Positions 1 through 39,903 of a DNA stretch of 39,903 nucleotides are shown here, piece after piece. The notes beneath the pieces were generated by a model. The model worked only from the letters and a program-made list of their open reading frames with translations. It was not told the DNA's origin and made no database searches. Position numbers and translations under genes: made by a program. Within the stretch, counting starts at the first letter, position 1; each line of letters begins with the position of its first letter. This stretch comes from a virus. Its lineage: Duplodnaviria; Heunggongvirae; Uroviricota; Caudoviricetes. The stretch lies in IMG/VR virus record IMGVR_UViG_2654587728_000015. One strand, given 5' to 3'.

Positions 1-8
1 AAGAAATT

Positions 9-37
9 GGGCTTCCACCTGGGAAGCCCTTTCTTTT
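9..37. terminator. Hairpin terminator downstream of pspG (GGGCTTCC-loop-GGAAGCCC followed by TTTCTTTT), likely bidirectional
   Basis: Perfect 8-bp GC-rich inverted repeat with T-rich flank read directly; lies 3' of pspG. Confidence 0.5.
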
Positions 38-164
38 ATAGTTCGGCTGTATGTAGGGTACAGCTCGATGAATTTGTTTGACACGCAATAGTGACAGATT
101 TGATTATCAATTCCTATTTTGTTCTAAGGATAAAACCTTAGGTTGTGATCATCCGCACAATCCC

Positions 165-407
165 TTAGTAACGCCAGCGGTCATAACGCTGATATTTCGG
201 CACTTTTGGTGCTTTTATCGCCCTGATCACCCACACCACCGCAACCGCCAACAGCAGCCACGGCAGCAACTTAATCATCAATGCCAGCATACCGCCGAGG
301 AACATAAAGGCCGTCGCCACAATCAGCGCGGCGATAATACCCAGCAACGAAACACCGGTGACCATCAGCATGACAAAAAAGCCAATTACAAAAAGTAGTT
401 CCAGCAT
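165..407 (-). CDS. pspG: Phage shock protein G (host gene)
   Basis: C-terminal 80 aa of ORF 165..617 (MLELLFVIGFF...KYQRYDRWRY) is a small two-TM protein matching PspG; genomic neighbour of dusA as in E. coli; start taken at internal ATG 407. Confidence 0.85.
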   Translation of the reverse strand: MLELLFVIGFFVMLMVTGVSLLGIIAALIVATAFMFLGGMLALMIKLLPWLLLAVAVVWVIRAIKAPKVPKYQRYDRWRY

Positions 408-440
408 GATGCTCTCCCAAATATGAAATCTCTTGCTGGC

Positions 441-458
441 ATTACAAGAATCATGCCA
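441..458 (-). promoter_or_regulatory. Candidate sigma-54 type promoter for pspG (TGGCAT-N4-CTTGT on minus strand)
   Basis: Near-consensus -24 GG / -12 element about 35 nt upstream of the pspG ATG; pspG is known to be PspF/sigma-54 dependent. Confidence 0.35.
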
Positions 459-480
459 AAAATAATCTATTGATTTAACA

Positions 481-502
481 GCAAAACGCCCCGCGACGGG
501 GC
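481..502 (-). terminator. Candidate terminator hairpin after dusA (GCCCCG-loop-CGGGGC then GTTTTG)
   Basis: 6-bp GC stem followed by short U-run on minus strand, about 40 nt 3' of dusA stop. Confidence 0.35.
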
Positions 503-540
503 GCAGGGCGTGGTGAATTTGACTACTTTTTGGTGAAAAG

Positions 541-1578
541 TTAACGCTTATCCGCCACCAGTTTGAGCGCGTGTTCCAGCACATTAATGTCTGCACCCGC
601 TTTATGGGCATTTTCACTTAAATAACGCCGCCACTGCCGCGCGCCAGGAATACCCTGGAACAAGCCCAGCATATGCCGGGTAATATGGCCGAGATACGTA
701 CCCTGGCTGAGTTCACGCTCAATGTACGGATACATGGCGCGCACTACCGCCACCGGATCAGCATCAGTATCCGAGGAACCAAAAATCTCTCGGTCTACCG
801 CCGCCAGAATACCCGGATTCTGATACGCCTCGCGCCCGACCATCACGCCATCCATATGTTGCAAATGCGCTTTAGCTTCTTCCAGCGACTTGATACCACC
901 GTTAATCGACATCGTCAGATGCGGAAAGTCACGCTTCAGTTGATACACACGCGGATAATCGAGCGGCGGGATCTCACGGTTTTCTTTCGGACTTAACCCA
1001 GAAAGCCAGGCTTTACGTGCGTGGATGATGAACATCTCACACTCACCTTTGCCGGAAACGGTGTTGATGAAATCGCAGAGAAATTCATAGCTGTCCTGAT
1101 CATCGATGCCAATACGCGTTTTCACCGTCACCGGAATCGACACCACATCGCGCATCGCTTTCACGCAGTCGGCAACCAGCTGCGCATTACCCATCAGACA
1201 CGCACCAAACATGCCGTTCTGCACCCGGTCAGACGGGCAGCCGACATTCAGGTTGATCTCATCGTATCCACGCGCTTCTGCCAGCTTCGCACACTGTGCC
1301 AGCGCCGCCGGATCGCTACCCCCGAGTTGCAACGCTACCGGATGTTCTTCTTCACTGTACGCCAGGTAATCACCTTTACCGTGAATAATCGCCCCTGTGG
1401 TCACCATTTCGGTATACAGCAACGTATTGCGGGAAAGCAGACGCAAGAAATAACGGCAATGTCTGTCCGTCCAGTCGAGCATAGGAGCAATGCTAAACCG
1501 AGAATTCCAGTAAACACCAGTTTTTTCAGGCATCACGCTGGTTTGATTAATTTTTTGTGTTTCATGATTATCGTGCAT
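541..1578 (-). CDS. dusA: tRNA-dihydrouridine synthase A (host gene; 5' end is the known target of DusA-associated integrases)
   Basis: 345-aa ORF with Dus family motifs ([31 protein letters not shown]); divergent integrase immediately upstream. Confidence 0.9.
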
Positions 1579-1610
1579 TTTTGAACATTTCAGGCTATTT
1601 TTCTCGCGTT

Positions 1611-1646
1611 AGGTTCCCGCTCAGGTTCCCACGTTTTATGGGAACC
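1611..1646. promoter_or_regulatory. Three copies of GGTTCCC (two direct, one inverted) between dusA start and int start; candidate integrase-binding or int-promoter control sites within the attL region
   Basis: Motif copies at ~1612, ~1624 and inverted at ~1640, read directly. Confidence 0.3.
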
Positions 1647-1666
1647 CGAAATAACGAGGTCGTGTA

Positions 1667-2764
1667 ATGGCGTACTATAACATAGAGAAACGACTAAAAT
1701 CCGATGGCACACCACGCTATCGCTGTAATGTGATTATCAAAGAAAAAGGTGTTATCACTTACAGGGAAAGCAAAACATTCCCTAAACATGCTCATGCCAA
1801 AACATGGGGCACACAGAAAGTGATGGAATTAGATCTATATGGCATTCCATCATCAAATGCAGTTGACGGACTTACAGTCCGTGACTTACTACACAAATAT
1901 TTAAATGACCCAAATGCCGGAGGTAAAGCAGGCCGTACTAAAAGATATGTGCTGGAACTGCTTATGGATAGTGACATCTCCGCGATCAAACTATCTGAAC
2001 TGACAGAAAATGACGTAATTGAACATTGCAGGCTAAGAAACAACGCTGGCGCAGGTCCAGCAACAGTCAGCCACGATGTTAGTTATCTTGGCAGTGTTCT
2101 GGATGCGGCCAAACCTGTATACGGAATTAATTACACATCAAACCCGGCGAAAAGTGCTCGTCCATATCTACTTAAACTTGGTTTGATTGGTAAATCAAAC
2201 CGTCGTAATCGTAGACCAGCATCTGATGAACTGGACATGCTCATTGAAGGCCTTCAACAACGATCTACTCATAAATGCTCAAAAATTCCGTTCGTTGATA
2301 TCCTCAAATTTTCTGTGTGGTCCTGTATGCGAATCGGAGAAGTATGCCGGTTACGATGGGAAGATCTCGACCAGGAACAAAAATCTATACTCGTAAGAGA
2401 CAGGAAAGATCCACGCAAAAAGGAAGGCAACCACATGAAAGTAGCCTTGCTTGGGGAAGCCTGGGATATCGTCCAACGACAGCCCAAAAAATCGGAATTC
2501 ATTTTTCCATATAACAGCACTTCTGTTACTGCGGGATTTCAGAGGGTAAGAAGCAAATTAGGTATTAAGGATCTGCGATACCATGATTTGCGTAGAGAAG
2601 GGGCAAGTCGCTTATTTGAGGCTGGTTTTAGTATTGAGGAAGTAGCCCAGGTTACAGGGCATCGTTCATTAAACGTGCTATGGCAGGTATATACCGAACT
2701 GTATCCGAAATCTTTACATAATCGTTTTGAAGAGCTCCAAAGGAGCAGAAATAAGACCCCTTGA
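1667..2764 (+). CDS. int: Tyrosine-type site-specific integrase (DusA-associated integrase family likely)
   Basis: 365-aa ORF; C-terminal catalytic region with R...HDLRR...GHRS...Y pattern; located at prophage end divergent from dusA; SD ACGAGG 7 nt upstream of ATG. Confidence 0.85.
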   Translation: MAYYNIEKRLKSDGTPRYRCNVIIKEKGVITYRESKTFPKHAHAKTWGTQKVMELDLYGIPSSNAVDGLTVRDLLHKYLNDPNAGGKAGRTKRYVLELLMDSDISAIKLSELTENDVIEHCRLRNNAGAGPATVSHDVSYLGSVLDAAKPVYGINYTSNPAKSARPYLLKLGLIGKSNRRNRRPASDELDMLIEGLQQRSTHKCSKIPFVDILKFSVWSCMRIGEVCRLRWEDLDQEQKSILVRDRKDPRKKEGNHMKVALLGEAWDIVQRQPKKSEFIFPYNSTSVTAGFQRVRSKLGIKDLRYHDLRREGASRLFEAGFSIEEVAQVTGHRSLNVLWQVYTELYPKSLHNRFEELQRSRNKTP

Positions 2765-2812
2765 CACTGTTTATCCATACAGTTAAAAATAATACTGTAT
2801 ACAAACACAGTA
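2761..2812 (+). promoter_or_regulatory. SOS-regulated promoter: -35 TTGACA followed by two tandem LexA boxes (CTGT-N8-ACAG) upstream of dinI-like gene
   Basis: CACTGTTTATCCATACAGTT (~2765..2784) and TACTGTATACAAACACAGTA (~2793..2812) both fit LexA box consensus TACTGT(AT)4ACAGTA. Confidence 0.7.
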
Positions 2813-2825
2813 TAGAGGGACTTTT

Positions 2826-3074
2826 ATGCGTATTGAAATCTGCATAGCCAAAGAAAAAATGACTAAAATGCCAACCGGTGCTGTGGATGCGTTAAAGGAA
2901 GAATTAACCCGACGCATCAGTAAACGTTATGACGATGTAGAGGTGATCGTAAAAGCCACCAGCAACGATGGCCTTTCTGTTACACGCACCGCAGATAAGG
3001 ATTCTGCAAAAACTTTTGTTCAGGAGACTCTGAAAGATACCTGGGAATCTGCTGACGAGTGGTTTGTTCACTAA
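2826..3074 (+). CDS. dinI: DinI-like DNA-damage-inducible protein
   Basis: 82-aa protein with conserved DinI C-terminal motif ([15 protein letters not shown]); LexA boxes upstream; SD AGAGGGA. Confidence 0.8.
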
Positions 3075-3217
3075 TTAACACGTAAAATCGGTAACGGCTG
3101 GAAATCATTCAATAATCGCACTATCGAAAGTTCGCCAGCCAGCCGCAGCACGTTCTTGCATACGACGTGGCTGCGGCTTCCAACATTAGACAAATAACTC
3201 TTTAAATTGCTTTTAAA

Positions 3218-3781
3218 TTATTTCGTTTGAATGCCAGTAACAGGAAATCGTTTATATAGGGTTGATAGCCCAACGTTATAGATACGTGCAACATAACGCC
3301 GTGATTTCCCTGCCGCTATGAGCGCTCCCATCTGTTGCCACTGCTCGTCGCTAAACTTCGGTCTACGCCCACCAATCCGGCCTTTGGATCTGGCAATAGC
3401 CAAACCAGCTAAAGTTCGCTCGCTATTCAAATCAGATTCATACTGCGCAGCAGAAAGAATATTACGGAAATTATAGCGACCACTTGCTGTTTTCAGGTCT
3501 ACGCCATCTGTAATACTCCGAAAATTAACACCTTTTTCGTGCAGATTTTGAAACATCAATAGCGCATGCAGCACATTTCTCCCTATCCGATCTAACTTCC
3601 AGACAATCAACTCATCTCCACTTTTCATCACCGTAATTAATTCCTTTAACACAGGGCGATTAGCTGTTCTGCCACTGGCATATTCTTCATAAATTCGCTC
3701 ACAGCCAGCTGACTCAAGTGCAAGACGTTGCAACTCTGTATCCTGATGATTTGTTGATACACGAACATACCCGTAAATCAT
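3218..3781 (-). CDS. Serine recombinase, DNA invertase of the Gin/Pin/Hin family
   Basis: 187-aa ORF starting YGYVRVSTNHQDTELQ with catalytic serine, resolvase core and C-terminal HTH (VGLSTLYKRF); position after tail fibre and tfa as in Mu gin / e14 pinE. Confidence 0.9.
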   Translation of the reverse strand: MIYGYVRVSTNHQDTELQRLALESAGCERIYEEYASGRTANRPVLKELITVMKSGDELIVWKLDRIGRNVLHALLMFQNLHEKGVNFRSITDGVDLKTASGRYNFRNILSAAQYESDLNSERTLAGLAIARSKGRIGGRRPKFSDEQWQQMGALIAAGKSRRYVARIYNVGLSTLYKRFPVTGIQTK

Positions 3782-3786
3782 GAGTG

Positions 3787-3813
3787 CTTCTCCTGTTGTA
3801 AAAACAGGAGAAG
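3787..3813 (-). promoter_or_regulatory. Perfect 10-bp hairpin (CTTCTCCTGT/ACAGGAGAAG) whose 3' arm contains the invertase Shine-Dalgarno; candidate translational sequestration element
   Basis: Inverted repeat read directly; AGGAG lies inside the stem, ~8 nt upstream of invertase ATG; no U-tract after the stem. Confidence 0.35.
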
Positions 3814-3949
3814 AGGCGAAATATCACCTGATTCAGAAAAATATTTCAAAGGTTCGTTTCGAACAGGAGGAGTAGCGGAGGGCTATGTTGCTTAGTTTGA
3901 AAATAGCTGGTCTTGCTGATGCGCATTGATGTAGCAAGACCAGTATGGT

Positions 3950-4318
3950 TTAAAGTTCCGGGATGACAGGCCAGTTAACATGCTCAGGGTCGGTTGTTAC
4001 ATCAACAGCCTTAACCTGATTCTTATATAAAAGCCACGCCGAAAGTTTAGCTCTGTTGGCATCGCTGATTTCACCCAGCATCAGCTCTGTGCGCCAGTCG
4101 AGCATAATTGCATCAGCGGCGGACAGTAATCGCTGTCGCTCATTTTCAGCAGCCTGGATGAGTTGTTCATGAGTCGGTGGGGGATTAATAATTGCCATAG
4201 CCTCACTTCTGGTGATTGGCACAAGCCCTTCTTTGATAAAAGCATCCTGTGTGCCATACGCATCGTAGGCATATACGACGTTATTTTCATCTTTGTAATG
4301 CTTCATCATTGTTATCAT
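3950..4318 (-). CDS. Tail fibre assembly protein (Tfa/U-like chaperone)
   Basis: 122-aa ORF with Tfa motifs ([11 protein letters not shown]...PTHEQL...[16 protein letters not shown]); ATGA start/stop overlap with tail-fibre gene. Confidence 0.85.
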
Positions 4319-5295
4319 TTTTTATCCACCTCTACCCAGGTAACATCTGACACTGTTCCTGAAAACTGCTGCACAATATAGGTCGCACCGGCAGGAACCA
4401 TGAATGCGATAGTTGCTCTTTGCCCTGCAAGATTTGTTGTCTGAGAGCCGCGAAAATTAGCCGAATTACCATCCACATTAACGTTGGCGCTCAGAAATGA
4501 ACTACCGTCAGACAGCACCGCATTGACGCTTACAAATATGGCGAAAGACTGGCTGTTGGTGTATACGACACCGAGATTTCTAGATTTCATTCCGCATTGA
4601 CCAAACAACCCTTTCATATCTGAATAGTTTTGTGATGCAGCAAGTGATGATGCAGCAACACCAGATTCCGTCGATGTTCTGGAATCAGATACGCGGATAA
4701 TTCCCTTGTTTGTTGGGGTCGCATCATTGGTCTTGCCTTGCAACGCCTGTATATCCGCATAATTCATCGCTGCCGCTTTTGCTGTTGCAGCAAGCGTTTC
4801 AGATTCGGATACCCTTGATGATGTAAGTTGAACAATTCCTTTCTGTGTCGTAGTTGAATCCTGAGTTTTGTTTTGCAAAGATTTTATGTCCGTATAGTTT
4901 TGCGCGACAGCATTAGCTGTGGCTGCAATATCCTCTGCACCCGATACCCGCGATGACGTTAACCGGACTAAACCCACCTGTGTTGTTGATGCGTTTTTAA
5001 TACCAAGGTTTTCGAGAGCCGTTTTCACCGTGCCATCCGATTTGATATCACCAAACGGATTCTTGCGGCTTAACAGCAGCGCACGAAGCGCGGTAAGCAG
5101 CTGATCGTGCCGCGCCTTCTCCAGACTGGCACCGGATGCCTCCACCACGCTGCAAAGCTCCTCCTGCAACATGTCAAAGTAGTCATCATCCAGATCGGTG
5201 GCAGGCGTGCCGGTCTGGGGGTTACCACGGGTAAAACCGTTCTTACCCGCGCCGAACTTATCCTTCTGCGCGGTTTTCGTGTCTATACGATGCAT
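4315..5295 (-). CDS. Tail fibre protein (Mu S / e14 Stf-like)
   Basis: 326-aa ORF between gp48-like gene and tfa; internal tandem repeats; C-terminus typical of side tail fibres. Confidence 0.8.
4606..4989 (-). repeat. Three diverged tandem ~40-aa coding repeats inside the tail-fibre gene
   Basis: Repeated units [38 protein letters not shown] / [38 protein letters not shown] / [34 protein letters not shown]. Confidence 0.7.
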
Positions 5296-5298
5296 GGA

Positions 5299-5886
5299 TT
5301 ACTCCGGATATTTAAAAATTACGTAGGTATGCGACGGGCAGAGTTTGTTAAGCACACACTCGACAACGGTGTCGCCCCAGATACGCAGTGCGGAATCACA
5401 GGGATCGCCACATGTCATCCAGGTGGTGTTGGTGGTGGTGGTTGGCATGTTGACCTGCCAGTAATACCGCCATTCCGGCGCATTCACCGCGTCAGTACAG
5501 GCCGATGAGCAGGTGAACGTGCTTTTGTCGTATCGCGTGATGGTGGCATCTGGTCTGCCCAGGGCAGCAAGCTGTGCAAGATAAAAATCCTCGTTGATGC
5601 CGCCCGCCAGGTTAACCTTCGCATCCAGCCGTTGCTGACGCTGGCGAAGGGTCTGCGTTCCCGCCGGAATACATTCATCCGGCAGACCGCACAGACGCTC
5701 CCAGCGGTTTATCAGTTCAGTGGTGGTGCGCGGATCCAGCTCCCGCATCAGGGCATCCGCACGCTGATGAGCGCGGGTTAATGACGGTGCCGCACCGGCA
5801 ATCGCCGGATCGCTGGCTGACCACGCCGGACCGGGGGGCAACAGTGCCGACAACAGACGGATGTAATCATCGTTTGTCACGTCCAT
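5299..5886 (-). CDS. Tail protein, Mu gp48 / e14 YmfQ-like (DUF2313)
   Basis: 195-aa ORF; position between baseplate J and tail fibre exactly as in Mu/e14. Confidence 0.7.
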
Positions 5887-6935
5887 GAAATCGTCCCCAG
5901 TACCGCCAGTTCATTTTTTGCAATGGAGATATTGTCTGCCGGTGCAAGCAACTGATGGCTGTATTCCCCGTTCGCACCGGAAATCGCTTCACTGATACGT
6001 GACACCTTCAGTTCTCCCTGCGGATAACCATCACGCAGCAGGAACGAACGCAACTCCGCGGTAATGGCAGCCCGTATTTCCGGTGTGTCCGGCGTCACGC
6101 GGATATGAAAATCCACCGTATGTGCCACCGGCCTGAATACATACAAATCAGAGCCTGCCACCGGGGCCAGTGGCCCGATATGTTGTCTTGCTGCCGTTTC
6201 CGTTGATTCTTCCGGAATGGGATTAATCAGGTCACTGCTGGCAATCATCACACCGACAGTTCCCGTTCCCATCCAGTGACGGTATGTCCATGCGCGGGTA
6301 ATGCCGGGCACTTCTTTAGCCCAGACGACATAGTCCCCGTCAGCCCCGCCCTGCGGCGTCCAGTAATACCGCTCAATGACGCGGGCGCGCCACGTTTCCA
6401 GCTCTTCAGTATCAAATCCGCCTGTCAGGGTGTCAGCCACACCGGAAGACGGCAGACCATTCACCGGCGTGACCAGGATTAATGCCGTACCGTCGTCAGC
6501 GTTACCGACCGCGCCTGTAGTTGAGCAAGTGATCGGCACACGCAGGACACCACCAGTGCTGGTTGCATCGGCAGTTGCCGTGTACTGAACCAGGTCATCG
6601 CGCTGAATAACACTCCCGGCGGTCACCTTCAGGCCATCGCTGACACCTTCCCAGCGCATATACCCGCTGGCAGCCGTGGCCCCCTTGCGCGGACACCGTT
6701 TCATCGCAGCATGTCGCGCCAGCCAGGACTCATCGCACAGGTCAGGCAGCATATTCATTGCCAGATAATCGATGTACCCGTAAACCGTATGCAGCGCCGC
6801 CGCATACACCTTTGCCCGCACGTCTTCATCCATGCGCCGGAGCGTGTCGCTGACGTCCAGCCTGGCGAATAAATCGTTACGGAGCATACTGATATTTTCT
6901 GCCAGCGTCGGGCGCTGAAATTCACTGTCCGCCAT
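5877..6935 (-). CDS. Baseplate J-like protein (Mu gp47-like)
   Basis: 352-aa ORF; gene order and size match baseplate wedge J family. Confidence 0.75.
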
Positions 6936-7350
6936 GCGTTATCGCACTCCACAGATCATCAAAAGAAATCATTACCGGTCCGTCACGACGCCAGAGAGTG
7001 ATACTGTTACCCAGTTCATTAATCCCGGTGCGGCGGATATCCAGATCAATACGGGACACCACGCCGTCATCAATCATCCATTGCAGGCATTCGCGGATAT
7101 ACCCCCTTACCGTCTGCACCAGCTGATTGGTCAGTTTGCTGCGCTGAAGCAGCCACAGTCGGGAGCCGTAACGGTCATTCTGTACCGCAGGCCAGGTATC
7201 CCCCCACCATCCCATCGGGACGTCGGCATTGTCATCAGGTTCAGCCCGCCGCCAGGTGAACAGGGAAATCACCACGGCACGGGTCAGCGGATCCAGCGGT
7301 GCGCTGGCGCAGGTGCGTTTACCGTTCACCGTCAGCCACAGTTCCATCAT
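6922..7350 (-). CDS. Baseplate protein (Mu gp46-like)
   Basis: 142-aa ORF in conserved position between gp45-like and J-like genes. Confidence 0.65.
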   Translation of the reverse strand: MMELWLTVNGKRTCASAPLDPLTRAVVISLFTWRRAEPDDNADVPMGWWGDTWPAVQNDRYGSRLWLLQRSKLTNQLVQTVRGYIRECLQWMIDDGVVSRIDLDIRRTGINELGNSITLWRRDGPVMISFDDLWSAITHGGQ

Positions 7351-7895
7351 GCCTCCATCGCTTTATCAGGTTTGTCGGTGTTACTGCCCTGACCGTTCTC
7401 TCTGTGACGATGCCCGTTATAGGCAAGCCGCATCGCTGACATGGTGGTGCCGCTGGAGTCGCACAGGTCTTTCACCTGTCCGGTCACTTCCAGGTCCATT
7501 TCAAAACGAGCCTTAGGCGCATTGCGAAACGTGATCGTTTTACCTGCACCGTCCACCACGATCCCCTCCCGGGTCAGCGTCACGGACTGCCCCTGATCGT
7601 CATAGACAGCCACCTCACCCGTCTGCAGCCCTTTCAGGCGGTAGCGCCGGTCCGACACCGTAACAACCACCGCATGAGAACGGTCGCCATCCGGAAACAA
7701 CACCACCGCTTCCGCACCGCTGTTTGCCCTTGAGGTAAAACCGTAGGGTTCAAGATGTTCAACCCCGGCTTTGGGTTCACCGGCAATCAGAGACACATCC
7801 ACGGTCTGACATTTCGTGGCGGCACTGATGCTTTTCACCACTGCCCGCCCAATCAGGCCGAGGAGTTGTCGCTGCATGGCTTCAATCGTCCTCAT
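7347..7895 (-). CDS. Baseplate assembly/spike protein (Mu gp45 / gpV-like)
   Basis: 182-aa ORF in conserved position after baseplate hub gene. Confidence 0.65.
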   Translation of the reverse strand: MRTIEAMQRQLLGLIGRAVVKSISAATKCQTVDVSLIAGEPKAGVEHLEPYGFTSRANSGAEAVVLFPDGDRSHAVVVTVSDRRYRLKGLQTGEVAVYDDQGQSVTLTREGIVVDGAGKTITFRNAPKARFEMDLEVTGQVKDLCDSSGTTMSAMRLAYNGHRHRENGQGSNTDKPDKAMEA

Positions 7896-8974
7896 CAGAA
7901 CGGGTCCTCCTGTACTCTGGCTTTTTTCTTTTTCCGCGCGCCGGGGGCTTCGGGTTCAGGCAGATAAGCATCAGGTGGGCCGACACGGATTTCCGTCAGG
8001 GTGCCGTTCTGGTCCTGAGTAAACGTGACTTCCGAAACAAGCAGTTCGGTATTGTCGAAACCACAGACCGGATCGAAGACAATCACCCGCTGGTTGGGCT
8101 GCCACAGCGTACCGTTACCCTGTCGCCAGCCCTGCACCACATAGGTGGTTTCATCCGTCCGCGCCGCCCGTTGTCGGGCTTCAAAGTCAGCACGCGCAAT
8201 ACAGCCTGCCCCCGTGGCCTGCCCTGTCTGCCTGATATACATCGGACGGTAACGGGCAATAAATGCGTCCTCTGTGCGGGCCCGCAGCGCGGTGGTGGTG
8301 GCCTCACCGAAATCATCGTCGTTTCCGGCACGCTGCCCCGCCACCTGGTAAACAGAAAACCGCTCCCGGATACTCTTCTCCGTATCGCAGGAAAGGATGT
8401 TTTCCCCGAGTACCAGCGCGGTATGTGCCCGCGTTGAGCCAATACCGCCAATCACCAGCCTGCCGTGCGGGTCGTCGTAAGCCAGTGCCTGCTGCTGACC
8501 GAGTATTTTGTTGATCACCTCAATCACCGTTTCGCCGTGATCGGGCTGGACGTCAGGAATAACACCCGACGGCGCACCGTTGTTCACCACCTCAATGCCG
8601 AAAGGCGCAGCAAGCGCCTGCGCTATCTGTACCAGCGATCGTCCGTTAAACTGTGTCGGTTCGGCTGCACAGTCAATCAGGTCAGCGGTCAGACTGCGTC
8701 CGGCAATACCGGTGCTGACCGAACGGGCATCGTAACGAACGGGCGTCGCCTCCACCCAGCCGGTGATCACCAGCTCATCACCAATCAGCACCTCCACTTT
8801 TGAACCGTTTTTAATGCGCGGCTGAAGCGTGGTGATACCCTCATCTCCCGGCCACTGGCGAGTGATCTCCACACTGAAATCCCGCGCCAGCCGTTCAATA
8901 CCGGCACCGATGCGCACCGATGTCCAGCCATTCCACTCCCGGCCATTTACCCGTAGCGTGACATTGTCGTTCAT
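7895..8974 (-). CDS. Baseplate hub / late control D-like tail protein (Mu gp44-like)
   Basis: 359-aa ORF following DNA-circulation-like gene; order as in Mu. Confidence 0.7.
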   Translation of the reverse strand: MNDNVTLRVNGREWNGWTSVRIGAGIERLARDFSVEITRQWPGDEGITTLQPRIKNGSKVEVLIGDELVITGWVEATPVRYDARSVSTGIAGRSLTADLIDCAAEPTQFNGRSLVQIAQALAAPFGIEVVNNGAPSGVIPDVQPDHGETVIEVINKILGQQQALAYDDPHGRLVIGGIGSTRAHTALVLGENILSCDTEKSIRERFSVYQVAGQRAGNDDDFGEATTTALRARTEDAFIARYRPMYIRQTGQATGAGCIARADFEARQRAARTDETTYVVQGWRQGNGTLWQPNQRVIVFDPVCGFDNTELLVSEVTFTQDQNGTLTEIRVGPPDAYLPEPEAPGARKKKKARVQEDPF

Positions 8975-10299
8975 TGCACTGGCACCTTCAGAGGGATCAC
9001 CGGCACAAAGCCGGGATGCGTAATGGCATTACGCCGGATAATGTCCGCATCACGCGCCGCGTTATCAAACCAGGTCGCCGCCAGCACCAGCGCGGGTAAA
9101 ACCTCATCCGGCGTGCGCTGAATGATCCGTGCAGACTGTTCAAGGCGCGTGTTGATATCCGCATTCAGATCTGCTTTCACCCGGCGCAGCGCCAGAAACA
9201 GCGCATCACTGGTTGTACGGGACAACTCCTTATCAATTGCCGTATTCAGTGTGTCGCGAATGTCAGTCAGTTCTTCCCACGTCGGCAGGTCAACTGTGTT
9301 TTTCACCGCCGGTGCATTGTTCAGTGCCGGATGCGTGACGGAAGGCCAGCCAGTGCTCTGCGCAGGTGTTGTTGCCTGCCCCACTGCGGAATTCTGCATC
9401 ACCGCGGAAGTTGTTGGCGCAGGCAATCGGGTGACGGCATACGCCGCTTCGCTGATTGCGGTCGTACGAAGGGTGCTGGCAACCACGTTACGCTGCTGCG
9501 TCGCCGTGGCGGTGGTTTTACTGTCCGTTTTCCAGACGCCGCGCGGTTGCAGATCGCTGCCGAGGCTGACACCGGAAAGCGTTTTGATCATGGTGACCAG
9601 GTCGCTGGCGTTACCATAAAGGCGTTTCCCGGTACGCCACATTTTCTGCACCTGCTCAACGAAATTTTTGCCTGACGATGGCGGCGGCAGAAGTACCGAG
9701 ATATCCCCCTGCAACAGCCTGGCGGCATCCGATACGGCAGAATCCACCACTTTCATCGCATCAGAAACATACCCCAGCATTATGCTGGCATTACCGATAA
9801 CGTCGTTCTGCACGAAATCCGCCACGCCATCGATACTGAAACCGCTGAAGCTGTCACTGATGCAGTCATCCAGTGCAGAACAGGATGACATCAGCGTCTG
9901 CGCCGTCGCCGCACCTGATGTGGGGTAAGAGAGTTCTCCTGCTTCGACAAACTTCAGGTCAAAGCGGACAATACGCCCTTCACTTTTCGATGTGCTGACC
10001 CGAACTTCCCCGTCAACACAGACTTTCAGCTCACCATATGTCGGGTGGACAAGCGTGCCGGGACCGGGTTTATTCAGCGCTTCAATCAGGCGATCGCGCT
10101 GGTCAAAGCAGTCATCTCCCACCACATAAGCTGTGATGGACGGGCGGAAAGTGACTTTTCCCAGATCTTCGGTATAGGGCTTGTCGCGGTTCGGGTATTC
10201 ATGTGTTTCCACACGGCGACCGGTTCCCGCACTTTCTTCTTCAACCTTAAACGGTACGCCGCGAAATGACGCATCCTGAAGCCTGTCTTTCCACGTCAT
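8971..10299 (-). CDS. Tail/DNA circulation protein (Mu gp43-like)
   Basis: 442-aa ORF immediately downstream (in transcription order) of tape measure region; N-terminus MTWKDRLQDASFRGVPF typical of this family. Confidence 0.7.
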   Translation of the reverse strand: MTWKDRLQDASFRGVPFKVEEESAGTGRRVETHEYPNRDKPYTEDLGKVTFRPSITAYVVGDDCFDQRDRLIEALNKPGPGTLVHPTYGELKVCVDGEVRVSTSKSEGRIVRFDLKFVEAGELSYPTSGAATAQTLMSSCSALDDCISDSFSGFSIDGVADFVQNDVIGNASIMLGYVSDAMKVVDSAVSDAARLLQGDISVLLPPPSSGKNFVEQVQKMWRTGKRLYGNASDLVTMIKTLSGVSLGSDLQPRGVWKTDSKTTATATQQRNVVASTLRTTAISEAAYAVTRLPAPTTSAVMQNSAVGQATTPAQSTGWPSVTHPALNNAPAVKNTVDLPTWEELTDIRDTLNTAIDKELSRTTSDALFLALRRVKADLNADINTRLEQSARIIQRTPDEVLPALVLAATWFDNAARDADIIRRNAITHPGFVPVIPLKVPVQ

Positions 10300-10314
10300 A
10301 TAAACTCCGGATAC

Positions 10315-10370
10315 AAAAAACCCGCCAAATCTGCTTTGTCAGTTATTTACATCGCAGAAGATGTGGCGGG
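10315..10370 (-). terminator. Candidate terminator after the moron gene (imperfect long hairpin CCCGCC...GGCGGG followed by TTTTTT on minus strand)
   Basis: GC-rich imperfect inverted repeat plus 6-T run between moron stop (10390) and gp43-like start (10299). Confidence 0.35.
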
Positions 10371-10389
10371 AACCTAATATTTTTAATTA

Positions 10390-10884
10390 CTATCTGAGTT
10401 GAACATCAATGGAATAAATATCACCACTCTTTATAAATTTAGAATCTGTCCTTTCATCAAAAGATTCAAATGACTGTACCTTTAAAAACTTTTTCATTTT
10501 ATTTTCAAAAATACTTTCATTAACACCAGTTAAATACTTGAACGCTCTACCAGCAAGGACCTCATTACTTAAATCCATTGTGTTTTTATTGTCTTTGAAA
10601 AACCAAACAATAACCTTTTGTGGGCATGATGGATTATAAACAGATATATAAAACTGCGGCTCATATTTTTCATCAGCGTCATCACTAAGCATTTCTTCAG
10701 AAGATAATTCTCTTCTGAATTCATATTGCCGCTTAGTTATTCCTTCATCCTTTATTATCTCTTGCTTAACTGGTGCAATACCTATAGAAGAGATTAATTC
10801 TGACTCATTAAAGCTGAACTTACACTCCTCCGCGGCCAAGTTAAAAGATAAAAGTGCAGATATAAAAAAAACAAAGATACGCAT
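10390..10884 (-). CDS. AT-rich moron: secreted/periplasmic protein of unknown function with N-terminal signal peptide
   Basis: ORF 10390..10902 with best RBS at internal ATG 10884 (MRIFVFFISALLSFNLAAEE...); hydrophobic signal peptide without lipobox; strongly AT-rich relative to flanking tail genes. Confidence 0.7.
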   Translation of the reverse strand: MRIFVFFISALLSFNLAAEECKFSFNESELISSIGIAPVKQEIIKDEGITKRQYEFRRELSSEEMLSDDADEKYEPQFYISVYNPSCPQKVIVWFFKDNKNTMDLSNEVLAGRAFKYLTGVNESIFENKMKKFLKVQSFESFDERTDSKFIKSGDIYSIDVQLR

Positions 10885-10904
10885 AATCATCCCTTCAATC
10901 ATTT

Positions 10905-10945
10905 GTAAGGAATGATTATATTAACTACTTAAAGCTGAAAACCCA
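10905..10945 (-). promoter_or_regulatory. Candidate moron promoter (perfect TATAAT -10 on minus strand ~25 nt upstream of RBS; weak -35)
   Basis: TATAAT hexamer (plus-strand ATTATA at ~10915..10920) in AT-rich intergenic region between tape measure stop and moron start. Confidence 0.3.
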
Positions 10946-10983
10946 AATTATGCCAGACAAAAACACATTAATCATTTTGTACA

Positions 10984-12816
10984 CTACCTGAACCGCGTAT
11001 AGCCAACATCATGGCTGACATCAAAACCGCTGGATCGCGTTTCCATAACCCGCATACCCGGAGGCGAATTCACAAAAGATACCTTGATCTCACCATCAAC
11101 TTTTGGCACAGAAGCTTTGTTAATCATGAAGGGATTCGAGCCTGTGGCATCGGAGGCGTTGTTTGCCTGAGCCGGATCCACCACCGGATAAGGAGTGTAT
11201 CCCCGTGGCGGTATTCCCGTCCCATAAGCATCATAAGCACCCGCGCCCCACTGCGCCGAGTTAATGGCATCGACCGTGTCACCGGAACTGTCGGTAAACC
11301 ATTCAATAATCGGCTTCAGCTTATCCCACATATCCTGAAACCACTTAACAACCGGTCCCCAGTTATTGATCACCATCCCAAGCGGCGACCAGGCAAAAAC
11401 CTTCTTCAGAAGTTCCCAGCCTGCCTCAAAATAAGGACCAATGGTTTCCCAGAGCTTCTTGAAATAAGGTCCGACAACATCCCAGTTAGTGATAATTAAT
11501 CCCGCAGCCAGAGCAATCGCCGTCGCAATCATGCCAATCGGCGTCATCGACATAATCCTGCTGACAATACTGATGGCACTGCCCACGCCCATCAATCCCA
11601 GTTTCAGAATCGCAAGACCGGCAGCAAGCCCGACGACGCCGCGAATAACCCGGGGATTTTCATCCGCAAACTTCGTGAATTTCTCCCCCAACTCCCCCAG
11701 CCATTGTGTGATATTTTTAGCGTCACCAGAAAATGCGCCGCCAATAGCCGCAAGGCCGTTAGTTGCGGTCCCTGTCATTGCCTCCCACAGGTTGGACAGC
11801 GTACCAAGCTGTGCCTGAACACGTTTATTCAGGCTGGCCTGTTTATTCATCTTCTGCTGGATCTGATCGTAGCCATCCTTTCCTTTATCGATTAGTGCAT
11901 TGACCACCTGAAGGGTTTCGGCATCATCACCAAATATTGCCTTAAGTACACCTGTTCGCTTAACGTCGGTCAGTTTTCGCAGCTTTGCCAGTTGCCTGAA
12001 CATGTTATCAAGACCGCCAAAACTTCCTTTGCCGTCAGTAAAATCGAGCTGTACCCCGAGTTTCTGGCGGGCCATAACTTTATTAACGTCCCTGATTTTC
12101 TTAACGCTTAATCCGGACTGGATAACTTTTCGCAGGGCATTACCTGCCGACTCCCCGTTCATCCCCATCTGATCCATCATGACGCTGATGGGGGCAAGGC
12201 TCTGTGCAGCCTGAAGACCGTCCTTGTTCACCATCTTCAGAACAGAACTGGTTTTAGTGAAGAAGGACAACATGTTGGTATCGTCAACGCCCAGATAAAA
12301 CGCCTTCTGGATAGTGTCGAACAGCCCCATCATGTCTTCTGACGCCGTTCCGGTAGCATCCTGCATCTTTGCAGCAAACTCAGCAGCCGCTTCCGGTGTT
12401 TTTTTCAGTTGTACCGCAAGATAAGCTGTCGCTTTACCCACACCGCCAAGAATGTTTTCTGCCGGGATCCCCTGACGCACCAGCATCTGCATCATGTTCT
12501 GGAAATCAGCCGTTGTACCGGGTAGCTGGTTACCCAGGCCAATAGCCAGTTTATTGATGTCCTGAAAGCGCTTTCCAACCTCGCCGTTCGCATCCATCAT
12601 GGCGACTTTCAGCCCGGTGGCGGCGTTTTCCTGATCGGCATAAGATTTCAGGGAAAGCGTCAGACCCGCTGCCAGTCCGCCACCAAGCGCCAGCCCACCC
12701 TGTGACGCTTCTTCCGCCTGGCGTTTAAATCCCCGGATTTTCTTTTGCATTTTCGACAGCGCGGGAGAAAGCCTGTCGACACCGGTGATCAACGCCTTAA
12801 GCTCAAATTCCGCCAT
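10984..12816 (-). CDS. Tail tape measure protein
   Basis: 610-aa ORF with long helical N-terminal part and glycine/hydrophobic C-terminal region; follows tail chaperone with frameshift. Confidence 0.85.
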   Translation of the reverse strand: MAEFELKALITGVDRLSPALSKMQKKIRGFKRQAEEASQGGLALGGGLAAGLTLSLKSYADQENAATGLKVAMMDANGEVGKRFQDINKLAIGLGNQLPGTTADFQNMMQMLVRQGIPAENILGGVGKATAYLAVQLKKTPEAAAEFAAKMQDATGTASEDMMGLFDTIQKAFYLGVDDTNMLSFFTKTSSVLKMVNKDGLQAAQSLAPISVMMDQMGMNGESAGNALRKVIQSGLSVKKIRDVNKVMARQKLGVQLDFTDGKGSFGGLDNMFRQLAKLRKLTDVKRTGVLKAIFGDDAETLQVVNALIDKGKDGYDQIQQKMNKQASLNKRVQAQLGTLSNLWEAMTGTATNGLAAIGGAFSGDAKNITQWLGELGEKFTKFADENPRVIRGVVGLAAGLAILKLGLMGVGSAISIVSRIMSMTPIGMIATAIALAAGLIITNWDVVGPYFKKLWETIGPYFEAGWELLKKVFAWSPLGMVINNWGPVVKWFQDMWDKLKPIIEWFTDSSGDTVDAINSAQWGAGAYDAYGTGIPPRGYTPYPVVDPAQANNASDATGSNPFMINKASVPKVDGEIKVSFVNSPPGMRVMETRSSGFDVSHDVGYTRFR

Positions 12817-13227
12817 GTGTGCGTTTCTCCTGCTCTATCCTGTTTGCCTGACTGACCAGTAAGGGAATTTCACTGATCGGCATATTCAGCAATTCGAAAG
12901 GATTAATGCGCCAGTAGCTGGCGCAGTCAAAGAAGCGATCAGTGAGGTATTCAGCCGTCAGGCCTGGAGGAAAAAACCAGCCACAAGCCACGCCGCTGCA
13001 TTCAGGTCTGCCGGAGACATCTGGTCGACAGAGCTTTGCGGCACTTTCGCCAGCCGCACAATGTATTTCGACACCACATGTGCCAGAAGTCTGACGGACT
13101 CATCCTGATTCATCTGGTAGGGATACCCCAGCTCGCGGACATCCTTCCCGGTGGGCTCATCAAACTCCAGTACGGAGAGTGTCTCACCATGAGCGATAAT
13201 CGGTTTCTTTAACTCAAGCTCTTTCAT
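12803..13227 (-). CDS. Tail assembly chaperone, predicted -1 frameshift-extended form (GT-like)
   Basis: -1 frame ORF 12803..12991 overlaps the 3' end of the chaperone gene and the tape-measure start; fusion reads ...GWFF then PPGLTAEY... Confidence 0.6.
12958..13227 (-). CDS. Tail assembly chaperone (short form; lambda G / Mu gp41 analog)
   Basis: 89-aa ORF between tail tube and tape measure genes; ends at slippery site. Confidence 0.8.
   Translation of the reverse strand: MKELELKKPIIAHGETLSVLEFDEPTGKDVRELGYPYQMNQDESVRLLAHVVSKYIVRLAKVPQSSVDQMSPADLNAAAWLVAGFFLQA
12970..12976 (-). other. Programmed -1 ribosomal frameshift slippery heptamer T_TTT_TTC
   Basis: Minus-strand sequence GCT GGT TTT TTC CTC; 0-frame encodes ...AGFFLQA*, -1 frame encodes FFPPGLT; matches X_XXY_YYZ. 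Confidence 0.65.
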
Positions 13228-13583
13228 TACTGGTAATCCCCTTCTTCACCGTGGAACTCAAGATCAACCGTGCCTTCTTCGGCATTATGGTTCGCTTCGC
13301 CGTGCAGCCAGGCGGACGACAATACATAGACCTGACCGTTCGCCAGCTCGGCAGTGATGGTCATCTCATCAGACGAGGTGATTTTGCTCACCGGAAAATT
13401 CTTCGGCACCTTGAAGGTCCCTTTGACATAAGGCGCACGGTGAGTTTCCTTGCGGTCCACTGAACCGTCCAGGCCGATGATGTCATCATTGACCGTCCTG
13501 TTCATGGGCACCTCAATGCCGCCGGTCAGCGATAGCTGTTGACCGTCAATTTTGAAATAACAGGTTCCCCCGATACGGGCCAT
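13227..13583 (-). CDS. Tail tube protein (Mu gp40-like)
   Basis: 118-aa ORF immediately after sheath gene. Confidence 0.8.
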   Translation of the reverse strand: MARIGGTCYFKIDGQQLSLTGGIEVPMNRTVNDDIIGLDGSVDRKETHRAPYVKGTFKVPKNFPVSKITSSDEMTITAELANGQVYVLSSAWLHGEANHNAEEGTVDLEFHGEEGDYQ

Positions 13584-15079
13584 TATGCAGACTCCTCTGA
13601 ATACTGAAGACGGAACTGGTTAACCACGGCAAAAACACGCAACTGGTTAACATAGTCAGGCGGGAACAGCGTGTTCAGGCGGTTCGGATCGCTGGCATCA
13701 CGCTCCACAACCAGGTACTGCTTAAACAGTTCGTAGTTTTCCACGATCCCCGCACGCTCAAGCTGACGGTAGGTTGCCAGCAGTTCCCCTTTGATCACCG
13801 CCGGTGTGACAATCGCCTGACCGGGACCAAAGCGGGTACCGTCGCTGGCAAGCTTGTGACGCCCGTACTTACTGGTAATGACGGATTTCAGTTTGCGCAG
13901 CACATACGCGCTGGTATGCAGCGTCTCGCTGTCGAGGTAGCTGTTATCCGCAACACCGTAAGCGTTTTTCCTGTACGTGGTGACATCACGCTGAATGCGC
14001 AGCACCCCGCTTTCGACATACGCCGTTGCCACGCCATGAGACAGCAGGGTCTGTTGTTCGGTCATCGTGAACCGTTTCCCCTTCGGCGCAGGCAGCATAC
14101 CCACCAGCTCACCGGTCTGCGTGGGACGTGCCGGATCGTTGCGAATAAACACCGCTGCGCGGGCGGTACGGCTTGCCGCCAGCTCATCGGCAGGCGTCTG
14201 GGTGTCTTTTTCGTACCCAGCCAGGGTAATGTGCTGCTGGTTAAACTGGTCACCTGCGGTCACCAGTTCTGACAGCGTGCCGATCTTTGCCGTATACACA
14301 TGACCATACAGCTGACGCGCATAGCTCCAGCGACCGCTGGTATCGTTCATCTCGGTCACCAGCGTGTTAACGGAGGCCGTGTCGTTGAACGGCAGACCGA
14401 TATAATCAAACGGCTCATCCGCCATTGCAGCCACCGCGCCGGTGAGAACCGGAGCGCCCGTTCCGGCGGTCCCCGTCGCCACGGCAATCTGTACGCCCGC
14501 TGGCAGCACTTCGCCCCCACCGAAGCCGTAGTAATTGAGGCTGACAGGAATTTCATTCCCGCAAAGCCCCTTATGACGCGCGGTCAGTGTGACCACGCCT
14601 GCCGAAGATGAGGCAGTAAACGGCAGGGCCGGAACGGCATTGATGGCATCCTGGATACTGCTGGCAATCGTCGCGACGTTATCGCCGTTGGTCACCGGAG
14701 CCTGCACGCGGGTACGTCCCACATAGACATTCACCGTGCCGGTTTCGGTTGCCGCCCCGGTCACCGTCAGCGTAACCGTTGCCGCCGCGCCTGTGGCTTC
14801 CGGAACGGCAATCACATACAGCTCACCAAACGGGTCGGTCTGGCGATAAGCCTCGACCATACGCGCCAGCTGACTTCCCGCACCACAAATCTGGCGTGCA
14901 TAGTCTGCCGACGGCATCAGCACCAGACTGTTGGCAACAATCTCTGCACCGTTATTGGCGTGACCAATCAGCAACGATGCCCCGCTGTCCTGTGCAGTAT
15001 TCGCCGCCTGGTTATCCATTTCCGCATAAAACAGCGGAACCAGCGTATTCGACGGAATGGTGTTAAAGCTTATCGTCAT
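13583..15079 (-). CDS. Contractile tail sheath protein (Mu L-like)
   Basis: 498-aa ORF preceding tube gene; size and position typical of sheath. Confidence 0.85.
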   Translation of the reverse strand: MTISFNTIPSNTLVPLFYAEMDNQAANTAQDSGASLLIGHANNGAEIVANSLVLMPSADYARQICGAGSQLARMVEAYRQTDPFGELYVIAVPEATGAAATVTLTVTGAATETGTVNVYVGRTRVQAPVTNGDNVATIASSIQDAINAVPALPFTASSSAGVVTLTARHKGLCGNEIPVSLNYYGFGGGEVLPAGVQIAVATGTAGTGAPVLTGAVAAMADEPFDYIGLPFNDTASVNTLVTEMNDTSGRWSYARQLYGHVYTAKIGTLSELVTAGDQFNQQHITLAGYEKDTQTPADELAASRTARAAVFIRNDPARPTQTGELVGMLPAPKGKRFTMTEQQTLLSHGVATAYVESGVLRIQRDVTTYRKNAYGVADNSYLDSETLHTSAYVLRKLKSVITSKYGRHKLASDGTRFGPGQAIVTPAVIKGELLATYRQLERAGIVENYELFKQYLVVERDASDPNRLNTLFPPDYVNQLRVFAVVNQFRLQYSEESA

Positions 15080-15241
15080 CGGTGTTCACCTTTTTATTCA
15101 CGCGCCGGATATCACCCGCTACTTCACGGCGCAGCCAGTAGTTGTTCTCGTCAACATTTCGCCCTTCGGCGGGCAAAAGGTCGCCGCGGGCAGGGTCAGG
15201 AACTGACCGCCCTTTAACAGGTTTGACAAACATGAGGATCC

Positions 15242-15802
15242 TCAGGAAGGAAGGGTTATTTCGATGTGATGTTCGATATCGCCGTCAGGCCCGTTACCGG
15301 GCTCGAGATAATCAACATCAATCGCCAGCGTTTGCAGTTCATCCAGACTGTTCAGATCATCCTGCTGGCGGGTATCGTCTTCAGTCAGCTCGCTGATGAC
15401 CGAAAAATCGAACTGATAAATCAGCTCATGACGATTCAGATCCAGCAGCGTGCCGCCGTCATAGGTAATCGGGTTACCGCACGCTTCCGGGTTCCAGCCC
15501 AGCAGGGCCTTAAAGAGCATCTGCCGGACATCGTCCACCACATCATACGAGGCAAACTGACCGCGCTCATCACGCCCGTTACTCAGTATGACAACCACGG
15601 AGAAGCCCTCTTTCAGCTCCTGCCAGTAGTCGGTCTGGCTTTTGTTTTCTCCCGGAGAGTCATCACCCGGTACCACATACGCCGCCGGGAGTCTCAGCTT
15701 TCCGACCTCCGGCAGATTTTTGAACTGTGCCGCGCCTGCCACCCGGTTTTCAAAATACGGGCAGCGGGCACGCAGCGCAGCAATAACAGGCGTCAGTTTC
15801 AT
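15242..15802 (-). CDS. Virion morphogenesis / tail completion protein (Mu gp38-like)
   Basis: 186-aa ORF upstream of sheath gene in structural operon. Confidence 0.55.
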   Translation of the reverse strand: MKLTPVIAALRARCPYFENRVAGAAQFKNLPEVGKLRLPAAYVVPGDDSPGENKSQTDYWQELKEGFSVVVILSNGRDERGQFASYDVVDDVRQMLFKALLGWNPEACGNPITYDGGTLLDLNRHELIYQFDFSVISELTEDDTRQQDDLNSLDELQTLAIDVDYLEPGNGPDGDIEHHIEITLPS

Positions 15803-16305
15803 CTGTGTCGTCGCTCCGGCTTCAGTGATTTACGCAATTCCCGCGCCAGAAAATAGCGTGTCCAGCTGCGGTTCTTTTCAAGCGTTTCCACCATGAAGTT
15901 ATTACGTGGAGCCAGTCGCCAGCCGCTGCCACCGGATGCACCACGATGATGACTACGACGACGTTTTGCTCCTCCCCGGACACCAAAAAACAGAAATGCC
16001 GGATAGAAGTCACCAGAGATCATCCGGTTCCCCTTCCCGTTGCGCTGGTTAGGGGCAATGCGTGTCATAAAACCGGCTCTCTTTTTACTGGCTCTCGGCA
16101 CCATATAACCAATCGAACGAGCCAGGCGTCCGGTCTGATAACCGGGGTTTTCACCTGGTGCCGACCGCGCACGGCGCATCACCAGCCGACGGGCATCACG
16201 CATATGACGCTGCCCAATCGTGACAAACGCCCGCCGGACACGGGCGCGGTTAAAGCGCATCTCGGCGGGCTGCTGAACATCAACGTGAAAAAAGGGAGTC
16301 GCCAT
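15799..16305 (-). CDS. Virion morphogenesis protein (basic, arginine-rich; tail completion or head-tail joining)
   Basis: 168-aa ORF in structural operon between head-tail adaptor and tail genes. Confidence 0.5.
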   Translation of the reverse strand: MATPFFHVDVQQPAEMRFNRARVRRAFVTIGQRHMRDARRLVMRRARSAPGENPGYQTGRLARSIGYMVPRASKKRAGFMTRIAPNQRNGKGNRMISGDFYPAFLFFGVRGGAKRRRSHHRGASGGSGWRLAPRNNFMVETLEKNRSWTRYFLARELRKSLKPERRHR

Positions 16306-16690
16306 TGCTGCCTCCGTGACTCTGCCTACATTCGCCCAGCTCCGTACACTCCAGCAGCAGAAAGCGCCGCGCCCCGTTCAGATCACGCTGACGTTTCACC
16401 CGGTACACACTGTCATCACAGACCACCTCATAATCAGCAGTGATCCCCCGGCGGTAACGAATGGTGATGTAATGGGTGATGGCGTCCCCGGTCTGCGCGG
16501 TTTCCTGCCAGGTGGTGGCACTGGTCTGGATAACCTTCGCCCATGTCCGGAACGTAACCGGGTATTGAGACTCCACGCCAAAGTTATCCGCGGGCATATC
16601 CACCCGCTGGCGGATCAGGACGCGTTTATTCAGTTCACCGGGATCCGGCAGAATGTAGGTTGCGCTGGTCTGCGCCTGACGAATTTTCAT
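16280..16690 (-). CDS. Head-tail adaptor / head closure protein
   Basis: 136-aa ORF following connector-like gene in HK97-type order. Confidence 0.55.
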   Translation of the reverse strand: MKIRQAQTSATYILPDPGELNKRVLIRQRVDMPADNFGVESQYPVTFRTWAKVIQTSATTWQETAQTGDAITHYITIRYRRGITADYEVVCDDSVYRVKRQRDLNGARRFLLLECTELGECRQSHGGSNGDSLFSR

Positions 16691-17010
16691 TGCGGAAAGT
16701 ACCTGTACGGGCCGACAAGCCAGCCAAAACTCTGCGGCATGTCGAGTTTCTCCACTTCCGTAACCGACGAGCGGTTTTCGTAAAAATGGCTGATAAGCAT
16801 CAGCATCCCCAGACGAATATCATCCGACAGGTGCAGCCCGTCCGGATCGCTGTCCGGAATGGTTTCATCCGGTGCATAGAGCTTCCGGTTCAGATACGTT
16901 TCCGTCCGCTTTTGCGCCGCACAGGCCAGCAGTTGCAGATGGCGGTCATCAGCATCGAAATCCTCATCCAGCCGGAGTTGGGCTTTAATCTCTTCCATTG
17001 TCAGAAGCAT
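16687..17010 (-). CDS. Head-tail connector protein (HK97 gp6-like)
   Basis: 107-aa acidic protein directly after capsid region, typical gp6-like position. Confidence 0.6.
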   Translation of the reverse strand: MLLTMEEIKAQLRLDEDFDADDRHLQLLACAAQKRTETYLNRKLYAPDETIPDSDPDGLHLSDDIRLGMLMLISHFYENRSSVTEVEKLDMPQSFGWLVGPYRYFPQ

Positions 17011-17012
17011 AC

Positions 17013-17213
17013 TCAGCCCTCTTTACTGGTCGTGGCTTTTTTCTCTTTTGCTGCTTTACTGCTTTTTGTACTGGTTCCGCGCTCTGCTAACCCGGCCTGA
17101 AGTGCAATCTCCTGCACCCGGGCAGGAAGCGTCCCGTCGTCATACTCACCGGCCCGAATGACCTCAACACGCATACCGTCCGGTGACCATTTCAGATCTT
17201 GTTTCAGGATCAT
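17013..17213 (-). CDS. Small lysine/alanine-rich protein of unknown function (possible head decoration or scaffold-related)
   Basis: 66-aa ORF between major capsid and connector genes. Confidence 0.4.
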   Translation of the reverse strand: MILKQDLKWSPDGMRVEVIRAGEYDDGTLPARVQEIALQAGLAERGTSTKSSKAAKEKKATTSKEG

Positions 17214-17234
17214 GATTCTTCACCCGTCAGAACA

Positions 17235-17255
17235 GGGGGCGCGGTTCCGCGCCCC
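17235..17255 (-). other. GC-rich hairpin 8 nt downstream of major capsid stop (GGGGCGCGG-loop-CCGCGCCCC), no strong U-tract
   Basis: Inverted repeat read directly between MCP stop (17263) and next start (17213). Confidence 0.35.
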
Positions 17256-17262
17256 TGAATGA

Positions 17263-18468
17263 TTACGCCGCTGCAATCTTCAGCAGTTTGATGGCCTGCG
17301 AATCGACCAGCATCCCGCCGGTGCGCTTGGTGGTATAAAAACCGACAAACGGTTTATTGGTGTACGGGTCACGCAGAATGCGGGTGCCGATACGGTCAAC
17401 GATGGTGTAACCCCGTTTGAAGTTACCAAATGCAATGGCTTTCGCATCAGCGGCGATATCCGGCATCTGTTCGTTTTCAGCGATACCGTAACCCGCCAGA
17501 GAGGACGGCTGCCCCAGTTCCAGCCCAGGACGCCACAGATAGTTACCCTCGGTGTCTTTCAGCAGACGGATGGCAAACAGGCTGTTGTTGTTCATCATGA
17601 ACTTCGCGCCAGTGCGGTGTGCCTTTCGCAGCGTGTAAATCAGTTTGATAATGGCGTCTGCGGTCACCGCAGTCGCGTCGCCGGATACAATATGCTGAAG
17701 TTTGCCGAACGCCCGGACCTTATCGGTTTCATCAGTGGACTCATACGCCAGGAACCCTTTCGGCTTCTTGGTGCCATCGCCGGAGGTAAAGGCAATTTCT
17801 TCCTGTTCGGCAAATTCGGTTGCCAGCTCGCTGTTGATCCAGGCCTCCACGTTGAAGAATGCATCGTCCAGCATTTTCTGGGTAGCCTGCGGGTTGCCGT
17901 AGATTTCCCCCATGAGAGGTTCAATCAGCTCCAGTCTGGAGGTGGCAGTCTGGGATCGCGTATCCGTTTCCCCCACCCATCCGGAAGCCGTACCGCCCAG
18001 ATTCACCAGTTTTTTGTAGTCGGAACCGCCAACGGTGATCACCGTGGCTTCCTGACGCATCACCACTTCATCTTTCAGCAGGTTAAGAATGTTGCGATCC
18101 AGTTCTTCCGGCACGGCGTAGCCACCGTCTTCATCGGTGCCCACCTGCAATGCCTTACGCTCCAGATCGCGCAGACCGTCTTCACGGCCTTTACGCAGGA
18201 AGCCCACAAACGCCTCTTTATGCTCGGTGGCCAGTTTATTTTGCGCTCCACCTGCCGGACGTTTCAGCTCAAGCAGCTCTTTTTCAAGGTCGCTTTTGAG
18301 ATTTTCCAGCTCGCTGAGTTTTCCGTTCAGGGTTTCCACCTGCCCGGCAAGTTTGCCTTTTTCCTGCTCAATCGCCTCAACGCGCTTGTCGTTCTTTGCT
18401 TTGAAGTCGTCAAACTTCTGCTGCAGCTCCTGCGCGACCTGTTCGACATCTTTAATATCAACCGCCAT
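17263..18468 (-). CDS. Major capsid protein, HK97 fold
   Basis: 401-aa ORF with coiled N-terminal delta-like region followed by capsid domain; follows prohead protease; SD AGGAG 7 nt upstream. Confidence 0.9.
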   Translation of the reverse strand: MAVDIKDVEQVAQELQQKFDDFKAKNDKRVEAIEQEKGKLAGQVETLNGKLSELENLKSDLEKELLELKRPAGGAQNKLATEHKEAFVGFLRKGREDGLRDLERKALQVGTDEDGGYAVPEELDRNILNLLKDEVVMRQEATVITVGGSDYKKLVNLGGTASGWVGETDTRSQTATSRLELIEPLMGEIYGNPQATQKMLDDAFFNVEAWINSELATEFAEQEEIAFTSGDGTKKPKGFLAYESTDETDKVRAFGKLQHIVSGDATAVTADAIIKLIYTLRKAHRTGAKFMMNNNSLFAIRLLKDTEGNYLWRPGLELGQPSSLAGYGIAENEQMPDIAADAKAIAFGNFKRGYTIVDRIGTRILRDPYTNKPFVGFYTTKRTGGMLVDSQAIKLLKIAAA

Positions 18469-18482
18469 CGTATTTCTCCTGA

Positions 18483-19133
18483 TTAGAAGTTCAGATTTTT
18501 CAGTGCATTCAGTGCAGAGCCCACATCCTCAGCGTCGCGCAGGGACAGTGCGCCATAGCCCCCGGCCATGAATGCTTTGGCCTGGGTACGGGAGAGTCCG
18601 ACATCACGCAGGACTCTTTCGATTTTTTTCTGTTCGGGGATTTCCCCGCGGGCCAGTGCGTTCTTGACGTCGCTGATCCGCGCCTCGTCGTTAGACGGGA
18701 ACGTCACCAGGCTGACTTCCCAGAGGTCGATTTCTTTCAGCAGAAAGGCTTCTTTGCTCCGGTCGTATTCCCAGTCTTTCAGGACGTACCCAATAGAAAG
18801 GCCGGTTAACGAACCGGCCTTCATGTGTGCATGTGCGCGTTTTGCGAGGGGATCATCATCAATAAGCAACCGTCCCCTGACGTAAAGCCCGACATCGTCT
18901 TCCTTCATTTCGGTGTAAACACCGATGGGTTCATCCATGCGGTGCTGCCAGAGCAGCGCAGGTAACGCTTTTCTGTCACTCCACGCCCGCAGGGAAGCGG
19001 CAAATGCCCCTGACATCACCACATCATCGTGGCTGTCCTTTACACCAAAGACGGAGCCATACCCTTCAAACTCACCGGAGTCACTGACAGATTTCAGACT
19101 CAGCGGTACATCAAGACGTTGTTTCGTCTGCAT
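18483..19133 (-). CDS. Prohead protease (HK97 family)
   Basis: ORF 18483..19169; better RBS (GAAGGA) precedes internal ATG at 19133; located between portal and capsid genes. Confidence 0.75.
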   Translation of the reverse strand: MQTKQRLDVPLSLKSVSDSGEFEGYGSVFGVKDSHDDVVMSGAFAASLRAWSDRKALPALLWQHRMDEPIGVYTEMKEDDVGLYVRGRLLIDDDPLAKRAHAHMKAGSLTGLSIGYVLKDWEYDRSKEAFLLKEIDLWEVSLVTFPSNDEARISDVKNALARGEIPEQKKIERVLRDVGLSRTQAKAFMAGGYGALSLRDAEDVGSALNALKNLNF

Positions 19134-20352
19134 TGGCGTTATCCTTCTGCTTACCGGCTTTACTGCCATCGGAGGGTTTCGTGGTCATGTTCATCGGTGT
19201 GAGATAGACATCACCACCGGGACGCGGATTCATATCTTCCAGGTCGCGGCAGTCATTGGGAGAGTAAATTCCCCAGTTAATCCCGGTAGCGTAGGCTTCA
19301 AAACGGGACTTCATATCCCCGCGCAGTAAGGCCCCGGCGTTAAATTTGGCGTAATAAACGCCCTGCTTACTTTTTCGTACCAGTCCGGTGTTGATCCGCT
19401 GCTCAATGCGGGTCAGATACGGCACCAGTGAATAGTTGATAAATCCCAGCCCCAGCTCTTCGATATTGTTGAAGGTGGCGCGATCGGTGTTCTGCACCAT
19501 GTGCAACGGCACCCGGAACAGACGACAGATTTCTTCAAGCTGAAACTTGCGGGTTTCCAGGAACTGGCTGTCCTCGGCGTTCAGCGCCATCGACTTCCAG
19601 TCCAGCCCCATCTCAAGGATCATCGGGCGGTGAGCATTGCCAAGCCCGGTGTGACGCTCCTCAAAATCTTTCTTCAGGCGCTCATAAGCCTGATCTGACA
19701 GCGTCTGCTCTGTACGCAACACACCCGACGTCACCGCGCCATTGCTGAACAGTCTGGCCCCGTGCTCTTCGGTCGCAGCTGCCAGCGATATTGCCTCGCG
19801 GGCATAGGCGATGGGATTCAGCCCCACCAGTCCGTCCAGCGTCAGCGTGCGCACATGCCAGATATCCTCCTGGCTCAGTACATCCGTGGAGCCATCCGGG
19901 AATGTGACCTGATAGATCGGCTCCCAGCTACTGTTAAGCTTCGGTACCACACAGCCGGGATCGACGGGCAGCAGTTCAGCCACTTCGCCAAATGCTTTCA
20001 CTTTGTAGGCGTAAAAGTTTCCCCGCAGGCACAGACAGGTGACCACCAGCTCCCAGAACTCCTGCGGCGTCATATAGCCATTGGGATGCGTGGAGATCAG
20101 CTTATGCAGACGTTCGCCGGTGGCTCTCTGTTTCAGGCTGCCGTTCAGGTGATACAGGTTGCAGGGCAACATCCCGACCGACTCCGCCAGCACCCTGACG
20201 CAGGAAAAAACCGCCGTCAGTCGCATGGCCCGCTGGCTGCTGATCTGCTTTCCGGTATAGGTGTCATATGACAGCCCGATAGCATCCGCCAGCTCTGCTG
20301 GCGTGGTCACCGGTGCGTCACTTTTTCGTTGAAATAATCCCGAAAAAAACAC
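19111..20352 (-). CDS. Portal protein (HK97 family)
   Basis: 413-aa ORF after terminase large subunit; apparent GTG start with strong SD GGAGGT. Confidence 0.85.
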   Translation of the reverse strand: MFFSGLFQRKSDAPVTTPAELADAIGLSYDTYTGKQISSQRAMRLTAVFSCVRVLAESVGMLPCNLYHLNGSLKQRATGERLHKLISTHPNGYMTPQEFWELVVTCLCLRGNFYAYKVKAFGEVAELLPVDPGCVVPKLNSSWEPIYQVTFPDGSTDVLSQEDIWHVRTLTLDGLVGLNPIAYAREAISLAAATEEHGARLFSNGAVTSGVLRTEQTLSDQAYERLKKDFEERHTGLGNAHRPMILEMGLDWKSMALNAEDSQFLETRKFQLEEICRLFRVPLHMVQNTDRATFNNIEELGLGFINYSLVPYLTRIEQRINTGLVRKSKQGVYYAKFNAGALLRGDMKSRFEAYATGINWGIYSPNDCRDLEDMNPRPGGDVYLTPMNMTTKPSDGSKAGKQKDNANADETTS

Positions 20353-20534
20353 TATTTACCTCCGCCGACAGACGACTGTGTACGCTCAAGATATCGCGCC
20401 ACCAGCCACGACCAGAACAGGCACAACGCCCCGGCAACAACAAACCCCGCCGGGGGATAAATCAGCCAGGCACCATACGCCAGCAAAAGCGCCCCCAGCA
20501 CGCCCACCAGAGGCGCGAGAATCAGCATGATCAT
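20352..20534 (-). CDS. Small two-TM membrane protein between terminase and portal
   Basis: 60-aa hydrophobic ORF ([26 protein letters not shown]...), SD GAGGT upstream. Confidence 0.45.
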
Positions 20535-20545
20535 AATTACCTCAG

Positions 20546-22279
20546 TTAAAGCGAGCGGATCCCATAGGACTCAATGTGGTCAGACAACGTGTCTTCTTTC
20601 TCGTACAGCATGGCTCTGCCAACCGCCATAATCAGCGCAACTGCACCATCGATTTTGTTTTCCGCCTGCTCTTTGACGGGCTTCACCACATCATCGTTAC
20701 CCGGAATGGTTTTGCCGACCACGTTGCCGATACACCAGGTCATGATGGGATTGCCATCATGATGAAAGCGCCCCGATTCAATTGCCGCTTCCAGCTCTTT
20801 CATCGGGTCGGACATGTTGGTGTAGTTCTGAATGATAGTGACGGGATTCAGGTCTTCATCAGCAAGGTCATGTGACAACCCGGTCGCCCCGAAGGGGTCG
20901 ATGGGTGACTCACTGACCGGGCTGATTTTGTTCGCCGCTTTGGCCTCCTCGAGGATGTAGCGATAATCCACCTCCGCACCATCGGTAACGGTCAGAACGC
21001 CCATTTCCACCCATTTCTGAAAGCGTTCGGCTGTCCGGCGATCTTCATTTTTCTCGACGCTGTACACCGTGTCATACGGTACCCAGAAGCGCGGAGCCAC
21101 ACTGTAGTAATGCGTTTTACCGTCAATCTCGCGGGTATAAAGTCGCGCCATGCTGTTCATATCCAGCTTACGCGCCAGGTCAAAGGCCAGAATGCACGGT
21201 TGCCCCTCGAACTGCTCAAGGGTCAGTGATTTATCCTCGCAGCTCTGCCAGCTCACCAGGTTGAAATACGCCGAACGCGCCGACACCCAGATATTGAGGT
21301 GTTTTGTTTTAAAGACGTTTGCCAGACGGGCGTTATTTTTCGCACGCTGCTGCTGACTTAACAAAAATTCGCGATAAACCGACACGCCAATATTCGGGTT
21401 AGCTTTTTCCAGCACCTGCGGGTCGGTCCAGTCATCACCTTCATCAACGGTATAGATGATCCCGAACAGTTCATCGTTGGGCACCGAGCCGTTGAGCATC
21501 TCGATGACTTCCCGCCGCTTGTCGTAGCACGGCCCCTCAATGTTGTACCCGGCAGTAGTAATGGCCCACATCAGTGGCTGACGTCGCGCCCCCATCCCGG
21601 TAAGCATCGTGGTGTAAAGCGCATCGGTGGCGTGCTCGTGATATTCATCCACCACCGCACAGTGGGGTGATGATCCATCACCGGGGTTACCGATCAGCGG
21701 TTCAAACCGCGCGCCATCCTCCGGACGGTTCATGTTTGAGGCGTTAACCTCAATCCCGAACGCTTCCGTCAGCATGGGTGTGCGTTTACACATCAGTCGC
21801 GCCGGGCGAAAGACTTCCCACGCCTGTTTCTCTGTCGTGGCACCAGAATACACTTCCGCGCCAAACTCGTTATCACAGGCAAAACAATACAGGGCGACAC
21901 CGGCAGAGATTGCCGATTTGCCGTTCTTACGGGGGATTTCGGTATACACCTCACGGAAGCGGCGCAGCCGGGAGCCTTTATTGACCCAGCCAAACGCGCA
22001 GCAGATCACAAAGAGCTGCCACGGCTCCAGCGTGATGGGCATCCTCTTAAATGCCCACTCACCCTTGGTGTGCGGCAACAGCTGAATAAATTTGGCGGCC
22101 CGTTCAGCCAGGTCCTTGTCGAAGCGGTAACGAAACGACTTACTTTTTTCCGCCATCAGGTCATCAAGATGGCGCTGGCAGGCCTGAATCACAAACTGGC
22201 AGGCCACAATCTTTCCGCGCACGACATCCCGGGCATACTGATTGGCAGCATTTACGTTGGGGTAAGATTTCCGGCTCAT
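20546..22279 (-). CDS. Terminase large subunit
   Basis: 577-aa ORF with ATPase Walker A-like (EIPRKNGKS) and nuclease domain; follows small subunit. Confidence 0.9.
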
Positions 22280-22292
22280 GATTCGATGATTT

Positions 22293-22778
22293 TCAGATTG
22301 TCAGAAACGGGTTAGTGGCTTTCTTCTTCCCCGCCAGGCCAATCAGACGCTGGCGGCTGCTGGGGTCGAGTCCGAGCATTGCCCCCGTGCTGCTCATCTC
22401 GGACTCCTGTTCTTTTTTGGCGGTCAGCTCCGGATTTTTGACCATGCCACCCATTGCACCGGTGATGGTGTTACCCTGTCTGGCAATATTTTTCACGGCA
22501 CGTCGCCAGAACTCATAGGCCACACACCACCGCTCAAGTACCGCCAGGTCAGTCACGCACAGCAGGCCCTGACCGCAGAGTTCTTTGGTTGTCAGTTGCC
22601 ACATGATCGTGGCGAGAGGGAGATCTTCTTCAGCGAACCACTCCGGTGGCTCAACACCTTTGATGGGCGTAAAAACAGGTTCATCTTTATTCAGGGCTCG
22701 CTTGCCGGGGTTTCCGGCCAGCGCCTTGCGCGCCGTTGGCTTGGGGCGACGCCCGGAACGCCCCGCCGTTCCAGCCAT
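22293..22778 (-). CDS. Terminase small subunit
   Basis: ORF 22293..22787; ATG at 22778 has better RBS; basic N-terminus, position upstream of terL. Confidence 0.75.
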
Positions 22779-22828
22779 ATGCGGCACTCCAGGTTAAATT
22801 TCATTTTTCGCGGGTATAAAAAAACGAT

Positions 22829-22877
22829 GGGGCGGGCAGTCCGGAAGACGTCAGGCCGCAGGGATTTGACCCGCCCC
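22829..22877. other. Candidate cos/packaging site: 8-bp GC inverted repeat GGGGCGGG...CCCGCCCC around a GACGTC palindrome
   Basis: Read directly in the HNH-terS intergenic region, the position of cos in HK97-like phages. Confidence 0.35.
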
Positions 22878-22903
22878 TCCCCTCAGGCAGTTGAGAATTA
22901 TTA

Positions 22904-23254
22904 TCACTTCAACCGTTCACGGGCCGTCTTCGCCTTATGACACGGCCAGCACAGGCTCTGCAGATTACTGTCGGCATCAGAGCCGCCATGCGCTTTAGGG
23001 ATGATGTGATCAACGGTTTTCGCTTCACGCACCACACCGGCACGCAGGCACAACTGGCACAGTCCTTTGTCACGCTTCAACACACGCACGCGGATAACAT
23101 CCCACTTCGAACCATAACCGCGCTGATGACGGGATTGTCCTGGCTTGTATTGCTTCCAGCCTTCGCTTTTGTGGCTTTCGCAGTAGCCTGACGGGTCTGT
23201 CGTGGTATTACGGCAGCCGCGAACGCGGCAGGCTTTTGGAGTTCGAGGGGGCAT
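22904..23254 (-). CDS. HNH endonuclease (terminase-associated)
   Basis: 116-aa ORF with Cys-rich HNH motif (CQLC...VDHIIPKAHGGSD...NLQSLCWPCH); located just upstream of terS as in HK97. Confidence 0.85.
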   Translation of the reverse strand: MPPRTPKACRVRGCRNTTTDPSGYCESHKSEGWKQYKPGQSRHQRGYGSKWDVIRVRVLKRDKGLCQLCLRAGVVREAKTVDHIIPKAHGGSDADSNLQSLCWPCHKAKTARERLK

Positions 23255-23280
23255 AAATATATTCCTGTTCTTTATCCGGA

Positions 23281-23553
23281 CTATTTGACTGCTGCCAGCA
23301 AAGCGTTACGGCGCATCTCGATACTTCGAATCCCCGCTTTGTCAATATTGCATTGTCCCAACGCCGAAAGCAGGCTCACATTCAGATCCAGACTGGCCCC
23401 ATAGGTCAGCGGCTCGGGAATGACTGGCTGGGGAGTTTCAGTAGTCAGGCTTGCTGGCAACGGTACCGCCGGAATCGGTACGTAAACTGTTCGCGTACTT
23501 CCGCAACCGGTCAGCAGCGGCAGCAGGCACATGACGTGAAGCACAATCATCAT
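23281..23553 (-). CDS. Rz1: o-spanin (Rz1-like outer-membrane lipoprotein), overlapping Rz in another frame
   Basis: Internal start MMIVLHVMCLLPLLTGC with lipobox LLTGC and proline-rich mature region; overlaps 3' end of Rz. Confidence 0.65.
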   Translation of the reverse strand: MMIVLHVMCLLPLLTGCGSTRTVYVPIPAVPLPASLTTETPQPVIPEPLTYGASLDLNVSLLSALGQCNIDKAGIRSIEMRRNALLAAVK

Positions 23554-23830
23554 CCGCAACAGCCACTTTGATATCTTCCTGGGTTCTCTGTGACTCCAGT
23601 GCGATCTGCTGTTTTGCATGCTGGTTAGCCTCCAGAACTGTATTGACGATTTGCAGTGATTGCAGAACGTTACGGGTAATGGCAGTTGCTGATTCAGCAT
23701 TTCGTACAGCCTCATCAGCACGCTCCTTTTCGTGCTGATATTTGCTGTAGTAATGCCCGGCAGACCAGATAAAAGAACCGATGACGGTAACAAAGAAGGC
23801 AACAATAACCAGCTTATATCTCAGCTTCAT
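23438..23830 (-). CDS. Rz: i-spanin (Rz-like)
   Basis: 130-aa ORF with N-terminal TM segment and coiled-coil periplasmic domain; follows endolysin. Confidence 0.75.
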   Translation of the reverse strand: MKLRYKLVIVAFFVTVIGSFIWSAGHYYSKYQHEKERADEAVRNAESATAITRNVLQSLQIVNTVLEANQHAKQQIALESQRTQEDIKVAVADDDCASRHVPAAAADRLRKYANSLRTDSGGTVASKPDY

Positions 23831-24290
23831 TTACCACCCCACCCGCTTCTTTAAATCGGGCAATCAGGTCACCGATTCTATGTTCATACTGACCGTAACC
23901 AGCCCCCGGCAACGAAGCCCAGATATTGCTGCAACGGTCGATTGCCTGACGAATATCGCCGCGGTCAATCATCGGTAAAGCACCACGCTCTTTAATCTGC
24001 TGCAGAGCTACAGCGTCCTGGCTTTCTGGAGAAAAATCTTTCAGGCCAAGCTGTTTACGGTAAGCATCCCACCAGCGTGAAAGAAGCTGGTAACGTCCGG
24101 CGGCTGTTGATTTGAGTTTGGGGTTTAGCGTGACAAGTTTGCGAGGGTGATCGGAGTAATCAGTGAACAGTTCGCCACCAACAATAACATCATAACCGTG
24201 GTTACGTGTCGGTTGTCGCCCGTTATCCGTTCCTTCTGACCATGCCACCATATCCAGGAAAGCTTTACGCTGGGAATTTAGTGCCTGCAT
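23814..24290 (-). CDS. R: Endolysin, lambda R-type lytic transglycosylase
   Basis: 158-aa ORF (NSQRKAFLDMVAWSEGTDNGRQPTRNHGYDVIVGG...) closely resembling phage lambda R; SD AAGGAG. Confidence 0.9.
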   Translation of the reverse strand: MQALNSQRKAFLDMVAWSEGTDNGRQPTRNHGYDVIVGGELFTDYSDHPRKLVTLNPKLKSTAAGRYQLLSRWWDAYRKQLGLKDFSPESQDAVALQQIKERGALPMIDRGDIRQAIDRCSNIWASLPGAGYGQYEHRIGDLIARFKEAGGVVNEAEI

Positions 24291-24293
24291 AAA

Positions 24294-24629
24294 TTACTCC
24301 TTCGAGCTACCAAATTTGTTACCGATTACTCGCATTGCAGCCCCACGAATAGCATCGACACCGATCAGCCCCACGCCACCACCAATGGCAACAGAAAGCG
24401 ATTTAGGCCATCCGACATACTCAAGAGCGGATGCAAAGGTCAGCGTCAGAGCGCCACATAGCAAAATCTCGAGCGTTTTTCGCTTCCAGCCACCACCACC
24501 GCCAAAATAGGCGATGCGCAAACCAGCCATAACGATCGACATAATCACTGCACCCAGCGGTGTGTCTCCACGCCACCAGCTCTGAAACAACTCCAGCCAG
24601 TCCGGCCAGGTATTTGGGTTATGAGGCAT
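24294..24629 (-). CDS. Holin (three predicted TM segments)
   Basis: ORF 24294..24725; start taken at ATG 24629 with SD GAGAG; three hydrophobic helices; immediately upstream of endolysin. Confidence 0.65.
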   Translation of the reverse strand: MPHNPNTWPDWLELFQSWWRGDTPLGAVIMSIVMAGLRIAYFGGGGGWKRKTLEILLCGALTLTFASALEYVGWPKSLSVAIGGGVGLIGVDAIRGAAMRVIGNKFGSSKE

Positions 24630-24672
24630 TTCGTCATCTCTCACCTCGCGATATTTGCGGGTGCTGTGTTGG

Positions 24673-24698
24673 AAATAAAAAGGCCACGCAACGTGGCC
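24673..24698 (-). terminator. Rho-independent terminator between methyltransferase and holin (GGCCACG-loop-CGTGGCC followed by TTTTTATTT)
   Basis: Perfect 7-bp GC stem with U-run on minus strand. Confidence 0.6.
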
Positions 24699-24705
24699 AC
24701 CAGAA

Positions 24706-25758
24706 TTATTTCCCCACCAGTTCACTTACCTCTTTCACCGTCTGATTAAACCGCTCTGACTCAAGTTCAACACCTAACGCCCGACGCCCCAGCGCCATTG
24801 CTGCTTTTATTGTGGAACCGGATCCCATAAAGAAATCAGCAACCAGATCGCCTGGTCGACTACTGGCATTGATTATTTGCCGGAGCATATCCGCCGGTTT
24901 CTCGCACGGATGTTTACCCGGATAGAACTGAACGGGCTTATGCGTCCAGACATCGGTATAAGGCACGGAGACTGATACGGAGAAATAGCGCCGGAGTGAT
25001 TTAAACTCATCCAGCAATTCAGAATATTTGCGATTCAGTGAATCATAAGATGCCACCAGCTGGTGGTGTGGTTGTTCCAATTGCTGTTCCTGAAACTTCT
25101 CTGCCGCTATACGGGAAAACAGTGCCTGTAACTTCCGGTAGTCAGCCTCATTCGGCAACTGCCACTGACTGGCACCAAACCAGTGGGAAACCATATTTTT
25201 CTTACCTGTGGCTTCGGCAATTTGTTTTGCCGTTATACCCAGTTCGGCACGAGCATCCCTGAAATACGATATCAGCGGTGCCATTATGTGCTGTTTGAGT
25301 TCCCTTTCTTTTGCCGCATAGCCGTCACTTTTGCCACGATATGGCCCATGGTAATGTTCAGCAAACAGAACGCGCTCTGTGGCAGGAAAATATGCACGCA
25401 GACTTTCTTTATTACACCCATTCCAACGTCCGGACGGCTTCGCCCAGATGATATGGTTAAGCACGTTGAAACGTTCACGCATCATGATCTCAATATCAGA
25501 TGCCAGGCGATGTCCACAGAACAGGTAAAGGCTTCCGGCAGGTTTCAACACCCGCCAGAACTGGGCCAGACAGTGATCCAGCCACTTAAGGTAATCTTCG
25601 TCCCCTTTCCACTGATTGTCCCAACCGTTGGGTTTCACCTTGAAGTAAGGCGGATCGGTAACAATCAGGTCAATGGAATCATCAGGCAGGGACTGAATAA
25701 AATGCAGGCAATCAGCGTTGATTAAATCAACACTGTTTATTTTTACAGTATTTTTCAT
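24706..25758 (-). CDS. DNA methyltransferase (N6-adenine or N4-cytosine, DPPY motif, beta-class order)
   Basis: 350-aa ORF with motif IV DPPY near N-terminus and AdoMet-binding FxGxG (FFMGSGST) near C-terminus; no adjacent restriction endonuclease. Confidence 0.8.
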   Translation of the reverse strand: MKNTVKINSVDLINADCLHFIQSLPDDSIDLIVTDPPYFKVKPNGWDNQWKGDEDYLKWLDHCLAQFWRVLKPAGSLYLFCGHRLASDIEIMMRERFNVLNHIIWAKPSGRWNGCNKESLRAYFPATERVLFAEHYHGPYRGKSDGYAAKERELKQHIMAPLISYFRDARAELGITAKQIAEATGKKNMVSHWFGASQWQLPNEADYRKLQALFSRIAAEKFQEQQLEQPHHQLVASYDSLNRKYSELLDEFKSLRRYFSVSVSVPYTDVWTHKPVQFYPGKHPCEKPADMLRQIINASSRPGDLVADFFMGSGSTIKAAMALGRRALGVELESERFNQTVKEVSELVGK

Positions 25759-25907
25759 GGATCAGTAAGCGTAACTCTGGTAGGCTCACTCTGCTTTTGC
25801 GCTAAAGCAGTGGGCCGTGGTTCGCTTGTGACCAGTAAGCATGAGCGAATGGCTGGCAGGTGCTACCAACACCCACCAGCCGCCCATTTTCACAAATTAA
25901 AAGCCCT

Positions 25908-26126
25908 TCATTGCTGAAGGCGTCTGTAACAGCCGAACTGGTAATCTGCCAGCCCCGCCATAACCAGCTGGGTCAGTATTAACTGACAGCGTTCGCGTGA
26001 AAGGTATGTGTTTTGTGCTATCTCCCCGACTGTTGCCGGTTCGACGCTTAATTCATTAAAAACAACTTTCGCCGTTTCTGTCATATCTAGCTGTTTTAGC
26101 ATGTCTTTTTTCCTTCTGGTTAACAT
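25908..26126 (-). CDS. Small hypothetical protein, first ORF downstream of the late promoter
   Basis: 72-aa ORF with ATG start; weak RBS; function unknown. Confidence 0.45.
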   Translation of the reverse strand: MLTRRKKDMLKQLDMTETAKVVFNELSVEPATVGEIAQNTYLSRERCQLILTQLVMAGLADYQFGCYRRLQQ

Positions 26127-26221
26127 GACATACCAATAACTCTTGTCTAAAAAGCCAGCAAGATAAAAAGTCAGTATTCACGACCACCAGCGTGTTTACC
26201 GTACTGCCAACATCAAGGCAC

Positions 26222-26246
26222 AAAAAAACCCGCTCAGCGGCGGGTT
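26222..26246 (-). terminator. tR'-like rho-independent terminator downstream of the late promoter
   Basis: Minus strand AACCCGC-loop-GCGGGTT followed by TTTTTTT. Confidence 0.7.
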
Positions 26247-26292
26247 CTTAAATCTTATCAACGGTAGACATACAAAGCCCATCGTTGGGAAA

Positions 26293-26321
26293 ATCTTATC
26301 CATATTTTTTGAAAAATGCAA
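26293..26321 (-). promoter_or_regulatory. pR'-like late promoter (-35 TTGCAT, 17-nt spacer, -10 TAAGAT) about 65 nt upstream of tR'-like terminator; expected Q-utilisation region
   Basis: Hexamers read on minus strand just downstream of Q gene; arrangement mirrors lambda pR'-qut-tR'. Confidence 0.5.
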
Positions 26322-26352
26322 GCATCATGTCGCCATCTTCGGCGAAAATCAT

Positions 26353-27111
26353 TTATCTTGTCACTTTTCTCAATTGTGTCTCTGCATATGCTTCTTCCTG
26401 CCAGCACTTTGTAACCAGTTTATCAATGACATCTGCATATCCTTTGTACCACTGATAATCCGTCAAATCTGGTACCAGTTTCTGTACATGATGCCGCGCC
26501 AGTGTGGTTGGTAAACGGCTAAACCGGTTTCCATTGCAACGTCCACAAATCTTATAAACAGGCGTGCCATGAAGCCGGGTCCTTTTTTCATCCAGGACAA
26601 TACCTTTACCCTTACACCCTCTGCACGCTGTGCTGACTTCTCCCTTACCATGACAATGCTGACATAGTTCCTTCACCCACTCCTCCTTGATAACAGATTC
26701 ACCGCTTCTGGAGTGTTTCACCACTTCGCGCAATACATTATGAAATCCAGTACCTGCACAATGCTCACAGCGAGCCTTACTTGCCGCAGACCTGGAATAA
26801 TCAGCAAAGGCAAAATTCACAAGGTAAGGGATGATCTGTAACCGGGTTTCTTCACTCAATTTATTCAATGTCGGGTTATCCAGTGCCATCGCGTAATTGA
26901 GCAGACCTTCAATCGCAAACTGAGGATCCTGAACACCAACTTTTGCCAGGAATAAGGCAAAACCCAGTGGTGCTTTCGACTGCACCATCCCCTGCGCAGC
27001 CATCACATCCGTAATCGTTAAACCACCAGAGCCTGTCGCCGGTGCGTCATCGCTCAATTTTGGAGATTTTGGGGAGTAATATTTTGGTAAGGCTTCAAGG
27101 TTCATGCTCAT
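26353..27111 (-). CDS. Q: Late-gene antitermination protein Q-like (Cys-rich zinc-binding region)
   Basis: 252-aa ORF with CEHCAGTG...CQHCHGKG...CRGCKGKG...CGRCNG motifs; located immediately upstream of pR'/tR'-like unit and lysis genes. Confidence 0.7.
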   Translation of the reverse strand: MSMNLEALPKYYSPKSPKLSDDAPATGSGGLTITDVMAAQGMVQSKAPLGFALFLAKVGVQDPQFAIEGLLNYAMALDNPTLNKLSEETRLQIIPYLVNFAFADYSRSAASKARCEHCAGTGFHNVLREVVKHSRSGESVIKEEWVKELCQHCHGKGEVSTACRGCKGKGIVLDEKRTRLHGTPVYKICGRCNGNRFSRLPTTLARHHVQKLVPDLTDYQWYKGYADVIDKLVTKCWQEEAYAETQLRKVTR

Positions 27112-27118
27112 TCTCCAC

Positions 27119-28114
27119 TTACGCCAGTACGCCTATTGCCAGCGCACGATCGATAAAACGAAATATCAGCTCCAGCTGGGAGCCATACTTCTCTTCAAAT
27201 GCCACGGTATCCGCATGCAGCTCGTCGTGATGCTTTCTGCACAAAGGCAACACAAAGAGGTCATGCGCTTTTGTACCCATTCCCCCCTGACCGTGGCCTA
27301 TCAGGTGGTGGGGATCATCAGCGGGCTTTCCACAACATGCACACGGCTGTGTCTTAACCCAGCGCGTGTACTTTTCATTAACCCAGCGGCGACGTTTTGG
27401 GCGTAACATAAAAGACTCCGGCGACTCCGGATCCACTTTCAGCGCCAGCACCTTTTTTGCCTTATCCTGGATGATGCTGGTGGCAGGAACCGAAGGCACA
27501 AGGTCACTTTCCCGGGTGACAGACGGCACAACAGGCTTTGGTAATCTCAGTGCCTTACGGGCTGCACTTTCCGGTAAGGCATCCGCCAGGTCATTACGAA
27601 TCAGCCACCAGCACAGTTCCGGCATTGTCACAACGTGACTATCATCAAAACCGAGATCCCGACGCACAACAGACAACACCCAGCGGGCACAGTTATCCGT
27701 TGCCATTGATTCCAGCCGTTCCGTGAACTGATCGCGCAGCTGGTTATCACAGTGCCAGCACAGACGGATTGCGCCCGGAGCGTGTCGCATTGTGGTCATG
27801 TTCTCGCTGTGCCAGTCGGAATGAGGCCACTGGCAGCCTTTTTCACGAAGTAACCAGCTTTCAAGACATTCCACGCCACCAGCACGACGGATCACTGCCT
27901 CATTGCGGAACACGGCCCGAACAGCAGGATCATCCGCCAGCGGTTGTGATGCCGCGGGAACGGCACCACTGGCGAAAGATGAATAACGTTCCGGCTCAGG
28001 CTCCAGCAGTACACGCCCCTGCATAAACAGGGGCATCAGCTCTGAACCTGGTCTGAACAATACGATCCCCATACGCGGGGCTATTTCAGGGGTCAGTAGT
28101 GCTCTCACGGTCAC
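27119..28114 (-). CDS. DUF968-family prophage protein with C-terminal HNH-like zinc-finger
   Basis: 331-aa ORF ending CACCGKPADDPHHLIGHGQ...CRKHHDELH; apparent GTG start. Confidence 0.6.
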   Translation of the reverse strand: MTVRALLTPEIAPRMGIVLFRPGSELMPLFMQGRVLLEPEPERYSSFASGAVPAASQPLADDPAVRAVFRNEAVIRRAGGVECLESWLLREKGCQWPHSDWHSENMTTMRHAPGAIRLCWHCDNQLRDQFTERLESMATDNCARWVLSVVRRDLGFDDSHVVTMPELCWWLIRNDLADALPESAARKALRLPKPVVPSVTRESDLVPSVPATSIIQDKAKKVLALKVDPESPESFMLRPKRRRWVNEKYTRWVKTQPCACCGKPADDPHHLIGHGQGGMGTKAHDLFVLPLCRKHHDELHADTVAFEEKYGSQLELIFRFIDRALAIGVLA

Positions 28115-28115
28115 C

Positions 28116-28913
28116 TCAATGAACGGTATCGAGCAACTTTAACAGCTCAGGGAATCGGGATTCGAAAAAGTGCGGCTGCGTCTCGCGCGGATTTGCGGGA
28201 CTGGTGATGTTCTTGCCGAACATGCAGCCTTTCGCTGTCAGCGACCAGAATTTTTTGATGTTGTTAATCGCGGTACGGCTGTATCGTTCGCGCTGCTCGA
28301 CGATCCCCAGCTTCACCATCTGGTGATATGCCTGATTAGCTGTCAGGCGGATACCATACTGCTTCAGCAGTGCACTCAGTGACAGCGTGGGGCGGCTTGA
28401 GCCATCAGGCGCGTCAGCAGGAGCATCAATGGCATAGCGCGGTGCCAGATTCGGTAAGCCAACAGCCTCCTGGAGTTTCTGACAGGCTCCAAGCACTGAA
28501 GAGTTAGACAGGTTTAATTCCCGGCGCATAAAGTCCAGCAGAATCACACCAGCCTGCATCTTGTCAGCAGCCTGTCCGGATAATTTTTCCGGTGCGCTGG
28601 TTACCATGTCGAAAGTACGGATCACCTTCAGATGGAATGACGGGCTTATCCACATTGCATAGGCATACACCAGTTCTTTGCAGACATACGTCCCCTGGTT
28701 ATTTCCGCCACGAATAACGTTAACTGGCTCTATATTGACCGAGTTGCAAATCTGCAACTCGCTTATTAAACGTTCAGTTTGCTCATTGCGGAGCCAGAAT
28801 GCAGGCTTATGCTTATCCAGAGAACCGGCAGCCCTGTGCAGATCGTTCAGGCTGTAACGACCATAAGCATCACGACGAACTTCAATACCATCAATGACCA
28901 TCAGATTATTCAT
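28116..28913 (-). CDS. KilA-N domain protein
   Basis: ORF 28116..28946; start taken at ATG 28913 with SD AGGAG; N-terminal KilA-N-like region (MNNLMVIDGIEVRRDAYGRYSLNDLHRAAG). Confidence 0.7.
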   Translation of the reverse strand: MNNLMVIDGIEVRRDAYGRYSLNDLHRAAGSLDKHKPAFWLRNEQTERLISELQICNSVNIEPVNVIRGGNNQGTYVCKELVYAYAMWISPSFHLKVIRTFDMVTSAPEKLSGQAADKMQAGVILLDFMRRELNLSNSSVLGACQKLQEAVGLPNLAPRYAIDAPADAPDGSSRPTLSLSALLKQYGIRLTANQAYHQMVKLGIVEQRERYSRTAINNIKKFWSLTAKGCMFGKNITSPANPRETQPHFFESRFPELLKLLDTVH

Positions 28914-28932
28914 ACTTCGTTTCTCCTCTTGA

Positions 28933-29322
28933 TCAGGCGGCTGCACCCGCCGTTTTCTCGTACTTACTGATGGTGATCTCGACCTTCCCTTTCGGGATAA
29001 CCGGTCCCCACTCCACCAGCATTCTTTTCACCTGTCTGTCGTCTTCCCACACACCCGCGTGGGTCAACGCGTCAAACAGCGCCTTGTTATAGTTGTCCAG
29101 ATCGCGGATCCGGTTATCCGGAGGAAACAACACGATCTCCACTGAAGCAGGTGCCGACGTTGGTTTTGGCAGACGACGTAACTGCTCAACTATTGCTGCG
29201 CACGCCGCGCTCTGAAATTTTCGCCCCGCCGCGCTTATCAGGCTCTTACCAGCAAATTCCCCCTTGTTGGGGTGTCGCCAGTACGAGTTCACGCTGGGCG
29301 GGAAAGGCAGGATCAGCTTCAT
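28933..29322 (-). CDS. rusA: Holliday junction resolvase RusA
   Basis: 129-aa ORF with RusA motifs (PPSVNSYW...DLDNYNKALFDALTHAGVWEDD). Confidence 0.85.
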   Translation of the reverse strand: MKLILPFPPSVNSYWRHPNKGEFAGKSLISAAGRKFQSAACAAIVEQLRRLPKPTSAPASVEIVLFPPDNRIRDLDNYNKALFDALTHAGVWEDDRQVKRMLVEWGPVIPKGKVEITISKYEKTAGAAA

Positions 29323-29645
29323 ACTTTCAGGCCTCTCTCATGTAACCAGTGGGCTGCACGCAGCCTGGCGTTTTCCTCACCGGCAAGCAGTGAGCGGATA
29401 ATCCCGACCGCCTCGCTGTCGTCGTCCTTCACCGCGGTATGAAGAGTGATACCCCGGGCCACGCCACGCTTTATCGTGATGACTCCTTTTTTCTCCAGTG
29501 CGCGAAGATGTTCCACCGCTGCATTCACTGAACGGTATCCCAGCATGGTTGCCACCTCCTGATTGGTTGGCGGGAAGCCACGTTCTTTCTGGTAAGAAAT
29601 CAGCATATCCAGCACCTGCTGCTGGCATTGAGTTAACGTCGTCAT
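29319..29645 (-). CDS. LexA N-terminal DNA-binding-domain-like protein lacking the S24 peptidase domain
   Basis: 108-aa ORF; pattern LT..QQ.V.D.I...GFPPT..E.A..LGYRS.NAA.EHL.AL.KKGVI.I..G.ARGI.L parallels the LexA winged-helix domain including the recognition helix. Confidence 0.7.
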   Translation of the reverse strand: MTTLTQCQQQVLDMLISYQKERGFPPTNQEVATMLGYRSVNAAVEHLRALEKKGVITIKRGVARGITLHTAVKDDDSEAVGIIRSLLAGEENARLRAAHWLHERGLKV

Positions 29646-30295
29646 GCCGCCATCTCCCTGACAAGTTTTTCCGCCTGCTGGCGAACCTGCGCCAGAAACG
29701 CCTCACCACATGCCTCAAGTTCATCGCGCCCGATGTAGCTGATTGCCGGTCCCTTCCAGGTCTTGTCGAAAACAGCAATAGCACCAGCGAAGAAAGCGCC
29801 TGTCGGCACCTGCTTCTCATCCTTCGGGATAAACCAGGCAGGCAGTTCAAAACCAATACGCCCGCGAATAAAAGCAATATGGTCTGCATCTTCCGGCCAC
29901 CAAACTTCGCTGGTGGCAGCTTTGATCAGGAAAACATAGCGCCCGCCTTTATCACGCATAGCACTGGCATGTTTCATGATGTAACGCATGCCGGTGATGT
30001 ATTGCCCCTCATGCTGACTGGCGCGGCTGTACGGGGGATTACCAAAGGCAGCACCTTTAAGCTCCGCAAGACGTTCTGACCAGTCATGCGCCAGCGCGTT
30101 GTCTTCCGCAGTGTAATAAGCGGCACATTTGGCGTTATCACCATCAGTAAACAGATCCAGAACAAACGGGCCAAACAGGGTGTTAATTCCCCAGAAAATG
30201 TTGTCCGGCGTGCGCCACTGATCGCCCACTTCCTTCAGTTCATGGGCTGGTTTGTTCCGCAGCTCCACCAGCGCCTGGCAATATTTATTACTCAT
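29642..30295 (-). CDS. Phage Dam-type DNA N6-adenine methyltransferase
   Basis: ORF 29642..30328 with ATG at 30295; motifs WRTPDNIF and NPPY. Confidence 0.8.
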   Translation of the reverse strand: MSNKYCQALVELRNKPAHELKEVGDQWRTPDNIFWGINTLFGPFVLDLFTDGDNAKCAAYYTAEDNALAHDWSERLAELKGAAFGNPPYSRASQHEGQYITGMRYIMKHASAMRDKGGRYVFLIKAATSEVWWPEDADHIAFIRGRIGFELPAWFIPKDEKQVPTGAFFAGAIAVFDKTWKGPAISYIGRDELEACGEAFLAQVRQQAEKLVREMAA

Positions 30296-30783
30296 TAAGC
30301 CCCCACGTAATTCCCTGACAGATACCACTCTTCACCCGATGCAGCGCGCTTGCTGCTTTTCCGTAAGCACCGCTCACGATGCGCCAGAAAATTGTTTCGT
30401 TCTGGCTGGGAGTGGCTTTCACGGAATGCCTCCATCCACACCGTTGCAGCTCGACGGAATAAGCCCCTGGACTCCAGTTCTTCAGCCTGGCGGGTCAGGC
30501 ACAAAATCACCCGGGGGTCGTTAGTGCCGACATAGAAATTGCGCACAGGTCTGGTTTCACGAACAGATTGTGGTTCCGGCTCCTGCGCTCTCTCAGTCAG
30601 GCGCGGGAAATGTCTGCGTGTATCTCCTTCACAACGGTGAGCCACACGCCCACTCTGACGTAACTTGCTTGCTGACTGCAGAACGCGCTGCCGTGAGTAA
30701 CCTGCAAAAGCATCCGCAATGTCTCCGGAAGTACACCCCGGATGGGCTTCAATGAATTTCTGAACTTCATTCAAAAGACTCAT
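30295..30783 (-). CDS. Hypothetical early protein with possible PerC/ANR-like C-terminal motif
   Basis: ORF 30295..30789 with ATG at 30783; segment AEELESRGLFRRAATVWMEAF resembles ANR/PerC signature; assignment tentative. Confidence 0.45.
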   Translation of the reverse strand: MSLLNEVQKFIEAHPGCTSGDIADAFAGYSRQRVLQSASKLRQSGRVAHRCEGDTRRHFPRLTERAQEPEPQSVRETRPVRNFYVGTNDPRVILCLTRQAEELESRGLFRRAATVWMEAFRESHSQPERNNFLAHRERCLRKSSKRAASGEEWYLSGNYVGA

Positions 30784-30785
30784 GA

Positions 30786-31592
30786 TCACCCCCTGAATCC
30801 TGCCGGGATCTGGCTGTAGTCCACGTTGTCGTAACTGGCTTTGAAGTACGGGTCCTCACGTCTGACTGCAGATACCGCAGGAACTTCCCAGGATTCTTCG
30901 AAATGACGATCCGGACCAAAGAACGTGACAGCCTGTTTCACAAATTGTGTGCCGCTGTTACCCATCGCAGATACCCAGCCCGCATAGCGTTTCACACCTT
31001 CCAGCATGGTTTCGGGGTTTACCCCCTCATTCAAACGGGCTTTCCAGGCTTTGAAGGCTGCAGATTTTGAATTGCCACCAGCACGTTTGGGATATGCCAG
31101 CCATGCCTGCTCAAACTCCGGAGAGTATTCCGGTCGGTTTGAACGAACTCGCACAGACTCATCAGCAGATGCACCAACAGCTATTGGTTCATTGACTGGT
31201 TCAAAAGAGTGACTGGTTCTGGGTGAATCTCCTGCACTACCCCCTGGTGCAACTCCTGCACTACCTGGTGAATTTGCTGCACCAGATAGTGAATTATTTG
31301 CACTACCCCCTAGTGAATCTCCTGCACCATCAAGATGAAGAAGATAGATATTACTTGAGTTACCTTTTTCACCTTTCCGGGTGACTTTTTTTACCAGCCC
31401 GGACTCACAGAGGGCCGCAATATGATTCATCACAGAACGTTTGCTAATCTCGCACTGATCAGCGATATGCTGATAGCTGGGCCAGCACTCGCCCTGATCG
31501 CTGGCATTATCAGCCAGCTTGATCAGAACCAGTTTTCGCAATGGATTACCCACTCGAATTTTCATCGCTTTAACCATCAGCTCCATACTCAT
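30786..31592 (-). CDS. Replication initiator (lambda O-like organisation: N-terminal HTH domain, repeat-encoded linker, C-terminal domain)
   Basis: 268-aa ORF; N-terminal winged-helix region; iteron array embedded in the central linker coding region; SD GGAGGTG. Confidence 0.65.
   Translation of the reverse strand: MSMELMVKAMKIRVGNPLRKLVLIKLADNASDQGECWPSYQHIADQCEISKRSVMNHIAALCESGLVKKVTRKGEKGNSSNIYLLHLDGAGDSLGGSANNSLSGAANSPGSAGVAPGGSAGDSPRTSHSFEPVNEPIAVGASADESVRVRSNRPEYSPEFEQAWLAYPKRAGGNSKSAAFKAWKARLNEGVNPETMLEGVKRYAGWVSAMGNSGTQFVKQAVTFFGPDRHFEESWEVPAVSAVRREDPYFKASYDNVDYSQIPAGFRG
31222..31327. repeat. Iteron array: about five ~20-bp direct repeats (consensus RGTGAATCTCCTGCACTACC) inside the initiator gene, flanked by an AT-rich stretch (31328..31375); candidate origin of replication
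   Basis: Direct repeats read at ~31222, 31245, 31266, 31287, 31311; encode Gly/Ser/Ala-rich linker. Confidence 0.6.
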
Positions 31593-31813
31593 GCTGCACC
31601 TCCGAGATGCTTCATGTTTTTTCCGGAGCGAAAGGCTATAAGCGGCATACTGACGCGGTAACTACGGCCCAGCGGTTCACAAATCACCTTCTGACATTCA
31701 CGGTCAACCAGGCTAACACGTAGAACATGCCCTGCAGGTGTGGTGTACCACTGACCCGGACGAGGACAACGGAAAGTCTGATTGGTAAACCGTTTGAAAA
31801 TATTCCGGATCAT
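31589..31813 (-). CDS. Hypothetical small early protein
   Basis: 74-aa ORF, ATGA-type overlap with downstream initiator gene. Confidence 0.45.
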   Translation of the reverse strand: MIRNIFKRFTNQTFRCPRPGQWYTTPAGHVLRVSLVDRECQKVICEPLGRSYRVSMPLIAFRSGKNMKHLGGAA

Positions 31814-32046
31814 TTGCGCCCCCTTACCTCTGAAGGGTTCAGCGACAAATTTATGAGGCAGGCCAGTGCCGAAGCATCATTAATATAGTCATACAAGCTA
31901 ACAGCCAGCGGAGATTCGGCTTTTGCCAACATAGGATAAAGCTGCTGCAGCCAGACCTGATGAATTGATGAAATGTAGGAATAGAGAACGCTGGCGTTAT
32001 GTGCAACGTCGCTCAGTACAGAGGGATTTGAAAGTTGTTTCTCCAT
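31810..32046 (-). CDS. Hypothetical small early protein
   Basis: 78-aa ORF in early operon, overlapping neighbours. Confidence 0.45.
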   Translation of the reverse strand: MEKQLSNPSVLSDVAHNASVLYSYISSIHQVWLQQLYPMLAKAESPLAVSLYDYINDASALACLINLSLNPSEVRGRK

Positions 32047-32961
32047 CTAGTTAAAGGCATTGATGTATGCCTCTTTGAACTGGGCAGCACGTTTACCCGT
32101 GAAACCCATAGCAAGAAACGCAAAGCCGTCGCGGGTTATTTGGTAGCAAGGAAGTTTGCGACCTGTGCAATCAGTGTAATCACTCACCGAAAAATTGCGG
32201 GCAGTGAATGATGCTGAGCATTCAAGCGTGCGGATCTTTTTCAGTACATCGTCATGACGTTTGGAGAAGAAGTTGGCAACAGCCAGGGATGAAGTAACAG
32301 CCTGACCATCAACGATGGCAATTTCAGGTTGAGTGAGGGTTGGGATCGTAGCCATGATGGCAGCCTCTTTGGTGATTTTTAATAACTCACCACCAAGGCT
32401 TTCCACGACCTTATTGGTGGTGAGACGTACAGGGGTGGAAATACCGGTCACCAAAGAACCCGGCCCAACCGAAGTTGGCCCTGTACGCCCCACCATAATT
32501 TGGGCGTAATGCTGCTCATGACACAAAAAAACCGCAAGAGCGCGGTTGTGCGCTTTGGTGAATTCCGGGTTTCCACGCCCGGCACCCGTTTTATAAGGTG
32601 CCTGAACAGTGTAACGTCCCGGAATGGCAGAATCAATGTGCTGGTGGTCCTTCACACTCAACAAAATCACGCCTGAATTTCCACAAAGGACTAAAGCACT
32701 CATGCGGGTAGTCTTTGCGAAGATAGATAACGCGCTGTGTTTCTGGTTCCCAACGAATAACATGGACATAAAGCCCTCTTCCGTCACGAAACCAGCGGTT
32801 AAGTTCCTGCACAACTCGCCCCCCACAGTCAGGTAAAGTTCTCTGTGGTTACTTACAGCCAGGTGATTTGGTAATCTGCATTCATGCCGTAACAACAAGT
32901 GTTCAGCGACACTGACCACCAGCTGTTGCGACAAACGGTTATTTGCCGTTAAACTGTTCAT
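32047..32961 (-). CDS. Rha/AntA-family phage regulatory domain protein (domain in C-terminal ~100 aa; N-terminal 200 aa unknown; possible internal start at 32355)
   Basis: C-terminal segment ...SSLAVANFFSKRHDDVLKKIRTL...YQITRDGFAFLAMGFTGKRAAQFKEAYINAFN matches Rha-type domain; internal SD AAGAGG plus ATG at ~32355. Confidence 0.55.
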   Translation of the reverse strand: MNSLTANNRLSQQLVVSVAEHLLLRHECRLPNHLAVSNHRELYLTVGGELCRNLTAGFVTEEGFMSMLFVGNQKHSALSIFAKTTRMSALVLCGNSGVILLSVKDHQHIDSAIPGRYTVQAPYKTGAGRGNPEFTKAHNRALAVFLCHEQHYAQIMVGRTGPTSVGPGSLVTGISTPVRLTTNKVVESLGGELLKITKEAAIMATIPTLTQPEIAIVDGQAVTSSLAVANFFSKRHDDVLKKIRTLECSASFTARNFSVSDYTDCTGRKLPCYQITRDGFAFLAMGFTGKRAAQFKEAYINAFN

Positions 32962-33509
32962 GCGTTAGTTTCTCCACAGACACAAAACGCCACGACGCCC
33001 GGAGCTGCACACTCGCGGGCGTCACTCTTTTCTGGAGCGCAGAAGATTTTGTAGACCAGTGCTGCATGTTCCTGGAGCTTCGAAATTGACAGATACAACT
33101 CATCATTAATTGCTGTCTGCTCGTGTGGCTCCACGACCCCATCTTCGATTGCCGAACGAATCTGCTTTGAGTAATTCCCGATCTGTTCGATGACTTCCAG
33201 CAGGCGCTGGTTTATATCGGCGTTCTCTACTTCATCAATTTCAGGAAGCGATACGAACACCCCACCAGCAGACTGTGCGACAGCATCCGCAATGTAGTGA
33301 GTGCCAGCCGCACGCTGTAAAACCATTGCCCATCCCAGCGGGAAAATCTGATCGCCATCTGCACGAAGGCGGTTGAATAAAGCGTTCTCTGTTACATCCA
33401 GCCAGTCAGCAGCTTCAGCGTAACCCCCAGGCAATGCCGCGATAGTTTTTCTGACAGCTTTCACGTACCACTCAGGTTGTTTTTCCACTTTCCAGTGATG
33501 CTTACCCAC
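32958..33509 (-). CDS. Hypothetical protein in the cII-equivalent position (possibly YdaT/CII-analog family)
   Basis: 183-aa ORF immediately after cro, apparent GTG start with strong SD AGGAGGT; family assignment by position only. Confidence 0.5.
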   Translation of the reverse strand: MGKHHWKVEKQPEWYVKAVRKTIAALPGGYAEAADWLDVTENALFNRLRADGDQIFPLGWAMVLQRAAGTHYIADAVAQSAGGVFVSLPEIDEVENADINQRLLEVIEQIGNYSKQIRSAIEDGVVEPHEQTAINDELYLSISKLQEHAALVYKIFCAPEKSDARECAAPGVVAFCVCGETNA

Positions 33510-33762
33510 GGCTTACCTCCTGTTCCTGTGGTTTAAACCCATTCTGGTTTTGGCTAGATTGAAAACGTGCCGGATAAAGAATCTGCATTTCGCTGATTTC
33601 ACCCTTAAAAAAATTGGCCAGACGTTCTGCAAGATCGATAGATGGAATTTGTTCCAGTCTTTCAATACGACTCAGCGTCGCTGGATTGACCTGAACGCCC
33701 GCAGCAACATGCTGCAAAGTAAATCCGTGCGCCTTACGCACATTCCGTAATGGTGATTGCAT
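33502..33762 (-). CDS. cro: Cro-like HTH repressor
   Basis: 86-aa XRE-type HTH protein (FTLQHVAAGVQVNPATLSRIE) divergent from cI; SD GGAGGT. Confidence 0.8.
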   Translation of the reverse strand: MQSPLRNVRKAHGFTLQHVAAGVQVNPATLSRIERLEQIPSIDLAERLANFFKGEISEMQILYPARFQSSQNQNGFKPQEQEVSRG

Positions 33763-33859
33763 ATAACCTCCACATATTGCGTGATGAGCATATTATTTCA
33801 CGCAAATATTTTGCGCAAGTTGATTTGCTTAACGCGCAATAAAGAAATGTAATAAACGC
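33763..33859. promoter_or_regulatory. OR-like operator/promoter region between cro and cI with TTGC-N7-GCAA sites (perfect at ~33825..33839, one-mismatch at ~33777..33791) plus additional TTGCGCAA palindrome
   Basis: Inverted-repeat half-sites read directly; divergent genes on both sides. Confidence 0.6.
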
Positions 33860-34552
33860 ATGAACATAGGAAATCGAGTCAGACAACTTCGCCAGGCGAA
33901 GAACATGAAAATCGCCGATCTCGCTGAAGCAATAGGAGTGGATGCGGCGAATATCTCGCGCCTCGAAACAGGTAAGCAGAAACAATTCACTGAACAAGCC
34001 CTGAGTAATATTGCCAGGAGCTTAGGTGTTGATATTGCTGATCTCTTTACCTCAGACCTCAAAAGTAATACTGTATGTAAAAACAGTATTAGTGAGGATG
34101 TTGCGCAGGTGAAGGATGTATTCCGTATTGAAATGCTGGATGTCAGTGCCAGTGCGGGAAATGGCCTTATCCAGGGCGGTGATGTCATTGATGTGATTCA
34201 TGCCATTGAATACAGAACTGATAATGCTGTATCGATGTTTGGTGGACGACCAGCAAATCACATTAAAGTTATCAACGTTCGTGGGGACAGTATGTGTCCA
34301 ACCATTGAGCCAGGAGATCTCATCTTCGTTGATATCAGTATCAATCAGTTTGATGGGGATGGTATATATGTATTTGGTTTTGATGATAAAATTTACGTCA
34401 AACGACTGCAAATGATACCTGATAAACTGCTGGTAATTTCTGATAATCAGATTTACCGCGAATGGGGAATTACCAGCGAAAACGAACACAGGTTTATGGT
34501 CTTTGGAAAGGTCTTAATCAGTCAGTCACAAACCCTTAAGCGACACAATTAA
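33860..34552 (+). CDS. cI: CI-like prophage repressor (HTH plus LexA-like S24 autopeptidase domain)
   Basis: 230-aa ORF; N-terminal HTH (IADLAEAIGVDAANISRLE), C-terminal GDSM serine and KRL lysine of S24 fold; no obvious SD, consistent with leaderless PRM-type transcript. Confidence 0.85.
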   Translation: MNIGNRVRQLRQAKNMKIADLAEAIGVDAANISRLETGKQKQFTEQALSNIARSLGVDIADLFTSDLKSNTVCKNSISEDVAQVKDVFRIEMLDVSASAGNGLIQGGDVIDVIHAIEYRTDNAVSMFGGRPANHIKVINVRGDSMCPTIEPGDLIFVDISINQFDGDGIYVFGFDDKIYVKRLQMIPDKLLVISDNQIYREWGITSENEHRFMVFGKVLISQSQTLKRHN

Positions 34553-34574
34553 CCCCCTACCTCAACATCAATTA

Positions 34575-34598
34575 GCCACCAGAAGGTGGCTTTTCATT
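34575..34598 (+). terminator. Rho-independent terminator after cI (GCCACC-AGAA-GGTGGC then TTTTCATT)
   Basis: Perfect 6-bp GC stem and T-run immediately 3' of cI stop. Confidence 0.6.
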
Positions 34599-34608
34599 AC
34601 TCACGCTA

Positions 34609-34646
34609 TTGCATATCTCGCAATAAAATACTTGCACGTTACGCAA
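34609..34646. promoter_or_regulatory. OL-like operator pair: two perfect TTGC-N7-GCAA sites (~34609..34623 and ~34632..34646), likely overlapping a rightward PL-type promoter
   Basis: Same half-site architecture as OR sites; located upstream of the rightward early operon. Confidence 0.55.
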
Positions 34647-35071
34647 TTTCATTTTATCTTTCTTTCCAGACCAACAAACAAGGTCCTGACAAAATTTGGT
34701 TGTAACACGGCGTATGGCACATGCGTCGTTAGCGGTCTGGGGACGTTAAAGGGGACAATCCACTCCTTGCTCGGGCAAACAAACCAGGTAGCCGGAATGT
34801 GCAAGTCAATGAGGATGCTGATAAGACGCCTAACCAGCGTGGCGATTCGGTTTGACGCCTGGGAAGAGACCAGGGTGCAACGATGAGGGCATTTATGGAA
34901 CCTCGACAAAGTGTGGTGCCGTAACTGGCTAAGTGCTCTCAGCGTTGTGGTAATCCGCGAAATGGCGCGGCGGTAAGTATGGCGGGGTTACTCTTTCCCC
35001 GTTGAGGACACCGGATTGTCAGGTTGACCATACGCCTGAGTGACAACCACACCACAACAGCCACTGCTTTG

Positions 35072-35206
35072 GCGGTACCAGTTTGTACACTTGCTTCCGG
35101 CTGGTACCGCTCTTTTTACAAAACAGAGAAGAGCATCACCGGACGACTGGCTCATAACCCAATCCATCCGGGCGGCTACCACCGCAGGTGTTCTTCTCTG
35201 TTTTGT
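35072..35206 (+). other. Structured element in untranslated leader: 10-bp hairpin (GCGGTACCAG...CTGGTACCGC) followed by CGCTCTTTTTACAA (boxA-like) and a 15-bp long-range inverted repeat (ACAAAACAGAGAAGA / TCTTCTCTGTTTTGT)
   Basis: Inverted repeats read directly; no convincing ORF between cI terminator and 35255. Confidence 0.4.
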
Positions 35207-35254
35207 GGAGAAACCAACCGACCTTGCAGGGTCGATATGATGAGGAGCAGCAAA

Positions 35255-35617
35255 ATGGCTAGCGAACGCAGTACCAACGTGCAGGAATTTATCGGGGAGC
35301 TGGACGGCGGCGTATTTGAAACCAAAATCGGCGCAGTTCTCAGTGAAGTCGCTTCCGGTGTGATGAACACGAAAACCAAAGGTAAGGTCTCACTCAACCT
35401 GGAAATCGAACCATTTGATGAGAACCGTGTGAAAATCAAACACAAACTCTCATATGTTCGCCCGACTAACCGCGGGAAAATTTCCGAAGAAGACACCACC
35501 GAAACGCCGATGTATGTCAATCGCGGTGGTCGCCTGACTATTCTGCAGGAAGACCAGGGACAATTACTGACTCTTGCCGGTGAACCTGACGGAAAACTCC
35601 GCGCAGCAGGTCATTAA
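35255..35617 (+). CDS. Hypothetical early protein (YfdP-like size and position)
   Basis: ORF 35024..35617 with best start ATG 35255 preceded by SD AGGAG; 120 aa. Confidence 0.6.
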   Translation: MASERSTNVQEFIGELDGGVFETKIGAVLSEVASGVMNTKTKGKVSLNLEIEPFDENRVKIKHKLSYVRPTNRGKISEEDTTETPMYVNRGGRLTILQEDQGQLLTLAGEPDGKLRAAGH

Positions 35618-35682
35618 TATCGTTCTTAATTAACTGATTATTTATCTCATCACTGAATATCTTAATATAGTGAGGACTTATT

Positions 35683-36507
35683 ATGTCTCAGAACTTAGAC
35701 TCAACCGCAATTAATCAAATCCATGCCCTTATTTCTGCTCAGGGTGTTAATGAAATTATCAGTAAGATTGGTGCCGATGCTGTGGCATTGCCTGAGAATT
35801 TCCGCATTCATGATCTGGAAAAATTTAATTTAAATCGTTTCCGTTTCCGTGGTGCACTTTCCACTGCCAGCATCGATGACTTTACCCGTTATTCTAAAGA
35901 TCTTGCAGATGAAGGCACCCGCTGCTTTATCGATGCCGATAATATGCGAGCCGTCAGTGTGCTTAACCTGGGTACTATTGATGAACCAGGTCACGCAGAT
36001 AACACCGCCACTCTCAAACTGAAAAAGACAGCACCGTTCTCTGCTCTGTTGTCTGTTAATGGCGAGCGTAACTCCCAGAAGTCACTGGCAGAATGGATTG
36101 AAGACTGGGCAGACTACCTTGTGGGCTTTGATGCTAATGGTGACGCCATTCAGGCAACCAAAGCGGCTGCGGCGATCCGTAAAATCACAATTGAAGCGAA
36201 CCAGACCGCTGATTTTGAAGACAATGACTTCAGCGGCAAACGCTCCCTGATGGAGTCTGTCGAAGCGAAGACCAAAGACATTATGCCAGTGGCATTTGAA
36301 TTTAAATGCGTTCCGTTTGAAGGTCTGAAAGAACGTCCGTTTAAATTACGCCTCAGCATTATCACTGGCGATCGTCCTGTACTGGTTCTGCGCATTATTC
36401 AGCTGGAGGCGGTGCAGGAAGAAATGGCTAACGAATTTCGTGATCTGCTTGTTGAGAAATTCAAGGACAGCAAAGTAGAAACCTTTATTGGTACTTTCAC
36501 CGCCTGA
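35683..36507 (+). CDS. yfdQ: DUF2303-family prophage protein (YfdQ-like)
   Basis: 274-aa ORF; length and sequence recall E. coli CPS-53 YfdQ; SD GTGAGGA. Confidence 0.6.
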
Positions 36508-36634
36508 TTTCATTACTGCAAATGCCCCTGCGGGGGCATTTATGGAAACGTAATTTACTCAATAATCGCCGGATGGTGAGGGATTCTTTTTACCAGAATT
36601 CAGCGCGGTGCAGCGCATATACGTGGAGAACAAA

Positions 36635-37171
36635 ATGTCATTTATCAAAACTTTTTCTGGGAAGCATTTTTATTATGACAGGATAAATAAAGACGACATC
36701 GATATTAACGATATCGCGGTTTCCCTTTCAAATATCTGTCGCTTTGCCGGTCATCTTTCGCACTTCTACAGCGTCGCCCAACATGCGGTTCTTTGCAGCC
36801 AGCTGGTGCCGCAGGAATTTGCTTTTGAAGCGTTAATGCATGATGCAACAGAAGCGTATTGCCAGGACATTCCCGCACCACTGAAACGCCTTCTTCCTGA
36901 CTATAAACGGATGGAAGAAAAAATAGACGCCGTAATCCGTGAGAAATACGGGTTACCACCGGTTATGAGTACGCCCGTGAAATATGCCGATCTCATCATG
37001 CTGGCAACCGAACGCCGCGATCTCGGGCTTGATGATGGCTCTTTCTGGCCTGTACTGGAAGGTATCCCGGCAACAGAGATGTTCAACGTGATTCCACTGG
37101 CTCCAGGCCATGCCTACGGGATGTTTATGGAACGCTTTAACGAATTATCGGAGTTACGCAAATGCGCATGA
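36635..37171 (+). CDS. yfdR: HD-domain phosphohydrolase, YfdR-like 5'-deoxynucleotidase
   Basis: ORF 36608..37171 with ATG at 36635 (SD GGAGAA); HD motif (HLSHFYSVAQHAV...MHDATEAYCQD); 178 aa. Confidence 0.7.
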   Translation: MSFIKTFSGKHFYYDRINKDDIDINDIAVSLSNICRFAGHLSHFYSVAQHAVLCSQLVPQEFAFEALMHDATEAYCQDIPAPLKRLLPDYKRMEEKIDAVIREKYGLPPVMSTPVKYADLIMLATERRDLGLDDGSFWPVLEGIPATEMFNVIPLAPGHAYGMFMERFNELSELRKCA

Positions 37172-37524
37172 ATGTTTTCGAAATGGAAGGATTTCTTCGC
37201 GGGAAATGTGTACCGCGAGATCTGAAAGTGAATGAAACGGATGCTGAATACCTGGTGCGTAAATTTGATGCGCTTGAAGCTAAATGTGCAGCACTGGAAA
37301 ACAAAGTAATACCAGTGTCAGCTGAACTGCCGCCAGCGAATGAAAGTGTTCTGTTATTTGATGCTAATGGAGAAGGCTGGCTGATTGGCTGGCGTTCTCT
37401 CTGGTATACATGGGGGCAAAAAGAAACCGGAGAATGGCAGTGGACATTTCAGGTCGGGGACCTTGAAAACGTCAACATCACTCACTGGGCAGTAATGCCA
37501 AAAGCACCGGAGGCTGGAGCATAA
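37162..37524 (+). CDS. yfdS: Hypothetical protein (YfdS-like)
   Basis: 120-aa ORF following HD hydrolase gene, as in CPS-53. Confidence 0.55.
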   Translation: MRMNVFEMEGFLRGKCVPRDLKVNETDAEYLVRKFDALEAKCAALENKVIPVSAELPPANESVLLFDANGEGWLIGWRSLWYTWGQKETGEWQWTFQVGDLENVNITHWAVMPKAPEAGA

Positions 37525-38333
37525 TGACCACATTTACCGATAAAGAACTGATTAAAGAAATCAAAGAACGAATCAGCAGCATGGACGTGCGAGACAATGT
37601 TGAGCGCCGTGCTTATGAAATTGCTCTGGCATCGCTGGAAGAGGATCCGGTGGCATGGCTGCATTCAGACAATGGCTTAGGTATTCCGGCAATAACCAGG
37701 AGTAAAAACATTGCTGACAGTTGGTTATCAAAGGGCTGGTATGTTCAGCCGCTATATATAGCCAAGCCAGTGCCGGTGGTGCCAGATGCTCGTCCGTCTT
37801 TAAATAATGGCATAGTCGGTTTTGATGAAGGCTGGAACGCCTGCCGCGCTGCCATGCTCTATGGTGCCGTACCTGCAAGCCAGGCTTACAAGTTGCCACA
37901 AACGCAGTTTAAACAGGTTGCTGACCTCTACGAAATGCAATTTGATGACGGTCGCACTTGTGCCTTTCACACTGATGCGCAAAAGGCTGTGCAATGGCTT
38001 CAGGCGTGCGACGGAAACAGGGTTCAGGAATACGTTAAGCTGGAACGATTGCAGAACGCACTGTCTGGCAACTCTCCGGTAACTCCGGATGGTTGGGTTA
38101 TGGTGCCGAAGAGACTAACAGCCGAGAACGGCGCTAAGGGGGCGCTATCCGGTGAATTTTCAGAAACTACGTTTATAAGCTGCCTGGAATGCTTTGGCGA
38201 TGATGATTGCGATACCTGTGACGGGAGCGGACGTATTGAAATTAAAGTGCCAGTCACGTGGTCGACCATAAAATCTATCTGGGATAAAGGTATCGAGTAT
38301 TTTGCAGCAAAACCATCACAAGAGGTGAAGTGA
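37524..38333 (+). CDS. Hypothetical protein with C-terminal DnaJ-like CxxCxGxG zinc-finger
   Basis: 269-aa ORF; C-terminal CLECFGDDDCDTCDGSGRIEI. Confidence 0.6.
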   Translation: MTTFTDKELIKEIKERISSMDVRDNVERRAYEIALASLEEDPVAWLHSDNGLGIPAITRSKNIADSWLSKGWYVQPLYIAKPVPVVPDARPSLNNGIVGFDEGWNACRAAMLYGAVPASQAYKLPQTQFKQVADLYEMQFDDGRTCAFHTDAQKAVQWLQACDGNRVQEYVKLERLQNALSGNSPVTPDGWVMVPKRLTAENGAKGALSGEFSETTFISCLECFGDDDCDTCDGSGRIEIKVPVTWSTIKSIWDKGIEYFAAKPSQEVK

Positions 38334-38905
38334 TGAACAACTTAATGATCGACCTTGAGACGATGGGGAAAAATAAGGATGCACCGATCGTTTCCATTGG
38401 CGCGGTGTTCTTCACTCCAGAAACCGGAGACATCGGACAAGAATTCTATACGGTTGTTAGCCTGGAAAGTGCTATGGGGCAAGGAGCTACACCTGACGGC
38501 GATACCATCCTGTGGTGGTTGAAACAAAGCCCTGAAGCACGAGCTGCAATCTGTATTGATGATACTTTGTCGATCAGCGATGCTCTCTCAGAACTAAATC
38601 ATTTCATTAACCGGCACGCAGACAATACGAAATATTTAAAAGTCTGGGGTAACGGAGCCACCTTCGACAACGTAATTTTACGTGGAGCTTATGAGCGAGC
38701 AGGACAAATCTGCCCGTGGGCATACTGGAATGACCACGATGTACGCACGATCGTTACGCTTGGGCGTTCCATCGGATTCGACCCCAAAATGGACATGCCT
38801 TTCGATGGCGAACGGCACAACGCCCTGGCTGATGCCCGTCATCAGGCAAAATATGTTTCCGCTATCTGGCAGAAATTAATTCCTGCCACCAGCACAGAAT
38901 TATGA
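38333..38905 (+). CDS. DnaQ-like 3'-5' exonuclease (DEDDh family)
   Basis: ORF 38330..38905 with ATG 38333; motifs MIDLETMG, WGNGATFDNVIL, HNALADARHQAKY. Confidence 0.75.
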   Translation: MNNLMIDLETMGKNKDAPIVSIGAVFFTPETGDIGQEFYTVVSLESAMGQGATPDGDTILWWLKQSPEARAAICIDDTLSISDALSELNHFINRHADNTKYLKVWGNGATFDNVILRGAYERAGQICPWAYWNDHDVRTIVTLGRSIGFDPKMDMPFDGERHNALADARHQAKYVSAIWQKLIPATSTEL

Positions 38906-38941
38906 TTTTCCCGGGTGCAGCCGGTTTTGATGGAGAAAATT

Positions 38942-39223
38942 ATGAACACCTTGTTTTTACTGATGGCTGAATTCAATACCCCTAACATTGAACTCTCAGC
39001 AGTTAGCCAAAAGTACTTTGGCATGAGTCCAGCCACGGCAGAAGCAAAAGCAAACGCTTGTAAGTTGCCCGTTCCAACATATCGCATCGGCACATCACAA
39101 AAAGCAAAACGTTGCATCAATATTCAGGATCTTGCGGAATACATAGACAAAAGACGAGAAGAAGGACGTATCGAGTGGGAACAGGTCAGAACAAGCAAAC
39201 AGAAGGGCAAAGAACATCACTAA
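38942..39223 (+). CDS. PrtN-family / excisionase-like small DNA-binding protein (candidate recombination directionality factor)
   Basis: ORF 38915..39223 with ATG 38942 (SD GGAG); last gene of rightward operon, which in the circular phage lies next to attP/int. Confidence 0.45.
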   Translation: MNTLFLLMAEFNTPNIELSAVSQKYFGMSPATAEAKANACKLPVPTYRIGTSQKAKRCINIQDLAEYIDKRREEGRIEWEQVRTSKQKGKEHH

Positions 39224-39227
39224 ATAA

Positions 39228-39252
39228 AAAACCCGCCTAAAGGCGGGTTTTC
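39228..39252. terminator. Bidirectional rho-independent terminator (ACCCGCC-TAAA-GGCGGGT flanked by A-run and T-run)
   Basis: Perfect 7-bp GC stem between convergent genes. Confidence 0.75.
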
Positions 39253-39270
39253 AAAAAGCACCAGCTATGA

Positions 39271-39434
39271 TCATGCTGCTTTGCGACGACGAAGCTTACC
39301 CTGCTGCTCTTTACCAGAGACAGTAGCGTGAGTGAACGCATTAGGAGCAGCCTTCATCAGAACTTCAACAGCAGCACCCATACCTGCGAATGCTTTCATT
39401 GTGTCGAACTTAACCTGTGGCTTGGTTGCTTTTT
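39271..39434 (-). CDS. Small hypothetical protein (54 aa), convergent with phage early operon
   Basis: ATG with SD AGGAG 7 nt upstream; MEDQKATKPQVKFDTMKAFAGMGAAVEVL...; not in ORF track because under 60 aa. Confidence 0.45.
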
Positions 39435-39483
39435 GATCTTCCATAGAAAACTCCTGAAGTTATACCGAAACAATTCCTGTTGT

Positions 39484-39903
39484 TTACTCATCATCAATAG
39501 ATGATACGCAATATTTATTTTTAAATTTAAGGTTCTTTGGCGTAACTTCATCAGAGATATCAAAACCGTCCAGAATTCTATTGAATGTAGCTTCTGGCAT
39601 ATCATCATGAACAGAAATCTCACCCGATCGCTGCTTTCTAACCATGTTATCCACTCGCCAAATTATAGCTTCAGCGTAAACAACATAACTTGGATGCTTG
39701 ATAAAGCGATGATCACCAGAATTCAAGACGCAAGACGGATCGTGGGGGACACCATCCTTGATACTAGAAATATTAACAACTAAAACACAATAACAATCGT
39801 TAACGGGGTAATAAACAGGATCATTACAAATCACATGAAGATGATTGCATGGCCCAGTTGGGGCAAGCACAGTTCCTTTCCTGTATGGCTGATAATCCGT
39901 CAT
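39484..39903 (-). CDS. AT-rich hypothetical protein (139 aa), start coincides with window edge
   Basis: ORF with ATG at 39903; clearly AT-rich relative to neighbouring phage genes; Cys/His-rich N-terminal half. Confidence 0.5.
   Translation of the reverse strand: MTDYQPYRKGTVLAPTGPCNHLHVICNDPVYYPVNDCYCVLVVNISSIKDGVPHDPSCVLNSGDHRFIKHPSYVVYAEAIIWRVDNMVRKQRSGEISVHDDMPEATFNRILDGFDISDEVTPKNLKFKNKYCVSSIDDE

Follow-up and report, generated by a model that had tools for sequence, protein, structure and literature searches.

Positions 34599-35254 of the window (the whole stretch of viral DNA that was analysed, 39,903 nucleotides long) probably form an untranslated leader at the head of the PL operon in a lambdoid prophage that lacks N and keeps this operon under repressor control. 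The RNA would be a processed, multi-domain molecule, a positional homologue of the ydfC-dicF-dicB region of prophage Qin that also shares part of its sequence. We assign this joint reading a probability of about three in four. Four conserved modules of non-coding RNA, designated U, M, S and R, together make up this mosaic leader. Direct support comes from the homology of module M to the body of pre-DicF, the series of cassettes found behind it, covarying base pairs in three modules (U, M and R), the absence of a conserved open reading frame (ORF), and identity with the 3' end of the published sRNA-17. A sequence-only reading of the same region had described a leader without N, a hairpin with a T-run and a long inverted repeat, and had proposed a terminator combined with a boxA/nut-, rrn- or put-like antitermination element or, alternatively, a prophage sRNA. 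Its observations stand, as do the terminator and the sRNA alternative, whereas the boxA/nut/rrn reading does not.

Repressor, Operators and the Untranslated Leader

The leader lies between a cI-like repressor gene and yfdP, and its borders contain the following features:

33860-34552, cI-like repressor gene, upstream of the leader
33825-33840, with an inverted copy at 33775-33790, operator copies of the cro/cI region, by match to the operator family
34574-34597, + strand, intrinsic terminator ending the repressor gene, with stem AGCCACC/GGTGGCT ahead of TTTTCATT
34609-34660, + strand, PL-type early promoter with two operators, from the operator family and hexamers read by eye
34609-34624, + strand, operator 1, TTGCATATCTCGCAAT, 16-nt operator family
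34632-34647, + strand, operator 2, TTGCACGTTACGCAAT, 16-nt operator family
34632-34637, + strand, proposed -35 element TTGCAC, read by eye
34655-34660, + strand, proposed -10 element TATCTT, read by eye
35219-35234, + strand, small hairpin CGACCUUGCAGGGUCG, from sequence and fold
35242-35247, + strand, Shine-Dalgarno sequence GAGGAG ahead of yfdP
35255-35617, + strand, yfdP (RefSeq annotation), start codon at 35255

A 16-nt operator family, TTGC-N8-CGCAAT, is common to PL and the cro/cI intergenic region, and on the basis of these shared operators, which lie just upstream of the leader RNA, PL is predicted to be under repressor control. The PL hexamers score below the threshold of a simple promoter scan, and the simple promoter/terminator scan accordingly missed PL as well as the hairpin at 35071-35117, the latter because its loop is unusually large. 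A promoter is annotated at the equivalent place in phage Ayreon, and the equivalent cI terminator of phage SfII is annotated as rho-independent.

From the cI stop to the yfdP ATG there are 702 nt, and the predicted 5' UTR, counted from a predicted start near 34667, comprises approximately 590 nt. Compared with chance, the leader is strongly folded (z = -4.66 for 34640-35260), as is its distal segment (z = -7.14 for 35050-35262). In Salmonella phage F1055, a different hairpin occupies the position equivalent to 35219-35234.

The proposal of an early leader devoid of an N-like ORF was borne out. RefSeq annotates no gene from cI to yfdP, and although four ORFs of at least 64 aa overlap the leader (34632-34886 and 35040-35240 on the + strand, 34649-34909 and 34988-35182 on the - strand), in relatives each of them is either broken by stop codons or spread over different frames, and none is conserved. 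Two of the four match PHROG families of unknown function, which we take to have been built on ORFs mis-called over RNA; a protein-coding leader was thus rejected despite these matches, as the reading frames are broken in relatives. No N-like ORF is found in the leader, and YfdP has neither a Pfam domain nor an arginine-rich N-like motif. The same leader occurs in the functional phages Ayreon and Stx2a_1447, likewise with no annotated N.

Known RNA families do not account for the leader either. At gathering thresholds, Rfam finds only C4 and isrK in the window, both outside the leader; at E <= 10, it returns nothing relevant in the leader, and at E <= 1 in the relatives it returns tRNAs and a sub-threshold STnc100 match. 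ARAGORN predicts no tRNA in the window. Two further candidates were set aside, namely svsR/co293, which is located at the 3' end of cI and not in the leader, and the Pas sRNAs, of which PasD is placed near Q/lpxR, with neither DicF nor yfdP named in the portion of that paper drawn on here.

Module M and the Body of Pre-DicF

The middle of the leader provides a link to a characterized system:

34944-35058, + strand, module M, homologue of the structured body of the 190-nt pre-DicF RNA
34944-34951 and 35051-35058, + strand, closing helix of M, GUUGUGGU / ACCACAAC

DicF originates from a polycistronic transcript of the PL-like promoter dicBp, from which RNase III generates a 190-nt species and RNase E a 53-nt species (PMC10448788); the 3' end of the 53-nt form arises by Rho-independent termination, and processing by RNase III yields a 72-nt DicF (PMC5069750). 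Positions 34944-35048 are 93% identical to positions 3001-3105 of MG1655 Qin (record L002), so that both loci carry a structured domain of about 105 nt immediately 5' of the sRNA. The Qin segment ends 28 nt 5' of the Rfam-confirmed dicF, between ydfC and dicB, and length arithmetic places the start of the 190-nt DicF species at about Qin 3000 (record L002). The homology of M breaks off at 34944 and at 35048. Within M, hairpins CCGCG/CGCGG and GGGG/CCCC are accompanied by the crossing helices GUAUGG/CCAUAC and UUGUCA/UGACAA; pairing is retained in 94.5% of cells across 10 sequences, with double changes at 6 pairs, and shuffled sequences failed to reach the observed value on four of five measures. 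Behind M, at least five alternative hairpin/terminator alleles are found as cassettes, including canonical DicF and the type present in the window.

The resemblance to the Qin dicBF locus (RF00039) extends to its overall order, in which a repressor, an operator-controlled PL-like promoter and an sRNA precede the first small early genes, as well as to a motif, UUUGGCGGUAnCAGUUU, the tail CUUUUUA and a long-range stem directly after the terminator. In contrast, the window allele has other sequence in place of the DicF 5' seed UUUCUGGUGA and the ftsZ-pairing loop, and the DicF covariance model has no match in 34400-35400 at E <= 10, while the same search finds Qin DicF with 76.7 bits. The window also lacks ydfABC, having module U upstream instead; its downstream genes are yfdP/Q/R, whereas those of Qin are dicB/ydfD; and the post-terminator stem differs in sequence.

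Module S, sRNA-17 and the Possibility of Attenuation

35059-35117, + strand, module S, DicF-locus sRNA allele 'type B', corresponding to the 3' part of sRNA-17
35108-35114, + strand, the 'boxA-like' heptamer CGCTCTT, within module S

The hairpin first noticed in the sequence is real. Its arms, GCGGTACCAG (35072-35081) and CTGGTACCGC (35101-35110), form 10 perfect base pairs, which the minimum free energy fold lengthens to 13 (35071-35083/35099-35111) around a loop of about 15-19 nt, UUGUACACUUGCUUC; alone, it has a dG of -21.2 and a z of -4.35. A GC-rich 13-bp stem directly before a U-tract has the form of an intrinsic terminator, as had been suggested, and the tail CTTTTT at 35112-35117 is, as RNA, identical to the CUUUUU tail of DicF, with which module S also has UUUGGCGGUAcCAGUUU in common. 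The loop is unusually large for a terminator. Of 5426 complete E. coli genomes, 1578 (29%) carry this type-B hairpin.

The suggestion of a prophage sRNA proved essentially correct, as the hairpin forms the 3' end of a published sRNA. A literature search for the hairpin sequence gave no main-text occurrence and a single supplement, the sRNA-17 alignment of PMC7719688. According to the portion of that paper drawn on here, sRNA-17 of E. coli K1 RS218 is 193 nt long by 5'/3' RACE and Northern analysis, and is encoded upstream of yfdP in an mEp460-like prophage; in vivo, its 3' end maps in relatives to the U-tract of the hairpin (PMC7719688). In 24 mEp460-type loci, the segment that opens with the module boundary GTTGTGG and closes with GCTCTTTT measures exactly 193 nt, and the reported 5' end of sRNA-17 falls at this GUUGUGG boundary (PMC7719688, as far as drawn on). 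The window and sRNA-17 share an identical 3' hairpin/terminator and flank (caccacaacagccactgctttggcggtaccag...ctggtaccgctctttt) as well as the position upstream of yfdP in an mEp460/SfV-like prophage; they differ in that the 5' two-thirds of sRNA-17 consist of another middle module (GUGAAUGCGCAGGCUGAUGCGCG...), while the window has the DicF-type M. The window therefore does not match the full 193-nt sRNA-17, its own predicted RNA being 173 nt, and in the terms of that paper would be a 'degenerative' copy (PMC7719688). The same portion of the paper reports no Rfam homologue, cites DicF only as another oxygen-responsive sRNA, and attributes sRNA-17 to its own ArcA-regulated promoter, not to processing (PMC7719688).

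It is rather improbable that the hairpin acts solely in cis as an attenuator, with the RNAs ending there being by-products that have no role in trans. Such a function would be consistent with the reported effects of deleting the sRNA-17 region, which raised yfdP about 96-fold and also strongly raised yfdR (PMC7719688, as far as drawn on), even though read-through from the resistance cassette could be an alternative source of the yfdP increase. It would also fit the outcome for target complementarity, which was not convincing for the window sRNA in a crude duplex test of low power (ftsZ ranked 44th of 70, z +0.4, with the DicF positive control itself only 5th of 70) and for which whole-length energies are uninformative. 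However, the cassette behind M is swapped as a unit among at least five sequence types while its flanks stay constant, a pattern that fits diversifying selection on a trans-acting seed. Moreover, DicF, an allele at the same position, has proven targets (PMC5069750), and both trans effects and complementation are reported for sRNA-17 (PMC7719688, within the same portion). A trans-acting sRNA that ends at an operon-internal terminator is the preferred reading of module S.

Module R and the boxA-Like Heptamer

35113-35211, + strand, module R, a 25-bp stem (35113-35137 / 35187-35211) beginning in the U-tract of the terminator
35139-35171, + strand, conserved inner hairpin of R, loop GGCUCAUAACCCAAUCCAUCC, from the fold
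35175-35185, + strand, small variable hairpin of R, from the fold

The 15-bp perfect inverted repeat singled out in the sequence-only reading, ACAAAACAGAGAAGA (35118-35132) and TCTTCTCTGTTTTGT (35192-35206), is the core of this longer stem. Relatives, proposed there as the place to look for compensatory changes, show the repeat to be both conserved and covarying: an RNAalifold consensus of 11 sequences contains 37 pairs, 7 of them with compensatory changes. Module R is kept behind differing sRNA hairpins in Citrobacter, Kosakonia, Phytobacter, Pseudescherichia and Salmonella phage F1055. The structures of U, M and R are assigned to the + strand because their invariant G-U pairs would turn into A-C mismatches if read from the opposite strand. 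In Qin, an analogous repeat, GTGAATTTTGTGATG...CATCACAAAATTCAT, directly follows dicF, and by analogy R is presumed to be an RNase III substrate, the counterpart of the RNase III site 3' of DicF. The position and form of the repeat match the RNase III stem after DicF, not an antitermination element of the kind that had been envisaged.

The heptamer CGCTCTT had been likened to the boxA of nut sites and rrn operons, with the caveat, which is justified, that it is not statistically compelling by itself. That a Nus-dependent site is present, at which CGCUCUUUUUACAA binds NusB/NusE and, jointly with the hairpin, confers terminator resistance without N, seems highly improbable to us. The heptamer matches lambda boxA CGCUCUUA at 7 of 8 positions, its context ...UUACAA recalls rrn boxA, and the phage has no N gene though an intrinsic terminator precedes its early genes. 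Nevertheless, the window holds 4 copies against 4.7 expected, and in relatives with the same hairpin and R domain the heptamer is replaced by CCGTCCTTTTT, CCGCCCTTTTT or CCGACCTTTTT, and in canonical DicF by GCCGCCCTTTTT. Pairing in the terminator stem occupies the heptamer's first bases and pairing in the R stem its U-run, no boxB-like hairpin lies 3' of it, and there is no N-like protein. The boxA candidate was rejected on frequency and lack of conservation; the heptamer is simply the 3' base of the terminator stem together with the U-tract.

Module U, a Pseudoknotted RNA Domain

34689-34947, + strand, module U, covarying pseudoknotted domain (U1 + U2)
34689-34880, + strand, module U1, conserved pseudoknotted RNA domain, by covariance model
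34878-34947, + strand, module U2, long hairpin CAACG-AU-GAGGGCAU...GUGCUCUC-AG-CGUUG with a variable tip

Module U is a widespread structured RNA that has no described family and is absent from Rfam, U1 having no match there at E <= 10. It is characterized by an invariant 19-mer, five covarying helices and one pseudoknot. U1 begins at a sharp homology breakpoint at 34689 and includes the hairpin ACGGCGUAUG-GCA-CAUGCGUCGU, a helix GC..UCUGG/CCAGG..GC that encloses variable hairpins, the invariant GGUAGCCGGAAUGUGCAAG, the hairpin GCCUGG-GAAGAGA-CCAGG, and a pseudoknot in which the hairpin loop UAACCA pairs with GGUU downstream. The U1 covariance model matched 34 sequences with 103-193 bits; across 31 distinct sequences, pairing is retained in 95.7% of cells, with double changes at 13 pairs, whereas all 500 shuffles fell short on every measure and slid controls remained at or below 43%. 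One pair of the pseudoknot changes only in concert, with C-G in 26 sequences and A-U in the remaining 5. In U2, as read by eye from the alignment, the stem strands are conserved and the tip is variable, being replaced in SPN1S, F1055 and L193 by tRNA-like T-arm pieces.

The module occurs at the 5' end of the early leaders of N-less lambdoid prophages across Enterobacteriaceae, in the ban operon of P1, and in Uetakeviruses, in which it sits 5' of a tRNA (tRNA moron). In one relative, a tRNA-Arg is annotated directly after module U.

In phage HK022, the put sites serve reading through terminators; each comprises approximately 70 nt with two stem-loops, and a second copy follows PR. HK022 putL/putR resemble the present case in being non-coding RNA placed immediately after PL in a lambdoid phage that manages without N, and their function is what the window operon would need. 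Module U, a part of the leader that the sequence-only reading had not singled out, might be a cis-acting RNA that alters the elongation complex, as a put analogue or an anti-Rho element; in lambdoid phages lacking N, it would carry polymerase past the sRNA terminator and through 600-1000 nt of untranslated RNA. This is possible, but we regard it as unlikely. The promoter-proximal position of U agrees with such a role, as it lies about 40 nt from the predicted start in the window, and several Enterobacteriaceae prophages as well as Uetakeviruses have it no more than a few tens of nt away from promoters of the TTGACA-17-TACCTT type; so do the strong conservation of its 19-mer and covarying pseudoknot, the DicF-type terminators found between U and the first ORF at most loci, and the lack of an annotated N in U-carrying phages. 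On the other hand, the HK022 PL/put region has no sequence similarity to U or to the rest of the leader, and a put element, which had also been considered, was rejected by comparison with the HK022 PL-PR region. The pseudoknotted domain of 180-250 nt is much larger than put, and U, like M, occurs only once in the window, with no copy on the PR side. In P1, U is found far inside the ban operon, where ban follows it directly and no terminator is seen in between, and the dicF terminator of the Qin and EHEC dicBF operons is read through without U. If the idea were true, U would be a second, unrelated solution to the task of HK022 put, or an anti-Rho device, allowing read-through of embedded sRNA terminators and up to 1 kb of untranslated RNA.

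Proposed Pathway of Leader RNA Processing

By analogy with DicF, partial termination combined with RNase III/E processing is the most likely mechanism. When the repressor leaves the two operators, transcription would start near 34667 and pass through U and then M to the hairpin and CUUUUU at 35071-35117, where a fraction of the polymerases would stop, as at dicF. Cleavage at the closing helix of M would release an RNA of about 173 nt (34944-35116), putatively equivalent to the 190-nt DicF species that depends on RNase III and to the 193-nt sRNA-17; additional trimming may reduce it to a hairpin sRNA of about 55-60 nt acting in trans, presumably via Hfq. Polymerases that read through would add the 3' arm of R, which would pair with the U-tract and the next 20 nt into the 25-bp duplex; RNase III probably cuts this duplex, parting the sRNA from the yfdP-yfdQ-yfdR mRNA, and yfdP would be expressed from the read-through transcripts.

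Related Loci and Biological Significance

Two further known systems resemble parts of this arrangement. The P1 ban operon, annotated with a 'dicF-like region' (NC_005856), has a promoter controlled by the C1 repressor, a long non-coding leader, and an M-like domain (75-81% identity, with compensatory changes), with U 2.2 kb further on; unlike in the window, tRNA genes and tci genes separate the modules, U follows tRNA-Ile directly before ban, and another hairpin stands behind M. STnc100 (RF02076) resembles the middle module of SfII together with the same hairpin, at 39.5 bits (gathering score 47), and its core, GUGGUGAAUGCGG...CACC-GGAGGCACC-GGCAC, is also found in the dicF-dicB spacer of Qin. 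The STnc100 model finds nothing in the window at E <= 10, which is explained by the DicF-type middle module there.

These results correct the expectation that N follows PL, since a large group of functional lambdoid phages, including mEp460, cdtI, Ayreon and the Stx2a/Stx2c-converting phages, has no N there; its place is taken by an array, 0.6-1 kb long, of exchangeable folded RNA modules. The type-B hairpin is unannotated despite being so common in E. coli, and phrog_3651, phrog_33599 and possibly the Pfam family Phage_ASH appear to be built on translated RNA genes. Module U adds a new structured RNA, supported by covariation, whose candidate function is testable. Literatures that had been separate are brought together, as DicF, the P1 'dicF-like region' and the sRNA-17 known from meningitis E. 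coli emerge as alleles or modules of a single type of locus. On this view, sRNA-17 is predicted to be driven by PL and processed, with a hairpin that also serves as an operon-internal terminator.

Prophage setting and the early-left promoter

In this lambdoid prophage, which is without N, the PL leader between the repressor terminator and yfdP (34599-35254) holds a small-RNA cassette of the DicF-locus/sRNA-17 type with its processing domains. Its features are real, conserved and functional-looking, and known biology, not a new antitermination device, accounts for them; what is new here is that a DicF-type precursor body is joined to the hairpin of sRNA-17, a published sRNA of E. coli K1 RS218. 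The prophage has an HK97-like head and a Mu-like tail, its insertion adjoins dusA, and E. coli strain D53-1 is ~100% identical to the window across the studied region. A Q antiterminator is annotated and N is not, and the CII-like gene, like the Cro-like gene, is oriented leftwards.

33502-33762, minus: Cro-like gene
33860-34552, rightwards: repressor (HTH and S24-peptidase)
34574-34597: terminator closing the repressor gene
34609-34624 and 34632-34647: operator copies
34689-34947: module U (parts U1 and U2 hairpin)
34944-35058: module M
35059-35117: module S
35113-35211: module R
35255: start of yfdP, the first annotated gene after the repressor, then yfdQ, yfdR, an exonuclease and a PrtN-like gene

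The 16-nt operator TTGC-N8-CGCAAT, also present between cro and cI, occurs twice at a spacing of 23 nt, and its second copy overlaps a plausible -35 (TTGCAC), with a -10 (TATCTT) 17 nt further downstream; these hexamers are a by-eye reading, the site being below threshold in a simple promoter scan. The promoter at the operators occupies the PL position and gives a 5' UTR of ~590 nt. In related prophages, the sRNAs co293 (e14) and svsR (NC-SV) are reported at the cI 3' end (PMC12803456). The equivalent region of the window is the cI 3' end and terminator (~34500-34597).

Leader hairpins, reading frames and antitermination

The sequence-only reading proposed a hairpin followed by a T-run and a boxA-like CGCTCTT, then a bracketing inverted repeat, in a leader lacking credible genes. 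The 10-bp hairpin was recovered (arms 35072-35081/35101-35110; extended to 13 bp in the MFE fold), as were the tail CTTTTT, CGCTCTT at 35108-35114, and the 15-bp perfect repeat (35118-35132/35192-35206), which a longer, 25-bp stem (35113-35137/35187-35211) contains as its core. Folding indicated a leader far more stable than its shuffles, with z of -4.66 (34640-35260), -7.14 (35050-35262) and -4.35 (hairpin alone). When relatives were aligned for compensatory changes, the inverted repeat was kept and covarying, with seven compensated pairs (RNAalifold).

The view that no credible ORF occupies the leader also holds, as overlapping ORFs are stop-interrupted or frame-shifted in relatives. Indels among the variable hairpins have lengths that are not multiples of three. 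Two ORFs lying over the DicF-like hairpin and R (34988-35182, minus; 35040-35240, plus) match phrog_3651 and phrog_33599, families of unknown function which are probably spurious and derived from mis-called ORFs. Several phage records likewise annotate "hypothetical proteins" over this hairpin or R.

CGCTCTT had been judged uncompelling by itself, and its four copies in the window, against 4.7 expected, are indeed at chance frequency. The element is not conserved, being replaced by CCGTCCTTTTT in SfII and others, by CCGCCCTTTTT or CCGACCTTTTT in Citrobacter, and by GCCGCCCTTTTT in DicF, the sRNA of the MG1655 cryptic prophage Qin. CGCTCTT is also base-paired in both the terminator stem and the R stem, and there is neither a boxB-like partner nor N. 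The HK022 nun-PL-PR region shows no similarity to the leader. For these features, boxA, nut and put readings are all rejected.

A mosaic of exchangeable modules

Leader parts differ in their distribution among 5426 complete E. coli genomes, and comparison with 120 viral contigs gave sharp breakpoints at 34689, 34944 and 35048; by these patterns, the leader reads as a mosaic of modules U, M, S and R. Leaders of other Enterobacteriaceae string such modules into longer arrays that finish with a DicF-like terminator and R; a GUUGUGG...CCACAAC helix closes every module, and T-arm pieces resembling those of tRNAs are scattered between them. GUUGUGG(UG)/(CA)CCACAAC was seen at every module boundary, coinciding with recombination breakpoints at many loci (in the window, 34944-34951, 35051-35058 and 34878-34882), and may have two roles, closing modules for processing and supplying the microhomology by which they are exchanged. 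GUUG at 34944-34947 has two possible partners, CAAC at 34878-34881 or at 35055-35058. T-arm minihelices (GGTTCAATTCCAG, GGTCCGTTCGATTCGGAC, GGTTCGATTCCGGG) lie between modules or in place of the U2 hairpin tip, which suggests RNase P/Z-type processing or tRNA-gene insertion at those sites.

Comparison records with T-arm minihelices:
L234 (F1055), 1150-1210
L228 (SPN1S)
L193, L207, L237 and L245

Module M and the DicF precursor

M links the leader to DicF, as 34944-35048 is 93% identical to the ydfC-dicB interval of Qin, the homologous stretch stopping 28 nt 5' of dicF (Rfam-confirmed in Qin, 76.7 bits). There, the PL-like dicBp drives a polycistronic RNA from which RNase III yields a 190-nt DicF species and RNase E the 53-nt DicF (PMC10448788); Rho-independent termination sets the 3' end of the 53-nt form, and RNase III cutting of read-through RNA gives a further form of 72 nt (PMC5069750). 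By length arithmetic, the start of the 190-nt species coincides with the start of M homology. The fold of M comprises two hairpins, a pair of crossing helices and, closing it, the helix GUUGUGGU/ACCACAAC. An alignment of ten sequences (the window, Qin, EHEC, P1, P7, F1055 and others) has 94.5% of its cells paired, with two-sided changes at six pairs. On four of the five measures the observed value was beyond every shuffle; slid controls gave 33-58%. In the P1 record the M copy, which follows the ban promoter under C1 control, carries the label "dicF-like region". The Actinobacillus phage vB_Apl-pPE4 (L233, 1290-1480), E. coli-like in sequence despite its label, carries a DicA-like repressor, M (84.5% identical to the window's) and a tandem-duplicated DicF-like cassette.

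Module S and sRNA-17

The hairpin/terminator cassette behind M varies among prophages and takes five or more forms. Canonical DicF is one of them, the window's type another, and the rest include a short EHEC form and two more. UUUGGCGGUAnCAGUUU and the tail CUUUUUA are common to DicF and the window's S, but S is without the DicF 5' seed and differs in the loop, and for these reasons the Rfam DicF model gives no match to it. Its hairpin occurs in 1578 of the 5426 E. coli genomes, almost always without annotation. The sRNA-17 publication describes a 193-nt RNA of an mEp460-like prophage, mapped by 5'/3' RACE and Northern blot, whose deletion raised yfdP ~96-fold and also raised yfdR, and its supplementary alignment includes the window's hairpin and flank (PMC7719688). 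In 24 mEp460-type loci, the span from the GTTGTGG module boundary to GCTCTTTT is exactly 193 nt, which points to sRNA-17 being a different middle module plus the same hairpin as in the window. Like the 190-nt DicF, sRNA-17 has its ends at a closing-helix boundary and in the U-tract, and the predicted window counterpart would span 34944-35116 (173 nt). Inhibition of ftsZ by the window's allele found no support in a crude sliding-window duplex test, where ftsZ ranked 44th among 70 host translation-initiation regions, a weak test in that the positive control, DicF, itself ranked it only 5th.

Module R

The terminator tail's first U is also where the 25-bp stem of R starts. R persists in Citrobacter, Kosakonia, Phytobacter, Pseudescherichia and Salmonella phage F1055, although the sRNA hairpins ahead of it differ considerably there, and its internal loop (GGCUCAUAACCCAAUCCAUCC) is conserved. 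Several invariant U-G pairs would be mismatched on the other strand, and the structure is therefore on the + strand. A 25-bp duplex is a standard RNase III substrate, and we infer that RNase III cuts R in the window. Qin has an analogous repeat directly 3' of the dicF terminator, the site of the RNase III-dependent 72-nt 3' end (PMC5069750). In the MFE fold of 35050-35262, AGCCACUGCU (35059-35068, 5' of the sRNA hairpin) pairs with AGCAGCAAAAUGGCU (35244-35258), which includes the yfdP start codon; in this model, the pairing could possibly occlude yfdP translation, relievable by RNase III cutting R.

A C4/isrK locus in the early-right operon

On the minus strand of the early-right operon, a tandem C4 antisense RNA (32413-32500, 84.5 bits) and isrK (32525-32601, 67.9 bits) lie immediately upstream of an antirepressor domain of the Rha/Ant type, resembling the P1/P7 c4-ant or Gifsy-1 isrK-type immunity module, here within a lambdoid prophage. 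A 304-aa ORF (32047-32961, minus) spans both RNA genes; residues 117-213, over the RNAs, match Pfam Phage_ASH, and Rha is limited to residues 223-304. The Ash "protein family" may be translated C4/isrK-type RNA genes.

Module U

The leader opens with a conserved unit of 250 nt that is found in three settings.

P1 ban operon: directly 3' of tRNA-Ile
Uetakeviruses phiV10, TL-2011b, SPN1S and Tyrion: promoter, U, tRNA-Arg, DicF-like terminator hairpin
P1-like plasmids

In P1 (L125, NC_005856; 2491-2654 and 4768-4965), the ban leader holds the M-like "dicF-like region" and U, in the order tRNA-Ile-U-ban, and the DicF 5' seed ATTTTCTGGTGA recurs immediately 3' of U. The small Uetakevirus unit lies on the opposite strand between the terminase and portal genes (~2440-2900 in L124, TL-2011b; ~1440-1900 in L127, O157 typing phage 9), with promoter TTGACA-17-TACCTT and hairpin CTTGGCGGTGATGG...CTATCACCGCCCTTTTT.

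U's invariant 19-mer GGTAGCCGGAATGTGCAAG is present in 24 species representatives, all from Enterobacteriaceae genera and Erwinia except two: a chance match in an unrelated Oscillospiraceae stretch, with no U model match, and a Bacillota-labelled MAG contig genuinely carrying U. Thirteen sequences were used to build a covariance model, which found 34 copies (103-193 bits), with none in HK022, Qin, EHEC L003, SfII or F1055. In an alignment of 31 distinct sequences, itself fitted to this model, pairing reaches 95.7% of cells and both sides change at 13 pairs (72 cells); no shuffle reached any of five measures, and slid controls stayed at ≤43%. MAFFT, run independently, gave 96.1% and 10 pairs. 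One further pairing, from a loop to downstream sequence and not part of the model, holds without exception: 26 sequences have C-G and five have A-U. U has no Rfam match, and the literature search found no paper describing it.

That U acts in cis as a put-like or anti-Rho element would suit its promoter-proximal position, the terminators downstream and the absence of N from U-bearing phages, but this is improbable, given that Qin-type operons pass the dicF terminator without U, that P1's U sits deep inside its operon, and that each phage has a single copy. Among the leader's modules, U, upstream of the small-RNA cassette, is the one that merits further attention.

Follow-up and report, generated by a model that had tools for sequence, protein, structure and literature searches.

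The window, a stretch of 39,903 nucleotides from a Caudoviricetes virus, carries six genes on the plus strand between positions 35255 and 38905: yfdP, yfdQ, yfdR, yfdS, a gene for a 269-residue accessory protein and a gene for a DEDDh exonuclease. An earlier note on this DNA had described a Yfd-type early module here, and the positions of its reading frames, all on the plus strand, were confirmed; the gene calls also agree with the RefSeq annotation of loci that are 100% identical. The third to sixth reading frames, yfdR through the exonuclease gene, overlap by 1-10 bases, which suggests translational coupling. Upstream lies the gene for a cI-type repressor with helix-turn-helix and S24 peptidase domains (33860-34552, plus strand; Pfam Peptidase_S24 5.9e-19, HTH_3 1.1e-10; PHROG 4, transcriptional repressor). 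It has the same orientation as the module, and cro (33502-33762) and a cII-like gene (32958-33509; Pfam Phage_CP76) diverge from it on the minus strand. The final gene of the operon encodes a PrtN-family excisionase (38942-39223, plus strand; Pfam PyocinActivator 4.1e-23; PHROG 1300, excisionase, 8e-40) and is followed by a hairpin at 39227-39252, which the terminator scan scored as a terminator on the minus strand only. The lambda-like early position proposed in the earlier note can be stated exactly: seen from the immunity region, the block is on the repressor's side, and it closes with the excisionase gene, a position equivalent to that of the lambda PL operon. The full prophage contains no exo/bet/gam, erf or recT, and RusA only, and 21 Chi sites are found in the window where 1.55 are expected. 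The lack of a recombination module and the high Chi content match the "no Rec module, high Chi" class of lambdoid phages, which carries homologues of yfdP, yfdQ and yfdR (PMC12315714). The prophage, which is SfV/mEp460-like, rich in Chi, lambdoid in its regulation and integrated in dusA, has this block as its early-left operon on the side of the repressor. Of 5426 complete E. coli genomes, 3572 carry part of the block, so that the gene set is already known; as such it is ordinary, familiar yet poorly understood. The description of the genes in the earlier note stands, but it had overlooked a structured leader RNA and the pairing of YfdP with YfdQ. That pairing, its neighbourhood of recombination genes and the leader, which is absent from Rfam, are what is new here.

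Just 3' of the cI stop codon, the terminator scan identified a bidirectional terminator-like hairpin (34574-34591, both strands) with a 7-bp stem containing five G-C pairs. Next on the plus strand come two 15-mers that resemble operators, with the pattern TTGC-N7-GCAA (34609-34623 and 34632-34646). They have an exact counterpart at 33825-33839 and a one-mismatch counterpart at 33777-33791, both located between cro and cI. Exact matches to TTGC-N7-GCAA number only five in the window, three of which fall within the two intergenic regions flanking cI, and the repeats at 33825-33843 and 34609-34627 are 84% identical over 19 nt. Judged from these sequence patterns, 34609-34646 is the candidate OL/PL region of the module, and the operon would be under repressor control. 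A promoter scan found no sigma-70 promoter adjoining the operators, and the operon promoter was not located.

A conserved, structured leader RNA of about 190 nt (35068-35254, plus strand) directly precedes yfdP and was delineated by folding, covariation and a covariance model. It consists of a G+C-rich hairpin, SL1 (35071-35111), followed by a U-tract (35112-35120); a large element, SL2 (35113-35211), which has two branches, a basal stem of 24 bp and a core that hardly varies; and a small hairpin, SL3 (35219-35234), just 5' of the Shine-Dalgarno sequence GAGGAG (35242-35247). The folding energy was -92.9 kcal/mol, against -58.2 +/- 4.6 kcal/mol in shuffled sequences (z = -7.6). RNAalifold predicted 42 pairs, 11 of them with compensatory changes, and in an alignment of 32 sequences pairing was present in 96.8% of cells with a compensatory change in 20 of 42 pairs; the covariation score was 0.242 compared with 0.126 in shuffles (0/500). 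The covariance model scored 164 bits on the plus strand against 29 bits on the minus strand, and its matches always lay directly 5' of yfdP. No match was returned by an Rfam search at E <= 1. The SL1 hairpins, with energies of -17 to -24 kcal/mol, stand 1-2 nt 5' of a run of 5-6 U, and in its sequence SL1 looks like an intrinsic terminator. The leader occurs at loci where yfdP opens the operon, as in the window, mEp460 and many Enterobacterales loci, and was not found in phage P13374, where yfdP is in mid-operon, nor in Vibrio, Xanthomonas or Pseudomonas phages. It probably gates or processes the transcript, through attenuation, antitermination or RNase III cleavage.

The yfdP gene (35255-35617, plus strand) encodes a 120-residue protein assigned to PF27127 in precomputed annotations. 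Its AlphaFold model comprises a helix and a three-stranded sheet, with a poorly modelled conserved C-terminal stretch (residues 91-105, pLDDT <50). The 274-residue product of yfdQ (35683-36507, plus strand) is a DUF2303 protein (Pfam 6.5e-93, 311 bits, cut-off 26.6) that matches the 36 chains of PDB 9O7M, "YfdQ Protein", at E = 7.9e-45; a search for fold neighbours gave nothing informative. In all 79 genomic loci and all six phages yfdP lies directly 5' of yfdQ; it is the obligate upstream partner of yfdQ, and the pair is inseparable in the loci sampled. The 127-nt spacer between yfdQ and yfdR is 70-80% conserved across genera and contains a conserved, G+C-rich hairpin predicted by RNAfold (36520-36541, plus strand), which may determine how strongly yfdPQ is expressed relative to the genes that follow.

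Among distant phages, the neighbourhood of the pair was sampled in six only, and in four of these unrelated phages it has genes for ERF or RecT, exonuclease and SSB as neighbours. The gene order is ERF, YqaJ, DEDDh exonuclease, YfdP-YfdQ, SSB in Vibrio phage 24E30.2; ERF, YqaJ, YfdP-YfdQ in Vibrio phage PGB; YfdP-YfdQ, DUF1351, ERF, YqaJ in Xanthomonas phage CP2; and Gam, RecT, Exo, SSB, YfdP-YfdQ in phage P13374. The SSB and exonuclease genes beside the pair would fit a scheme in which YfdP-YfdQ, possibly joined by the exonuclease, makes up a recombinase system not recognised so far that stands in for the missing Red, Erf or RecT module, YfdQ being a new type of single-strand annealing protein. 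So would the location of the pair at the site expected of a recombination module in a prophage without a known one, the very large homo-oligomer of YfdQ, as in annealing proteins, and the two beta-beta-beta-alpha units in its model. The pair nevertheless coexists with ERF or RecT within the same phages, the authors of PMC12315714 argue likewise from phage ArgO145, and YfdQ is acidic (pI 4.97). A recombinase of this kind is considered very improbable.

The yfdR gene (36635-37171, plus strand) encodes a 178-residue HD-domain phosphohydrolase (PHROG 318 at 1e-111). Its Pfam HD/YfbR-like matches are all below threshold, and it scores 24.2 bits against 25.9 for the YfbR-like family and 19.9 against 122 for the equivalog, although the motif residues H50 and H69-D70 are present in the sequence. 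The closest solved relative is PDB 2GZ4 (Atu1052; 3e-14). It was previously reported that YfdR from CPS-53 binds domain I of DnaA in a manner dependent on DnaA Phe46, and that multicopy yfdQRS or yfdQRT inhibits initiation at oriC both in vivo and in extracts (PMC4776307); its authors concede that the effect on initiation needs overexpression and that a yfdQRST deletion has no replication phenotype. Given the 97.5-99.3% identity to the CPS-53 proteins, these results almost certainly apply here. Among 77 loci with YfdQ, yfdR is missing from 20, and it is missing from all eight distant loci. It overlaps by 10 nt with yfdS (37162-37524, plus strand), whose product of 120 residues has a coiled coil at the N-terminus and DUF551 at the C-terminus (22.1 bits, cut-off 22). 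The next gene (37524-38333, plus strand) encodes the 269-residue protein, a mosaic accessory protein of the Ea22/EaA type without a Pfam or PDB match. Its first 42 residues share 81% identity with YfdT, the segments 1-114, 119-198 and 90-260 are each found in different phages, and at least 80% of the protein is covered by only 14 of 250 matching records. A DnaJ-like CxxCxGxG zinc finger had been suggested for this protein. The DnaJ-type cysteine-rich domain was rejected, as the C-terminal motif C220-x2-C223-x5-C229-x2-C232-D-G-S-G is a single four-cysteine knuckle.

The last gene of the block (38333-38905, plus strand) encodes a 190-residue DEDDh 3'-5' exonuclease of the Rv2179c/T4 DexA family, or 191 residues from an alternative GTG start at 38330. 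The match to Pfam Rv2179c-like (4.1e-75; 251.8 bits, cut-off 27) and the intact catalytic residues D7, E9, D112, H162 and D167 bear out the earlier assignment; PDB 8KEL is matched at 8e-11. The exonuclease and the 269-residue protein had been named together in the note, and both exist, but as separate reading frames overlapping by one base. The note had further proposed that an HD-domain dNMP phosphatase and this exonuclease could reshape nucleotide pools and might counter nucleotide-based host defences; in a variant of this idea, signals derived from nucleotides would be destroyed. Both enzymes do have nucleotides or nucleic acids as substrates and are encoded in an accessory early region, and measurable dNMP phosphatase activity of K-12 YfdR is cited in PMC4776307. 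A Tad2-like anti-Thoeris gene about 900 bp downstream of yfdQ in Vibrio phage 24E30.2 shows that anti-defence genes can share the neighbourhood of YfdQ. [quoted passage not shown] PADLOC had no match for YfdR or the other four non-nuclease proteins and matched the exonuclease to a generic CRISPR-associated DEDDh model only (E = 2.3e-5), and cyclic signalling nucleotides offer a DEDDh exonuclease no free 3' end. The two enzymes are also separated by two unrelated genes and do not occur beside YfdQ equally often: yfdR is there at 57 of 77 loci, the exonuclease gene at 25 of 72. The proposal found no direct support and appears quite improbable.

The exonuclease shares the DEDDh fold family of T4 DexA, to which it is 29% identical (E = 7e-17) with the catalytic residues kept, but it is about 37 residues shorter. 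A plasmid-borne E. coli homologue of DexA, EcD, reportedly protects against T4, and EcD cut T4 DNA but not unmodified DNA (PMC12153337). Together with the conservation of the modification-sensing DexA residue W152 as W132, this could mean that it is the lysogen, and not the lytic cycle, that gains from the genes, through low-level prophage expression, stress tolerance and exclusion of T-even phages, whose modified DNA the exonuclease would degrade (the "HREX" idea). CPS-53, a cryptic prophage that has no repressor, has kept the block at 96% identity in DNA, and the block is widespread in E. coli. Deletions of yfdQ and yfdS raise sensitivity to H2O2 or MMS, yfdQ mutants being sensitive to both, as cited in the DnaA study, and production of another phage in K-12 is affected by YfdQ production. 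These phenotypes are weak, however, and those concerning stress were measured in CPS-53, which lacks the exonuclease. Residues S80 and D83 of the exonuclease correspond to the DexA tetramer residues S87 and D90, equivalents of which EcD lacks (alanine at the D90 position), and therefore it is not of the EcD subtype by the criterion of PMC12153337 itself. EcD is moreover a stand-alone defence gene, whereas the exonuclease here is encoded in an early operon that is putatively repressed. Operator-like sites and a terminator-like leader precede this operon in intact prophages, and the excisionase gene closes it, which argues for silence in lysogens. A benefit to the lysogen is regarded as unlikely.

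The reading favoured here, held with middling confidence, is that the early-left operon is a cassette for DNA metabolism and host takeover expressed on prophage induction. Transcription would start near the operator-like sites just downstream of cI and then traverse the leader, passing in turn the terminator-like hairpin with its U-tract, the large branched hairpin and the small hairpin by the ribosome-binding site. YfdP and YfdQ would be made first and act together, YfdQ as large homo-oligomers. Because the pair adjoins ERF/RecT, exonuclease and SSB genes in other phages, it would most likely act on DNA ends, single-stranded DNA or host recombination or replication proteins, and would not itself be the strand-annealing protein. 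The MMS and H2O2 sensitivity of yfdQ deletion mutants also speaks for this role of the pair. YfdR, binding DnaA domain I, would join YfdQ and either YfdS or YfdT in damping replication initiation at the host origin, its dNMP phosphatase activity being presumably weak. The DexA-type exonuclease would trim 3' ends or degrade DNA, possibly in cooperation with YfdR, and the excisionase at the operon end would couple these functions to excision. Against this reading, YfdR and the exonuclease are patchy beside YfdQ, so that the cassette is not an obligate functional unit. The view that none of the proteins has an established role is only partly right, since the YfdR-DnaA interaction, the EcD-T4 work and the 9O7M structure are published; in the literature that could be searched there were no experiments on an inducible phage of the SfV/mEp460 type.

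Several known systems resemble parts of this operon. YfdR shares the HD metal-binding motif with the E. coli 5'-deoxynucleotidase YfbR, K-12 YfdR has been termed a structural homologue of YfbR, and RefSeq names it "5'-deoxynucleotidase", but it differs in its sub-threshold family scores, lower reported affinities and additional binding of DnaA. The leader recalls the HK022 put RNAs and the lambda nutL and N leader in that a structured RNA opens the early operon, here in a phage without an N homologue. The lambda N leader carries an RNase III site, of which the long SL2 hairpin 5' of the first gene is reminiscent. Put-like antitermination has been suggested for the related phage LLS by Casjens and colleagues. 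Unlike the HK022 put RNAs, which are about 70 nt long and occur as a putL/putR pair, the leader is about 190 nt, single-copy and starts with a terminator-like hairpin. Its covariance model had no match in the HK022 region expected to hold the immunity region, and relatives do not keep the boxA-like CGCUCUU of the window. The yfdP-Q-R-S-T cluster of CPS-53 (KpLE1) shares genes in the same order, and the homology to it claimed in the earlier note proved to be near-identity in full-length BLASTP comparisons with K-12 (YfdP 97.5%, YfdQ 99.3%, YfdR 98.3%, YfdS 98.3%); the DNA match is one 2406-bp stretch, 96.3% identical. CPS-53 has, however, lost the immunity region and the leader, with homology beginning 19 nt 5' of yfdP. 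It has a short YfdT instead of the 269-residue protein, with only residues 1-42 in common, no exonuclease, and TorI in place of the PrtN-type excisionase. Close relatives are the early-left operons of SfV, mEp460, ST64B and LLS, lambdoids of the "no Rec module, high Chi" class (PMC12315714), which the prophage resembles in lacking recombination genes and being Chi-rich. The cI-to-leader interval differs between the window and mEp460-type operons, and between yfdS and the exonuclease gene mEp460 has five other small reading frames and no 269-residue protein, but from the leader through yfdS the two are 97% identical, and the exonuclease and excisionase are common to both.

Six open reading frames, all on the plus strand, occupy 35255-38905, as the earlier note had described: yfdP (35255-35617), yfdQ (35683-36507), yfdR (36635-37171), yfdS (37162-37524), an open reading frame for a 269-residue protein (37524-38333) and a DEDDh exonuclease gene (38333-38905), with a gene for a PrtN-type excisionase (38942-39223, plus strand) directly after the last. 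The first four are orthologues of genes in CPS-53, a cryptic prophage of E. coli K-12, and the resemblance proved stronger than had been claimed, since BLASTP returned full-length protein identities of 97.5% for YfdP, 99.3% for YfdQ, 98.3% for YfdR and 98.3% for YfdS. The order and spacing of the four genes are those of CPS-53, and the module is 96.3% identical to CPS-53 DNA across 2406 bp. Overlaps of 1-10 nt running from yfdR to the exonuclease gene suggest translational coupling. At loci 100% identical to the window, the RefSeq names were yfdP, yfdQ, yfdR (5'-deoxynucleotidase), phage protein, hypothetical protein, 3'-5' exonuclease and PrtN-family protein. The block was present, at least in part, in 3572 of 5426 complete E. 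coli genomes (about two thirds) and in 138 phage records, including SfV, mEp460 and many Shiga-toxin phages, among them P13374, whose record host is O104:H4. The gene set is already catalogued and very common.

YfdR carries the H...HD...D motif of the HD-domain phosphohydrolase superfamily, with H50 and H69-D70 present. Its closest solved relative is Atu1052 (PDB 2GZ4), an HD protein without known function that was matched at E = 3e-14 with the HD and downstream D positions aligned. YfdR scored below the cut-offs for YfbR-type 5'-deoxynucleotidases, with 24.2 vs 25.9 bits for PF12917 and 19.9 vs 122 bits for NCBIfam NF003009. [quoted passage not shown] The same study reported that K-12 YfdR binds DnaA via Phe46, in moderate competition with DiaA and DnaB, that yfdQRS or yfdQRT in multicopy inhibits initiation at oriC in vivo, that extracts oversupplied with YfdQRST inhibit it in vitro, and that deletion of these yfd genes has no effect on replication. 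The mechanism put forward in the earlier note, remodelling of nucleotide pools or countering of nucleotide-based host defences, gained no support, and searches of NCBIfam and PADLOC gave nothing useful. YfdS is a marginal match to DUF551 (PF04448), with residues 50-117 reaching 22.1 bits against a Pfam cut-off of 22. The 127-nt spacer between yfdQ and yfdR (36508-36634, plus strand) is 70-80% conserved across genera and starts with a conserved 9-bp G+C-rich hairpin (36520-36541), which could act as a partial terminator or stabiliser dividing yfdPQ from the downstream genes.

The 269-residue protein is a mosaic: YfdT and SfIV match it over residues 1-42, EaA/DUF551 proteins of Stx phages share 85% identity with residues 119-198, and a Salmonella phage protein corresponds to residues 90-260; at least 80% of its length was covered in only 14 of 250 matching phage records. 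A DnaJ-like zinc finger had been assigned to it, and one CxxC-x5-CxxCxGxG unit (C220, C223, C229, C232) is indeed present. The DnaJ domain itself was rejected: the DnaJ cysteine-rich domain comprises four CxxCxGxG repeats, two zinc centres and a match to Pfam DnaJ_CXXCXGXG, and what was found is a single four-cysteine knuckle in a protein matching no Pfam family at E <= 0.01. No relative of this protein was found in the PDB.

The window comes from an E. coli chromosome and carries an entire prophage in dusA, with the integrase gene at the left end of the prophage, adjoining dusA. Approximately the first 3000 nt (1-3000) are host DNA containing dnaB, qorA, pspG and dusA. Past the excisionase gene, 39271-39903 holds two small minus-strand genes (PHROGs 2741 and 19071), and just beyond the window (8901-9831 of locus L001) there are a Panacea-domain gene and a duplicated dusA fragment, the latter marking the right attachment site. 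An HK97-type head and a contractile tail are specified by the virion genes, and the regulatory region is lambdoid, with Q, a cII-like gene, cro and cI. Because cI (33860-34552) is oriented as the module is, and cro and cII are divergent from it, the module is the counterpart of the lambda PL operon. A hairpin at 34574-34591, 3' of cI, reads as a terminator on both strands. It is followed by two TTGC-N7-GCAA sites (34609-34623 and 34632-34646) that match the sites of the cro-cI spacer; the window has five exact matches, three of them in the two spacers flanking cI, and the sites at 34609-34646 were taken as the putative OL/PL. A promoter scan found no convincing sigma-70 promoter beside these operator-like sites. 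Between them and the leader described below lies unannotated sequence (34694-34950) that shares 78-88% identity with intergenic DNA of P1, P7 and D6 and with the DNA immediately 5' of a tRNA-Arg gene in O157 typing phage 9, although no tRNA is present in the window. On the minus strand, downstream of the cII-like gene, 32413-32500 and 32525-32601 matched the Rfam families for C4 antisense RNA (84.5 bits) and isrK Hfq-binding RNA (67.9 bits), pointing to an antisense immunity element of the P1/P7 type in the early-right operon. No exo/bet/gam, erf or recT gene was found in the full prophage. Chi sites (GCTGGTGG) number 21 in the window vs 1.55 expected, 17 of them on the minus strand; a single one lies within the module (38886-38893), and others are found, for example, at 14101, at 20043 and across 24069-33262. 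Chi-rich and without recombination genes, the prophage therefore belongs with the "no Rec module, high Chi" lambdoids, a class described in 2025 (PMC12315714).

A block of homology common to many phages begins upstream of yfdP, at about 35050-35072, and corresponds to a leader RNA of approximately 190 nt (35068-35254, plus strand). Its folding energy was -92.9 kcal/mol vs -58.2 +/- 4.6 kcal/mol for shuffled sequences (z = -7.6). Three elements were recognized on the plus strand: SL1 (35071-35111), a hairpin followed by UCUUUUUAC; SL2 (35113-35211), which combines two branches with a 24-bp basal stem and a core that is almost invariant, AUCACCGG..GAC.GGCUCAUAACCCAAUCC; and SL3 (35219-35234), which is small and adjoins the ribosome-binding site. 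Across genera the leader retains 70-90% nucleotide identity, at loci where YfdP is just 57-77% identical. RNAalifold gave 42 pairs, 11 of them with compensatory changes. In an alignment of 32 sequences fitted to the model, 96.8% of cells pair and double changes occur at 20 of the 42 pairs; covariation in this fitted alignment was 0.242, vs 0.126 for shuffles (reached by none of 500) and 0.04-0.07 for slid partners. The covariance model matches the plus strand only, always just upstream of yfdP, exceeding 100 bits in 27 loci and scoring 20-65 bits in loci of Yersinia, Serratia, Rahnella, Providencia, Proteus, Chania and Buttiauxella. Since G-U pairs are abundant and the plus strand scores 164 bits against 29 for the minus strand, the plus-strand RNA is the functional form. 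The leader occurs in more than 15 Enterobacterales genera, only where yfdP heads the operon. It is missing from CPS-53, from P13374 (with yfdP in the middle of the operon) and from the distant phages and loci that were searched, and is therefore a feature of operons headed by yfdP. Rfam gave no match to 34500-35300 at E <= 1. PHROG families 3651 and 33599 match short open reading frames spanning the leader, and these are probably mis-called genes.

Attenuation, put-like antitermination and RNase III processing are candidates for the function of the leader. The lambda N leader undergoes RNase III processing. Put-like antitermination has been suggested for phage LLS by Casjens and colleagues. 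A put RNA of the HK022 type was considered and rejected, as such an RNA is a two-stem structure of about 70 nt found after both early promoters, like putL and putR, and the leader is single-copy and about 190 nt long. Neither an nhmmer profile nor the covariance model detected a second copy in the window or any match in the fetched HK022 region 27000-34000, which should contain the immunity region. A boxA/nut reading was likewise dropped, because relatives do not conserve the CGCUCUU core. Where captured in full, SL1 forms a hairpin of -17 to -24 kcal/mol placed 1-2 nt 5' of five or six U, the signature of an intrinsic terminator, and its stem sequence varies among genera. In Mixta, Phytobacter, Erwinia, Citrobacter, Mangrovibacter and others (among them loci L040, L024, L045, L052, L054 and L016), the SL1 loop contains a strong ribosome-binding site and start codon (GGAGG..GATAATGTTCTG), and the short reading frame so opened enters the 3' arm and U-tract of the terminator-like hairpin. 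This arrangement suggests leader-peptide attenuation in those relatives; the ribosome-binding site and start codon are absent from the SL1 loop of the window.

The company kept by YfdQ was surveyed in 80 genomic loci encoding its relatives, one genome per species, mostly from Enterobacterales with some from Marinobacter, Hahella, Photobacterium, Kistimonas and Pontibacterium. YfdP was encoded directly upstream of YfdQ on the same strand in all 79 loci with room for it (22-168 nt apart, with a median of 60). In six of six distant phages, too, YfdQ is preceded by a YfdP homologue, frameshifted in P13374, and the pair is therefore an invariant unit. YfdR lay downstream of YfdQ in 57 of 77 loci (within 200 nt in 53) and in none of eight distant loci, the exonuclease in 25 of 72, and YfdS was seen in 6 loci of the sample; YfdR is a frequent Enterobacterales addition and the remaining genes are interchangeable cargo. 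The YfdP homologue of P13374, annotated with host E. coli O104:H4, is split over two frames (4558-4934 of the fetched locus, L096), with YfdQ intact just downstream. In this Stx2a-type phage the order is Gam-like, RecT, Exo, SSB, YfdP, YfdQ, Ea22-like, so that the pair comes directly after Gam-RecT-Exo-SSB. Vibrio phage 24E30.2 encodes ERF, a YqaJ fusion, a DEDDh exonuclease, YfdP, YfdQ and SSB; Vibrio phage PGB encodes ERF, a YqaJ fusion, a small open reading frame, YfdP and YfdQ; and Xanthomonas phage CP2 encodes YfdP, YfdQ, DUF1351, ERF, YqaJ and HNH. In Vibrio phage D93 the pair adjoins a divergently transcribed helicase gene, and in Pseudomonas phage PG1 it lies in a temperate early region just 5' of the integrase gene. 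About 900 bp downstream of YfdQ and SSB, phage 24E30.2 also encodes a protein with a Tad2-like (anti-Thoeris) domain (6212-6721 of locus L092). YfdP-YfdQ thus abuts a recombination module in four of the six phages, and because these modules already own an annealing protein, the arrangement argues, within this small sample of six, that the pair is not itself a recombinase and that it has a part in DNA-end, single-stranded DNA or recombination-dependent replication processes, or is aimed at the host enzymes acting there.

YfdQ matches DUF2303 (PF10065) with 311.3 bits against a gathering threshold of 26.6, residues 8-272 covering profile positions 3-269 of 269. Clustered at 50% identity, the family comprises 1789 representatives, and the best 150 proteins in a fusion-partner search of 1.84 billion representatives were all single-domain and about 265-290 residues long. 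A homologue has been deposited as 9O7M, "YfdQ Protein", with 36 chains of one sequence (E = 7.9e-45); a literature search found no paper on this entry or on any DUF2303 function. A profile search of PDB sequences with a diverse 65-sequence YfdQ alignment returned 9O7M alone, and the equivalent search with a 44-sequence YfdP alignment returned nothing, so 9O7M appears to lack a YfdP homologue. The AlphaFold model of YfdQ shows two beta-beta-beta-alpha units, a long helix at the N-terminus and, at 171-197, a loop of low confidence, and it had no meaningful fold neighbour in PDB fold libraries that do not include 9O7M. YfdP was called as an open reading frame; it matched no family in the Pfam copy searched and is assigned to PF27127 in precomputed annotations. 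Its model comprises a helix and a three-stranded sheet, with pLDDT below 50 at residues 91-105. The most conserved part of YfdP, residues 78-104 (EEDTTETPMYVNRGG.LTILQEDQGQ), overlaps this worst-modelled region, a pattern that would be compatible with a C-terminal stretch folding only when bound to a partner. No sequence or fold likeness to the known core of single-strand annealing proteins (Rad52, Red-beta, RecT, ERF or Sak) was detected. Sensitivity of yfdQ mutants to MMS is cited in PMC4776307; together with the large YfdQ oligomer, it agrees with a role of the pair at DNA ends, on single-stranded DNA or in recombination. Both proteins have an acidic pI, which is easier to reconcile with protein targeting or DNA mimicry than with plain DNA binding.

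The block is thus common in E. coli (3572 of 5426 complete genomes) and in Shiga-toxin phages. Added here are the strict pairing of YfdP with YfdQ, the link between this pair and the recombination modules of unrelated phages, and a covariation-supported leader RNA outside Rfam; all three results are directly testable. A joint reading, to which we give rather little credence, would place the leader in a cis-acting RNA class of its own, gating the whole early-left operon of N-less Enterobacterales lambdoids by governing read-through of the terminator it contains. On the same reading YfdP-YfdQ would be a new two-protein accessory of recombination or replication, which might, for instance, modulate host RecBCD/Chi or DNA ends, and which Escherichia, Vibrio, Xanthomonas and Pseudomonas phages, both temperate and virulent, would have in common. 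The inseparable pair, the deposited 36-chain YfdQ structure and the leader RNA are leads that bear on early transcription control and replication in lambdoid phages lacking both N and a recombination module.

The last gene of the block had been read as a DnaQ-like exonuclease, and this assignment held: the product matches the Rv2179c-like family (PF16473) with 251.8 bits vs 27, contains D7, E9, D112 and H162-x4-D167, and is a complete DEDDh enzyme of that family. Relatives were found in 1238 phage records. One known comparison is the T4 exonuclease DexA, to which it is 29% identical. In DexA, W152 and D169 read 5hmC (PMC12153337); W152 has its equivalent in W132 of the window enzyme, and the alignment ends short of D169. 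The other is EcD ("HREX"), an E. coli DexA homologue reported in 2025 to degrade T4 DNA and protect cells, whose defence subtype is marked by loss of the tetramer residue D90 (PMC12153337). The DexA tetramer residues S87 and D90 have their equivalents in S80 and D83 of the window exonuclease. EcD lacks these tetramer residues; the window enzyme, in which S80 and D83 are both kept, does not show the EcD-type loss.

What the first reader, a model, noticed from the sequence alone, without database searches (positions are those of the whole stretch)
39224..39903. AT-rich two-gene cassette at the right edge, convergent with the phage early operon
After the bidirectional terminator there are two minus-strand genes: a 54-aa ORF with a good RBS and a markedly AT-rich 139-aa ORF that starts at the window edge. 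Neither resembles a family I recognise. Their composition and location at the far end of the prophage (where attR and accessory islands tend to lie) suggest horizontally acquired cargo, possibly the downstream end of a longer system continuing beyond the window. The expected displaced dusA 5' fragment is not visible here, so the prophage or an adjacent island probably extends past 39903.
Basis: inference. Interest (0 to 1): 0.6.

Follow-up and report, generated by a model that had tools for sequence, protein, structure and literature searches.

The report
Prophage-borne PanA–PanT toxin–antitoxin cassette
The AT-rich 139-aa gene at the window edge is the likely toxin half of an already catalogued Panacea-type (PanAT) toxin–antitoxin pair, whose antitoxin gene lies just beyond the window, and the small 57-aa gene next to it is an unrelated conserved phage gene, so the finding is real but ordinary.

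Summary
Both minus-strand ORFs exist, but they are not one cassette.

**The 57-aa ORF (not 54 aa; 48% GC).** It belongs to phrog_2741. It never accompanies PanAT elsewhere and normally travels with a phrog_4350 gene.

**The cassette.** A 1208-bp PanAT cassette replaces that partner gene, starting 13 nt upstream of the 57-aa start codon. It occurs in 207 of 5426 complete E. coli genomes. In the three genomes whose neighbourhood I inspected it lies at the right end of the dusA prophage.

**The prophage end.** The displaced dusA 5' fragment and attR lie about 825 bp beyond the window.

**Verdict.** This is a new, untested member of a known kind.

The parts
39484..39903 (-). panT: 139-aa putative toxin of a PanAT type II toxin-antitoxin pair (Kurata 2022 toxin cluster T6, MazF-like fold). 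The true start is the ATG at 39903..39901. RefSeq/PGAP calls a shorter 128-aa product from the GTG at 39870.
39900..39903 (-). ATGA overlap. The TGA stop of panA (39902..39900; the rest of panA lies outside the window at window-equivalent 39900..40472) overlaps the ATG of panT. This implies translational coupling.
   Evidence: Sequence. The panA CDS is annotated in NZ_AP022098.1. PF13274 SocA_Panacea at 2.2e-19.
39458..39903 (.). The in-window part of the 1208-bp swap-in PanAT cassette (window-equivalent 39458..40665). The left junction with the conserved phage backbone is at 39457/39458.
   Evidence: blastn of SKA5 against mEp460: homology ends at L003 3558 and resumes at L003 4767. Cassette GC is 40.7%.
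39271..39444 (-). p57: a 57-aa conserved small phage protein (phrog_2741), basic (pI 10.2). It is not part of PanAT, but here it is probably co-transcribed with it.
   Evidence: phrog_2741 at 8e-36. 48 homologues, almost all 57 aa, among named sources only Enterobacterales. 14 synonymous against 5 non-synonymous codon differences from the Enterobacter copy. Absent from all PanAT loci outside the three E. coli phage loci. Paired with phrog_4350 elsewhere. AF2 model is low confidence, pLDDT 62.
39451..39455 (-). Shine-Dalgarno sequence AGGAG of p57, 6 nt upstream of its ATG. It lies just inside the backbone side of the cassette junction.
   Evidence: Sequence. Junction position.
39227..39252 (-). 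Intrinsic terminator hairpin shared by the convergent xis (PrtN-family, + strand) and p57 (- strand) transcripts. It is strong on the minus strand and weak on the plus strand.
   Evidence: Terminator scan, as L001 12353..12328. Only sub-threshold Rfam hits fall on this hairpin.

Best explanation
The 139-aa ORF is panT, the toxin gene of a two-gene PanAT type II toxin-antitoxin module. Its partner panA encodes a 190-aa stand-alone Panacea/DUF4065 protein with a variable C-terminal tail of about 35 aa. panA lies immediately upstream, just outside the window, and overlaps panT by ATGA.

The pair, with about 190 bp of its own upstream DNA, forms a 1.2-kb AT-rich cassette. The cassette sits between the phage backbone (xis, p57) and attP/attR of a dusA-integrating lambdoid prophage of the SKA5 / mEp460 type. 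There it replaces a different cargo gene (phrog_4350).

Inferred mechanism, from the validated P. moraviensis homologue and from the fold:
- PanT is a MazF-fold protein that blocks translation, most likely as an endoribonuclease.
- PanA binds and neutralises it directly.
- Loss or inactivation of PanA, for example on infection by another phage or on loss of the prophage, frees PanT and arrests the cell. The cassette would then serve as a prophage-borne abortive-infection or addiction module.

The 57-aa gene downstream is an unrelated conserved small phage protein that the cassette swap left in place. It now probably rides on the panAT transcript.

Shown here: gene structure, the Panacea domain, conserved synteny, homology to the T6 cluster, the fold, the cassette boundaries and the distribution. 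Inferred: toxicity, RNase activity, neutralisation and biological role.
For: - panA carries PF13274 at 2.2e-19, above Pfam's cut-off. The ATGA overlap is visible in the sequence.
- In all 30 loci with enough upstream DNA, a PanA homologue abuts or overlaps the toxin homologue on the same strand. These loci include E. coli, Yersinia, Klebsiella, Pseudomonas and Vibrio phages and Gamma-, Alpha- and Betaproteobacterial genomes.
- Kurata 2022 Dataset S1 lists PanA + T6 pairs (order antitoxin then toxin, overlap -4 or -1) in Pantoea septica LMG 5345 and strain 2016-Iso4. In exactly these genomes my scan found PanA-adjacent homologues, 56% and 55% identical to the window protein.
- A P. moraviensis protein (P0368, SDU72800.1) is 43% identical over 120 aa, E 6e-34.
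- The P. moraviensis T6 toxin was toxic, neutralised by PanA, pulled down PanA and specifically inhibited 35S-Met incorporation (PMC8832971).
- The cassette is 1208 bp with precise junctions and 40.7% GC. It is in 207 of 5426 complete E. coli genomes, single copy and chromosomal. In the three E. coli chromosomes whose neighbourhood I inspected it lies at the right end of the dusA prophage. It is also present in the phage records SKA5 and Lys8385Vzw.
Against: - Nothing here tests toxicity. Kurata et al. found several phage or prophage PanT candidates of another cluster (T1), including one from E. coli MOD1 and one from Salmonella phage Emek, to be non-toxic in E. coli.
- No sequence-level link to MazF/PemK was found: no Pfam hit for 61 diverse family members, no PDB sequence hit, and hhalign probability 0.5% against a small MazF/Kid/EndoA alignment.
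- The family's invariant or near-invariant residues (H21, D55, C58, G63, H65) are not the MazF Arg/Thr pair. The protein is acidic (pI 5.6), unlike MazF.
- PADLOC has no model matching either protein. A defence role is pure inference.
- I could not confirm that P0368 carries the accession WP_083201923.1 used in the paper.
- No convincing promoter was found. The scan gave 3 sites against 4.2 expected by chance.
Confidence: 0.72

Rival explanations
1. One reading: the 139-aa and the small ORF form one two-gene, or with panA one three-gene, functional system in which the 57-aa protein is a third component such as a regulator, chaperone or second antitoxin.
For: All genes are on the same strand. 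Only 39 nt separate panT and p57, with no terminator between them. The single terminator follows p57. p57 keeps its own RBS. Tripartite TA systems exist (PMC8832971).
Against: p57 homologues are absent from all 27 PanA-toxin loci outside the SKA5-type E. coli phages. p57 occurs without PanAT in mEp460, in Salmonella and in Enterobacter prophages, each time about 180-190 nt downstream of a phrog_4350 gene. The homology break lies 13 nt upstream of its ATG. Its GC content differs from that of the cassette.
Confidence: 0.07
2. PanT is a CcdB-like poison of DNA gyrase, or another non-RNase protein on the MazF/CcdB scaffold, rather than a translation-blocking ribonuclease.
Against: All top structural hits are MazF/Kid, not CcdB. 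The homologous P. moraviensis toxin specifically inhibited protein synthesis, not DNA synthesis (PMC8832971).
Confidence: 0.1
3. The pair is not a toxin-antitoxin system in E. coli. The 139-aa protein is harmless, and the conserved Panacea + 139-aa pair does something else for the phage, such as sensing or counter-defence.
For: Several predicted PanAT pairs from phages were not toxic when tested. Ernits et al. suggest Panacea may be a sensor domain (PMC10440598). There are no defence-database hits.
Against: A 43%-identical homologue with the same partner and gene order is an experimentally validated TA. The strict pairing with 4-nt overlap across phyla is typical of TA modules.
Confidence: 0.12

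Closest known systems
PanAT toxin cluster T6, validated member Pseudomonas moraviensis PanA:PanT (Kurata et al. 2022, PNAS, PMC8832971)
   Same: Stand-alone Panacea antitoxin of about 185-190 aa that begins M(I)F.E.KVAQ. Order antitoxin then toxin, with 1-4 nt overlap. Toxin of about 132-139 aa, 43% identical. Predicted MazF/PemK-like fold. No Pfam or CDD hit.
   Different: The E. coli pair is untested. It is carried on a 1.2-kb cassette at the attR end of a dusA-integrating lambdoid prophage, whereas the P. moraviensis locus is marked 'NotPhage' in Dataset S1. It is followed here by an unrelated 57-aa gene.
MazEF / Kis-Kid (PemIK) type II TA endoribonucleases
   Different: No detectable sequence or profile similarity. 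The antitoxin is a Panacea domain, not an AbrB/RHH MazE. The conserved residues are His/Asp/Cys/His, not Arg/Thr. The toxin has about 30 extra residues, including a long conserved loop (48-71) and an extra C-terminal helix, and it is acidic.
SocAB (Caulobacter type VI TA, SocA = DUF4065)
   Same: The antitoxin carries the same Pfam domain (SocA_Panacea).
   Different: The NCBIfam SocA equivalog scores 14 bits against a cut-off of 190. The toxin here has a MazF-like fold. I did not compare it with SocB. From my own knowledge, SocB is a replication inhibitor that binds DnaN, and SocA acts as a ClpXP adaptor rather than an inhibitor.
Cargo ('moron') slots next to attP in lambdoid prophages
   Same: A variable, AT-rich, separately acquired cassette between the recombination genes and the attachment site, with alternative occupants in related phages (PanAT in 207 E. 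coli genomes, phrog_4350 in 357).
   Different: No defence or exclusion phenotype has been shown for either occupant.

Membership tests
PanAT (Panacea-antitoxin type II TA systems) | The partner protein carries the Panacea/DUF4065 domain (Pfam PF13274) | tested here: met
   L001:13001-13573(-) scores 70.9 bits, E 2.2e-19, against a cut-off of 25.7. The same holds for partners in four other phages. The gene lies outside the window apart from its stop codon.
PanAT (Panacea-antitoxin type II TA systems) | [quoted passage not shown] | tested here: met
   ATGA overlap here. PanA directly upstream in 30 of 30 informative loci across three proteobacterial classes and several phage types.
PanAT (Panacea-antitoxin type II TA systems) | The toxin belongs to a described PanT cluster (T6) | tested here: met
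   Homologues were found next to PanA in Pantoea septica LMG 5345 and strain 2016-Iso4, genomes listed under T6 in Dataset S1. 43% identity to a P. moraviensis protein. I could not check that the accessions are the same.
PanAT (Panacea-antitoxin type II TA systems) | The toxin arrests growth, and the cognate PanA neutralises it and binds it | not testable with these tools
   Shown only for the P. moraviensis homologue (PMC8832971).
MazF/PemK/Kid endoribonuclease family (Pfam PF02452) | Sequence match to the family profile | tested here: not met
   No PemK hit for the window protein or for any of 61 diverse relatives. No PDB sequence hit at E <= 10 other than noise.
MazF/PemK/Kid endoribonuclease family (Pfam PF02452) | MazF/CcdB-type SH3-like barrel fold with a C-terminal helix | tested here: met
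MazF/PemK/Kid endoribonuclease family (Pfam PF02452) | Catalytic Arg and Thr/Ser (E. coli MazF R29/T52) in equivalent positions | tested here: inconclusive
   No residue-level structural alignment or model coordinates were available. By eye, H21/H23 in strand 2 and S46/S47 at the end of strand 3 occupy the corresponding strands. The family-wide conserved residues are H21, D55, C58, G63 and H65.
MazF/PemK/Kid endoribonuclease family (Pfam PF02452) | Sequence-specific RNA cleavage | not testable with these tools
   Only inhibition of translation by the P. moraviensis homologue is published.
SocAB type VI TA | The antitoxin matches the SocA equivalog model | tested here: not met
   NF047745 scores 14.4 bits against a cut-off of 190.
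Catalogued anti-phage defence systems (PADLOC-DB 2.0) | Any component matches a defence-system model | tested here: not met
   No hits for PanA, PanT or p57 at E <= 1.

The most novel reading that the evidence does not exclude
The T6 PanT family has 2682 representatives at 50% identity and no Pfam model. It may not be a MazF-type RNase at all. It could be a MazF-scaffold enzyme with a different active site built from the invariant or near-invariant H21, D55, C58 and H65, either a metal site or a Cys-His-Asp-like centre in a family-specific loop. In E. coli it might act as a prophage-encoded abortive-infection effector released when PanA senses an incoming phage.
Probability: 0.15. Interest if true: 0.6.

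Novelty: new member of a known kind. Interest (0 to 1): 0.3.

Why it matters
The finding puts a name and a testable mechanism on a 'hypothetical protein' pair present in about 4% of complete E. coli genomes, including APEC and STEC strains, and in inducible phages.

It corrects the RefSeq start of the toxin gene. The product is 139 aa, not 128 aa, and it is translationally coupled to panA.

It shows that the attP-proximal slot of dusA-integrating phages is a swap site with at least two alternative cargos.

If PanAT proves to be a defence or addiction module, this would be a natural E. coli system for studying how a stand-alone Panacea domain controls a MazF-fold toxin. As it stands, it is an expected kind of prophage cargo.

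Tried and rejected
- Pfam, NCBIfam and PADLOC scans of both window proteins gave nothing meaningful. The ICMT and DapC hits are sub-threshold noise.
- HMMER profile searches of PDB sequences with a 27- and a 61-sequence alignment gave only noise.
- hhalign of the family profile against MazF/Kid/EndoA found no similarity.
- The Rfam scan of the cassette and its flanks gave only sub-threshold hits on the terminator hairpin.
- The promoter scan upstream of panA found one 9/12 match (TTGACC-17-TAAACT, L001 13728..13700), but the total number of sites is below chance expectation. No promoter-like site lies between panT and p57.
- The search for operator-like repeats upstream of panA found only an 8-nt inverted repeat and a 9-nt palindrome, which are unconvincing.
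- The AF2 model of p57 has pLDDT 62, too low for a fold search.
- The afdb50 fold library was unavailable.
- The accessions WP_014640052 and WP_000458584 are not in the held parts of the supplements of either PanAT paper.
- I considered and rejected the following: a host core gene (the cassette is in 3.8% of genomes), a SocAB equivalog, and a tripartite system that includes p57.

Full report
**What is in the sequence**

The last 680 bases hold a terminator hairpin at 39227-39252 and two minus-strand ORFs.
- The first ORF is 39271..39444. It is 57 aa, not 54, and has an AGGAG 6 nt upstream of its ATG.
- The second ORF is 39484..39903. It is 139 aa and its ATG is the last three bases of the window.

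Only the 139-aa ORF is AT-rich. It has 38.6% GC and a GC3 of 31%, against a window mean of 51.3%. Only 1.6% of 420-nt windows are as low. The 57-aa ORF has 48.3% GC.

The hairpin is followed by T6ATTT on the minus strand but by only TTTT on the plus strand. It is therefore a good terminator for the small ORF and a weak one for the convergent xis gene. That xis gene is PrtN-family (PF11112 and the phrog_1300 excisionase family).

**Beyond the window edge**

The 1004 bases 38900-39903 are 100% identical to many E. coli chromosomes. In NZ_AP022098.1 (locus L001; window coordinate = L001 coordinate + 26899) the next gene upstream on the minus strand is annotated 'Panacea domain-containing protein'. 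It is 190 aa and occupies window-equivalent 39900..40472.

After that gene comes about 250 nt of intergenic DNA. Then comes a pseudogene fragment of the dusA 5' end (window-equivalent 40726..40830). Then come the host genes for a DUF2713 protein, zur, yjbJ, dinF and lexA.

The protein matches Pfam PF13274 SocA_Panacea at 2.2e-19. Its TGA stop (39902..39900) overlaps the ATG of the 139-aa ORF as ATGA.

At the left end of the window there is an intact dusA gene (541..1578, minus strand) and a tyrosine integrase (1667..2764). The 5' 107 nt of that dusA gene (1581..1475) are 81% identical to the displaced fragment. The similarity ends at ...ATGCTCGA, which is the crossover.

So the prophage runs from about 1475 to about window-equivalent 40727.

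**True start of the 139-aa gene**

RefSeq/PGAP annotates a 128-aa product from the GTG at 39870. An alignment of 27 homologues shows conserved P6, invariant G10 and conserved L13, all upstream of or at that GTG. The PHROG profile aligns from residue 6. The SKA5 phage record annotates the full 420-nt CDS. The ATG at 39903, coupled to the panA stop, is therefore the real start.

**The pair is a conserved two-gene module**

The 139-aa protein has 62 close relatives, all labelled 'hypothetical', from Enterobacterales, Vibrio and Shewanella. A profile search finds 2682 representatives at 50% identity with E <= 1e-3, and 910 with E <= 1e-10. None of 61 diverse members matches any Pfam family.

I collected loci from phage records and from one-genome-per-species contigs. 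I then searched all their ORFs with HMMs built from PanA, the toxin family and the 57-aa protein.
- In every locus with enough upstream DNA (30 of 30), a PanA homologue of 184-194 aa lies directly upstream of the toxin homologue, on the same strand, abutting or overlapping it.
- These loci include Yersinia phage YeP1, Pseudomonas phage Sirocco (P2-like), Klebsiella phage ST13-OXA48phi12.5, a 14.5-kb Vibrio element, and Gamma-, Alpha- and Betaproteobacterial genomes.
- Pfam confirms the Panacea domain in the four phage partners I tested.
- The PanA partners share a conserved core (residues 1 to about 155) and a variable tail of about 35 residues.

**Link to the published PanAT family**

Kurata et al. 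2022 (PMC8832971) defined PanAT systems and validated ten pairs.
- Their toxin cluster T6 has the order antitoxin then toxin, with an overlap of -4 or -1. It includes the P. moraviensis pair. HHpred called that toxin EndoA/PemK/MazF-like. It was toxic, was neutralised by PanA, co-purified with PanA and specifically inhibited protein synthesis.
- Dataset S1 also lists T6 pairs in Pantoea septica LMG 5345, strain 2016-Iso4, Proteus vulgaris, Pluralibacter, Photorhabdus and others.
- My genome scan found PanA-adjacent homologues of the window protein in P. septica LMG 5345 (56% identity) and in strain 2016-Iso4 (55% identity).
- A P. moraviensis protein is 43% identical over 120 residues, E 6e-34. 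It is P0368 (SDU72800.1), 132 aa, from a 6.09-Mb contig.
- The E. coli PanA starts MFCEEKVAQ. This resembles the corrected N-terminus MIFSEQKVAQ of the P. moraviensis PanA.

I could not retrieve WP_083201923.1 itself, so the identity of P0368 with the tested protein is very probable rather than proven. The E. coli accessions are not in the held parts of the two papers' supplements.

**Fold**

AlphaFold2 with the 27-sequence alignment gives pLDDT 89.9 and pTM 0.83. The model has a beta-barrel core, a long ordered loop (residues 48-71) and three helices.
- Foldseek against PDB: the top 47 hits are all MazF/Kid. Probabilities are 0.97-1.00 for the best 26, and TM-scores are about 0.45-0.6 for most.
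- Foldseek against viral models: PemK-like proteins and endoribonucleases are on top.

At the sequence level there is no link. PDB profile searches and an hhalign against a small MazF/Kid/EndoA alignment are negative.

The residues conserved across the wide family are H21 (invariant), L22, D55, C58, G63, H65, F67, S72, Y76, G113 and S117. This is not the MazF Arg/Thr signature. The protein is also acidic (pI 5.6). So the fold is MazF-like, while membership of the MazF sequence family and its catalytic chemistry are not established.

**The 57-aa gene is a separate entity**

It belongs to phrog_2741. Its homologues are almost all 57 aa and 67-100% identical. Those with a named source are all from Enterobacterales: Escherichia, Salmonella, Enterobacter, Atlantibacter, Cronobacter, Franconibacter and Hafnia. 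Comparison with the Enterobacter copy shows 14 synonymous and 5 non-synonymous codon differences, so it is a real coding gene.

It is absent from every PanA-toxin locus outside the three E. coli phage loci.

Outside the PanAT-carrying E. coli phages it lies about 180-190 nt downstream of a 177-179-aa gene of phrog_4350, which has no Pfam or PADLOC hit. This holds in phage mEp460 (gp23-gp24) and in Salmonella dusA prophages. It also holds in Enterobacter prophages, where the pair sits in a quite different position between a DUF968 gene and the methylase and lysis genes.

The AF2 model has low confidence (pLDDT 62). It shows a central helix at residues 15-37 with disordered tails. The protein is basic (pI 10.2) and always ends in ...AA.

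**Cassette boundaries and distribution**

blastn of phage SKA5 against mEp460 shows about 98% identity up to 13 nt upstream of the p57 ATG (window 39457). Identity resumes 193 nt upstream of panA (window-equivalent 40666). Between these points, 1208 bp (panT, panA and their upstream region; 40.7% GC) in SKA5 replace 803 bp (the phrog_4350 gene and its flanks) in mEp460.

The PanAT cassette is in 207 of 5426 complete E. coli genomes, single copy and never on plasmids. The alternative cassette is in 357. In the three chromosomes whose neighbourhood I inspected, PanAT sits at the right end of the dusA prophage, with the same flanking genes.

Identical copies occur in the phage records SKA5 and Lys8385Vzw. 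In the circular phage the order is xis, then p57, panT and panA on the opposite strand, then attP (with the surrogate dusA 5' end), then int.

**How it most likely works**

Shown: the gene structure, the Panacea partner, the conserved pairing, the homology to T6, the fold and the cassette nature.

Inferred:
- PanA binds and neutralises PanT.
- Free PanT blocks translation, most likely by RNA cleavage.
- The cassette benefits the prophage as an abortive-infection or addiction module.
- p57 is co-transcribed only because the cassette swap removed its original upstream region. No terminator and no promoter-like site lies between panT and p57.

Caveats:
- This pair has not been tested experimentally.
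- Several phage-borne PanT candidates of another cluster were not toxic in E. coli.
- No defence-database model matches.
- No convincing promoter or operator was found.

**Verdict**

The 139-aa ORF is the toxin gene of a known type of TA system whose antitoxin lies just outside the window. The small ORF is a neighbour, not a partner.

Novelty is 'new member of a known kind'. The most interesting residue of uncertainty is the non-MazF set of conserved His/Asp/Cys/His residues in a large family that has no Pfam model.

Noticed in passing
window 39271-39444 (-); L002 3372-4275; L036-L044: The 57-aa gene (phrog_2741) recurs as a pair with a 177-179-aa gene of phrog_4350 about 180-190 nt upstream. 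The pair sits next to attP in mEp460 and in Salmonella dusA prophages, but between DUF968 and the methylase and lysis genes in Enterobacter prophages. This looks like a mobile two-gene unit of unknown function. By eye the phrog_4350 protein has a GNAT-like motif, but no Pfam hit supports this.
   Followed up: partly
window 39271-39444 (-), C-terminus of the product: All 17 aligned p57 homologues end in ...KAA, ...IAA or ...VAA after a basic stretch (RRRKAA). This resembles ssrA/MuA-type ClpX recognition tails, so p57 may be a labile protein. This is speculative.
   Followed up: no
window 39870 vs 39903 (-): RefSeq/PGAP (WP_014640052.1) starts the toxin gene at a GTG 11 codons too far downstream. 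This removes conserved residues, including invariant G10. The ATG at 39903 overlaps the panA stop as ATGA.
   Followed up: yes
window 541-1581 (-) and 1667-2764 (+); L001 13827-13934: The prophage supplies a surrogate 5' end for dusA (window 1581..1475), 81% identical to the displaced host 5' fragment. This keeps dusA intact after integration, which I recall (my own knowledge, Farrugia et al. 2015; only the abstract of that paper was seen) as typical of the dusA-specific integrase family. The crossover lies at ...ATGCTCGA.
   Followed up: partly
L040 4381-4848 (Salmonella prophage): In one Salmonella variant an extra HTH_31/2TM gene is inserted between the p57 gene and xis. This is a further sign that the xis-attP interval is a cargo hotspot.
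   Followed up: no
L007 1-958 (Vibrio element PQ189310.1): A PanA-T6 pair sits at the extreme end of a 14.5-kb Vibrio element. The record classifies it under Vinavirales, yet it carries a LexA-like repressor, an excisionase and a P2 gpA-like replication gene. The taxonomy label looks odd for that gene content.
   Followed up: no
protein collection, cluster 7: The 190-aa PanA and the 128-aa PanT were reported in the same 90%-identity cluster of the protein database, although they are unrelated in sequence. This is probably a clustering artefact caused by a read-through or fused gene call.
   Followed up: no
PanT residues H21, D55, C58, H65 (window 39843-39841, 39741-39739, 39732-39730, 39711-39709, minus strand): Across 61 diverse family members, H21 is the only invariant residue. 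D55, C58, G63 and H65 are conserved in at least 90%. Most lie in a family-specific loop that is absent from MazF. This could be a metal site or an alternative active site.
   Followed up: partly
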